A stretch of 64,000 bases of DNA from the NCBI GenBank assembly GCA_965368975.1, contig CBDUPA010000001.1, positions 352,001 through 416,000 on the forward strand, given 5' to 3'. Source of the stretch: an uncultured bacterium (GTDB lineage Bacteria; Acidobacteriota; Thermoanaerobaculia; Multivoradales; JAHZIX01). Below the pieces are notes generated by a model. It searched no databases, was not told the origin of the DNA, and worked only from the letters and a program-made list of their open reading frames with translations. Each line of letters starts with the position of its first letter. The first letter of the stretch is position 1. This document shows positions 1-64,000 of the stretch, piece by piece. The position numbers were made by a program, and so were the translations under genes.

Positions 1-2
1 GT

Positions 3-143
3 TCCTGGACCAAGGTTGCGTCCTCGGAGAGCGCCAGCTCTTCGGAGTCGATCAGCTACAGCGGCACTTCCGGCTACTACTACTGGAAGATCCTGTCCTA
101 CAGCGGCAGCGGTGCCTACGACTTCTGGCTGGTTCGCCCCTGA
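3..143 (+). CDS. 3' end of a secreted protease with an aqualysin-type PPC C-terminal domain (partial, runs off window start)
   Basis: Manual translation SWTKVASSESASSSESISYSGTSGYYYWKILSYSGSGAYDFWLVRP* closely resembles the C-terminal extension of aqualysin I-type subtilases; not in the ORF track. Confidence 0.75.
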   Translation, partial: SWTKVASSESASSSESISYSGTSGYYYWKILSYSGSGAYDFWLVRP

Positions 144-197
144 AGTCGACTTCCTTGACGGAGCGGGTGTCCTGAGTGGCGCTTGACTCCGTGCTGC

Positions 198-241
198 AAG
201 CGCCCGTTCGGCCTTCGTGGTCGGGCGGGCGTTTTGCTTTT
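198..241 (+). terminator. Intrinsic terminator
   Basis: Stem CGCCCGTTCGGCC-TTCGT-GGTCGGGCGGGCG followed by TTTTGCTTTT, about 55 nt after the upstream stop. Confidence 0.75.
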
Positions 242-377
242 GATGCGCCCTTGTCGCCGGCGGTGCAGAACCGTGGGCGCTTCTTTGCGTACACTACGAC
301 GAGCCCAGATACGATGGCCCGCGCGCCGGGCCTCCGGAGCCGCTCCGGTCCCGCCGACCTCTCAGGAAGGATCTTCC

Positions 378-3300
378 ATGTTCTCGACTCAGACTCTGCG
401 CCGCACGGTGCTGGCCCTCGCTGCCTGCACGGTGCTACCCATTCTCTCGTTTCCGGCCCTCTCCCAAGAGGGCGACGGCTCGTCCCAAGAGAGTGAACAG
501 CCCCATGCCGGCATGCTGCGCTTTCCCGACGTCAGTGCCACACACATCGTTTTCACCTACGCCAACGACCTGTGGCTCGTGGCGCGTGAAGGGGGAACCG
601 CGACGCCGCTGGCCAGTCCGCCGGGGCTCGAACGCTACCCACGCTTCAGCCCGGACGGCACGACGCTCGCCTTCGTCGGCAACTACGACGGTGACAGCGA
701 CGTTTACACCGTGCCGGTCGCGGGGGGTGTGCCGCGGCGGGTGACCCACCATCCGACCAACGAGAGGCTCGACGGCTGGAGCCCCGATGGGCGTCTGCTG
801 TTCACCGCCGCACGCATGGGCTCGCACTGGCGCATGCCGGCGCTCTACACGGTGTCGGCAGAGGGCGGATTGCCGGAGCCGTTACCCGTTCCCTATGGTT
901 CCGCAGGTGCCGTCAGTGACGACGGTCAGTGGTTGGCCTACACGCCCTTCAACCGGGATCAGCGCACCTGGAAGCGCTATCGCGGCGGCCTCGCTTCGGA
1001 TATCTGGCTGCTGGCGCTCGACGGCTCCGGCGCGTCTCGCCGGGTCACTGAGTGGGAGGGTACGGACACGCAGCCGATGTGGCAGGGCGGCATCCTCTAC
1101 TATCTCTCTGACGCCGGGCCCGCCCATCGCCTCAACATCTGGCGCTACGACCCGACGAGCGGCGAGCGCCGGCAGGTGACGCACCATGCCGACTACGACG
1201 TCAAGTGGCCGTCGATCGGTCCCGGTGCCGCCAGCGATCCCGCGAGCGGTGGGGGAGGCGAGATCGTCTTCCAGCTCGGGACCGAGCTACGTCTGCTCGA
1301 CCTGGCGAGCGAGCGCGAGACGACGGTCGAGGTCGTCATTCCTGGCGCCCGGCCCAAGCTGCGACCGCAGAGCCTCGAAGTTGGCGACCAGATCAGCGGC
1401 GGCGGCATCTCGCCGAGCGGCAAGCGAGTGATCGTCGAAGCGCGCGGTGATGTTTGGACCCTGCCCGCCGAGCACGGTAGCCCGCGCAACTTGACGCGCA
1501 CCAGCGGCGTCGCCGAGCGCTCGCCGGCTTGGAGTCCTGATGGTCGCCTCGTCGCCTACTTCGCGGACACCGGCGGTGAGTACCAGCTCTACGTACGGCC
1601 GTCCGACGGCTCCGGCCAGCCTCGGGCGCTGAGCGACTTCGGCTCCGTGGCGTATCCCGAGCATCCAGGCTACTTCTACGCGCCCACCTGGTCGCCCGAC
1701 TCCGAGCACATCGCCTTCTGGGACCGCGCCGGCCGTCTCTACCTGGCTGATGCCACGGCCAGCGAGGCACCGTCCTTCGAGCAAATCGATCACAGCGTGT
1801 GGATGACCTTCGAAGGGCCACGAGTGCACTGGTCGCCCGACTCCGCCTGGCTCGCCTACGCGCGCACTCTCGACGGCCGCGGCCTGACCGCTATTTTCCT
1901 GCACCACGTTGCCAGCGGTGCCACGCACCAGGTGACCAGTGCTCATTTCCGCAACGGCGAACCTACCTTCAGCGACGACAGCAACTTCCTTTTTCACACC
2001 AGTCACCGTGACTTCACCAATCCGTCCACGGCCAGTGGCAGCATGGACTTCGCCTACGCCAACACCGAACGCCTGCTGGCTGTGCCCCTGCGCACCGACG
2101 TCGAGTGGCCGCTGGCCGCCAAGAGCGACGAAGAGACCTGGGATGACACGTCGGGTGATGGGCGGGAGGAGAGCGCCAAGGACTCGAAAGAAGATGGCGC
2201 CAAGGCTGAGGACGGCGCAGACGAGGATGGCAAAGACGAAAATGGCAAGGACGAGGACGAGAAGCCGCTCGAGATCGACCTCGATGGCTTCGAACGCCGC
2301 GCACGTCTGCTCGACACGCCGCAAGGCCTCTACAGCCAGCTCGCAGCCGCCGGTGGCAAGCTCTTCTACCGCTTCCGCACTGCTGAGGAACAGGAATGGG
2401 CGCTCAAGGTCTACGATCTGGCCGAGGGCGAAGAGACGACCCTGCTCGAAGACGTCGCCAGCTACCAGCTGAGCGCCGATGGTAAACGGCTGGGGATCGT
2501 ACAAAGCGGCCCGCGGGGAATGCGCTTCAGTATCCTCGACGCCAAGCCTGGAGCAGAACCCACGCCGGTATCCACCGACGGTATGCTGGCCACCATCGAT
2601 CCTCGTGCCGAGTGGGCCCAGGTCTTCCACGAAGCTTGGCGCCTCTATCGTGACTTCTTCTACGCCGAGAACCTGCACGGTGTCGACTGGCCGGCCATCC
2701 GTGACCAATACGCCGCGCTGCTCGACGACTGCAACTCACGGGAAGACGTCGGTTTCGTCATCGCCGAGATGATCTCCGAACTCAATGTCGGTCACTCCTA
2801 CTATCAGGGTGGGGGCCACGAGGACGTGCCGCGGCGCAATGTCGGCATGCTGGGCGTCGACTTCGATCTGCGCCCCGGTGAGAACGGCTTTCGCATCGAT
2901 CGCATCTACCGTGGTGGTCCTTGGGACGCTGATGTACGCAACCCGCTCGAAGCCCCTGGCGTCGATGTGCACGAAGGGGACTTGCTGCTAGCGGTCAACG
3001 GTGTGCCCGTCGATACCGGCAAGGATCCATGGGCCGCGTTTCTTGGCCTCGCCGGTCGTACGGTCACGCTGACCCTTGCCTCGGGAGAGCACAGCGAAGA
3101 CGCCAACAGCGGCGAAGACACTGAGAATGAGCCTCGCGACGTCGTCGTCGAACTGCTGAATGGCGACTTCATGCACCGCTACTGGGCCTGGGTCGAAGCC
3201 AATCGCGCTCACGTCGAAGAGGCGAGCGGCGGCCGGATCGGCTACATCTATGTGCCCAACACCAGTACCTGGGGGCGCGACAACCTGTTCCGTCAGTTCC

Positions 3301-3863
3301 ACGCCCAGCGTCATCTCGATGCGCTGATCATCGATGACCGCTGGAATGGTGGTGGCTCCATCCCCACCCGCTTCATCGAGCTGCTCAACCGGCCCGTCCA
3401 GTACTTCCTGGCGGGGCGCGACAAGGAGACCATCATGCCGTGGCCTCCGATGTCGCACTCCGGCCCCAAGGCCATGTTGATCAACGGCAACTCGGCCTCC
3501 GGCGGTGACTCCTTCCCCTACTTCTTCCGCGCTGCTGGTCTCGGCAAGCTCATCGGCACGCGCACCTGGGGCGGCGTTGTTGGGCTGTCCGGCGGTCCGC
3601 AACTGATCGACGGTGATGGCGTCACGGTACCGCGTTGGGGTGTCTTCGAACTCGACGGCACGTGGGGCATGGAGGGGCACGGCGTCGATCCCGATATCGA
3701 AGTCGTCGACGATCCAGCTCTGATGCTCGATGGGGGAGATCCGCAGCTCGACGTCGCCGTCGAGCACTTGCTCGAGGAACTCGAGCGCAATCCGCCTCTC
3801 GACGTGCCACGTCCGCCCGAGCCGGATCGCAGCGGCATGGGTCTACCAGACTCGGATCACTGA
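378..3863 (+). CDS. Tricorn protease homolog (S41; beta-propellers, PDZ, catalytic domain), secreted
   Basis: Signal peptide after ATG 378; MLRFPDVSATHIVFTYANDLW; WKRYRGG; PD40-like repeats; LNVGHSY (His); DDRWNGGG; NSASGGD (Ser); GTRTWGG; EGHGVDPD. Confidence 0.95.
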   Translation: MFSTQTLRRTVLALAACTVLPILSFPALSQEGDGSSQESEQPHAGMLRFPDVSATHIVFTYANDLWLVAREGGTATPLASPPGLERYPRFSPDGTTLAFVGNYDGDSDVYTVPVAGGVPRRVTHHPTNERLDGWSPDGRLLFTAARMGSHWRMPALYTVSAEGGLPEPLPVPYGSAGAVSDDGQWLAYTPFNRDQRTWKRYRGGLASDIWLLALDGSGASRRVTEWEGTDTQPMWQGGILYYLSDAGPAHRLNIWRYDPTSGERRQVTHHADYDVKWPSIGPGAASDPASGGGGEIVFQLGTELRLLDLASERETTVEVVIPGARPKLRPQSLEVGDQISGGGISPSGKRVIVEARGDVWTLPAEHGSPRNLTRTSGVAERSPAWSPDGRLVAYFADTGGEYQLYVRPSDGSGQPRALSDFGSVAYPEHPGYFYAPTWSPDSEHIAFWDRAGRLYLADATASEAPSFEQIDHSVWMTFEGPRVHWSPDSAWLAYARTLDGRGLTAIFLHHVASGATHQVTSAHFRNGEPTFSDDSNFLFHTSHRDFTNPSTASGSMDFAYANTERLLAVPLRTDVEWPLAAKSDEETWDDTSGDGREESAKDSKEDGAKAEDGADEDGKDENGKDEDEKPLEIDLDGFERRARLLDTPQGLYSQLAAAGGKLFYRFRTAEEQEWALKVYDLAEGEETTLLEDVASYQLSADGKRLGIVQSGPRGMRFSILDAKPGAEPTPVSTDGMLATIDPRAEWAQVFHEAWRLYRDFFYAENLHGVDWPAIRDQYAALLDDCNSREDVGFVIAEMISELNVGHSYYQGGGHEDVPRRNVGMLGVDFDLRPGENGFRIDRIYRGGPWDADVRNPLEAPGVDVHEGDLLLAVNGVPVDTGKDPWAAFLGLAGRTVTLTLASGEHSEDANSGEDTENEPRDVVVELLNGDFMHRYWAWVEANRAHVEEASGGRIGYIYVPNTSTWGRDNLFRQFHAQRHLDALIIDDRWNGGGSIPTRFIELLNRPVQYFLAGRDKETIMPWPPMSHSGPKAMLINGNSASGGDSFPYFFRAAGLGKLIGTRTWGGVVGLSGGPQLIDGDGVTVPRWGVFELDGTWGMEGHGVDPDIEVVDDPALMLDGGDPQLDVAVEHLLEELERNPPLDVPRPPEPDRSGMGLPDSDH

Positions 3864-3874
3864 GTCCGCTCTAG

Positions 3875-3958
3875 CAAGAGCCGATGGCAAGAGCCAATAG
3901 CAAGAGCCAGTAGCAAGAGCCAATAGCAGGAGCCAATAGCAGGAGCCAATAGCAGGAG
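3875..3958. repeat. 13-bp tandem repeat, 6 copies plus a partial copy
   Basis: Consensus CA(A/G)GAGCCAATAG at 3875, 3888, 3901, 3914, 3927, 3940; no spacers. Confidence 0.9.
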
Positions 3959-3987
3959 GGAGTGGCCCGGTGGCCACTCCCTCTTGT
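3956..3987 (+). terminator. Hairpin, probable terminator of the tricorn gene
   Basis: Perfect 12-bp stem GAGGGAGTGGCC-CGGT-GGCCACTCCCTC with a weak T tail. Confidence 0.55.
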
Positions 3988-4442
3988 CCAAGTGCGTTCT
4001 GTACTCTTCCGAGTCCCCGAGGGGACGAATCAGGTAGGGCGGAAAGTGGTGGGTAGGTCGTGGGAAGGACCGACAGCTTCCGCACCATCGTGGTGCAGGC
4101 TCGGTGTACTACGGTGGGATGTCGTGGCGGGAGCGTTCGTCAGGGTCGACGACGCTAGCGATTGACGTGGCGGAAGAGCAGGAGACGGTACCGAAGCACC
4201 GTCACGTGGCCGGAGCCACGCACCCTGCAGGGAGCTGTCCGAACCCATAGTCACGCCGATGCCGGCACGCTTGCGATGCAAGGAAACTGCCGGGAGGTGC
4301 GCGCCGGAGGCGCTCAGGGTGTTTGGTTTCAGCTCCATGATGCAAGCAGTATACAGGTTCGTTCATGTTTTGTCCAGATTTAAGGGGGAATATCTGGACG
4401 GCCACCAGCGGGTGGTGCCCCGAGGCACCGTGGATGGGAGGA

Positions 4443-4525
4443 GCGAGGAAAGCGAGATATGCGAGAAAAGCGCGTAAAGTCTCACGGAGTTTCCTTGCTT
4501 TCCTCGCTTCCCTCGCTTTCCTCGC
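4443..4525. repeat. Mirrored 9-bp repeat array (4 forward + 4 reverse), candidate iteron origin
   Basis: Forward GCGAGGAAA/GCGAGATAT/GCGAGAAAA/GCGCGTAAA (4443-4478), 11-nt spacer, then TTTCCTTGC/TTTCCTCGC/TTCCCTCGC/TTTCCTCGC (4490-4525). Confidence 0.75.
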
Positions 4526-5942
4526 CGAGTCTCGACATCGCCCGCCAGCGCTCCAGCGGCCGACCGCCGGTCGGCTCCTTCGTGCGCGTCACCAAGTTGT
4601 GTTCGAGCAGCAGAGCCAGGGCGCGCCCGAGCTGCGTCTTGCTGCGGTGGCGGTGGAAGTGGTCGCCGATGTCGCCCTTGGTCAGGCCGTTCGGGTGGTC
4701 GCGCAACAAGCGCAGGATCTCGTCCGCCAGCGGCTCGCCGACGCCGTCGCCGAAAATCCAGCGCGTCGAGCTCTCGCAGTAGCGCCACAGTGCCAGCGCC
4801 GCCGTCAGGTGTACCGCGTCGACCACCGCCGAGCCGTCGAGCAGCGCATAGACACAGGCCAGGCGCATGGTCTGCGCCTCGGCGCGTCCGAGCATGGCGC
4901 CGAGCAGCCCCGGCTTGCCCGCGGACAGCTCGGGATAGACCTCGGCCCACAGTCGCCGCGCCTCGGTGCTGCGCCGCATCTCGCCCGTCTGGCGCCCGAA
5001 GTCCAGGCGCTGGTTCAGCTCGTGCTGTTCGGCGCGGAAGTCCAGCTCGTCCGTCCTGCCGCCCTCAGGCAGGCACTTCGAGCGGCGCACGCAGCACCAC
5101 AGAAAACGGTTGCCGAAGCCGTTGCCGGTCTCCACCGTTTCCAGATAGCGCAGCAGCTCGCCCTTGGTGATGTGGCCGATGATCGAAATGTGCGCGCCGG
5201 TGGCGCGGGCGGGAGAGTTCTTGGTCAGTGAACTGAGCCGGCCGTGGTCCCAGGCATTGCGGATGGTGGCGGACAGCGTGTTACCGTCGCGCTTGAGCAC
5301 GCGCAGCGTGGCGGCGAACTCTGATTCCAGCACCAGCAGCCGCTTGTCCTCGACGCCACCGTCACTCACCACGCTGCGTACTTGTCCCGTCGGCTTGCCC
5401 TTCTCGCGCACCGCCTCGGTCCGCTCGACCGGGTCGCGCACGCTCCAGATCAAGCCCTCGCCCGACGACATCCCCTGCTCGAAACGCTTCTGACTCCAGT
5501 GGGCGTCCGCGACGCGCAGCAGGCGCTTGGCCTGCCCGGCCGAGACGCCCTTGCGCCCTTTCGACGACTTGCCGACCAGGACCGCGAAGAGATTGAAGTA
5601 GTGGCGGTCGGCCTCGACGCGGAAGTGCGCGCCGTGCCCGATCGCGTTGCCGTACATGACCAGGAACTGCACCAGCACCGCCGCTGGGTCCGCTTCCGTG
5701 TGCGGCTCCAGCTTGCGCACATAGCGTCCGGCCAGTCCGTACATCGCGGCGTCGGGCAGCGTCGGCCAGGGTTGTAACTCGGGCAGCAGGAACGGCTCTC
5801 GCTGCTGTCCCCGGGGTTGGGCTCGAGGGTACTGCTGTCCTCGTTCTTGCTGGTGTCCCCGTTCTTGCTGGTGTCGCCGCGCCTGCAGTGCCGCCAGTCG
5901 CTCGACGGAACTCGAAGCTGGGCTCTTCGAAGAGGCCATCAC
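4482..5942 (-). CDS. DUF3987/YfjI-family P-loop protein (putative replicative helicase partner)
   Basis: NLFAVLVGKSSKGRKG Walker A-like motif; SSGEGLI; LLVLESEF; IRNAWD; ISIIGHIT; GFGNRFLW; C-terminal winged-helix-like segment; start overlaps the prim-pol stop. Confidence 0.8.
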   Translation of the reverse strand: MMASSKSPASSSVERLAALQARRHQQERGHQQERGQQYPRAQPRGQQREPFLLPELQPWPTLPDAAMYGLAGRYVRKLEPHTEADPAAVLVQFLVMYGNAIGHGAHFRVEADRHYFNLFAVLVGKSSKGRKGVSAGQAKRLLRVADAHWSQKRFEQGMSSGEGLIWSVRDPVERTEAVREKGKPTGQVRSVVSDGGVEDKRLLVLESEFAATLRVLKRDGNTLSATIRNAWDHGRLSSLTKNSPARATGAHISIIGHITKGELLRYLETVETGNGFGNRFLWCCVRRSKCLPEGGRTDELDFRAEQHELNQRLDFGRQTGEMRRSTEARRLWAEVYPELSAGKPGLLGAMLGRAEAQTMRLACVYALLDGSAVVDAVHLTAALALWRYCESSTRWIFGDGVGEPLADEILRLLRDHPNGLTKGDIGDHFHRHRSKTQLGRALALLLEHNLVTRTKEPTGGRPLERWRAMSRLGEESEGSEESKETP

Positions 5943-6817
5943 CCACCCTCCAGCCGCCGCAGCTCGCGGCCGGCGATCGACTCGATCGTGCGCACCGTCT
6001 CTCGCTCCGGCAGCGGCGGCGTCAGTTTCACCCGTGCCCAGCAGTACGCCAGCTCCGCCGCCGTATCCGCCGGTAGACAGCGAAACAGCAGTCCTGACAC
6101 CTCCGCCAGCGTCTGATTGCGCCGTCCGCGCGGCACCGGTCGCGCCAGCGTCGCCCGCCAGTCGCGCCGCCGGTGTCCACTTTGCGGACCTCCCTGCACC
6201 TCGACCGCGCTCGTCGAATCACCGCTCGTCGAATCGCCACTCGTCGAATCACCGCGCAGCAGCTGCACGAGCCACGTCGGTGCCGGCGCGATCGCCCCGT
6301 GCGTCAACGGCACTTGCCAGCGGTAGCGCGCCCCCGACGGATGTACGCTCGGCGGCGCCAGCACGTAGCCGCCGTCAGCCCGCACGTCGAGCCCGGGCAG
6401 CAGGCCCACGCGATTGCGCGCCCCGTCCGCCAGTCGATACCAGAAGTGTGCCCCGCGCGCCGTGTGCGCCTGCGCCGTCGCCGGCAACTCGTGGTCCAGC
6501 GCCGCCAGCTGCTGCCAGACCTCCGGCGAGTCGAGATCCAAGACCAACAATCCCGGCGGAATCGCCAACCCGATGTTCGCCGTCGGCCAGCGTCGCCACC
6601 ACGCCTCCACCTCGTCCACGCGTGTGCTCGCGTCCTTCACCCCGTGCGCCGTCAAGGGCGCCTTCGCCCGCGGTCGCACCGGCAGCACCGCCCACCCCTG
6701 GCGAGCATAGGCCGCCGCCTGCGCAGCCAGCTCGTCGCGTCGAGGCGGTGTTTCCGCTGTCACCCCGCTAGCTGGCCGAGGGGGATTCCGTGATAGGTGT
6801 GCTGGCATTTGTTTCAT
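5939..6817 (-). CDS. Bifunctional DNA primase/polymerase (Prim-Pol AEP) with PriCT-1 domain
   Basis: GWAVLPV, HGVKDAST, WPTANIGL, LLVLDLD, TARGAHFWY, DVRADGGYVLAPPSVHPSGARYRW; C-terminal GRRNQTL...PPLPERETVRTIESI. Confidence 0.92.
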   Translation of the reverse strand: MKQMPAHLSRNPPRPASGVTAETPPRRDELAAQAAAYARQGWAVLPVRPRAKAPLTAHGVKDASTRVDEVEAWWRRWPTANIGLAIPPGLLVLDLDSPEVWQQLAALDHELPATAQAHTARGAHFWYRLADGARNRVGLLPGLDVRADGGYVLAPPSVHPSGARYRWQVPLTHGAIAPAPTWLVQLLRGDSTSGDSTSGDSTSAVEVQGGPQSGHRRRDWRATLARPVPRGRRNQTLAEVSGLLFRCLPADTAAELAYCWARVKLTPPLPERETVRTIESIAGRELRRLEGG

Positions 6818-7186
6818 TGCATGGGTCTCCAATTTTGCGTGCTCGCTGGCTGATTTCTATCTACAGCTTACATCGTAAAAGGATCTTGTGGCAATTCCTT
6901 AGTTCTCTTTCACGGAAAATTGATCGCTGATGAGCGTAGTCGGAGTATCCTGTGATGGGTTGCGGATGGGATTGCCGTGGCACTCAAGGCTGCCTTGGTG
7001 CAATTGTTTGTAGGGCGGTGTTGCCGCTCGATCCTCGAATCCCACCTCCGCGCTGTGGCACTCTCCGGACGTTCGGCCAGAGTTTCACTCTGCGCTAGAG
7101 GTGTGCGCTGCGTGCCGCGGCCGGGGTAGGGGAGCACCGCACTTGAGCGCCGCCTCGTTGCTGTACACTTTGCACAGAAGGTCGCA

Positions 7187-7414
7187 GTGCCAGCCAAAGC
7201 AACAGCAAGCCACGATTACCAGCCCCAGTTCGTCACCAACGAAGATGGCGAACGGACGGGTGTTCTCTTGTCGCTCGAAGCGTACACGGAGCTGCTCGAA
7301 GATCTGGAAGACTTGGCCGTCATCGCGGAGCGGCGGTCCGAGACGCCCGTGGCTCATGAGGAAGTGGTGGCTCGGCTGAAGGTAGATGGCCTCCTATACC
7401 GGCGGCTGCGCTGA
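7187..7414 (+). CDS. Type II antitoxin-like protein (RelE-partner type)
   Basis: PQFVTNEDGERTGVLLSLEAYTELLEDLEDLAVIAERRSE...HEEVVARLKVDGLL pattern typical of small antitoxins found upstream of RelE/ParE toxins. Confidence 0.65.
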   Translation: MPAKATASHDYQPQFVTNEDGERTGVLLSLEAYTELLEDLEDLAVIAERRSETPVAHEEVVARLKVDGLLYRRLR

Positions 7415-7420
7415 GATCCG
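7386..7420 (+). pseudogene. Possible 5' stub of a RelE/ParE toxin gene
   Basis: ATGGCCTCCTATACC (MASYT) overlaps the antitoxin end as a RelE start would, but no RelE-like sequence follows. Confidence 0.4.
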
Positions 7421-7498
7421 GCAGGCGGTGGATGCCGGCCAGTTGAAGTGCAGGGCGGCACTGTGGCATTCTCCCGATGTCTTTTCTGTGCGAATACC

Positions 7499-10204
7499 AT
7501 GTCGGATTCTTCCTCCAACGGCGAATCTCCGCCGCGCGTCTTCATCAGCTACAGCTGGGATTCCGACGCGCACAAGGAGCGGGTATTCGAGCTGGCGGAG
7601 CGCTTGCGTGATCAAGGTATCGACGCGCAGCTCGACCAGTACGAGGTAGCACCGCCGGAGAGCTGGCCGAACTGGATGTGGAACCAGGTCGAGGATGCGG
7701 ACTTCGTGCTGGTGGTGTGTACCGAGACGTACCATCGTCGCTTCCGGGGTAAGGAAGGGCCGGGGCGCGGTCAGGGCGCGACCTGGGAAGGCACGATCTT
7801 GACGCAGAGTCTTTATGACGCTGGGAGTCTCAACACCCGCTTCGTGCCGATCGTGCTGTCGGGCGAAGACACGGAGCACATCCCGCTCGTCCTGCGTGGG
7901 GCGACGCGCTACCAACTGGATCGGGACTACGAGAAGTTGTACCGGCATCTCACGGATCAGCCCGAGTTCGTCAAGCGGCCGTTGGGCCCAGTCAAACAGT
8001 TACCAGTCAAGCAGTTACCAGTCAGACAGCTACCGGTCAGGGAGCTGCAACCGGGGAACGCCGCGCCGCCACCGACGACGACCGAGCTACAGGCGGCCTA
8101 TGCCGCGAAGCGGGACGCCGTCGCCCGAGGGGACGACACGAGCGACATCGATACCCGCATCCTGCGGCTCAAGCGTGAGAGCCGAGAGGGTAGTCGTCTC
8201 GACCCTGGTGACTTCCTCGCGGCCGGACGCTACGAGTTACTGGAAGTGGTCGGCAGTGGAGGCTTCGCCAAGGTCTGGCGTGCCTACGACCATCAAGATC
8301 AGCTAGCTGTCGCCGTCAAGGTGCTGCACGGTCAGTACGTCCAGGATCGCACACGCCGCGACCGCTTCTTCCGAGGTGCCAAGCGCATGGCGGCGCTGCG
8401 CCATCCGGGGATCGTGCGCGTGCTGACCGACAGAATGGAGGAGGACGGGCACCACTTCTTCGTCATGGAGTACGTCGCGGGGGGCGACTTGCGGCGCGCC
8501 GTGCTCGCGGGGCGCATCACCGACGAGACCAGCGCCGTCGAACTGATCGTGCAGGTGAGTGATGCGCTGGCCTACGCCCACGAGCAAGGCGTGATCCACC
8601 GCGACGTCAAGCCGGCGAATATCCTCTTGGAGCCGGGTGGTGCTGCGAAGCTGACCGACTTCGACCTGGTGCGAGCCGAGGGCACCACCGGTGGCACACG
8701 CACCGGGTCCATGGGGACCTTCGTCTATGCCGCGCCCGAGCAGTTGGTCGACGCCAAGAAGGCTGGCCCGCAAGCGGATGTCTACGGCTTGGGCATGAGC
8801 CTGGTCTTTGCGCTGCATGGACAGGACCTGCCACCGACCATGATGCGCGAAGGTGAAGTCATCCTGTCGGGCATCACCTGCTCGGAAAGCGTCAAAGAAG
8901 TCGCGTCGCGGGCGATCGGTTGGCAGCCACACGAACGGTGGAAGAACGTGCGGGAGTTCGCGCGAGCCCTGCAGGCGGCGCGTAGCGGGGAGTCCGTGGT
9001 GGCCGCGAGCCAGCCAGAGCGTTCCGGCTCGACCGAGCATCGGGCCTCCATCTCACCGGCCATCGCATCGGCCGTTATCGGTCACCGGCTGGGGGACCGG
9101 CCTGGTGCGACGCTGGTGTGCATCGGCGGCCTGCACGGCAACGAACCCGCTGGGGTCATCGCCCTGGAGAGAGTTTTTCGAGCCCTCGGTGAGGCGCCAG
9201 CGGATCAGCCCACCGGAGATCTGCACGGCGAGTTCATCGGCCTGCGCGGTCATCCCGAAGCTCTCGCCGCTGGCCAGCGCTTCCTGGAAGTCGATCTGCA
9301 GCACCACTGGCAGCCCAGCCGCGTTCACGCTAGCCGCTTTGGCAAGTTGATCGACAGCCCGGTGCCCGAAGACCGTCAGCTCGACGCGTTGCGCCAGCAG
9401 TTGGAGCTGATCTTCGGCCGCGCCCGGGGGCCCGTCTTCGTGATCGACTTGCACACCACAGGTGGCCCCAGTATCCCTTTCAGCACCATTGCGGACTCGC
9501 TGCGCGATCTGGCTTTCGCGCTGTATTTCCCTGCCCCGATCCTGGCCGAGCCGGAAAGGCAGCTACGCGGCACCTTCACCGACTACGTCGGCAGCCTACG
9601 TCACGCGGCCGTCAGCATCCGGGGCGGGCAGCACGACGACCCCGCCTCTGTCGACCTCCTCGAAGCCGTGATCTGGGTCGCGCTCGAAGAGACCGGTATC
9701 CTGCCGAGCCCGGTACCCCGAGCCGAACAAGGTCGACGTCTCCTCGGCGACCTCGTTGAGGGCTTGCCGCGCATCGTCCAGGCCCGCTACCGCCACGCCG
9801 TGAGTCCGGAGGATGCCTTCGTGATGGAGCCCGGGTACACCAACTACTCGCTGGTCCAAGAGGGCCAGGTCCTGGCGCACGACAAGAACGGTCCGGTGTG
9901 CAGCCCCGCGAGCGGTGTCCTCCTGAAGCCTCTTTACCAGACACAGGGCACCGAGGGCTTTCTCGTGGGGCAAGCCTTCCGCCCCTTCTGGCTGAAGTTC
10001 TCCGCCCTGCTGCGCCGGCTTGGCCTGGACCAGATGGCTCCCTGGCTCCCCGGCGTGCGTGCGCATCCGGAGCTACCCGACTCGCTGGTGGTCGATCAAC
10101 GTCTCGCCCGCTGGTACACGGTCGAGTTCTTCTACCTCCTCGGCTACGGCTTGCACGCCGCCGAAGAGAACCAGCTGGTCTTCGCAGCTAGAAACGTCGG
10201 ATAG
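7499..10204 (+). CDS. Fusion protein: SEFIR/TIR-like domain + Hanks-type Ser/Thr kinase + degenerate succinylglutamate desuccinylase/aspartoacylase (M14-like) domain
   Basis: RVFISYSWDS...LDQY...ADFVLVVCT...GATWEG...FVPI (SEFIR); GSGGFAKV, VAVK, HRDVKPANILL, DFD, GTFVYAAPE, DVYGLG (kinase); GGLHGNEPAG, IDLHTT, GQHDD, FVMEPGYTN (AstE/AspA). Confidence 0.88.
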   Translation: MSDSSSNGESPPRVFISYSWDSDAHKERVFELAERLRDQGIDAQLDQYEVAPPESWPNWMWNQVEDADFVLVVCTETYHRRFRGKEGPGRGQGATWEGTILTQSLYDAGSLNTRFVPIVLSGEDTEHIPLVLRGATRYQLDRDYEKLYRHLTDQPEFVKRPLGPVKQLPVKQLPVRQLPVRELQPGNAAPPPTTTELQAAYAAKRDAVARGDDTSDIDTRILRLKRESREGSRLDPGDFLAAGRYELLEVVGSGGFAKVWRAYDHQDQLAVAVKVLHGQYVQDRTRRDRFFRGAKRMAALRHPGIVRVLTDRMEEDGHHFFVMEYVAGGDLRRAVLAGRITDETSAVELIVQVSDALAYAHEQGVIHRDVKPANILLEPGGAAKLTDFDLVRAEGTTGGTRTGSMGTFVYAAPEQLVDAKKAGPQADVYGLGMSLVFALHGQDLPPTMMREGEVILSGITCSESVKEVASRAIGWQPHERWKNVREFARALQAARSGESVVAASQPERSGSTEHRASISPAIASAVIGHRLGDRPGATLVCIGGLHGNEPAGVIALERVFRALGEAPADQPTGDLHGEFIGLRGHPEALAAGQRFLEVDLQHHWQPSRVHASRFGKLIDSPVPEDRQLDALRQQLELIFGRARGPVFVIDLHTTGGPSIPFSTIADSLRDLAFALYFPAPILAEPERQLRGTFTDYVGSLRHAAVSIRGGQHDDPASVDLLEAVIWVALEETGILPSPVPRAEQGRRLLGDLVEGLPRIVQARYRHAVSPEDAFVMEPGYTNYSLVQEGQVLAHDKNGPVCSPASGVLLKPLYQTQGTEGFLVGQAFRPFWLKFSALLRRLGLDQMAPWLPGVRAHPELPDSLVVDQRLARWYTVEFFYLLGYGLHAAEENQLVFAARNVG
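7988..8047 (+). repeat. 15-bp coding tandem repeat (PVKQL x4) in the SEFIR-kinase linker
   Basis: CCAGTCAAACAGTTA-like unit x4. Confidence 0.85.
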
Positions 10205-10276
10205 CCGACAGGTTGGTCGGTAGTGGCTCCAGATCCATCTGACCCCTGCTACCGACCCCTGCTACAATCCCGGCCC

Positions 10277-11713
10277 ATGGAAACGCCGCAAAATCCGCTG
10301 CACGAGCGCTACGCTTCCCGCGATATGGCGCGCCTGTTCACCGCCTCTCACCGCTTTGGCCAGTGGCGCCGGCTGTGGGTCACCTTGGCGCGCTGCCAGC
10401 AGGAGTTGGGACTGGCGATCACGGATCGGCAGCTCGACGCGTTGGAGAAGGCAGCGCCGCCGGATCTGGAGCGAGTGGCGGAGCTGGAGCGTCAGACGCG
10501 GCACGACGTGGTGGCGCATTTGCGGCACTTCAAGGAGCAGGCGGACGAGGTCGATGCGGAAAGCGGCGCCGGGGGCATCCTGCACTTGGGGGCGACCAGC
10601 GCCTTCATCACCGACAACACCGACATGCTGCTGTTCCGCGACGCCTTGCGCCTGCTGGAGACGCGGCTGGTGGCGACGATCGGCAACCTGGCGACCTTCG
10701 CGCGTTCCCACAAGGACGTCACGTGCCTGGCTTACACGCACTTCCAGCCTGCACAGCTGACCACGGTCGGCAAGCGGGCCTGCCTGTGGATGCAGGACTT
10801 CGTGATGGATCTGGAGGACCTGCGGCACCTGCTCGACGGCCTGCGCTGCCGGGGCGTCAAGGGGACGACGGGGACGCAGGCAAGCTATGTGGCCCTGTTC
10901 GGCGATGGACAGGATGAGAAGGTCCGGCAGCTCGACCGCCGCTTCGCCGAGCGCTTGGGCTTCGCCGGCAGCTTCGCGGTTACCGGCCAGACCTACAGCC
11001 GCAAGCAGGATTCGCGCATCCTGCACGTGCTGGCGGGCCTCGGCGAGAGCGTGCACAAATTTGGCACCGATCTTCGCTTGTTGCAGGGCGTCGGGGAACT
11101 TTCCGAGCCGTTCGACGAGCACCAGGTGGGCTCGTCGGCGATGGCCTACAAGCGCAACCCGGTGCGTGCCGAGCGGCTGTGCGGCCTGTCGCGCCGGCTG
11201 CTGACGGACAGCCTCAACGGTCCGCTCAACACCGCCACCCAGTGGCTGGAGCGCAGTCTCGATGATTCGTCGAACCGGCGGCTGGTGCTGCCGGATGCGT
11301 TGCTCGGTGCTGATGCGGTGCTGGGGCTGGCCAGCCATATCGCGGCTGGGCTGCGACTGCGGCCGGCGACGATCGCGGCACGGGTGGCGCGCGAGTTGCC
11401 GTTCATGGCGACGGAGAAGCTGCTCATGGAAGCGGTCAAGCGTGGCGGTGATCGGCAAGAGCTGCACGAAGCGCTGCGCGTGCACAGCCTGGCGGCCCAG
11501 GAGGCGGTGGAGCGGGGCGACGCCAATCCATTGATCGATGCCATCCTTGCCGATTCGTCGTTCCGTCTCGAACGCGCCGAGGTCGAGGCATGGTTGCGAC
11601 CGGAAGAGTTCCGTGGTCGCTCGCCGCGACAGGTCGAGGAGTTCCTGGACGAAGTGGTGGAGCCGCTGCTGCGCGGGGCGGAGGCTGCCGACGTCGAGGC
11701 GCCGCGTGTTTGA
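10277..11713 (+). CDS. purB: Adenylosuccinate lyase
   Basis: NPLHERYAS, RHDVVAH, HLGATS, YTHFQPAQLTTVGKR, GSSAMAYKRNP signature, WLERSLDDS. Confidence 0.96.
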   Translation: METPQNPLHERYASRDMARLFTASHRFGQWRRLWVTLARCQQELGLAITDRQLDALEKAAPPDLERVAELERQTRHDVVAHLRHFKEQADEVDAESGAGGILHLGATSAFITDNTDMLLFRDALRLLETRLVATIGNLATFARSHKDVTCLAYTHFQPAQLTTVGKRACLWMQDFVMDLEDLRHLLDGLRCRGVKGTTGTQASYVALFGDGQDEKVRQLDRRFAERLGFAGSFAVTGQTYSRKQDSRILHVLAGLGESVHKFGTDLRLLQGVGELSEPFDEHQVGSSAMAYKRNPVRAERLCGLSRRLLTDSLNGPLNTATQWLERSLDDSSNRRLVLPDALLGADAVLGLASHIAAGLRLRPATIAARVARELPFMATEKLLMEAVKRGGDRQELHEALRVHSLAAQEAVERGDANPLIDAILADSSFRLERAEVEAWLRPEEFRGRSPRQVEEFLDEVVEPLLRGAEAADVEAPRV

Positions 11714-12383
11714 TCGGGACCAGCGTCTCGGCCTCCTTCGCCTGGCCCTGCTGTTGACCACGACGCTCGTGCTGCTGGCCCCCTTCGGCTGCGGTGCCAA
11801 GCGCGGCCCGTCGACCATCGCCGAGCTGGCCGAGTTCGAGCCAGGGACCAAGATCGAGAGCGGCGTTGCCTCCTGGTACGGTCACCCCTTCCACGGCCGG
11901 CGCACCGCCAACGGCGAGGTCTACGACATGCACCTGCTGACCGCGGCGCACCAGCATCTGCCGTTCGGTACGGTGCTCCAGGTGGTCAACCGCGACAACG
12001 GGCGTAGTGTCGAGGTGCGGGTCAACGATCGCGGGCCGTTCGCCAAGGGGCGCATCTTGGATCTATCGAAGGCCGGTGCCGAAGCCTTGGGCATGATCGG
12101 TCCCGGCACGGCACGTGTCGACCTCTACCTGGTGTCGCCACCACCGCCCGACGACCGCGTCTACCTGGTGCAGGCCGGAGCTTTCCGTAGCCGGGGCAAG
12201 GCCGAGTCCTTGCAGGGCCGCATCCAGGACGAGTTCCCGCAGCTCGATGTGCGCGTGAACAGTGAAGATGGCTGGCACCGCGTCCACATCGGTCGCTACG
12301 ACGTGCGCTCTCAGGCTGCCGAGCTGGTGCGCCAGCTGAAGCGGGCGGGGGTCGAAGCCTGGGTGGTCGCGGTGGCGCCCTAG
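11706..12383 (+). CDS. rlpA: Septal ring lytic transglycosylase RlpA (lipoprotein, DPBB + SPOR)
   Basis: Lipobox-like Cys; GVASWYG..FHGRRTANGEVYDM..TAAH..LPFGT; VRVNDRGPF; SPOR VQAGAF; GTG start overlaps purB end. Confidence 0.93.
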   Translation: MFDRDQRLGLLRLALLLTTTLVLLAPFGCGAKRGPSTIAELAEFEPGTKIESGVASWYGHPFHGRRTANGEVYDMHLLTAAHQHLPFGTVLQVVNRDNGRSVEVRVNDRGPFAKGRILDLSKAGAEALGMIGPGTARVDLYLVSPPPPDDRVYLVQAGAFRSRGKAESLQGRIQDEFPQLDVRVNSEDGWHRVHIGRYDVRSQAAELVRQLKRAGVEAWVVAVAP

Positions 12384-12589
12384 CTCGACGGGGCCAGAGG
12401 ATGGGGGGAGCGTGGCCGTCTTCTTCGCCCGCGCTTTTCGTGAAGAGACGCAAGGCGTGCTGCAGGTTTTCTTCGCTTGATTGGTAACGCTGCGACGCGG
12501 TGTGTGACTAACCTGAGTCATGGTCTGCTCTTCGCATGTCGCCGAGGGTGGGCTCAGGATGTCCAACTGCGTGGCACGGAGGCCAATCA

Positions 12590-14896
12590 ATGATCATGAA
12601 GAGTTTCTTGTATCGATCTCTGCCCGTTCTCTTGTGCTGTATGTTCAGCGCCGTGGTCTCCATTGCGGCGCCGGCAATGGCGCAGCCGGATCCGCGCTGC
12701 GCATGGGTCGCTGGCTTCCATGGCACTGGAATTCCGAGTGGCGTGGTCAACGCTTCCGTGGTTTGGGACGATGGTAATAGCCCGGCTCTGGTCGTTGCCG
12801 GTTCGTTGGGGGCCATCGGAGATGTATCGGCCAGCAACATCGCGCGCTGGAGCGGCTCCATGTGGACGCCCCTTGGCAGTGGGTTGCAGGGGCAGGTTCG
12901 GGCGCTGGCGGTGTACGACGATGGCGCTGGCTCGGCGCTTTACGCTGGTGGCTACTTCACGACCGCGGGCAACGTTCCTGTGAATTACATCGCCAAGTGG
13001 GATGGTTCGTCGTGGTCGGCGCTGGGTACCGGAATGGATGCCAAGGTCGAGGAGCTGGTGGTGTACGACGACGGGAGCGGTGCTGCACTCTACGCTGCAG
13101 GTAGCTTCCAGACGGCCGGCGGTGTCAACGTTGAAGGACTCGCCAAGTGGCAGGGCTCAGCCTGGTCTGCCGTCAGCGGAGGTGGCTCAGTGCATCTCGA
13201 GGCACTGGCGGTGTACGACGACGGCGCTGGGCCTCGGCTCTATGCCTCGGGGCACTTCACCGAGATTGATGGTGTTCCGGCCAATCGAATAGCGGCCTGG
13301 GATGGGAGTTCCTGGGCAGCCCTCGGGACTGGCCTGGATAGGCCGTCGCAGACGCTGACCGTACACGACGATGGAGACGGACCAGCCTTGTATGCCGGCG
13401 GCTACTTTGCCTCGGCAGGCGGCCTCAGTGTCGAGAAGATTGCGCGTTGGGATGGCACGTCTTGGAGTGCTGTTGGGGGTGGTCTGGATTTCATCGTCCA
13501 CGCTTTGACGGTTCATGATGACGGTGGCGGCCCGGCGCTCTATGCCTCGGTCGAAGTTCCGAGTGGGATCCCCAACGGGGGCCGGGTCGCGCGCTGGGAC
13601 GGCGTGACCTGGTCGGACGTCGGTACGGGCATGGACAATCTGGTGAAGACGCTCACCTCTTTCGACACGGGCGCTGCCTCAGTGCTCTACGCAGGGGGGC
13701 AGTTCACGGTCGCAGGTGGAGTCGCTGCCGGTCGCATCGCGGGTTGGGATGGCAGCGTGTGGTCTTCGCCCGACCCGAGCGCCGGCGCCGGTTTGAGTGA
13801 CGAGGTCAGAGCCTTTGCCGTCTTTGACGATGGAGGAGGTCCGAACCTCTACGCCGGTGGTAGCTTTGCCACTGCCGGTGGCACCTTGGTACACGGGGTA
13901 GCACGTTGGGACGGTGGCGTCTGGACGCCGCTGAGTTCGGGCATGAACGGCCGACTTCTGGCTCTGACGGTGTACGACGACGGCACTGGCCCGGCCTTGA
14001 TCGCAGGCGGCGAGTTCACCGAAGCGGGCGGGGTGAGCGCCAACCGAATCGCGAAATGGGACGGCACGGCCTGGAGCCCACTGAGTTCCGGTGCAGATGG
14101 CCCCGTGCGGGCACTGATTGTCCACGACGACGGCACCGGCCCAGCCCTCTACGCGGGTGGTGCCTTCGACCGAATCGGTGGTCACATTTCCCGTGGTATC
14201 GGGCGCTGGGATGGCACGGACTGGGCACACCTGGTGATCAGCGTGCCCGGTTCAGTCTCGGCCTTGGTGGTGTACGACGATGGCACCGGTCCGGCGCTCT
14301 ACGTGGGGGGCGAGTTCGAGTTCAACAACGGCAGCACTATGGTGAACAACATCGCCAGGTGGAACGGCACGAGTTGGCACGCGCTGGGCGCGGGGTTGGA
14401 CAACCGGGTCGACGCGATGGTTGTGTATGACGACGGCGCCAGCGAACAGCTCTATGTCGGGGGACATTTCTTTACCGCCGGAGGCATCTCGGTGCCGGGC
14501 CTGGCGCGTTGGGATGGCGGCGCCTGGAGCACCGCCGGCCCCAACCTCGACAACGGCGGCATCAAGACCTTCGCCATCTACGACGACGGCAACGGTCCCG
14601 TACTCTTCGCTGGTGGTTTCTTCGCCTTCATCGGTGGCGTCAACGCACCACGTATCGCCAGGTGGAACGGGGTGAGTTGGGCGCCTGTGGGCACTGGAAT
14701 GAGCAGTCACGTCTGGGCTCTTGCGGCCTATGACGACGGCCGTAACAGCTCTTTGTTCGCCGGGGGCAACTTCAGCTTCGCCGAAGCTATTCCATCTGCC
14801 ATGATCGCCAACTATCGTTGTCCTACCGCGATTTTCCGTGACGGCTTCGAGAGCGGTGATACAAGCGCATGGTCGGAGCCAGATTCCGAGCCCTGA
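12590..14896 (+). CDS. Secreted beta-propeller repeat protein (YDDGxGPALYAGG repeats) with C-terminal IFRDGFESGD tag
   Basis: Signal peptide; many ~55-aa repeats (VYDDGxGPALYAGGxF...IAxWDGxxW); ends AIFRDGFESGDTSAWSEP. Confidence 0.85.
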   Translation: MIMKSFLYRSLPVLLCCMFSAVVSIAAPAMAQPDPRCAWVAGFHGTGIPSGVVNASVVWDDGNSPALVVAGSLGAIGDVSASNIARWSGSMWTPLGSGLQGQVRALAVYDDGAGSALYAGGYFTTAGNVPVNYIAKWDGSSWSALGTGMDAKVEELVVYDDGSGAALYAAGSFQTAGGVNVEGLAKWQGSAWSAVSGGGSVHLEALAVYDDGAGPRLYASGHFTEIDGVPANRIAAWDGSSWAALGTGLDRPSQTLTVHDDGDGPALYAGGYFASAGGLSVEKIARWDGTSWSAVGGGLDFIVHALTVHDDGGGPALYASVEVPSGIPNGGRVARWDGVTWSDVGTGMDNLVKTLTSFDTGAASVLYAGGQFTVAGGVAAGRIAGWDGSVWSSPDPSAGAGLSDEVRAFAVFDDGGGPNLYAGGSFATAGGTLVHGVARWDGGVWTPLSSGMNGRLLALTVYDDGTGPALIAGGEFTEAGGVSANRIAKWDGTAWSPLSSGADGPVRALIVHDDGTGPALYAGGAFDRIGGHISRGIGRWDGTDWAHLVISVPGSVSALVVYDDGTGPALYVGGEFEFNNGSTMVNNIARWNGTSWHALGAGLDNRVDAMVVYDDGASEQLYVGGHFFTAGGISVPGLARWDGGAWSTAGPNLDNGGIKTFAIYDDGNGPVLFAGGFFAFIGGVNAPRIARWNGVSWAPVGTGMSSHVWALAAYDDGRNSSLFAGGNFSFAEAIPSAMIANYRCPTAIFRDGFESGDTSAWSEPDSEP

Positions 14897-15003
14897 ACTA
14901 CCAGACTCACTCTTCTGGTTCCTGCTGCGGGCTTCTTCTGGGCTTGGTCCAACAGAAAGAAGCCCACGCTGGCTCTCGGGTAAGCCTCGGCTATCATCGT
15001 CAC

Positions 15004-15831
15004 ATGTTTCAGATGGATCTGACGACCACGTCTGACTCCAGTTGCTTGCTGCCCCTCTTTGCTGATCACCAGCAGCTACGAGCGATCCGAGACGCTGTTC
15101 TCGAAGGCCGGTTCGGTCGAGCCTGGGTGGATCAAGCGCAGCGGCCAGCCGTGGCGCGACTGGATCTGGGCTGCTATGCGATCTTCGGTGGAGACTCGAC
15201 TGCGGACAGTGCCCAGGTACTCATCGAGAGCGTCGCCGCGCCGAGAGAACTGATCTATCCCGATACCGCGTGGCGACGGCGTCTGCTGCAGGCGTTCGAG
15301 TCGAGGCTGCAGGATCGGCCCATGGAGGCCTTTTCCGGCGCGCGTCTGGCGCCCGCACGGCTGCAGGTGCTCGCCGAGGCGTTGCCAGCCGGATACCGGT
15401 GCGCTGCGCTGAATGCAGACGACGCGACGCAGCTCGATGCCGGTCTGGAGCCACACGGACTGCAGGTTTACAGGGACCCGGAAGTACTGGTTCGAGACGG
15501 CATGGCTTGGGGCCTCTTCACCACCGCTGCTGAGCCTCGCCTGGTCAGTATCGCCAGTTCCTACGCGATGTCGAATCGTAGCGTCGAGGTGGCGATCTCC
15601 ACGCGACCGGAACATCGAGGCCGCGGTCTGGCCGTTGCTGTGGCTGCCCGCTTCTGCCTGGAGGCTCTGCGCCGAGGTTTGGAGCCGTGTTGGAACGCGG
15701 CCAATCCGGTGTCCAAGCGCTTGGCACGTCGTTTGGGGTTCGAACCGGCGGGGGAATGTGAGGTCTTGTTCTTGGAAGGCGGTCGAAGGCGCACCGGCTC
15801 CGCGGGATCTCCCGCAGAGCCGGCGGCGTGA
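15004..15831 (+). CDS. GNAT-family acetyltransferase
   Basis: VEVAISTRPEHRGRGLA acetyl-CoA motif; PCWNAANPVSKRLARRLGF. Confidence 0.85.
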   Translation: MFQMDLTTTSDSSCLLPLFADHQQLRAIRDAVLEGRFGRAWVDQAQRPAVARLDLGCYAIFGGDSTADSAQVLIESVAAPRELIYPDTAWRRRLLQAFESRLQDRPMEAFSGARLAPARLQVLAEALPAGYRCAALNADDATQLDAGLEPHGLQVYRDPEVLVRDGMAWGLFTTAAEPRLVSIASSYAMSNRSVEVAISTRPEHRGRGLAVAVAARFCLEALRRGLEPCWNAANPVSKRLARRLGFEPAGECEVLFLEGGRRRTGSAGSPAEPAA

Positions 15832-15835
15832 GCCT

Positions 15836-16900
15836 CTAGTACGTCGATCCGTCGGCAGGCTTCTTCTTGGCGCCTCCCAACAGGAAGCTGAAGTCCGCGC
15901 TCGTGCAGGTCGGCTTCCCTTCAGGATCCGGTGGGCAGTAGGTCGTGGTGGCTCCAGTGTGGCAACCGATACAGGTGTGCGGGAACTTCTGGTAGAAGGT
16001 CTCCATAGTCGTATTGGACACGAACTCTGGTGTGCCCGCTGCCGCGGCGCCGGTTGCCCATTGTGTGCTGACTTGCTCATAGTGCTCCCAGACCGAGCCG
16101 ACGAGTAGCCCTCGGTAGTACGCATTGAGCTGAGCGGCGTTGTCTTCGATCGGTGTTTCGCGCACCACTTGCGCGGGAGTCTGGATCGGTGTGCCGTCGG
16201 GGTTGAGTTCCTTGGCGGCAGTCCAGGGTTGGGGCACGGTCTCGGTGTTCACCGGTGCGCAGTCGCTGCAGTCCGGTTTGAAGAAGGAACTGGTGGTGTT
16301 GTCGACCTGCTCGAACGTCGACCAGACAAAGCCGAAGGTCGGGTCCTTGTGCACGATGTGGAGGCCTACCAGGCCGAGTGTCACCGGCTGCGGCTCGGGA
16401 CTGGCCTCGCCCGCGACGTCGTTGTAGATCACTCCCTGGGTGGTGTAGAAGCGGATGGGTTGATGGTTCTTCTCCTCCTCGCTCAATACCTTCCAGGCTG
16501 CCTTGATCTCGATCGCTCCGGCGGTGCCACAGGGAATCTTGTCGCCTGCAGGGCTCAAGCAGTTTTCTTGACCGGCGTAGGGGAAGTCGATGGTCTTGCC
16601 GACCTGGCCGGAAACCCAGTTGAGATCATTGGTCGTGATGTAGTTGTACTCGTCCTCATTGACGTGGATGGTGTAGCGTACCCAGCGCCCGTTACGGTCG
16701 ACCAGCGGACCGGTGAATGCTTCGAGTACGCCATGAAACTGCCCGCTGTCAGGAATCTTCGACAGGCCGTGGAAGTCCGGAGACTCATTTGCCACCAGGG
16801 CTTGAGAGCACCACGGGGCCGCTCCGTCTTCCGAGAAGATATCGGTGTTGCGCAGGTAGGTCTCCCAGACCCGTTTGCCGGCCGTATCGGATGGGCTACT
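15836..16900 (-). pseudogene. 5'-truncated cytochrome c-family protein (single CxxCH)
   Basis: CIGCH near C-terminus; GAIEIKAAWK, LGLVGLHIVHK, WSTFEQVDN, NTTMETF; the frame stays protein-like upstream of the GTG (KRVWETY) but has no start or signal peptide before an in-frame stop. Confidence 0.6.
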
Positions 16901-17407
16901 AGCCGATGCTCGAGCTGATTACCTGCTTGCAGCGCAACGGCTCTCGCATCTACATCGTCTCCGCCGGTGGCGTCGACTTCATGCGGCCCTGGGCGGCGCC
17001 TATCTACGGCATCGCACCGGAGCACGTCGTTGGTACGAGCGTCAAGGCCCAGTTTCGGATGGTAGACGCAGAACCGGTTGACCAGCGTCTATCGGAGATC
17101 TTCTTCTTCGACGACAAGGGCGGCAAGCCGGTGTCGATCCAGCACCACATCGGTCGCCGTCCGATCGCCGCGTTCGGCAACTCGGATGGGGACCTTGCAG
17201 ATGCTGCAGTGGACGACGGCCGGCAGCGGCCGGCGCTTTCGTTTGCTGGTTCACCACACGGACGCGGAGCGCGAGTGGGAGTACGACCGGGATTCGGACG
17301 TGGGCAAATTGGACAAGGCGCTGGATGCGGCACCGTCGCAGGGGTGGACGGTGGTGGATATGAAGAAGGATTGGAAGGTGGTGTTTCCGCCGTCGCCGCG
17401 ACCCTAG
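16897..17407 (+). pseudogene. HAD-like hydrolase remnant (5'-truncated, in-frame stop, frameshift)
   Basis: Y*PMLEL...IVSAGGVDFMRPW...DDKGGKPV...AFGNSDGD, then frameshift near 17195 into LQMLQW...HHTDAEREWEYDR...GWTVVDMKKDW. Confidence 0.85.
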
Positions 17408-17410
17408 CGC

Positions 17411-17476
17411 GAGCTGGCCGTCGTCGAGTTGGCCGTCGTCGAACTGGTCGTCGTCGAGCTGATAGTCGGCGAGCTC
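17411..17476. repeat. 15-bp tandem repeat, about 4 copies
   Basis: GAGCTGGCCGTCGTC-like units. Confidence 0.8.
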
Positions 17477-17601
17477 GGATCCGGCGGGGATCTTGCTCGT
17501 GCTTCATCCAGAATGGGTGTTTTGGCGTAGGGATACATAGGGATCATCAAATCTCGATTCATTCAAGAATGGCCAATTCGCTCTCAGGGAGATGAATCAA
17601 C

Positions 17602-18186
17602 ATGCATAGAGATTCTGTACTCGAACCGATCTGCACTGCCCTGGCGCTGCTCGGCTGCACTCTGTTGGCGGTCGCCCCCCTGGCTGCTTCGAGTCACCGC
17701 GAAGCTCCGGGCATCCTGTCCATGCCGCAAGTGGACGGCACTGACTTCTACATGTTCCGCAGCTACGAGCCCGGCCGTGCTGGCTTCGTGACGTTGATCG
17801 CCAACTACAACCCGTTGCAGGATCCCTACGGGGGTCCGAACTACTTCCCGCTCGATCCGGACGCCTTCTACGACATCCACATCACCAACAACGGGGACGC
17901 CGAAGAGGATCTGACGTTTCGCTTCCGTTTCCGTCAGAACTCGCCTTTCATCGCGCTCGACATCGGCGCCCATCGAGACCCTGAGGGGACTTTCCGTGCC
18001 GGCGACTATCAGCTCTATCCCGAGGGGTCGACGCACGCGCCGCGTGTCGATCCCGGCAGCCCCGGCTGGGTCGTGGCACGCCTCGGAGGGCGCGTGCGCT
18101 TTACCGGCATCCGAGGCCTGGCGGTGGCACTTTGGCGCCGCACCAGAGCGCTGCGGCGCACGGTAGCTTCGAAGCCTTCGAATTAG
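17602..18186 (+). pseudogene. Chimeric ORF: DUF4331 N-terminus fused to a ChrR-like cupin C-terminus
   Basis: Signal peptide + ASSHREAP...DGTDFYMFRS...LIANYNPLQDPYGGPNYF (DUF4331) switches near 17970 to DPEGTFRAGDY...PEGSTHAP...GRVRFTG (cupin-like). Confidence 0.65.
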
Positions 18187-18701
18187 CCGATGCGCCCGGT
18201 TCTCCCGCGCAGGTTCCCGGAGCGCACCCAGAGGCGCGAGAGCAATCTTGGGTAGCTTTCGCTCAGCTTGCCGCGCTGCTCGGCGGTCAGCTCGGCGATG
18301 ACCGCGATCATCATGTCGATCTGCTGCTGCACGGGCGTGCTGGTCGTGGTGGCGATCTCGTCACGGCTCGCGCGAGCAGCCGTGGTGTCGCCGCGGCCCA
18401 GAGCTTCGCCCAGGTTCTTCAGAGCCTCGCGGTGCTTCTTGAGTTCCTCTCCACGCTGCTCGAGGAAGGCCACCAGATGGCCGTCCATGCGCGAACGCTG
18501 AGCGTCGCTCAGACCGAGTTCCTCGACCTTCTGTGGTTGATTCCACCACAGCTTCGACACCAACTTCTGGGTCTGTGTCGCGGCGCGCTCCTCGGCCGGT
18601 GATGCCTGAGCTTGCGCGTTCGTTGCTGTGATTGGGGTGAAAAGCGCCAGGCAGGTACCGGCGAAGAGGAGGTGGCGTAGAGTTTGCCGGGTGCGGGACA
18701 T
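18183..18701 (-). CDS. Periplasmic Spy/CpxP/heavy-metal-sensor-like helical protein
   Basis: Signal peptide; KLWWNQPQKVEELGLSDAQRSRM; C-terminal LTAEQRGKL (LTxxQ motif). Confidence 0.7.
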   Translation of the reverse strand: MSRTRQTLRHLLFAGTCLALFTPITATNAQAQASPAEERAATQTQKLVSKLWWNQPQKVEELGLSDAQRSRMDGHLVAFLEQRGEELKKHREALKNLGEALGRGDTTAARASRDEIATTTSTPVQQQIDMMIAVIAELTAEQRGKLSESYPRLLSRLWVRSGNLRGRTGRIG

Positions 18702-18809
18702 GGTGAGCTCCTGAGGAAGTAGTGTTGTATCCGGGGCCGGTATACTATCGGGCCGATCAGGAAGCCTGCAACGTCCTCGCACACGTCCCCCCGGAGATAT
18801 CGTCAGCTC

Positions 18810-21596
18810 ATGCGTACACTGAGACTCCTCGCTCTGGCTCTCTTCGTAGCCGCCGCCGCCATCCTTGTCTTTGTCTTCGTGCGCCAGCCACCATCGGCTT
18901 CCGAGGGGGCGGCACGTGCTGGGCGTGAGCTGCCGCGCGGCGAGCGTTCGGTGTTGGTGGTCACGGTGGACACCACGCGTCCCGATCGACTCGAGCCCTA
19001 TGGTGCCGATAACGTCGAGACACCGGTACTGTCCCGCTTGGCGCAGCGCGGCATCGTGTTCGAGAACGCTTCTGCGGTGGCACCGATCACGCTGGTCGCG
19101 CACACCAGCATTCTGTCCGGTCTCTATCCGTTCGAGCACGGCGTGCGCAACAATGGCCTGCAATACGTCTCGGAGTCGGTGACCACGCTAGCCGAGCGGC
19201 TGCAGGCAGAGGACTACCGAACGGCTGCCTTTGTTTCGGCTGCCGTGCTCGACCAACGCTACGGCCTCGATCAGGGTTTCGAGGTCTACGATGACGATCT
19301 GTCGCAGCGGCGCAACGTCAGCCCGCGCATGGTCGCGGATCGGCCTGCCGAGTACACGGTCGCGGCCGCGGCTGCCTGGCTGGATGGCTTGGACGAGGAC
19401 GAGAACTTCTTCGCCTGGGTCCACTTCTACGACCCGCACGCCAGCTACTCACCGCCACCACCGTATCGCGACGAGTATCGAGAGCGGTTGTATGACGGTG
19501 AAATCGCCTACATGGACGCGCAGCTCGGCGAGCTGCTGAGTCACCCGCGCCTGCTTGGCGGTTGGGGCGCGACGCAGGGAGAGGGCGGTGGCGAACCGCC
19601 GATCGTGATGGTGATTGGCGATCATGGTGAGAGCCTGGGCGAACACGGCGAGCGTACGCACGCCATTCTGGCCTACGACTCGACCCTGCACGTTCCGTGG
19701 GTTCTGCATGTGCCGGGCGGCCCCTCCGGGCTGCGCATCAGCGAGCATGTTGGGCAAGTCGACCTGATGCCGACAGTGCTGTCCCTGCTCGAGCTTGCTC
19801 CCGCGCAGGGACTCGCTGGCCGTGACCTGGTACCGCTCATCGAGGGGCGCGTCGACGAGCCGGAACGTCCCTACTACTCCGAGACCTACCTGCCGTTTTA
19901 CACCTACGGCTGGGCCAAGCTGCGCGTGATGCGTCGCGGTCGCTGGAAACTGATCGACGCCCCCGCTCCCGAGCTCTACGACCTGGTGCGAGACCCCCGT
20001 GAGTTGACCGATCAGCACGGCCAGGAGAGTGGCTTGACGCATGACCTGAAGCGCGATCTCGACGAATGGTTGGAAGCTAGCGGGGATGGTGATCGCGAGG
20101 CCAGCCTGTCGCTCGACAGCGAAGCGCTGGCGCAACTGCGCAGCCTGGGGTATGCCTCGGTGGGCAGCGGGCGGCAGGACGACGGCAGCGAGCGGCCGAA
20201 TCCGATGGAGATGATCGAGCAGCACGTCGGCCTGGAGCGGGCCCGCACCTTCCTTGCCGATCGCTTGTACGACCAGGCGGTGCGACAACTCGAGGGCGTC
20301 TTGCGGCGTGACCCTCAGAATCTGGCGGCCTTGATCGACCTGGTGCGTGCGCACGAGGGGCTGGGCAACATCGAGGAAGCGCTGCGTCTTGCCGAGCGGG
20401 CCCTGACGCTGGATCCCGAGTACACCCAGACGTACATGATGCTGGCGCGCTTGGAAGCCCAGCACGACGACCTGCCCAAGGCGATCGAACTGGTCGATCT
20501 GGCGATCGGGCGTGACCCACAGCATCCAGACCTACGGATTCAGAAAGCCTCGTTCCTGCAGCGCCTGGGTCGCCTGGACGAAGCGCGCGATGTTCTCGCC
20601 GAGAGCCTGACACAGAACCCCGAACATCCGCGAACCAATGCGGTCTACGCTCACATGGTCGAGGCTCGGCTAGGCGAGGTCGAGGCCGCTGAACGCCGTC
20701 TCGTCCAAGCTTTGGAAAACGATCCCTATCTGGATCAAGGATGGCTGTTCCTCGGTCGCATCCAGGAGCGCGGCCAGCGCTTCGACGATGCCTTGACCAG
20801 CTTACGTCGTGGTCTGCAGAGCCGGGCCGACGACGCCGACCTGCACGGTGCCATCGGGCATCTGCAAGCGCGGCTCCGGCAGCACGAGGAAGCCGTGGTG
20901 CACCTGCGCGAGGCGATCCGCCTGAGTCCACAGCCACGCTCTGAACTCTACGTCAGCTTGGGCGGCGTGCTGGCCGAACTGGGGCGTCTGGAAGAAGCGC
21001 GCCTCGAGTACGACAAAGTACTGGCTCTGGAGCCCAAGCATCCGGGAGCCCGCAACAACGCGGCGATCGCTCTCTACCGCTCCGGCCGCACCGAGGATGC
21101 CGAGGCGATGCTGAATCAGGTCGTTGCCGACTTTCCCCGCCTCGCCGATGCCCACAACAACCTGGCCGCCATCGCGGTCGACCAGCAGCAGTGGCAGGAC
21201 GTCATTCGACACAGCCGGCGGACCTTGGAGCTGGCTCCGACGGCGGTCGAGGCTTGGAACAACCTGGGGATCGGGCTGGAGGAAACCGGGCAGGTCGACG
21301 AAGCACGCGAAGCCTACGAGAAGGCGCTGGACATCGACGCCGAATACTGGCCCGGGTTCTTCAACCTTGGTTTGCTGTTGAAGAAGACTGGTGCGACCCG
21401 TGAAGCCGTGACCGCTTTCAACGAGGTACTGACGCGGGTACCCAACCATGCCGAGGCGCACCTGGAACTGGGCGAACTCTACAGCGAAGCGCTGGTCGAC
21501 TTGGCACAAGCGCGCGTGCACTGGAATGCCTTTCTGCGCCACGCACCGGCACACCCGCGCGGTGGGGAGATCCGGCAGCGTCTGGCGGCCCTCTGA
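18810..21596 (+). CDS. Sulfatase-like hydrolase (alkaline phosphatase superfamily) with C-terminal TPR array
   Basis: VLVVTVDTTRPD, PITLVAHTSILSGLYP, WVHFYDPH, YDGEIAYMD, GDHGE, LHVPW, ELYDL..DP.E, LRSLGY; many TPRs (AHNNLA, AWNNLG, FFNLG). Confidence 0.9.
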   Translation: MRTLRLLALALFVAAAAILVFVFVRQPPSASEGAARAGRELPRGERSVLVVTVDTTRPDRLEPYGADNVETPVLSRLAQRGIVFENASAVAPITLVAHTSILSGLYPFEHGVRNNGLQYVSESVTTLAERLQAEDYRTAAFVSAAVLDQRYGLDQGFEVYDDDLSQRRNVSPRMVADRPAEYTVAAAAAWLDGLDEDENFFAWVHFYDPHASYSPPPPYRDEYRERLYDGEIAYMDAQLGELLSHPRLLGGWGATQGEGGGEPPIVMVIGDHGESLGEHGERTHAILAYDSTLHVPWVLHVPGGPSGLRISEHVGQVDLMPTVLSLLELAPAQGLAGRDLVPLIEGRVDEPERPYYSETYLPFYTYGWAKLRVMRRGRWKLIDAPAPELYDLVRDPRELTDQHGQESGLTHDLKRDLDEWLEASGDGDREASLSLDSEALAQLRSLGYASVGSGRQDDGSERPNPMEMIEQHVGLERARTFLADRLYDQAVRQLEGVLRRDPQNLAALIDLVRAHEGLGNIEEALRLAERALTLDPEYTQTYMMLARLEAQHDDLPKAIELVDLAIGRDPQHPDLRIQKASFLQRLGRLDEARDVLAESLTQNPEHPRTNAVYAHMVEARLGEVEAAERRLVQALENDPYLDQGWLFLGRIQERGQRFDDALTSLRRGLQSRADDADLHGAIGHLQARLRQHEEAVVHLREAIRLSPQPRSELYVSLGGVLAELGRLEEARLEYDKVLALEPKHPGARNNAAIALYRSGRTEDAEAMLNQVVADFPRLADAHNNLAAIAVDQQQWQDVIRHSRRTLELAPTAVEAWNNLGIGLEETGQVDEAREAYEKALDIDAEYWPGFFNLGLLLKKTGATREAVTAFNEVLTRVPNHAEAHLELGELYSEALVDLAQARVHWNAFLRHAPAHPRGGEIRQRLAAL

Positions 21597-21825
21597 GTGT
21601 CGAGCTTGGGCAGGCGACGATCCGGTGCGCCATCGTCCGAACGGTGCACGCCGGCATTGCACATGAACGCCTTCTAAAGTAGACTCCCAGAGTCCGAAAG
21701 GACACCTCCGCCAAACATCCTGATTGCTTGAAAGATCCTAGGATCTAGAGGTTCGAATTTCGGTAGGTCTGGCGCTTCAGGAGTCAGATACTCGGAGTCG
21801 CCCTCTGCCCTCGAAGGAAATCGAT

Positions 21826-22494
21826 ATGTCGAAGTCACTGCTCAAGGCCACACTGCTGCTCGCTGTCGTCTTGGTGCTCGCGCCACTGGCAGCCGAGGCC
21901 AGCCACATTACCGGTATCCGCATCACGCCGACCGGCGTCGCTGGCCTGCAGGTCAACGTCGACGTGACCGCCTTCTACTCCACCGGTTCGACGGAGACAA
22001 CGGCGTATCTTGGCACCTACTACAACCAGGTTCCGGCGATCGATTGGGGTGACGGCAATACGACTCCCCGATATGGCTACGGTTCTTCGACGGGAATTCC
22101 GTTGGTAGCGACCAGCACGGTGGTGAACGGCATTCCCGCACGAGCCTACCGGGGTAGCTTCATGCACACCTACACAGCTCCCGGCAACTACACGATCGCG
22201 GCCAACACGGCCTGCTGTCCGTTGACGACGCCGACGTACACCCTGGTATCTGGCACGATTCTCACCACGACGTTCACCACCTCGACCCCGTTCTCGACCA
22301 TGGCAACGGTCACCACGTCGTTCGTCCAGAACACGCTCGCCGTTGCTGTCGGAGAGCTCAGCAACGCGCTCGACATTCCGACCGCGTCTAACGTCGGCTT
22401 GGTGTTGCTGGCCGGTCTGCTGATGATCGCGGCCTTCTATGTACTACGGCGCAGTCGGGTTCGGGACAGCGTGAGGTCGACGCTCCGGCAGTGA
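21826..22494 (+). CDS. IPTL-CTERM-type sorted surface protein (paralog A)
   Basis: Signal peptide; PKD-like IDWGDG; CC motif; Thr-rich segment; C-terminal DIPTASNVGLVLLAGLLMIAAFYVLRRSR (motif, TM helix, basic tail). Confidence 0.8.
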   Translation: MSKSLLKATLLLAVVLVLAPLAAEASHITGIRITPTGVAGLQVNVDVTAFYSTGSTETTAYLGTYYNQVPAIDWGDGNTTPRYGYGSSTGIPLVATSTVVNGIPARAYRGSFMHTYTAPGNYTIAANTACCPLTTPTYTLVSGTILTTTFTTSTPFSTMATVTTSFVQNTLAVAVGELSNALDIPTASNVGLVLLAGLLMIAAFYVLRRSRVRDSVRSTLRQ

Positions 22495-24284
22495 TCCAAG
22501 CTTTCGGCAGGATCAGCCTTTCGATGCGGCCAGTTCGGAAGCGCTCGCTTCCGAGTCTGGCCGCGTTCGTTTGTCCTCTTCTCTTGGCCCCAGTTTTGGT
22601 TCCGGCCTTGGGCTGGACGCTTGAGGCTGCGGCGCAGGTCTCGTTCGTAGAGGCCGGTGACAGCAGCGGCTTTGAGCGTTACGTAGGGGCTGACAATCGC
22701 AGCTTCGGCAGTGGCGCCGCTGCGGCGGACTTCGACGATGACGGAGACATCGACCTCTTCGTTCCCAACACCAATGGGTTTCCCGACCAGCTCTACCGCA
22801 ACCACGGCGATGGTACCTTCGAGGAGGTCGCGGCCGTACTCGGCGTGGACAGTCTCGAACGCGCTGGAAGTAGCCTGTTCTTCGACTACGACGCCGACGG
22901 TCGCCTCGACCTGCTGGTGGCCGGCGATTGCTACCTGGACGACGCAGCCTGCACCCGCGGTGTGTCCTTCCAGCGCCTCTACCGTCAGACCGAGAGCGGA
23001 CCCTTCGTCGAGGTGACCGCCGAGGCCGGCTTGTTCGACGCCGAGCACCACAGTGGCGAGCATCGCGGCGGCAGCGCGGCCGGGGATCTCAACGGCGATG
23101 GCTACCTGGACTTCGTGACCGTTTTTTGGGACGGTACCTTCTACCTCTTCTTGAACCAGGGAGATGGCAGCTTCGAGGAGGTCTCGGCCTTGGCTGGTAT
23201 CGACGATGCGGTGCTCGGCTACTGGCAGCCGGTGATTCTCGATGTCGACGGGGACGGCTGGCAGGACATCTACGTGGCGGTCGATTTCACCGAGAATCGT
23301 CTGTGGATGAACCAGGGCTTCGGGTCCGCGGAAGTGCAAGCCAGGGCGGGGAAGCAGGCTCGGGTGCCTGCTTTTGTCGATGCCGGTGCCGACGCTCGCT
23401 GCGACAACGCGATGAACGACATGGGCGTCACGGTCGGAGACTTCGACGCTGACGGCGATCCGGACTTCTACGTCACCAACATCTTCGGCACGGTTGGCAC
23501 CAGTGGGCTCGAGGAGCACAACATCTTGCTGCGCAATGACTCGGCCGTCGCTGGGGTGCTCTTTGCGGAAGTCTCCGGGGACCTTGGCGTGCGGGACGGT
23601 GGCTGGGGTTGGGGTACCACCTTTCTCGACGTCGACAACGACACGGATCTCGATCTGGCCGAAACCAACGGCTGGCGCTTTCAGCGCTGGCGCCAGCCGC
23701 CGCGCTTGTTCCTCAACGAGGAGGACACATCGGCGAGTCCCGTGTTCATCGAGCAGGCCGCGGCGGCGGGTTTGACCGACAATGGTTGGGGCAGCGCGCT
23801 ACTTGCCTTCGATGCCGACCGCGACGGTGATCTAGATCTCTTCCAGACCGTTCGCGACGAGCCGCTCCAGTTGTACCTGAACCAGCTGGATCCTTCGCCG
23901 CTTGGGGAAGGGGAGGTAGATCGTAATTACCTGGTCGTGCGGCCGCGGCAGCGTGGCGAGACGCGCGGTGGGCGCAACGTGCACGCGATCGGTGCCAGGA
24001 TCGTGGTGGAAACTGAGCTGGCTACGATGACGCGCTGGATTACCGCCGGTATCAGCTTCCTCGGCCAGGAACCGGCCGAGGCACACTTCGGTTTGGGGGT
24101 GGCCTCGCTGGCGGAGCGCATCACCGTTTACTGGCCCCAAGGTGGCCGGACGTCCTTCTGCAATGTGCCTACCGGACAGGTTCTGACGGCGACGCCGAGT
24201 GAGTTGCGCGGTGCAACCGATGATTTCGTGATAGGCCCTTGTCCGGAAGCCCAGCGTGAGCTGCGGTCGCTGGTTCTCCCATGA
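22491..24284 (+). CDS. CRTAC1/ASPIC-UnbV family FG-GAP repeat protein (paralog 1)
   Basis: DFDDDGDIDL repeats; MGVTVGDFD; WGWGTTFLD; AIGARI...GISFLGQ...AHFGLG...VYWP (UnbV/ASPIC); start could be ATG 22524. Confidence 0.9.
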   Translation: MIQAFGRISLSMRPVRKRSLPSLAAFVCPLLLAPVLVPALGWTLEAAAQVSFVEAGDSSGFERYVGADNRSFGSGAAAADFDDDGDIDLFVPNTNGFPDQLYRNHGDGTFEEVAAVLGVDSLERAGSSLFFDYDADGRLDLLVAGDCYLDDAACTRGVSFQRLYRQTESGPFVEVTAEAGLFDAEHHSGEHRGGSAAGDLNGDGYLDFVTVFWDGTFYLFLNQGDGSFEEVSALAGIDDAVLGYWQPVILDVDGDGWQDIYVAVDFTENRLWMNQGFGSAEVQARAGKQARVPAFVDAGADARCDNAMNDMGVTVGDFDADGDPDFYVTNIFGTVGTSGLEEHNILLRNDSAVAGVLFAEVSGDLGVRDGGWGWGTTFLDVDNDTDLDLAETNGWRFQRWRQPPRLFLNEEDTSASPVFIEQAAAAGLTDNGWGSALLAFDADRDGDLDLFQTVRDEPLQLYLNQLDPSPLGEGEVDRNYLVVRPRQRGETRGGRNVHAIGARIVVETELATMTRWITAGISFLGQEPAEAHFGLGVASLAERITVYWPQGGRTSFCNVPTGQVLTATPSELRGATDDFVIGPCPEAQRELRSLVLP

Positions 24285-24439
24285 GCCTGGTTCCTTGAAG
24301 GTCGCAGGTGCTTTGCAGTACACTCGGTCGCCACGGAAGTTAAATTCCTAACCCCTTACAGCAAATCCCCAAGTTTGCTTGCCGGTTCGGGCGCAAGAGA
24401 GACTTCTCGGCGCTCAGCTAGCTCGAGAAGGAGACGCCA

Positions 24440-25090
24440 ATGACATCCCATCCAATTCTCCGGGCCGCCTTGCTGGCACTGCTTCTGGTGGTGGTTCCCG
24501 TAACCGCCGACGCCAGCCACATTTCTGGGATTCGTATCACCCAGACGGCTGTAGCTGGTCTCGACGTCGATATCGACGTTACCGCTTTCTACACCACCGG
24601 CTCCACGGAGACCACTGCCAATCTCGGGACCTATTACAACCAGGTTCCCGCCGTCGATTGGGGGGATGGTTCGACTGTACCGCGCTATGGCTACGGATCG
24701 TCGACCGGGATTCCGCTGGTCGCGACCAGCACCGTGGTCAATGGTATTCCCGCGCGCGCGTATCGCGGTAGCTTCAGTCATTCGTACGCTACGGCCGGGA
24801 ACTATACGATCTCGGCGAACACGGGGTGCTGCCCGATCACGACGCCGACCTACACCCTGGTCAGCGGTACGATCTTGACCACGACCGTTACGACGACCGG
24901 GCCGTTCGGCCCGACCACCTTCACGACCTCGTTCGTGCAGAACACGTTGAACGTGGCGACCGGCGTTGTGAGCAGCGCTCTGGACATCCCGACCGCGTCG
25001 AACGTGGCTCTGATTCTCCTCGCCGGCTTGTTGATGATCGCGGCCTTCCAGGTGCTCCGGCGCAGCCGGGCGAGCGCGCCGCTGCGCTGA
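24440..25090 (+). CDS. IPTL-CTERM-type sorted surface protein (paralog B)
   Basis: Near-identical core to 21826-22494; ends DIPTASNVALILLAGLLMIAAFQVLRRSR; GAAGGAG RBS. Confidence 0.8.
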   Translation: MTSHPILRAALLALLLVVVPVTADASHISGIRITQTAVAGLDVDIDVTAFYTTGSTETTANLGTYYNQVPAVDWGDGSTVPRYGYGSSTGIPLVATSTVVNGIPARAYRGSFSHSYATAGNYTISANTGCCPITTPTYTLVSGTILTTTVTTTGPFGPTTFTTSFVQNTLNVATGVVSSALDIPTASNVALILLAGLLMIAAFQVLRRSRASAPLR

Positions 25091-25190
25091 CGGGTTCCGC
25101 TGCGAGCCCGAGTTGCTCCCGCTCCCTGTGAGCGTATCGAGGTGGCGATTCGCCGCCTCGATACCTGCCAGGGCTCCTTCATGCCGGGCG

Positions 25191-26975
25191 TCAGCGTCCA
25201 GCCGAAGTCGGAAGGCGGGACTCGCGCAGGGGCTCGTTCAACACCAGGAACTGGTCGATAGCGACGCCGCGCAGGATCGTTTCCTGGCCGCTCGGCCAGC
25301 GAACCTTCACCTCGTCGACCACGGCTGCCTCGCCGAGGCCGAAGTGCACCGTCAGGCTGTCCTGTGAATGGGCGCTCGAGCCGCCCTTGACCTGGCGGCG
25401 ATAGGTGGCACCGTCCGGTCCACCCGTGCGGATCTCGACCACAGTGCCGATGGCATCTGGACTGCTGAGGGTGCCTCGCAGTTCCAAGGCCAACCAGTGC
25501 GCCGTGGTCTGAGTGTCATTGCGCAGGACCTGCAGCGGGCCACGCTGATTGACTACCGCGAGGTCCAGGTCGCCGTCTCGATCATAGTCGGCGACCGCGC
25601 TGCCGCGGGTTCCGCCTCGGGGACTGCCGGTGACGATACCGGCTTGTTCGGCGACGTTGGTGAAGTGTACTTGGCCTGCGGTGTCCGTACCCTCGTTGCG
25701 GAAGAGGAACTCTGACTGAGCCGCACTCAGACGGGCCACGAACAGATCTTCCCATCCGTCGTTGTCGGCGTCGAAGAAGTTCACACCCCAGGAATCAGCG
25801 GCAGCGACACCGGCTTGCGGCGCCGAGTTGTCCTCGAGGCCGCCGCTGCCGTCGCCCAAGTACAGCACGTTGCCGCGTGGCAAGGCGTCCAGGGTCGTCG
25901 CGTAGATGTCCGAGATGTACAGATCCCAGTCGCCGTCCCGGTCGACGTCTGCGACGTCGATACCCATGCCGGCCTGCGCATCGTCGCCGAGCGTCAGTTG
26001 CTGGGCCATTTCCTCGCGGAAGGTCACCAGGCCGCTGTCTGGATCTGGGCCCAGGTTGCGGTAGAGGAAGTCGACGTGGAACGGGATGGGATCCCGTTTC
26101 GAAACGTTGACCACGTAGAGGTCGGGCCACAGGTCGTCGTCGAGCTGGAAGCCGCCCGCCATCAAGGCGCCTCGGTAGGTCAAGGCGTCGGTGCCGGGTT
26201 GAAGGCGACTGGTGATCGAGACGTCCTCGAAGGTGCCATCGCAGCGGTTTCGGTAAAGTCGATCTTGATTCGCCGGATCGCCGCCCGCATTGATCACCAT
26301 GTGTCCGACGAACAGGTCGATACAGCCATCGCGGTCGTAGTCCAGCCAGGCAGCGGTCTTGCTGCGGAATGCTGGCAGCTGTCCCAACGCAGGCTCCGCG
26401 AGATCGTCCACGCCGGCTTCTGCTGCCACTTCCTCGAACAACGGTTGTCCCGGCAGCAACGTGGCGCCGTTTTCCACCCACAGGTTCCGCAACAACAAGT
26501 TGGCTGGGCCATCTGGGTCGTTCCTGGTATTGCCCAGCCGGAACCGATCGTTGTCGGTGTAAATGAAAATATCTGGATCACCGTCGCGGTCGTAGTCGGC
26601 AAAGCGTGAACCCGACATCTCTACATCTGGCAGGACCGGCAGTCGAGAGTCGGCACGGCTGAAGGTGCCGTCGGCGTTGTTCAGGAAGAGGTGCGGAGGG
26701 TATCCAGGGCCGCCGCCGACGGCAAAGAGGTCGGGCCAGCCATCGGAGTTGACGTCGAGCCAGTTGACACCCAAGCTGTGGTTGGTGGGGGAGAAGTACT
26801 CGTCCCCCGCGATTCCGGCTTCGCTACTGACGTCTGTGAAGCGAATCTGAGCCTCGACAGTGTTGGTTAGCAGGAAGGGGCCGGTGATTATCCACGAAGT
26901 GATCATCCACCGAGTGATAACCCGCGGAGTGGTGCCTCGCAGAGCGGCAAGAAGGGTTCGCAAGATGGTTGGCAT
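25191..26975 (-). CDS. CRTAC1/ASPIC-UnbV family protein (paralog 2, divergent)
   Basis: FTDVSSEAGI; DYDRDGD repeats; GMGIDVAD; AIGTVV...GGSSAHSQD..VHFGLG...VRWPSG. Confidence 0.9.
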   Translation of the reverse strand: MPTILRTLLAALRGTTPRVITRWMITSWIITGPFLLTNTVEAQIRFTDVSSEAGIAGDEYFSPTNHSLGVNWLDVNSDGWPDLFAVGGGPGYPPHLFLNNADGTFSRADSRLPVLPDVEMSGSRFADYDRDGDPDIFIYTDNDRFRLGNTRNDPDGPANLLLRNLWVENGATLLPGQPLFEEVAAEAGVDDLAEPALGQLPAFRSKTAAWLDYDRDGCIDLFVGHMVINAGGDPANQDRLYRNRCDGTFEDVSITSRLQPGTDALTYRGALMAGGFQLDDDLWPDLYVVNVSKRDPIPFHVDFLYRNLGPDPDSGLVTFREEMAQQLTLGDDAQAGMGIDVADVDRDGDWDLYISDIYATTLDALPRGNVLYLGDGSGGLEDNSAPQAGVAAADSWGVNFFDADNDGWEDLFVARLSAAQSEFLFRNEGTDTAGQVHFTNVAEQAGIVTGSPRGGTRGSAVADYDRDGDLDLAVVNQRGPLQVLRNDTQTTAHWLALELRGTLSSPDAIGTVVEIRTGGPDGATYRRQVKGGSSAHSQDSLTVHFGLGEAAVVDEVKVRWPSGQETILRGVAIDQFLVLNEPLRESRLPTSAGR

Positions 26976-27035
26976 AGCCAGCTATACTATGGCGCTCTCT
27001 GTCGAGCGGCAAGCCGCCCAAAACCAGGAGAATCG

Positions 27036-28685
27036 ATGATCGCCACCCGCCAGCCGTTGCACTTCACAACCACTTCCCTGCTCTTCGCTGTCTGCGTCCT
27101 GGCAGCGTCTTCGGCACTACAGGCGCAGATCAACTTCGTCGAGATCGGCGCCCAGCGCGGTATCGCGCCCTATCAAATGGCCGACGGTCAAGGCGGCGGC
27201 GTCGCGGCTGCCGACTTCGACGACGACGGTGATGTCGACTTCTTCGTGCCCACCGCCGAAGGTACACCGCACCAGCTGTACCGCAACCTGGGCAACGGTG
27301 TGTTCCAGGAGATCGCGGCCGCTCGGGGCCTGGCGCTGACCGAGCGCGGTCGTGGTGCCTTGTGGTTCGACTACGACGGCGACAACCGTCTCGACCTGCT
27401 GGTGACGCGCGACTGCTTCGAGACTTCCTGCAACGGCTCGATGCTGCGCCTCTACCGCCAGAGCCCCAACGGTACCTTCAGCGACGTCACCACACCGGCC
27501 GGCCTGACCGAGACCGGCCTCACCACGATCATGCATCGGGGTGGTGCCGCGGCGGCCGACCTCAACGGTGACGGCTGGCTCGACCTGGTGACCGCCGTCT
27601 GGCAGGGCCCGATGCGGCTGTGGCTCAACCAAGGCAACGGTCGCTTCAGTGACGTCACCGCTGCCAGCGGTCTCAGCCTCGGCTTCCGTGGACACTGGCA
27701 GCCGGTGATCGCCGACCTCGACGGCGACGGCCGTCTCGACATCTACGTGGCGGTCGATTTCGCCGAGAACCGCCTGTGGCGGGGAACCGGTGCCAGCGGC
27801 GGCGTGCCGCGTTTCACCGACGTCGCCGCGGCGGCGAACTGCGACAACGCGATGAACGACATGGGGGTGGCCCTCGGCGACTACGACGAGGACGGCGATC
27901 CCGACCTCTACGTCACCAACATCTTCACCAATCTCTTCTACAACATCCTGCTGCGCAACGATTCCAGCGCCGGTAACGCGGCCTTCGCCGAGCGCTCGAT
28001 GCAAGCCGCCGTGCGCAACGGTGGCTGGGGCTGGGGCACCACCTTCTTCGATATCAACAACGACACCTTTCTCGATCTGGTCGAGACCAACGGCTGGGAG
28101 CAGCCCCAATGGCTGCAGCCACCACGCCTGTACGTCAACAACAGCCAGTCGCCGCCCAAGTTCCTCGACCTCGCGTCCACCGCCGGCTTCACGCAGGAAG
28201 CCTGGGGTAGCTCGATCGTCGCTGTCGACGCCGATCGCGACGGCGCCCTCGACCTGCTGCACACAGTCTCGGGTGGCAACCTCGAGCTGTTCCAGAGCCA
28301 GCTCAGCGCTGGCACCGGCAGCCGTCATTACCTGGTGATTCGACCGCGGCAGACGACCGCTCCGGCGAGCCGCAACGCTCGTGCCATCGGAGCGCGCGTC
28401 ACCGTCGAGTTCAGTGGGCGCACTTTGACGCGCTGGATCACCGCTGGGATCAGCTTTCTGGGGCAAGAACCGGCGGAAGCTCACTTTGGCCTGGGTGGCG
28501 CCACCAGCATCGACAAGGTCACCGTCTTCTGGCCGGACGGCTCGGAGACCGCCTTCTGCGACGTTCCCGGCGACGACGTGCTGACTCTCACGCCGACCAG
28601 TCTGACCGATCCGGGTGCGCGTGCCGTTGGCACCCTGTGCTCGGCCCCGCCGCCGTCCGGGCGTGAGCTGCGCATTCCCAAGTAG
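27036..28685 (+). CDS. CRTAC1/ASPIC-UnbV family protein (paralog 3)
   Basis: FG-GAP repeats, WGWGTTFFD, GISFLGQEPAEAHFGLG; AGGAG RBS. Confidence 0.9.
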   Translation: MIATRQPLHFTTTSLLFAVCVLAASSALQAQINFVEIGAQRGIAPYQMADGQGGGVAAADFDDDGDVDFFVPTAEGTPHQLYRNLGNGVFQEIAAARGLALTERGRGALWFDYDGDNRLDLLVTRDCFETSCNGSMLRLYRQSPNGTFSDVTTPAGLTETGLTTIMHRGGAAAADLNGDGWLDLVTAVWQGPMRLWLNQGNGRFSDVTAASGLSLGFRGHWQPVIADLDGDGRLDIYVAVDFAENRLWRGTGASGGVPRFTDVAAAANCDNAMNDMGVALGDYDEDGDPDLYVTNIFTNLFYNILLRNDSSAGNAAFAERSMQAAVRNGGWGWGTTFFDINNDTFLDLVETNGWEQPQWLQPPRLYVNNSQSPPKFLDLASTAGFTQEAWGSSIVAVDADRDGALDLLHTVSGGNLELFQSQLSAGTGSRHYLVIRPRQTTAPASRNARAIGARVTVEFSGRTLTRWITAGISFLGQEPAEAHFGLGGATSIDKVTVFWPDGSETAFCDVPGDDVLTLTPTSLTDPGARAVGTLCSAPPPSGRELRIPK

Positions 28686-28765
28686 CAGCACAAGGTCGGC
28701 GGCAGTCGGCATTGCCTTCTTTGCGGGAACTCCGCTACACTTCCAATATTCCATTGGAGGTTCTC

Positions 28766-30484
28766 ATGAAGCAGCGTTCCCGCTCGGGGATTTGTCGTGC
28801 CCGCCTTGTGTCCGCGGTTCTCCTTGGCAGCCTGGTTCTCGTGTCAGGGCTCCCCACTGCAGCACAAATTCGTTTCATAGATATTACCGATCAAAGCGGT
28901 TTGCAATATTTCGAGATGGCGCGACAGGGCTACGGAGCTGGCCTGGCTGCCGCCGATTTCGATGACGACGGGGATGTCGACCTCTTCGTGCCGACCGCGG
29001 CCGACACGCCCGACCAGCTCTACCGCAACCTGGGTGGTGGGCAGTTCGAAGAGGTCGGCGCGGCGCTCGGCGTTGCCGGGACGCAGCGCTCGCGCGCAGG
29101 GCTGTGGTTCGACTACGACGGCGACGGCCGGCTCGACTTGCTGGTCAGCGGCGATTGCTACCAGGTCGACTGTGCGTCCGCCGGCTCGCTCCTGCGCCTC
29201 TTCCGTCAGCAGCCCAACGGCCGCTTCCTCGACGTCACGGCCGCTGCCGGTCTCACCGAGCAGGGACAATCGCCGAATGAGCACCGCTCCGGCGCCGCGG
29301 CGGCCGATCTGAACGGGGATGGCTACCTGGACCTGGTCACCGGCTTCTGGATGGGCCGGCTGCACCTGTACCTCAACCAGGGCAACGGGCGCTTCCGGGA
29401 CGTCTCCGTCGCCGCCGGTATCGGCACCGCCTCCGTCGGCCACCTGCAGCCGGTGATTCTGGACTTCGACGGCGACGGCAGACTCGACATCTACACTTCC
29501 GTCGACTTCGAGAAAAACCGTCTGTGGCAGCACCAAGGCACGCAGAGCGGCATGCCCAAGTTCAAGGAAGTTGCCGTCGCTGCCGGCTGTGCCAACTCCA
29601 TGAACGACATGGGTGTGGCCATCGGGGACTATGACGAAGACGGCGATCCCGATGTCTACGTGAGCAACATCTACACCAACATCCTCTACAACGTGCTGCA
29701 GCGCAATGACTCGACCCCGGGTACGGCCAGCTTCCGCGAGGTGTCGCGCCAGGCCGGCGTGCGCGACGGCGGCTGGGGCTGGGGTACCACCTTCTTCGAC
29801 GCCGACAACGACACCTACCTCGATCTGGCCGAGACCAACGGTTGGACGAGCACCAAGTGGGAGCAGCCGCCGCGGCTGTTCGTGCACCGACGCACTGCGC
29901 CCGTCACCTACCTGGAGCTCGCCGGCCCGTCCGGACTGCAAGACCCCGCTTGGGGCAGCTCCCTGATCGCCTTCGACGTCGATCGCGACGGCGACCTCGA
30001 CCTGCTGCAGAACCTGCGCGACGGGGGCTTCCAGCTCTACCAGAATCAGCTCAACGCCGGCGGCGCGAACAGCCATTACCTGGTCGTGCGCCCGCGCCAG
30101 GAGCACAGCGCTGCCGCGCAACGCAATCGGCGTGCTCTCGGTGCCAAGGTGAGCGTCGAGGTGGCTGGTCGCACGCTGGTGCGCTGGATCACCGCCGGCA
30201 TCAGCTTCTTTGGCCAGGAGCCGGCGGAGGCCTTTTTCGGCCTCGGTTCCGCGACCAGGGTCGACAAGGTCACCGTCACCTGGCCGGATGGCAACCAGAC
30301 CTCGTTCTGTAACGTCCCTGCCGACCAGGTCGTGACCCTGACCACCGGTGGCGGGTCCGCGTCCGGCCAGGGCCGAGCCCGCCTGGCGTCGCAGGCTCGG
30401 GCCACCGGGGCGACGGCGGAGAAGAACGTCGGCGTGGCGTGCGGCGACACGACGTCGGGGCGGCAGATGAGGGTTGTCGAGTGA
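28766..30484 (+). CDS. CRTAC1/ASPIC-UnbV family protein (paralog 4)
   Basis: GGAGG RBS before ATG 28766; same motif set as paralogs 1 and 3. Confidence 0.9.
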   Translation: MKQRSRSGICRARLVSAVLLGSLVLVSGLPTAAQIRFIDITDQSGLQYFEMARQGYGAGLAAADFDDDGDVDLFVPTAADTPDQLYRNLGGGQFEEVGAALGVAGTQRSRAGLWFDYDGDGRLDLLVSGDCYQVDCASAGSLLRLFRQQPNGRFLDVTAAAGLTEQGQSPNEHRSGAAAADLNGDGYLDLVTGFWMGRLHLYLNQGNGRFRDVSVAAGIGTASVGHLQPVILDFDGDGRLDIYTSVDFEKNRLWQHQGTQSGMPKFKEVAVAAGCANSMNDMGVAIGDYDEDGDPDVYVSNIYTNILYNVLQRNDSTPGTASFREVSRQAGVRDGGWGWGTTFFDADNDTYLDLAETNGWTSTKWEQPPRLFVHRRTAPVTYLELAGPSGLQDPAWGSSLIAFDVDRDGDLDLLQNLRDGGFQLYQNQLNAGGANSHYLVVRPRQEHSAAAQRNRRALGAKVSVEVAGRTLVRWITAGISFFGQEPAEAFFGLGSATRVDKVTVTWPDGNQTSFCNVPADQVVTLTTGGGSASGQGRARLASQARATGATAEKNVGVACGDTTSGRQMRVVE

Positions 30485-30561
30485 GTTTCTGAGTTCGGAG
30501 CAAGTTTCTTGGCAGGGTTCTCCGCTCGTTTCCGTGAGTAGAGGGTGAAAGGAGATCTATC

Positions 30562-33024
30562 ATGATCCATACGTCCTCTTTCCGGACACGCAGTCAAAAT
30601 CCGAAGCCCTTCATCTCCCACCGTCTCGGCAGCGTTCTCGTCTGCGCCACGCTCGTGGCGGGCAGTCTCGTTACCGGTAACGCGCTGGCCCAGTCGTCGA
30701 TCGTCGGTGACGCCGACGGCAGCGGTTCGGTGAACCATTCCGATGTCGCCTTCGTGCAGGCGGCGATCGATAGCGAGACGGCGCAGACGCAGCCCTACGC
30801 CCTCACCGACGTTGCCGTGCCGTGCGATGGCTATGTCGACGGTGCCGACCTGGCGTTGATCGATCGAGCCGCTCGCACGGGACCACGCGAGGCGCCGGTC
30901 GTTTCCGTCTGCCACGGCGTGGCGATCGGAACACCTCTACCGCAGCCGGAGCCCCCGAGTGACCCGGTGACGCTCGACGACATCTTCTGGGACATCGGCG
31001 AGCAGGTACCGGAGTTCGGCGGCCTGTACTTCGATAGCCAGGGCGCGGCGACGATCGTGCTCACCAAGGACGACGAAGAGGTCGTGCAGGTGGCCTCCGA
31101 AGTCGTGTTCCAGTACTTCGACCAGGAACGCCTGGGCACCGAGACACTGCGCGTCGTTCCCGGCGACTACGGTTTCAACGAGCTGCACGGCTGGCGCGTC
31201 GAGACGCGCGACGTGCTGACTCTTCCCGGCGTGGTGGCGGTGGATACCGACGAGGTGGCCAATCGCTACTGGATCGGTCTCGAGAGCTGGGACTATCGCG
31301 AGTCCGTCGAGCTGTACCTGCAGAATGCGGGCGTACCGCTGGCGCTGGTGCAGTTCGAAGAGACCGGCCTCGATGTCGAGACGCAGGCTACCGGATTCAT
31401 CGAGCAGATGCGTCCGATCATGGGTGGCATCGGGGTGCAGAACTGCACCATCGGTGTCGTGCTCAACATGCTGGGGCAGCGCGGTTTCCTGATCAACTCG
31501 CACTGTACCGCCACCAGTGGCATGGTCGACGGCTTCCAGTTCTTCCAGCCCGGTGGCATTCCAGGCGACGGCGTGGGTACGGAGATCTTCGACCCACCGT
31601 TGTTCACCAGTGCCACGAACTCAGCGTGCCCGAGCGGCGAGGTCTGCCGCTTCAGCGATGCTGCTTTTGTGCGAACCAACTTCCTGGCCACCAGCGTTCG
31701 GGGTCGTGTGCGTCGTTCGGCGAGCGCTGGCGTGCATGGCTTCCGCTGGATCGAGAACGTCGAGATGAACCCGCTGTGCGGCGATCCGGTGACCAAGTCC
31801 GGGCAGACCACGGGCGCGGAACTGGGTGAGATCACCAAGACTTGCACCGATCGCAACGTGGGTTTCATGAAGCTGTGCCAGCTGAAGGCATCCGCGCAGT
31901 CCGACTTCGGCGACAGTGGCGGGCCGGTCTACCAGGACGGACCCACCGGTCCCTACTTCCACGATGACGAAGCCACTTTCATCGGCCTCAACTGGGGCAA
32001 GACCTGGAATGGCAGCGCGCTGATCTCGCCGATGAGCGGTCTGATCGCCGACCTCGGCAGCTTCGATCCCACCTCGGGCGACGATCCGCCCATTGTCAAC
32101 ATCACCAGTCCGTTGCAGGGTGACACCATCGGCACCGGCAGCAGTTACCCCATCGTGCTGAGTGCTACCGTCAACGACTTCGAGAGCGGCTTTGCTTGCG
32201 AAGGGTGCCTGGTCGACTGGACGTCGACGCTCGACGGCTATCTCGGCAGTACGGTGGTCAGTGGCGGCGTTACGAGCCTGTCCACCGAACTGTTCGGTCC
32301 GGGCACGCGTACCATCAAGGCCACCGCGCAGGACTACGGCACCGGCGTCGGTATCGACGAGGTGACGGTGCACACCGGCAACACCGCCGCTTCGATCTGG
32401 ATCGACCAGCCGGCCAACTACGCGCAGGTGCCGATTGGCGTTGGCGTCACGTTCTCGGGCTCCAGCGCCGATCCGGAGATGATGGGCGCGCCACTGGGTT
32501 GCAACGCGGTGGTCTGGCTCCCGAAGGGACCGGGCGACCAGGGGGCCTTCGGCTGCTCCGCGGTGCTGACCTTCAACAGCCTGGGCTTGCGACAGGTCGA
32601 GTTCCGCGGCATCGATCCGTACGGTGAGATCAGCTCGGCGTCGATCTGGGTCCAGGTGGTGCCGCTGCCGACCACCGGACCGCCGCTGATCACCTTGCTA
32701 GCACCGGAAGTGAACCCACTGCTGGCCCGCGACGAGTTCCAGCAGGTGTCCGGCTACGCGACCGATCCTGACGGCAAGAGTCCGCTGACCTTCCAGTGGG
32801 TGCTCAAGGGACCGAACCTGATCGGCGGCACCAACGGTGAACTGACGCTGGCGACCACGACGGCGAACAATGGGCAAACGACATCGTTCAGCTTCGTGCC
32901 GTCGTCCTACGTCAGCGAGGTGTGCGGTGGCGTCGTGCTCGATCTAGAGGTCCGGGTGACGGACGCCGACAACCAGCAGTCGGTGATGACCCGCCAGGTG
33001 ACGGTCGCCGGACCGCTCTGCTGA
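30562..33024 (+). CDS. Secreted S1 (chymotrypsin-like) serine protease with N-terminal dockerin-like duplicate and C-terminal Ig/PKD-like domains
   Basis: GDADGSGSVNHSD...DGYVDGADL (dockerin-like); CTIG, INSHC (His), SDAAF (Asp), KSGQTTG, GDSGGP (Ser); PPIVNITSP Ig-like starts. Confidence 0.82.
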   Translation: MIHTSSFRTRSQNPKPFISHRLGSVLVCATLVAGSLVTGNALAQSSIVGDADGSGSVNHSDVAFVQAAIDSETAQTQPYALTDVAVPCDGYVDGADLALIDRAARTGPREAPVVSVCHGVAIGTPLPQPEPPSDPVTLDDIFWDIGEQVPEFGGLYFDSQGAATIVLTKDDEEVVQVASEVVFQYFDQERLGTETLRVVPGDYGFNELHGWRVETRDVLTLPGVVAVDTDEVANRYWIGLESWDYRESVELYLQNAGVPLALVQFEETGLDVETQATGFIEQMRPIMGGIGVQNCTIGVVLNMLGQRGFLINSHCTATSGMVDGFQFFQPGGIPGDGVGTEIFDPPLFTSATNSACPSGEVCRFSDAAFVRTNFLATSVRGRVRRSASAGVHGFRWIENVEMNPLCGDPVTKSGQTTGAELGEITKTCTDRNVGFMKLCQLKASAQSDFGDSGGPVYQDGPTGPYFHDDEATFIGLNWGKTWNGSALISPMSGLIADLGSFDPTSGDDPPIVNITSPLQGDTIGTGSSYPIVLSATVNDFESGFACEGCLVDWTSTLDGYLGSTVVSGGVTSLSTELFGPGTRTIKATAQDYGTGVGIDEVTVHTGNTAASIWIDQPANYAQVPIGVGVTFSGSSADPEMMGAPLGCNAVVWLPKGPGDQGAFGCSAVLTFNSLGLRQVEFRGIDPYGEISSASIWVQVVPLPTTGPPLITLLAPEVNPLLARDEFQQVSGYATDPDGKSPLTFQWVLKGPNLIGGTNGELTLATTTANNGQTTSFSFVPSSYVSEVCGGVVLDLEVRVTDADNQQSVMTRQVTVAGPLC

Positions 33025-33045
33025 CCGGTCGTTCTCCCGGCTGAG

Positions 33046-33096
33046 ACGGCACGGTGACGAGACGGCGCGGCCGCGTCGATCTCGGCACCGTGCCGT
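33046..33096 (+). terminator. Long intergenic stem-loop after the S1 protease gene
   Basis: ACGGCACGGTG...CACCGTGCCGT inverted repeat with internal pairing, followed by TGCTTTGT. Confidence 0.45.
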
Positions 33097-33160
33097 TGCT
33101 TTGTAAGGGGAGGGAGTGTTATGGTGCGAAAGCATAATCAATGTGGAGGAGATTCATCCC

Positions 33161-35512
33161 ATGCTCAATCGTATTCTCACCGGCCCTTCTGCCTTCGGCA
33201 TCGCCCTCGCCCTGCTCGCTTTACCGACTCTGCCGACGCTGGCCCAAGAACGGGCGGCGCTGCGCGAGTCCCGAGATCCGAACACCGTCTGCAGTTGGGA
33301 CACTGGTTTTCATATCCGTGGGTTCAATGGGTCCGTGAACGCCATCCTCGAATTCGACGATGGTAGCGGCAGTGCCGTCTACGCGGCGGGCGACTTCACG
33401 GCTTTCGAGGACCAGCCCCTGCCGCGCGTTGCCAAGTGGAACGGCAGCGCCTGGAGCCCGGTCGGGGTCGGTTTCGACGCCGCAGTGCTGACGTTGGAGG
33501 TCTACGATGATGGCACCGGTCCCGCGCTCTACGCGGGCGGTGCCTTCAAGCGCAGCGGCAGGATGGCGACCCCCTACATTGCGATGTGGGACGGCCACGC
33601 CTGGCGACCACTCGCGGACGGCGCCCATTGGCAGGTCGTGGACCTGCAGGTTCATGACGACGGCAGCGGACCGGCGCTCTACGCCGCCGGCTCGTTCGAC
33701 CTTCCTGGCTCCTCCGACGAGGTGTCCTCGCTGGCGCGTTGGAACGGGCGCTCTTGGGTCTTCCTATCGCCGCCGGGATCGGTCTTCAGCATGGCCTCCT
33801 TCGACGCCGGTGACGGTCCCCGACTCTTCGTGGGTGGCAGCTTCTCCCTTGGCACGGACGATCCCTATCCAGACATTCCGTATGCATCGAAGCTCGAGAG
33901 TCACGGGTTGTTGGTCTGGGACGGGTCGACCTGGCAGGTGCCGGGGGACGGTGTCGATCCCCAGATATGGTCTTTGGGGGTGTTCGACCTGGGGAGCGGC
34001 CCGGCGCTGTATATTGGCACCCGGTTGACCGGCAGCGCGGCGCAAGGAGTACTGCGGTGGGATGGTAGCTCCTACGAGATCCTGGGGACTCGCGATTACC
34101 GTGGCACCATCTGGACGCTGGCAGCCTTCGACGACGGCAGCGGTCCGGCCTTGTATGCGGCCGGCAACATGGTGCAGGACAGCGGCGGACTGGCCGCGGG
34201 TATCCTGCGCTGGGACGGAGCATCGTGGCAGTTGGCGGGCGGCGGCGTCGACGAGTGGGTACGGACCCTGTGGGTGCGCGAGGAAGCGCAGGGCAGCGTG
34301 CTCTACGTCGGTGGCACCTTCACGAATGTGGGCGCCTGGAGTCCGAGCGGTCCGATTCCTTGGCTCTCCAGGGGTGTGGTCTCCAGCGGCTTGGCACGCT
34401 GGAACGGCGTCGACTGGTCGACGCCGCCCGGTACCACGGGACAGGGCCAAGGGCTCGACGACTGGGTGGAATCGCTGGCCGTCTATGACGATGGCAGCGG
34501 CCCGGCGTTGGTCGCGAGTGGTTTCTTCAACGACGCGGGGGGTGAACCGGTTGAGTTCATCGCTCGCTGGGACGGAGAAGCATGGCAGGCCTTGGGAGAC
34601 GGACTGGGCTACTCGGCCAGCGCCCTCGCGGTGTTCGACGCCGGCAGCGGGCCGCAGTTGATCGCTGCCGGCTGGTTCACCGAGGCTGGCGGTGCCGAGG
34701 CCTCCTACATCGCGGCCTGGGATGGTTCGGCCTGGCAGCCCCTGGGTACGGGCCTCGACGATGTGGCGCAGAGGCTCGCGGTGTACGACGATGGCACCGG
34801 TAACGCCTTGTACGCGGCCGGGCGCTTCCGCCGAGCTGGGGGTGTCGAGGCCGATCGCGTGGCGCGCTGGGACGGCCAAGCCTGGTCCGCGCTCGGCAAC
34901 GGTCCGGGAGGCGACGTCTATGATCTGGTGGTGTGGAATGACGGTGACGGGCCCGCGCTGTATGCCCTGGGAGCCTTCGGCACGGTCGAAGATCCGGTTG
35001 GCTTGCTGCAGTGGGACAGTACCGTGTGGCGCCAGGTGGACCAGAGCCGTCCCCCCGGCGATGTCTCTTCGGTGCATGTGCTCGACGACACCGCGCTCTT
35101 CGGTACCTACGCACCTTCCCTCTACGTGACGCTGAACGACTCTCAGGGATCGGCCACGGTGGCACGCTGGGACGGTACGGGCTGGCAAGTGCTGGAGGGT
35201 CTCGAGGGCGTGGTCTTCGCTCTCGAGATTGTCGACGCAGCTGGCGGTCCGACGTTGTATGCGGCGGGCCTGTTGTACGAGAACGGAGACCAAGCTGGAG
35301 GCCTGGCGTACTGGAACGGCAAGGAGTGGCGAAGGGAGCGCTTCGCGGCTGTCGAGACCGTGCGGACGCTGCTACAGCATGACGATGGCAGCGGTCCCGC
35401 CCTGTTCGCCGGTGGCCACTTCCGCAACGCCGATGGAACCTTCTCATCGCGCATCGGCAAGTACAGCTGCGAAGCGGACCCCGTGGTCGATTTCACAGGC
35501 AGTTGTCGATGA
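33161..35512 (+). CDS. Secreted beta-propeller repeat protein (YDDGxGPALYA repeats), paralog of 12590-14896
   Basis: GGAGGAG RBS; signal peptide; same repeat unit and the same N-terminal C-x-W-x-x-G-F-H start; lacks the GFESG tail. Confidence 0.85.
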   Translation: MLNRILTGPSAFGIALALLALPTLPTLAQERAALRESRDPNTVCSWDTGFHIRGFNGSVNAILEFDDGSGSAVYAAGDFTAFEDQPLPRVAKWNGSAWSPVGVGFDAAVLTLEVYDDGTGPALYAGGAFKRSGRMATPYIAMWDGHAWRPLADGAHWQVVDLQVHDDGSGPALYAAGSFDLPGSSDEVSSLARWNGRSWVFLSPPGSVFSMASFDAGDGPRLFVGGSFSLGTDDPYPDIPYASKLESHGLLVWDGSTWQVPGDGVDPQIWSLGVFDLGSGPALYIGTRLTGSAAQGVLRWDGSSYEILGTRDYRGTIWTLAAFDDGSGPALYAAGNMVQDSGGLAAGILRWDGASWQLAGGGVDEWVRTLWVREEAQGSVLYVGGTFTNVGAWSPSGPIPWLSRGVVSSGLARWNGVDWSTPPGTTGQGQGLDDWVESLAVYDDGSGPALVASGFFNDAGGEPVEFIARWDGEAWQALGDGLGYSASALAVFDAGSGPQLIAAGWFTEAGGAEASYIAAWDGSAWQPLGTGLDDVAQRLAVYDDGTGNALYAAGRFRRAGGVEADRVARWDGQAWSALGNGPGGDVYDLVVWNDGDGPALYALGAFGTVEDPVGLLQWDSTVWRQVDQSRPPGDVSSVHVLDDTALFGTYAPSLYVTLNDSQGSATVARWDGTGWQVLEGLEGVVFALEIVDAAGGPTLYAAGLLYENGDQAGGLAYWNGKEWRRERFAAVETVRTLLQHDDGSGPALFAGGHFRNADGTFSSRIGKYSCEADPVVDFTGSCR

Positions 35513-35643
35513 GCAGCACCGGGACGGCTCTGCTAGGCTCACGTCACGGAGTCGAGCGAGCAACCTGATCCCAAGGCAACTCGGAACCTGGGCACGCCCC
35601 AATTTCCGGACGGCCCAGTGAGTCGAGAGCAAAGGAGGCAACC

Positions 35644-37128
35644 GTGGCGGTGTACTTGTGGGCGATCGTGATCTATCTGGCGTTCCTGGTCTTCGTCAGC
35701 GTGCGCAAGGGACGCGACGTCAAGACGCAGGAGGACTTCATGGTTGCCGGCCGTGGTGTCACGGCGGCGTTTCTGGTCGGCACGCTCGTGTGTACCTGGA
35801 TCGGTTCCGGCAGCCTCTTCGGCGGCGCCGGCCGGGCGTTTCGCAATGGCTTCTCGGCGCTGTGGATCAGTGCCGGCGCCTGGGCCGGGCTGGCGATCGT
35901 CTACTGGCTGGCGCCGCGGGTGCGCAAGATCGCCCAGTTCACCGTGCCGGACATCCTGGAGACGCGCTACAACGCGACGTCGCGCGTGCTCGGCACCATC
36001 GCTATCATCATCGCCTACCTGACGATCGCCGGCTATCAGTTCATCGGCGGTGGACGCCTCCTGGCGATTCTCACGGAAGGCCAGGTGTCTCCCGAGACCG
36101 GGCAACTGATCGTCGCCGCGCTGGTGATCGTCTACACGGTCGTCGCCGGCATGGCCTCGATCGTCGCGCTGGATGTCTTCAACGGTCTCCTGATCACCAT
36201 CGGCGTGCTGCTGGCGGCACCGTTCGCGCTCAAGGCCGCAGGCGGCTGGAGCCAGTTGACGGCCACCCTGCCAGAGGCGCACTTCTCACTCTTCGGTAGC
36301 TTGGGGGCCGCGTCCGCGATCGGCTTGTTCTTGCCGACCTTCCTCCTGTTGCTCGGCGAGAGCAGCATCTACCAGAAGTTCATGTCCGCCAAAGACGGCG
36401 CCACGGCTCGGCGCGCCGTGATCGGCATGATCGCCGGCGTGGTGGTGGTCGAGACGCTGCTCGTCTCCGTGGCCATTTTCGGTGCCGGAATCTTCTGGAA
36501 CGACGCTGCTCACCGCACGGCTGACGGCAGTATCGACCGCGCCGCCACCGAGACGGTGATCCTGAGTCTCGGCGCCAGCGAGTTCCTGCCTCCGATCGTC
36601 GGCATCCTGCTGCTGATCGGCGCCTCGGCGATCATCTTCTCGACCGCCAACACCTTCCTGATGGTGCCGTCCACCAACCTGGCGCGTGACATCTACCAGC
36701 GCTTCGTCAACCCGGGGGCCAGCGAGTCGCAGGTGATCCGCTTCCAGCGCGTCATGATCGTCGTGCTGGCGGGTGTCGCACTGCTGCTCACCACGCAATT
36801 CCAGGACATCCTGTCGATGGCCCTCTACGCCTACACCATGATCGGCGCCGCCGTGACGCCCGCCCTGCTGGCCGCCTTCCTGTGGAAGCGTGCAACCCCT
36901 GTCGGCGGCATGGCGTCGGTGGCGGTGGGCATCCTGGCGACGGTCGCGTTCGCGGTCGCCGTCAATAGCGGCGCCGAGATCGACCTCGGTTTCATCCAGG
37001 TGACGCAGGACAACGCCTACGACTACATCATCTACCCGGCCTTCATCCTGTCGGTGCTGACGCTGGTAATCGTCAGCCTGGTGACACCGAAGCCACCGGA
37101 GGAGAAGTGGAAGCCGTTCGAACCTTGA
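35644..37128 (+). CDS. Sodium:solute symporter (SSS family)
   Basis: EDFMVAGR, TWIGSGSLFG, TVPDILETRY, YTVVAGM, many TM helices; AAGGAGG RBS. Confidence 0.92.
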   Translation: MAVYLWAIVIYLAFLVFVSVRKGRDVKTQEDFMVAGRGVTAAFLVGTLVCTWIGSGSLFGGAGRAFRNGFSALWISAGAWAGLAIVYWLAPRVRKIAQFTVPDILETRYNATSRVLGTIAIIIAYLTIAGYQFIGGGRLLAILTEGQVSPETGQLIVAALVIVYTVVAGMASIVALDVFNGLLITIGVLLAAPFALKAAGGWSQLTATLPEAHFSLFGSLGAASAIGLFLPTFLLLLGESSIYQKFMSAKDGATARRAVIGMIAGVVVVETLLVSVAIFGAGIFWNDAAHRTADGSIDRAATETVILSLGASEFLPPIVGILLLIGASAIIFSTANTFLMVPSTNLARDIYQRFVNPGASESQVIRFQRVMIVVLAGVALLLTTQFQDILSMALYAYTMIGAAVTPALLAAFLWKRATPVGGMASVAVGILATVAFAVAVNSGAEIDLGFIQVTQDNAYDYIIYPAFILSVLTLVIVSLVTPKPPEEKWKPFEP

Positions 37129-37144
37129 GGGTCTCGCAAGGCGT

Positions 37145-38860
37145 CTAGGGCATGGGGTGCGGGGTCGCGGAGAGTTCTTGGCTGAGCTGCTCGATGCTCT
37201 CTGCCGCGGCTCCGTGTCCAGCTTGCAGAAAGCCGCGCCCGATGCCTTGTAGGATCGCTTGCAGTCGTGTGGCGTCTAGATCCAGGGCGCCGAGCAGTTC
37301 CAGAGCGGAGGTCCGTTCTCCCGTGAGCCACCGCAGCACGCCGCGTCCGACGTTGGCGTTGACCTCGATTCGAGGTGGTAGCTCGACGTTCTCGACGTGT
37401 GTCAGCCAAGTTTCGGCTTGTGCGAGTCGGCCGCTCCCTGCGGCGGCGATAGCGCCCGTGATCAAGGTTTCGGCGTCTGCAAGGCCCGCGAAGTCCTCGC
37501 CGCCGTCCTGGCCGGCCGCCGTGCGCACTACGAAGAACCGCTCGTGACTGTCGGCGTCGATCAACGTGCCGTCCGGCTGCAGGTGCAGGTGCGAGCTGCC
37601 GGACATTGGCGAGACAGCGAGCAGGTGCCCGCCCTCGACGCGCAGGTGTACGGTGGTCCGCTGCGGCAGTCCGAGCGTCGACGGGGGCCAGGCCCACGTG
37701 CCGACCATGGGGGTGAGCTGAGCGCTCGAGACCTCCGTGTGATGCCGGTCGGGCGAAGTAGGTAGGGGAGACAGCGAAGGTGCATCCACCGGCTCACCGG
37801 TGCGAGCGTCGAGGATCTGCTCGACCAGGTCCAGCAGGGTGCGCATCGGCGTGCCCTGGCGGTCGTAGGTGTTGGCCCGGTTGACGATCACCAAGTCCAG
37901 TTCCGGTACGACCGCGATCATCTGGTTGCCGACGCCGAACGCGGCATACATACCGAATTGCTCGAAGCGGGGCTCACGATAGACCCACCACAGCATGCCG
38001 TAGCCGAGCATCTCACCGAGGAAGTCGCTCTCCGGTGAGTAGAGGGCCGTCGTGCGCTGGATCCACTGCCGGGAGAGCAGGCGCTGACCACTCTCCGCGC
38101 CGCCCCAGAAGCCTTGACGTGCATAGAGCAATCCGAAGCGCGCCATGTCCCGAGCCGAGGCGCGGCAGGGCCAGGACGGGATCTCGTCCTCGGGATCACT
38201 GCGCCGCCAGTCCTGCAAGCCGAGGGGGCGGGCGAACTTCGTGTCGAAGCCGGGGTAGAGCCGGGTGCCGGTCTCGTGCTCGAGGATGTCGATCAGGGCG
38301 TTGAAATCCCAGCTGCTGTAGATGAAGTGGCGTCCAGGCGTCACTTTGCCGCGCTCGGGGACACCAGGCTGGCGCTGACCTCCGCGGGTGAAGGTTTCGT
38401 CCGGGTAGATGCCGGAGCGAAACTTGAGCAGGTCGAGGATGCGGGCTTGTTTTTCATTCTCTAAGAGAGCCAGACCATCGGGCGTCCAACCCTCGGCTTC
38501 GAGATCGGCCAGCGTCTTGTTCAGCTCGATCTCTCCGCGATCCCAGTGAACGCCATAGAGGGCCGACAGGAAGCTCTTGAGTACCGAGTGGCACATGAAC
38601 TGCCGCTCGACCTCGCCCCAGGACGCCACCACGGCACCGTCGGCAACCACCAGGAAAGCGGAGGAGGGGAGCGTCTCCCAGGTCCGGCGCGCCGACTCCA
38701 GCCTCACCGGATCGAAGCCGGCTTGGGCGGGATCGTCGTAGCGCTGCCAGGTGTCACCGGGGACACGGCTAGGCGTGGCTCCGGACTCGGCGGCGAGCGG
38801 AGTGACAACCAGCAGTGCCGTCAGGAAAGTGGCTGGGAGAAAGCTCGAAGTCGCTGCCAT
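37145..38860 (-). CDS. Serine hydrolase, beta-lactamase-like family (diverged paralog)
   Basis: CHSVLKS (SxxK), YSSWDFN, SARDMARFGLLY, YGMLWW, AFGVGNQ. Confidence 0.85.
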   Translation of the reverse strand: MAATSSFLPATFLTALLVVTPLAAESGATPSRVPGDTWQRYDDPAQAGFDPVRLESARRTWETLPSSAFLVVADGAVVASWGEVERQFMCHSVLKSFLSALYGVHWDRGEIELNKTLADLEAEGWTPDGLALLENEKQARILDLLKFRSGIYPDETFTRGGQRQPGVPERGKVTPGRHFIYSSWDFNALIDILEHETGTRLYPGFDTKFARPLGLQDWRRSDPEDEIPSWPCRASARDMARFGLLYARQGFWGGAESGQRLLSRQWIQRTTALYSPESDFLGEMLGYGMLWWVYREPRFEQFGMYAAFGVGNQMIAVVPELDLVIVNRANTYDRQGTPMRTLLDLVEQILDARTGEPVDAPSLSPLPTSPDRHHTEVSSAQLTPMVGTWAWPPSTLGLPQRTTVHLRVEGGHLLAVSPMSGSSHLHLQPDGTLIDADSHERFFVVRTAAGQDGGEDFAGLADAETLITGAIAAAGSGRLAQAETWLTHVENVELPPRIEVNANVGRGVLRWLTGERTSALELLGALDLDATRLQAILQGIGRGFLQAGHGAAAESIEQLSQELSATPHPMP

Positions 38861-38887
38861 TACTGTACTGCCTTCATTGGGTCCTCT

Positions 38888-40717
38888 TCATTCGACTGGC
38901 TCAGCTTGCAGTGCTTCCAACTCCTGGCGAACGGTGGGGTTGTCGGGGTGCAGTTTGAGCGAACGCTCGAGACAGCGGATCGCCTCGGCGGTCTCCCCGA
39001 GGGTCGCGTGGATGCTGCCGAGGGTTCCCCAGGAGCGGTACGATTCCGGGAAGACTCGCGTGTTGAGCCTCAGGATCTCACCAGCGGCTCGAGGTTCTTC
39101 GTCCTGGAAGAAGTTGTAGCCGACGAAGCCGACGATCTGCTCGACCAGTTGCGGATCGGTTTCTTGGACGATTCCACGGATGGCATGTTCGGCGGCTTCA
39201 GCTTGGCCGGTGAGCAAGTCGAGCAACGCACGGCCGATGTCGACTCTGACGCCCTCTTGGCTCTCGATCTTGACCATCAACTGGCGTGCCCGCTCCTCCT
39301 GGTCAGCCGCCGCGGCGCCGAGTGCCGCCAGCATCACCGTGTTGCTGTCGGCGATGCCGGAGAAGTTGCCGTCTGCGTCTTCGATCGGGAAGTAGCGTTC
39401 GTGGCTGTCTTCCTCGTGTAGCGAGCCGTCCGGTTGTAGGTAGTGCTGGAAGGTACCGGAGTTGGGCGAGTACACCTCGAGCCATCCCTCGCCAGGTGTG
39501 ATCCGGACGCTGGTCTGTGCCCGCATCCCGAGGGCAGCTGGTGGGTACGGCCATTCGCCGGCCATGCCCGCCAGCCGCGCTTCGGTCGCTAGGGTTGCCA
39601 GCGGGTCGGCTGTGCCTGGTTCCAGTGCAACGAGTTCCGCGTCCGTACTGGCGCGACCGGTGCGAGCTTCGAGCACCTGTTCGATCAGCTCGAGCAACTC
39701 GGGCATCGGCGTGCGTTCGCCAGCGTAGGTGTCGGCGCGGTTTACGATCACCATGTCGATTTCCGGCAGCACCGCGATCATCTGGTTGCCGACGCCGAGT
39801 GCCGAGTACATGCCGTGCCGCTCGAAACGCGGTTCGCGGAACACCCACCACATGAAGCCGTAGCCCATGATCTCAGAGTCGATCGAGTAGAGGGCCGACG
39901 AGCGGCGTACCCAGTGGTGCGACAGGATCCGCTGGTTCTCGCCGTTCTCGGTGCCGGGGGCCGGGCCCCAGAGTCCTTCACGCGCGAACAGCAGACCGAA
40001 GCGCGCGGCGTCACGCGCCGACATGCGGAAGGGATAGGCCGGGTACCTCGAGAGGTCGCGCTGGTAGTGGTAGTAGCCGTCCGAAACCCGCCAGTCCTGC
40101 ATCTGTAGCGGCTGGCCGAAGTACTGGTCGAACGCTTCGAAGACGTCCTCGCCCGTCTCCTGCATCAAGATCGTCGCCAGGGTGTTGAAGTCCCAGTTGT
40201 TGTAGGCGAAGTAACGGCCGGGCCCCTGGCTGCCGCGTGGCTGCGAATCGGTGCGACCGGCGTAGGCGGCGGGGTGGAAGACGCCCGAGCGCGCCTTGAG
40301 CAAGTCGAGGATTCGCGCCTCGCGCTCGACCGGGAGCAGAGGATCCGGATAGTCGTCGATGCCCAGGTCGGACAGGCGCTTGTTGAGCTCGATCTCGCCG
40401 CGATCCCAGTAGATGCCGTAGAGCGCGGACAGGAAACTCTTGCGCACGGAGTGGCACATGAAGCGTCGCTCGACGTCACCCCAGGCCGCTACCACGGCAC
40501 CGTCCGCGACCACCATGAAGGCCGAGGACGGCAGCCCTTGCCAGGTCTTGTGCGCCGCCTCTAGTTTGGCCGCGTCGAAGCCGGCGTCGGTGGGGTCGGC
40601 GTACTGCATCCAGGTGACGCCGGGGACCCGGCTGGCTTCCGCGACGATTGGAGCGGTGGCGAGCACGAAAGTGATGACTAGCCAAGAACTTAGAACGCGG
40701 TAGGGATTCCGTCGCAT
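38888..40717 (-). CDS. Serine hydrolase, beta-lactamase-like family, with C-terminal TPR
   Basis: CHSVRKS (SxxK), YNNWDFN (YxN), SARDAARFGLL, ALGVGNQ; C-terminal AIRCLERSLKLHPDN TPR. Confidence 0.9.
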   Translation of the reverse strand: MRRNPYRVLSSWLVITFVLATAPIVAEASRVPGVTWMQYADPTDAGFDAAKLEAAHKTWQGLPSSAFMVVADGAVVAAWGDVERRFMCHSVRKSFLSALYGIYWDRGEIELNKRLSDLGIDDYPDPLLPVEREARILDLLKARSGVFHPAAYAGRTDSQPRGSQGPGRYFAYNNWDFNTLATILMQETGEDVFEAFDQYFGQPLQMQDWRVSDGYYHYQRDLSRYPAYPFRMSARDAARFGLLFAREGLWGPAPGTENGENQRILSHHWVRRSSALYSIDSEIMGYGFMWWVFREPRFERHGMYSALGVGNQMIAVLPEIDMVIVNRADTYAGERTPMPELLELIEQVLEARTGRASTDAELVALEPGTADPLATLATEARLAGMAGEWPYPPAALGMRAQTSVRITPGEGWLEVYSPNSGTFQHYLQPDGSLHEEDSHERYFPIEDADGNFSGIADSNTVMLAALGAAAADQEERARQLMVKIESQEGVRVDIGRALLDLLTGQAEAAEHAIRGIVQETDPQLVEQIVGFVGYNFFQDEEPRAAGEILRLNTRVFPESYRSWGTLGSIHATLGETAEAIRCLERSLKLHPDNPTVRQELEALQAEPVE

Positions 40718-40886
40718 GGTAGATCTCCTGAACGACCGAGTGTAGGGCACACAAAGGGCTTGCCCAGGGTACTACGGCTCGAGCCGCGTCAGGGTTGCCA
40801 GAGCCCCTGATTCGCAAGCGCTGATAACGCCGGCGCGGCAGGGCAGAGCCTGGCCAATGCCGCCGGCCTTCCAGGGACCTTCAGTC

Positions 40887-41174
40887 ATGGATGAGCGACT
40901 CGACTGATACGCCCAGCTGCGCCGCGCCTTCCGGCAGCCCGGGCTGCCGCGCGTGCCGGTATCGCTGGCCCGTCTGCGCCAGGGCGCTACGGCTGTTCCT
41001 GCGGCGCTACTGGATCGGGCTGTGTCGATTCCGTACCGAAAGCTGATTCGGGATGTGAGCTGGAATCCGGCGCGGCTGTGGGAGTTCTACCTGAAGGGTG
41101 CGGTTGGGGTGTATCCGAAGCGGGGGTTTGTGCACTTCGATACGCGTGGGTATCTGGTGGTTTGGATCGACTAG
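40887..41174 (+). pseudogene. Peptidase M15A-like remnant
   Basis: C-terminal GAVGVYPKRGFVHFDTRG matches the M15A tail; upstream MDERLD*YAQLRRAF has an in-frame stop; no SxHxxxxAxD core seen. Confidence 0.5.
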
Positions 41175-41300
41175 CTGGTCAAGCATCGGCGGCTAGGTTG
41201 CCAGAATGCGCAACTTGGGGTGTGCCGATTTCGCGACCTCGATCGAGGGGAAGAAAACGGCACAGGGCTAGCTGACAGGTGACTGATACTCTTCTGATCT

Positions 41301-42290
41301 ATGAAACTCATTGAGAAGCTAGTCGCCCGGCTGCGAAGTCTCCCGGAACACACCGTTGTCGGTACATCTCTCGCTGCGATCATCGCTTTGGTCTATGTCT
41401 TCTGGGTGATCTTCGAAGACCCCGAATCAACCGCCAACGTGAAAGACGGTCTCACAAGCATTGGCGGCTTGGTTGTGCTGGTCGGTCTTTATATCGCCTA
41501 CCGCCGCGTTCAGGTCCAACAGGACCAGCTCCAGGTCCAACAAGGGCAGCTGCAAGTCCAAGAGCGTGGCCAGATCACGGACCGGTACAGCAAGGCCATC
41601 GAGCAGCTGGCAGACAAAGAGCTAGCCATTCGACTTGGTGGCATCTTTGCCTTGGAGAAGATCGCCCTCGACAACCCCGCCGATTACCATGGCCCCGTCG
41701 CCGAGGTGCTCTGTGCCTTCCTGCGCGAACGGCACCCGGCTACGGAGATTCCCGACGAGGCTTCCGGGACGGAAGACGTGAAGCGCCCACAGAATGCAAC
41801 GGAAAACTACAGGGTTCCTACCCAGGTCCAGGCTATCTGTGAAGTTCTAAGCCGCCTGAACAGCCGGTCTGAAACTGGGCGGGTGCCGATGAACTTGTCT
41901 GGAGTGAACATGCAAGGCATCAGGCTCACAGAAGGCAATCTGGCCGGAGCCAATCTAGTCGGAGCCAACCTGTACAAGGCCAACCTGTACAGGGCCAACC
42001 TGTTCGGAGCCGACCTGCTCGAGGTCAACCTGCGAAGAGCCAACCTGTTCGGAGCCAGTCTGGAACGAGCCGATCTGGAAGGAGCCGACCTGCGAGGAGC
42101 CAACCTGCGAGGAGCCAACCTGGAACGAGCCAACCTGTTCGGAGCCAACCTGTTCGGAGCCTACCTGGCCGGAGTCAACCTTCGAAGAGCCGAGCTGGAA
42201 CGAGCCAACCTGGAAGAAGTCTTATTCGAAGAAGACGACCTCGAGTGGGTCTATCTCAAAGGCACTCTCCTCGAACCCAAAGAAGACTAA
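41301..42290 (+). CDS. Membrane-anchored pentapeptide repeat protein
   Basis: Two N-terminal TM helices; QITDRYSKAIEQL...RLGGIFALEKIA; A(N/D)Lxx repeats. Confidence 0.92.
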   Translation: MKLIEKLVARLRSLPEHTVVGTSLAAIIALVYVFWVIFEDPESTANVKDGLTSIGGLVVLVGLYIAYRRVQVQQDQLQVQQGQLQVQERGQITDRYSKAIEQLADKELAIRLGGIFALEKIALDNPADYHGPVAEVLCAFLRERHPATEIPDEASGTEDVKRPQNATENYRVPTQVQAICEVLSRLNSRSETGRVPMNLSGVNMQGIRLTEGNLAGANLVGANLYKANLYRANLFGADLLEVNLRRANLFGASLERADLEGADLRGANLRGANLERANLFGANLFGAYLAGVNLRRAELERANLEEVLFEEDDLEWVYLKGTLLEPKED

Positions 42291-42359
42291 GTCTCAATCC
42301 CCGTAGCCTCCCGAATCAACCTTCGAATCAGCTCCGCGCGAGACACCCTCTGTTCCCGA

Positions 42360-43409
42360 CTAAGCCGGCGCCTTCTCCTTGGCCTCATTCTTCTCCTTGG
42401 TCGCCGTCTCCCGCGCATTCTGCAAGAAGAAGCTCAGAGTCTGCATGGCTTCCTTGGCGAAGCTCACGTCGATGTTCTGGTCGAGGTACGTGTCCGGCCA
42501 CTTGATGTCTGCCTTCAGCATCTGGAGCATCTCGTAGGTCTTCTTCTTCCCGTCCTCAGAGTCTTCGCTGAGAACGAGATAGGCCAGCATGAAGCGATCG
42601 AAGATCGACTTGACCTTGATCAAGTAGGTCGAGGTATCTACAAAGTGGCGGTACTGCTTCAGGAACCAGGCGCTGAGGAATTCGATGAAGATGAAGAGCA
42701 GGGAGCAGGACGCGATCCCGTAGATGAACTGAGGTGCCAGCTCCCCTCTGATCCAGGCAAGAGTCTGCCAAGCCACGATAGAGATGATGAAGAACCAGAT
42801 TCCGGCCTTGGAGTAGGCCGTCCCCTGTTCCAGCAGAACGGAGGCCTTTCTATCGGCAACTGATGCATTCTCCTCCAGAGTAGTTCGGATTCCGTTGAAG
42901 TAATTGGTAAATGTTCTCACTAGCTCTTGGTCAGAGCGTAGGCCAGATATTTCTCTGACTAGTGCTTCTTGCTTCTCGGTGAAGTCTTCATCGGGCGCTG
43001 ATGCCTTCAGACTCTCGATTTCTCTCCAGAGTCTCTCGATGGCCTCACTGTCTCTCGTGGATCGTTTCTTCTCGTCGATCCTGGAAAATGCTCCTATTTG
43101 CGGAATACCCCCTGATCTTACTATAGATCTTAAAATGATGGGCAGAGATAGGATAACTGCCAAAGCAAAGAATATGAGTGGGCGAGGGTAAACAGGGTCA
43201 GACGGTTCAATTCCTAGGCGCACAACTTCTTGAATGGCAAATAATCCATATGGAATACAAGCGAGCCCAAGTAATGAAAGAACCCGATAAAATGTGTCAC
43301 TAAAATTAGGAAGGCGTAGGGGTCTTTGTCCTCGACTTTCTGAGGTTGGCTCCCACTTCATAGTCTCTGTTTCCGTGTCTGAATCGCTTGACGTGTCTCT
43401 GCTCGCCAT
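42360..43409 (-). CDS. Hypothetical multi-TM protein with coiled-coil region
   Basis: 349-aa ORF with two N-terminal and two C-terminal TM helices; visibly AT-richer 5' half. Confidence 0.7.
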   Translation of the reverse strand: MASRDTSSDSDTETETMKWEPTSESRGQRPLRLPNFSDTFYRVLSLLGLACIPYGLFAIQEVVRLGIEPSDPVYPRPLIFFALAVILSLPIILRSIVRSGGIPQIGAFSRIDEKKRSTRDSEAIERLWREIESLKASAPDEDFTEKQEALVREISGLRSDQELVRTFTNYFNGIRTTLEENASVADRKASVLLEQGTAYSKAGIWFFIISIVAWQTLAWIRGELAPQFIYGIASCSLLFIFIEFLSAWFLKQYRHFVDTSTYLIKVKSIFDRFMLAYLVLSEDSEDGKKKTYEMLQMLKADIKWPDTYLDQNIDVSFAKEAMQTLSFFLQNARETATKEKNEAKEKAPA

Positions 43410-43706
43410 TCAGGTGGCTCTCCTGCCGTCAATAGCCAGTTTGGCTGTCGTGTGTCGTGTGCGGCAGCAGTGATGAACAGCTGGTGCCTTCAGTCGTCAT
43501 GCTGCCTTCGGAGAGGCCTTAGCTGTCCATGCTCTAGTCCTCGATCTTCAAATACTTCCGTATCGCCAACCGCACAATTTCCGCCCGCGATCTGTCTCTC
43601 TCCTCGGCAGCCTTGTCCAGCGCATCCAGTTCATCGCCGTGAACCTGAACCGAAATTCGGTACATCCGGCCGTATCGCTTGGGCTGCATTCCTGGCTTGT
43701 CGTCCC

Positions 43707-43865
43707 TCAATCCTCGATCCCAAGATGCTCCCGCACCGCCGCCCGGATCACCGCTGCCTTCGACAACCGACGCTTCCGCGCCGCCTCCTCGACGGCTTCC
43801 GCTTCGTCCGGATGTAGGTAGGTCGTCACCCGGATGACCTTCTGTCCCTCGCTCTTCCTGTCCAT
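43707..43865 (-). CDS. CopG/ribbon-helix-helix DNA-binding protein
   Basis: IRVTTYLHPDEAEAVEEAARKRRLSKAAVIRAAVREHL fits the RHH beta-alpha-alpha pattern. Confidence 0.8.
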   Translation of the reverse strand: MDRKSEGQKVIRVTTYLHPDEAEAVEEAARKRRLSKAAVIRAAVREHLGIED

Positions 43866-43889
43866 GCCGGCAGTGTACGAAATTGCCGG

Positions 43890-43938
43890 TACCAGCATGG
43901 AGCTAAGCTAGTACCATAGTGGTACCACTCTAATACCA
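43890..43938. promoter_or_regulatory. Phased TACCA repeats with palindrome, putative RHH operator
   Basis: TACCA at 43890, 43912, 43923, 43934 (spacing 22/11/11); perfect palindrome AGTGGTACCACT at 43918-43929. Confidence 0.55.
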
Positions 43939-43986
43939 TTCAAGGTGTCGAGCAGGCCACCTTTTGGTCCAATCGAGGAGTGAGCC

Positions 43987-44205
43987 ATGTCTGATCCTAA
44001 CCTCGCGCTACGCGGCGGCGGCCGCCCTGGCGTGCGCCCTCTGTTCACCGCCATGTCACTGGCCGTGCTGGCTGCACAGGCGGCAGAAGAAGCAGCGCGC
44101 GACACCAGCGAAACTCGAGCTACCCGTGAAGGCGCTGGGCGCATTGCTGATCGCATCCAGCAGGATGCCGAACGGCTGGTCAGCCTGGTGCAGCACGCGC
44201 GCTAG
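43987..44205 (+). CDS. Small hypothetical protein divergent from the RHH gene
   Basis: GAGGAG RBS before ATG; 72-aa helical-looking ORF. Confidence 0.5.
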   Translation: MSDPNLALRGGGRPGVRPLFTAMSLAVLAAQAAEEAARDTSETRATREGAGRIADRIQQDAERLVSLVQHAR

Positions 44206-44602
44206 TTCCTCCCTTCGCCGGTCGGCGCGTCGCCGCCCGGCCCTCATACTCTTCATCTCCGCAATCCTCAAATGGAGGACCGCGCAACGTCGACCGTTCG
44301 GTTTGGGATTTGATGTGGATGGAGGAATCGATGAGATTCCAGTTCGAGCAGTAGGCCTTGGTGCTACGAGCTAGATCGACCGCCACTGCAGTCAGGAGTC
44401 GCGTCCAGGCGGCGAAACACGGGTAGAGACAGGCGAGCCGCCACGAGATCTTGACATCTCGATTGGCACAAAGCCCCCGAGTCGCGTTATCCTGTTGGAT
44501 ACCCGTCGTTCGCGAGGCGGGCTCGGATTTGATTTCGTCTCATCTTGCCCTCGAGGCATCTCAGGAGCAGAGCGCTACCTTGTTGATTAGGAGGACGGCC
44601 CC

Positions 44603-45784
44603 ATGAGCCAGGAGAAGCAGATTCTCATCTTCGACACCACCCTGCGCGACGGTGAGCAATCGCCCGGCGCCAGCCTGACCAGCGATGAGAAGCTACGCAT
44701 CGCGCACCAGCTGGCGGAACTCGGTGTCGACATTCTCGAGGGCGGTTTCCCGGCCGCCAGCGATGACGACGCGGCGGCGGTGGCGCGCATCGCGCGCGAG
44801 GTCGGTGGCCAGGGTGGCCCGATCATCACCGGCCTGGCACGAACCTCGCGCGGGGACATCGAGGTGCTCTGGGAGTCGGTCCGGCACGCACAGCGCTCGC
44901 GCCTGCACTTGTTTGTCGCTACCTCCGATTTGCACCTGGAGCGCAAGCTGCGCATCACCCGCCAGGAGCTGCTCGACCGCATCGGCGACACGGTTTCCTT
45001 TGCCAAGTCGCTGTGCCCGGACGTCGAGTTCACCACCGAAGACGGCAGCCGCGCCGATCCCGAGTTTCTCGCCGAGACGCTGCGCGTGGCCGTGCAGGCC
45101 GGTGCCGTGACGCTCAACATCGCCGATACCTGCGGCTACCTGATGCCGGACGAGTACGGCGGCCTGGTCAAGTACCTGATGGACAACGTGGAGCACGGCG
45201 ACGACGTGACGTGGTCCACGCACACGCACGATGACCTCGGCCTGGCTACTGCCAACACGCTGGCCGGCCTGCGCGTCGGCTGCCGGCAGTGCGAGGTGTG
45301 TATCAACGGCATCGGTGAGCGGGCCGGCAATGCCAGCCTCGAAGAAGTCGTGATGGCGCTGCACACGCGCAAGGACCTGATGGGCCTGACCACCAACATC
45401 GATACCCGCCTCCTGGTGCCGACGTCGCGCCTGGTGAGCGAGCTGACCGGCATGCTGGTGCCGCCGAACAAGGCGATCGTCGGCCGCAACGCCTTCGCGC
45501 ACGAGGCCGGCATCCACCAGGACGGCATGCTCAAGGACAAGCGTACCTACGAGATCATGCGCCCGGAGAGCGTCGGTCTGACCGAGAGCCGCCTGGTACT
45601 GGGCAAGCACAGCGGTCGCGCCGCGCTGCGCCAGCGTCTCGAACACCTCGGCTTCCAACTCGACGACGAGGCCTTGAAGGCGGCCTTCCGGCGCTTCAAG
45701 GAGCTGGCCGATTGCACCAAAGAGGTCACGGACGAGGACCTGCGCCTGATCGGTGAAGAAATCTCGCCCCTGGTCGGAGCCTAG
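44603..45784 (+). CDS. leuA: 2-isopropylmalate synthase, short form lacking the C-terminal regulatory domain
   Basis: [67 protein letters not shown]; only 393 aa. Confidence 0.93.

Positions 45785-64000: not shown

Follow-up and report, generated by a model that had tools for sequence, protein, structure and literature searches.

A SEFIR-kinase cassette joined to a probable AstE/AspA-fold pseudoenzyme in an uncultured acidobacterium

What does a bacterium do with one gene that joins a SEFIR domain, a Ser/Thr kinase and an AstE/aspartoacylase-like domain, and is such a gene real? The window, a 64,000-nucleotide stretch of the genome of an uncultured member of the Acidobacteriota, contains one such gene, P0001, which occupies positions 7499–10204 of the + strand (stop codon included) and specifies 901 amino acids. 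The open reading frame runs without interruption to 10204 from either ATG 7499 or GTG 7448; the ATG is the likely start, because the homologous protein P0045 starts at the aligned Met. Pfam places a SEFIR domain at residues 13–151 (E 9.8e-19), where it outscores TIR_2 (E 8e-14) by 68.5 to 52.6 bits, Pkinase at residues 245–446 (E 5.4e-41, 141 bits) and AstE_AspA_cat (PF24827) at residues 535–655 (30.9 bits versus a cut-off of 25). The Pfam scan found no FGE-sulfatase domain (PF03781) in P0001, and no transmembrane (TM) segment was seen when the sequence was inspected by eye. P0001 is a genuine gene for a three-module cytoplasmic protein, and the three domains that a first-pass annotation had read within a single ORF are confirmed.

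The SEFIR domain (7535–7951, + strand), which that annotation had also proposed, is recognised by the PADLOC bSEFIR profile (PDLC03957, E 1e-52) in addition to Pfam, the match covering only positions 37–197 of the 412 in the profile. Its structure matches are the B. cereus SEFIR domain (PDB 5y8e, 2.5e-15) and the Act1 SEFIR domain (9ot1, 3e-7). The Glu said to be retained in the motif 'GATWEG' is E96, which is shared by 11 of the 12 rows with a SEFIR domain in alignment A2 and is aligned to a Glu of 5y8e; the parts of the bSEFIR literature covered here name no catalytic residue for bacterial SEFIR domains. In the same parts of that literature, a single-gene SEFIR protein protects against phage phi29 (10.1101/2022.05.11.491447), and later papers ascribe NAD+ depletion by the system to its N-terminal SEFIR domain (10.1101/2024.02.11.579819). 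Residues 1–172 of P0001 are 90% identical to P0045, and the two diverge at a 15-nt tandem repeat (7988–8046, + strand, about 3.5–3.9 copies) that encodes VKQLP units and forms a (P)VKQL linker; a repeat linker was among the features listed by the first-pass annotation.

The following segment (8075–8983, + strand; residues ~193–495) comprises a helical pre-kinase region and a Hanks-type kinase. In alignment A2, the kinase retains the beta3 Lys (K274), the HRD Asp (H367-R368-D369), the catalytic-loop Asn (N374) and the DFG Asp (D387), with P413-E414 as a further key position. The earlier description of a full Hanks kinase therefore agrees with the Pfam score and with these four residues but fails at the alpha-C Glu, which is replaced by G293. 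The salt bridge between the alpha-C Glu and the beta3 Lys is a hallmark of kinases (10.1101/2025.01.12.632604). Since the whole SEFIR-kinase family lacks this Glu and has a near-invariant Gly in its place, the catalytic competence of the P0001 kinase is uncertain. A second trait common to the whole family in A2 is DFD (D387-F388-D389 in P0001) instead of DFG. No NCBIfam equivalog reaches its cut-off for P0001, and the matches to the PADLOC PD-T4-6 profiles, as strong as 1.9e-58, span the generic kinase domain only. Kinase-domain matches are numerous in this genome, where we counted 90.

A polar linker (8984–9067, + strand; residues ~496–523) leads from the kinase to the AstE/AspA-fold domain (9068–10201, + strand; residues ~524–901). 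This domain had rightly been called whole: alignment A1 matches it over its full length to free-standing family members of ~390 aa, and its AlphaFold model (pLDDT 81.9) matches EutE/DoeB, AstE and aspartoacylase structures in Foldseek (E 1e-14, TMt 0.65; 6twm at 1e-14, 3cdx, 1yw6, 2i3c). A single-sequence search of the tail against the PDB was marginal (E 0.32), and a family profile was required. The zinc triad is kept as H546/E549/H652 (H21, E24 and H116 of aspartoacylase), in invariant columns of A1 that align with aspartoacylase and AstE, and R594 is kept as the equivalent of aspartoacylase Arg63. In contrast, Q601/H602 ('DLQHHW') replace the substrate-binding Asn/Arg ('DLNR'; aspartoacylase Asn70/Arg71), and R708 ('SIRGGQH') replaces the catalytic Glu (family 'GFEGGQH') in a column that is aligned with the Glu of 3cdx 'GTELGG' and is equated with aspartoacylase E178 through 3cdx rather than by direct alignment. 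The roles of Asn70, Arg71, Arg63 and Glu178 in aspartoacylase are taken from PMC5412892. Overall, the tail alone departs from the family at 15 of the 41 near-invariant columns and keeps all 57 invariant ones, with ~380 codons open and the frame intact at ~40% divergence from its nearest free-standing relatives. With the fold and the metal ligands kept but the catalytic Glu and the Asn/Arg pair for substrate binding gone, the tail is probably a pseudoenzyme and not an enzyme, and a binding module without catalysis is the likeliest role for it. A complex prediction of a tail homodimer scored 0.01, which is evidence neither for nor against such a dimer.

About 1000 free-standing members of the ~390-aa AstE-like subfamily were found, and all 120 relatives among the matches listed are single-domain proteins. 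This genome's own ClpA-linked AstE/AspA zinc hydrolase, P0122, the presumably active counterpart of the tail, keeps all consensus residues and lies behind a ClpA-like gene, the ancestral position and the one seen in all 4 same-family relatives compared; among the loci compared, only this genome has a kinase (P0041) beside it. These comparisons identify the tail as a diverged extra copy of this ClpA-linked hydrolase of the genome, with an altered active site. We rejected a Rosetta-stone link that would tie the free-standing AstE-like genes to these kinases: none of 13 relatives' loci, scanned up to about ±9 kb and in some cases cut by contig ends, had kinase, SEFIR or FGE matches. Capture of a resident AstE-like gene at an island edge was rejected as well, since such a gene lies beside purB in 0 of 5 relatives and the syntenic copy is P0122.

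Could the fused ORF be an artefact of assembly or frameshift in the genome record? The one point in favour of this is that the words sampled from 8600–9500 are present to at most 14% in any sequencing run. Against it, the junction near 9000–9070, for which the first-pass annotation had advised spanning sequence, is bridged by ~92% identical contigs from three sludge runs of one study (X2, X3 and X4) that span 8502–9800, 8300–9399 and 8590–9800 with no break at 8984–9067, and homology to both families continues in frame on either side. We therefore conclude from these contigs that the fusion is not a misassembly, and we consider an artefact of any kind next to impossible. By the same comparison, the junction is older than the split from the ~92% relative and the fusion is not very recent. 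The 40 listed of the 110 differences from this relative all fall at or before position 8942, in the kinase part, and 24 of the 40 are at third codon positions. A 1-nt deletion at 9169 (+ strand, codon 557) occurs in the sole covering contig of each of the three runs; if real, it would mean that the tail is dispensable or decaying in the sludge relative. No RNA run with sampled words of 8600–9500 is among the runs listed. Among 1.84 billion representatives, no other cluster combines an AstE-like domain with a kinase, and the only longer protein found with an AstE-like domain was the query itself, which is weak evidence. The three-part combination is limited to one lineage, namely one protein cluster and the ~92% relative. 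Thus, the suspicion that the fusion might be a singleton from misassembly or a recent event was right about the single cluster, apart from that relative, and wrong about misassembly and a very recent origin.

The architecture had been thought to lack a described precedent. This holds for the AstE-like tail, which is unique, but SEFIR plus kinase is already frequent in sequence databases. PF08357 and PF00069 occur together in 39 of 119 non-self matches among those listed (19 of the 39 also with FGE-sulfatase), and ~60 of 149 non-self cluster representatives among the matches listed align to residues ~10–500 of P0001 as one stretch. Such cassette matches cover query residues ~10–510 at 45–53% identity, and a sub-cassette of residues 193–498 recurs in many matches. 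Within its host proteins, the cassette can be N-terminal, internal or C-terminal. The commonest partner is the FGE-sulfatase domain (FGS, lectin fold), often after a TM helix; CHAT, HsdM-methylase+SMC and cadherin/Ig domains were found by Pfam scan, and caspase, AAA_16 (STAND-like), TPR and SpoIIE by precomputed Pfam annotation. CHAT, caspase, HsdM methylase with SMC and STAND-like AAA are conflict-system domains. On these alignments, residues ~10–500 (SEFIR-linker-kinase) are a widespread mobile cassette with interchangeable partner domains in many environmental bacteria. The first-pass annotation's layout, with a C-terminal sensing domain on a SEFIR-kinase part, fits this pattern of a core that carries variable C-terminal modules.

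This genome contains three SEFIR-kinase-FGE paralogues, two of which adjoin or sit among NRPS genes on contig C12 while the third is on C2. The SEFIR type of P0001 is accessory and patchy in its distribution: it was found in none of the 5 genomes of the same family and in 8 of the 25 of the same order, and this genome has seven matches. A literature search turned up no published description of the cassette, and the words 'TIR' and 'SEFIR' are both absent from the text of the bacterial kinase atlas. Proteins of the SEFIR-kinase-(TM)-FGS type are frequent in Acidobacteriota-type and other environmental genomes, and the family joins an NADase-type immune domain, a kinase and a receptor-like module, which is the wiring logic of animal SEFIR/TIR receptors.

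Upstream of P0001, we observed a mobile-element replication remnant (4482–6832, − strand) that consists of a Prim-Pol + PriCT_1 protein (5939–6832) and a primase-C-terminal/wHTH protein (4482–5942), with matches in Pfam and to DNA primase/polymerase in PHROGs. It is followed by a 75-aa ORF (7187–7414, + strand) with a weak RelB-like match (E 3.4e-4, 20.8 bits versus a Pfam cut-off of 27). Of the replicon remnant and toxin-antitoxin fragment named in the first-pass annotation, the former is therefore supported and the latter falls below the cut-off. Downstream, the housekeeping gene purB (adenylosuccinate lyase; 10223–11713, + strand; NCBIfam TIGR00928, 353 bits versus a cut-off of 326) begins 19 nt beyond the end of P0001. 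With purB on this side and none of the three upstream neighbours tested belonging to a PADLOC family, the proposed defence island could not be substantiated. There is no tRNA within 1–20000, and no direct repeats beyond chance-size pairs flank P0001; one promoter-like site lies inside purB, and the three terminator-like sites are not above shuffled sequence. The locus is a synteny breakpoint adjoining the mobile-element remnant, and in two of the genomes compared (G003 and G006) arginine deiminase lies upstream of purB. An origin by a single inversion does not fit, as we could not reconcile the gene orientations with it.

What might such a protein do? We tentatively read P0001 as a lineage-specific SEFIR-kinase conflict or signalling protein with a pseudoenzyme in the sensor slot, in which the tail would trigger NAD+ hydrolysis and growth arrest or abortive infection; we hold this at a little under an even chance. 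The partner slot of the cassette would have been filled by the diverged extra copy of the ClpA-linked hydrolase, and the tail might sense a small acyl-amino-acid-like ligand or serve as bait that mimics the active enzyme. Engagement of the tail could alter oligomerisation or autophosphorylation via the kinase, and this change could release the SEFIR domain to cleave NAD+ in the manner of the bSEFIR defence protein, with abortive infection or growth arrest as the possible outcome. For P0001 itself, we infer the binding role of the tail, the coupling of kinase to SEFIR, the NADase activity and the role in defence. Several observations count against a conflict or signalling protein: the fusion is found in one protein cluster with no recognised defence gene nearby, the paralogues on C12 lie beside NRPS genes and not in defence islands, and there are the 9169 deletion, the family-wide loss of the alpha-C Glu and the partial match to the bSEFIR profile.

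The main rival is a neutral or accidental fusion, in which a rearrangement would have put a duplicate hydrolase gene in the place of the usual sensor, and the tail would be decaying baggage, so that only the SEFIR-kinase part, or nothing, works. We think this rather unlikely. It would account for the singleton cluster, for the lone exceptions of the tail at near-invariant columns (15 of 41, the catalytic Glu included), for the deletion in the ~92% relative and for the location at a synteny breakpoint by a mobile-element remnant. It is harder to reconcile with ~380 open codons, 57 of 57 invariant columns in A1 and a confident fold despite ~40% divergence, with changes that are clustered in the substrate/catalytic pocket and spare the metal ligands, and with a junction older than the split from the relative.

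A further alternative, which we regard as distinctly improbable, is ordinary signalling and not immunity: the SEFIR-kinase family would be a branch of the extensive Ser/Thr-kinase repertoire of this kinase-rich bacterium, a branch in which SEFIR is a homotypic adaptor, as in IL-17R/Act1, and has no NADase activity. The 90 kinase-domain matches, the receptor-like build of several family members (kinase, TM helix, FGE domain) and the paralogues beside NRPS genes agree with this, and earlier work, cited in 10.1101/2022.05.11.491447, had suggested that bacterial SEFIR domains act as adaptors. The patchy distribution of the SEFIR type, the fusion of the cassette to CHAT, caspase, HsdM-methylase+SMC and STAND-like ATPases, the strong match to the bSEFIR defence profile and the conserved 'WE' Glu argue the other way. 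We give very little credence to the idea that the tail has remained an enzyme but with a different chemistry, such as zinc-dependent hydrolysis by other residues, under regulation by phosphorylation. The retained zinc triad, R594 and the intact fold would permit this, but the general-base Glu has become Arg and the Asn/Arg pair has become Gln/His. In addition, the structural matches include mutants at the equivalent Glu (aminoacylase-3 E177A and CphZ E251A), which we presume from their use to be inactive.

Within the reading of P0001 as a conflict or signalling protein, the tail might more specifically be an integrated decoy, although we see this as a long shot. A dead copy of the ClpA-linked zinc hydrolase would then sit inside a SEFIR-kinase immune protein, and either a phage factor directed at the genuine enzyme or a ligand of the enzyme that accumulates in infection would bind the bait and activate a kinase-dependent SEFIR NADase. 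If true, P0001 would be a bacterial counterpart of the integrated decoys of plant NLRs, wired like IL-17R/IRAK signalling. P0001 can be seen as a natural domain swap in the cassette family, in which an inactivated host-enzyme copy has taken the place of the sensor. Should the tail prove to be a bait or to sense a ligand, P0001 would show clearly that bacterial immunity can recruit a pseudoenzyme and would give a handle on the function of the free-standing ClpA-linked hydrolases; if it is baggage, the locus records how modular immune genes sample, and then discard, their partners.

Among known systems, bSEFIR (Bacillus sp. NIO-1130; Millman et al. 2022 preprint; PDLC03957) shares with P0001 the type of the N-terminal SEFIR domain and the layout of one polypeptide chain that begins with the effector and continues with further modules. 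However, the non-SEFIR C-terminal half of its profile is unmatched, since P0001 has the kinase and the AstE-like domain there, and the phage defence and NAD+ depletion reported for bSEFIR are putative in P0001. The effector + FGS conflict-system proteins (Kaur et al. 2020, PMC7159879; 2021, PMC8195603) share the cassette family, as the nearest homologues and the three paralogues of P0001 are SEFIR-kinase-FGE proteins, and they likewise have a variable binding domain C-terminal to effector/signalling domains. These papers describe FGS domains as non-enzymatic invader-binding modules C-terminal to effectors and inactive enzyme copies as decoys, and the word 'SEFIR' occurs in neither paper. P0001 differs in having neither an FGS domain nor a TM helix, and an enzyme-derived domain occupies the slot. 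With the AstE/AspA zinc hydrolases (succinylglutamate desuccinylase, aspartoacylase, EutE/DoeB and CphZ), the tail shares the fold and the H-x-x-E...H zinc triad but differs in the Arg for the catalytic Glu, the Gln/His for Asn/Arg and the fusion to signalling domains. The Ser/Thr-kinase defence proteins in PADLOC (PD-T4-6, MADS Mad6 and MkoA) have a Hanks kinase domain as P0001 does; neither these nor Stk2, a defence kinase of the same class, is known to contain a SEFIR domain. The SEFIR signalling of animal IL-17R/Act1 uses the same fold (9ot1, E 3e-7) and also couples a receptor module to a kinase, whereas the animal SEFIR is an adaptor and the bacterial one is reported as an NADase, and we saw no sign of common descent of the two architectures. 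For the decoy reading, the comparison system is the integrated decoys of plant NLRs, in which, as P0001 would do, an immune receptor has an inactivated copy of a host protein built into it.

The gene is a single open frame on the plus strand in the ORF listing, running from GTG 7448 or ATG 7499 to 10204; counted from ATG 7499, its product P0001 has 901 aa. Pfam assigned a SEFIR domain to residues 13-151 (E 9.8e-19), with a TIR_2 match of weaker score, a Pkinase domain to residues 245-446 (E 5.4e-41) and an AstE_AspA_cat domain to residues 535-655 (30.9 bits vs a cut-off of 25), and no NCBIfam equivalog matched P0001 at its cut-off. Among solved structures, the SEFIR part matched 5y8e (SEFIR of B. 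cereus, E 2.5e-15) and 9ot1 (SEFIR of Act1, E 3e-7), and E96, the Glu of 'WEG', pairs with a Glu of 5y8e in the alignment. In PADLOC, residues 7-168 matched the bSEFIR profile (E 1e-52) over profile positions 37-197 of 412 only, and the kinase domain gave generic matches to many PD-T4-6, Mad6 and MkoA kinase profiles. The linker contains a 15-nt tandem repeat (7988-8046). The Pfam, PADLOC and structure matches and this repeat indicate that the first-pass annotation was accurate in describing one ORF with SEFIR, kinase and AstE-like domains, a SEFIR/TIR-like N-terminus retaining its Glu, and a repeat linker.

As judged from sequence, the SEFIR-kinase part of P0001 is a cassette that many proteins share. 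When 5.8 billion proteins were searched by word index, 1801 of the 7999 candidates scored were matches, the best of which span ~52-60% of P0001 (SEFIR and kinase) at ~50% identity. PF08357 and PF00069 occur together in 39 of the 119 listed non-self rows (manual count), and 19 of these 39 also contain FGE-sulfatase; further partners among the matches listed are TPR, CHAT, SpoIIE, caspase, AAA_16/AAA_22, response regulator, FHA and HsdM-type methylase with SMC. An exhaustive HMMER scan of 1.84 billion cluster representatives gave the same picture: of 149 listed non-self rows, ~60 (manual count) matched residues ~10-500 in one stretch, and the cassette was placed N-terminally, in the middle or C-terminally. 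It occupies residues 360-872 of 1111 in P0241, 412-901 of 906 in P0020 and 943-1429 of 1431 in P0029, for which the Pfam scan gave SEFIR-kinase-Ig/cadherin with an extra N-terminal kinase-like region, CHAT-SEFIR-kinase and HsdM/N6_Mtase-AAA_23-SEFIR-kinase, respectively. In the SEFIR-kinase-family alignment, inspected by eye, hydrophobic TM-like segments separate the kinase from FGE in P0004, P0014, P0038 and P0245, and P0045 is a SEFIR-TM-FGE protein without a kinase. The full-text literature searched contained no description of a prokaryotic SEFIR-kinase cassette, which supplementary tables may list, and no match to the term 'bSEFIR'.

In the same alignment, the cassette kinases have in common VAVK, HRDVKPxNILL, TDFDLV (DFD, not DFG) and APE. 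The alpha-C Glu position is Gly ('RFFRGA'; P0001 residue 293) across the SEFIR-kinase/kinase-FGE family, in which the beta3 Lys, HRD and APE are retained; because it is seen family-wide, the Gly is a shared character of these kinases, not a sign of decay in P0001, and the active site is atypical yet conserved. In the available part of a bacterial kinase atlas, the alpha-C Glu salt bridge is a kinase hallmark and FGE-sulfatase is named as a partner in one family; 'TIR' and 'SEFIR' are both absent from that text (10.1101/2025.01.12.632604).

The source genome (7.13 Mb, 59 contigs) has 90 kinase-domain matches. The members of the cassette family that it encodes are two SEFIR-kinase-FGE proteins (839 and 793 aa) and one kinase-FGE protein (565 aa) on contig C12, a 749-aa SEFIR-kinase-FGE protein on C2, a DUF4365-kinase-FGE protein (P0041) at C1:67-70 kb, and a 444-aa protein with SEFIR (129-262) and TIR_2 (307-427) without a kinase at C1:578 kb (1153-2487 of C1:576704-580237). 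On the minus strand of C13 (153283-154019), a SEFIR-kinase-like fragment lies in two neighbouring pieces and has a TAG in frame; it is probably a pseudogene of the SEFIR-kinase family. The three C12 genes are grouped within ~14 kb between NRPS genes (C12:216000-235900), the first SEFIR-kinase-FGE gene beginning 4 nt past the end of an NRPS ORF; a DUF2157/DUF4401/GDYXXLXY membrane protein sits among them. Among 30 relatives, none of the 5 same-family genomes gave a P0001-type SEFIR, against 8 of the 25 from the same order; one of these 8 (G010) has three copies inside 11 kb. The type is patchy and expansion-prone, typical of an accessory family.

The AstE-like tail belongs to a family of free-standing proteins. 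Searched alone (402 aa), it matched 998 proteins among 8000 scored candidates, and all 120 matches listed are free-standing, 351-476 aa long, with PF24827 as the only domain; a search for longer proteins, weak evidence on the point, gave no protein of 705-2010 aa with the tail domain besides P0001. In the HMMER pass, no non-self match to P0001 exceeded 565 bits; a second protein joining the cassette to an AstE-like domain should score well above this, which argues that none is present among those 1.84 billion representatives. The C-terminal AstE-like partner thus appears new to SEFIR-kinase proteins, and the three-domain fusion, on these sequences, is confined to one lineage. The earlier statement that no protein with such an architecture is described therefore fails for SEFIR plus kinase, common in databases, and stands for the fusion with the tail.

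The best tail match is P0121 (60% identity), and P0122 (57%) is encoded on the window's own contig. An AlphaFold model of the tail (pLDDT 81.9), built from an alignment of the tail with 13 free-standing members, matched EutE/DoeB 6twm (E 1e-14, TMt 0.65) as well as 3cdx, AstE 1yw6, aspartoacylase 2i3c and CphZ. P0001 keeps 57 of 57 invariant columns of the alignment, including HGNE (H546, E549) and DLH (H652), and, with the start Met left out, is the one sequence to deviate at 15 of 41 near-invariant columns, vs ~3 expected per sequence among the 14. The changes are DLNRHW to DLQHHW (Q601, H602), DTLRNR to DSLRDL (S667, D670, L671), GLEEEL to AEPERQL (E684, R687) and GFEGGQH to SIRGGQH (R708). 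In aspartoacylase, the zinc ligands are reported as H21, E24 and H116 and the catalytic site as R63, N70, R71, Y164, R168, E178 and Y288 (PMC5412892, seen in part). In profile alignments to solved structures, HGNE and DLH fall on the zinc ligands and the family's 'R..DLNR' on Arg63, Asn70 and Arg71; the Glu of GFEGGQH aligns with that of 3cdx 'GTELGG'. Mapped on these sites, the changes indicate that the metal site and the Arg63 equivalent remain in the tail and that the general-base Glu and the Asn/Arg pair are gone; P0121 and P0122 have every one of these residues. The third domain of P0001 is probably non-catalytic.

Upstream of the gene, a 1226-aa tricorn-like protease ORF (183-3863, plus strand; TolB-type beta-propeller repeats and a C-terminal peptidase-like region, by eye; no match in PHROGs) is followed directly by a 13-nt tandem repeat, TAGCAAGAGCCAA, of ~6.7 copies (3872-3958), on the left-hand border of the variable region. 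Between these and the gene lie, on the minus strand, a Prim-Pol plus PriCT_1 gene and a primase-C-terminal/wHTH gene, and also a 75-aa ORF; G+C is ~0.62-0.64 over 6500-8500 vs ~0.66-0.69 in the flanks. No tRNA was found within 1-20000. Further on, a 786-aa ORF (12536-14896, plus strand), predicted to be secreted, has about a dozen 'YDDG-G-ALYAGG-F--AGG------IA-WDG--W' repeats. The locus is variable and carries the remnant of a mobile element. Of the replicon remnant and TA fragment first proposed beside the gene, the former is borne out by the Prim-Pol and primase genes; the RelB-like match of the 75-aa ORF is below cut-off. A defence island is not upheld: three neighbours tested gave no PADLOC match, and the gene has the mobile-element remnant upstream and purB starting 19 nt past its stop codon.

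P0121 and P0122 are 81% identical; the P0001 tail is 57-60% identical to both and 46-49% to more distant members, and P0124 shares 55% with P0122 vs 49% with the tail. These values place the tail next to P0121 and P0122, with a branch somewhat longer than theirs. Synteny identifies P0122 as the copy in the original place: the AstE-like gene comes directly downstream of a ClpA-like ATPase gene in the source genome and 4 of 4 same-family relatives (G001, G002, G003, G005), though not in G006. This direct adjacency suggests an uncharacterised functional link between the hydrolase subfamily and the Clp ATPase. The ~390-aa AstE/AspA-like gene follows a ClpA/ClpB-like double-AAA ATPase gene at G001:C154, G002:C9, G003:C26, G005:C510 and 9858-13456 of C1:60000-79000 (L029). 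None of the relatives' five purB loci has an AstE-like, tricorn-like or Prim-Pol match, which rules out that the fused gene sits at their usual AstE-like site. Upstream of purB, G003 and G006 have an arginine deiminase gene; in the source genome 292 kb separate it from purB and its immediate right-hand neighbours are P0041 and P0122 (5000-11123 of L029), so the ancestral junction was split. Both sides of the break have a kinase-family gene and AstE-like sequence, and the two pairs have diverged similarly (kinases 58-60% identical, AstE parts 57%). Together these hint that the tail arose when a block was duplicated or rearranged; a single inversion does not fit the gene orientations. P0045 is 90% identical to P0001 over residues 1-172 only, diverging exactly at the repeat linker, and the P0001 gene is thus a mosaic.

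That the fused ORF is an assembly artefact is unlikely. The words sampled from 8600-9500 were present to 14% at most in any sequencing run; among run contigs placed on the window at at least 85% likeness, however, those of three sludge runs, all from a single study, span the junction (8984-9067) unbroken: X2 (8502-9800, 103 other letters, ~92% identity), X3 (8300-9399, 75, ~93%) and X4 (8590-9800, 98, ~92%). The spanning sequence sought near 9000-9070 thus comes from a ~92% relative, and the fusion is present in an independent relative and older than their split. A neutral fusion with a decaying tail is the main rival reading, though the less likely one; the 15 lone exceptions and a deletion in these contigs speak for it. 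In all three, a single base is missing at 9169 (codon 557, right behind HGNE), with no compensating gap listed; if this deletion is real, the tail would be out of frame in the sludge-relative population, the new frame stopping at 9350 in the window (ORF list), and the third domain may be dispensable. On the other side stand the invariant columns kept by P0001. By manual count, 24 of the 40 listed sludge-relative differences, all at or before 8942 and in the kinase, are at third codon positions, a share consistent with purifying selection on the kinase part, a reading that covers the kinase differences only, with 70 further differences in the remainder outside the listing.

Our preferred reading, held tentatively and a little short of an even call, is that P0001 follows the SEFIR/FGS conflict-system template: the SEFIR domain would be the effector, the kinase the transducer and the tail, a dead enzyme copy whose active counterpart would be P0122 in the same genome, a variable binding module. 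In the parts of the sources seen, a single-gene SEFIR protein protects B. subtilis from phi29 and its D40A mutant does not (10.1101/2022.05.11.491447), later papers ascribe NAD+ depletion by the SEFIR system to its N-terminal SEFIR domain, with ADPR and nicotinamide as products (10.1101/2024.02.11.579819; 10.64898/2026.09.04.749371), and FGS domains are non-enzymatic invader-binding modules C-terminal to effectors (Kaur et al., PMC7159879, PMC8195603). It is improbable that the whole SEFIR-kinase family acts in non-immune signalling, a reading that the genome's 90 kinase-domain matches and the NRPS genes beside the C12 paralogues would suit and the patchy distribution would not. An enzyme with altered chemistry is likewise unlikely, given the retained metal site on one hand and the lost general-base Glu and Asn/Arg pair on the other.

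Compared with known systems, P0001 falls outside the bSEFIR system when the full profile defines membership, and it is not one of the canonical AstE/AspA enzymes. The SEFIR-kinase cassette family, which usually has an FGS partner, is worth attention as a whole; P0001 differs in having no FGS domain, and is best placed among the modular conflict proteins that join a SEFIR/TIR effector to a sensor at the C-terminus.
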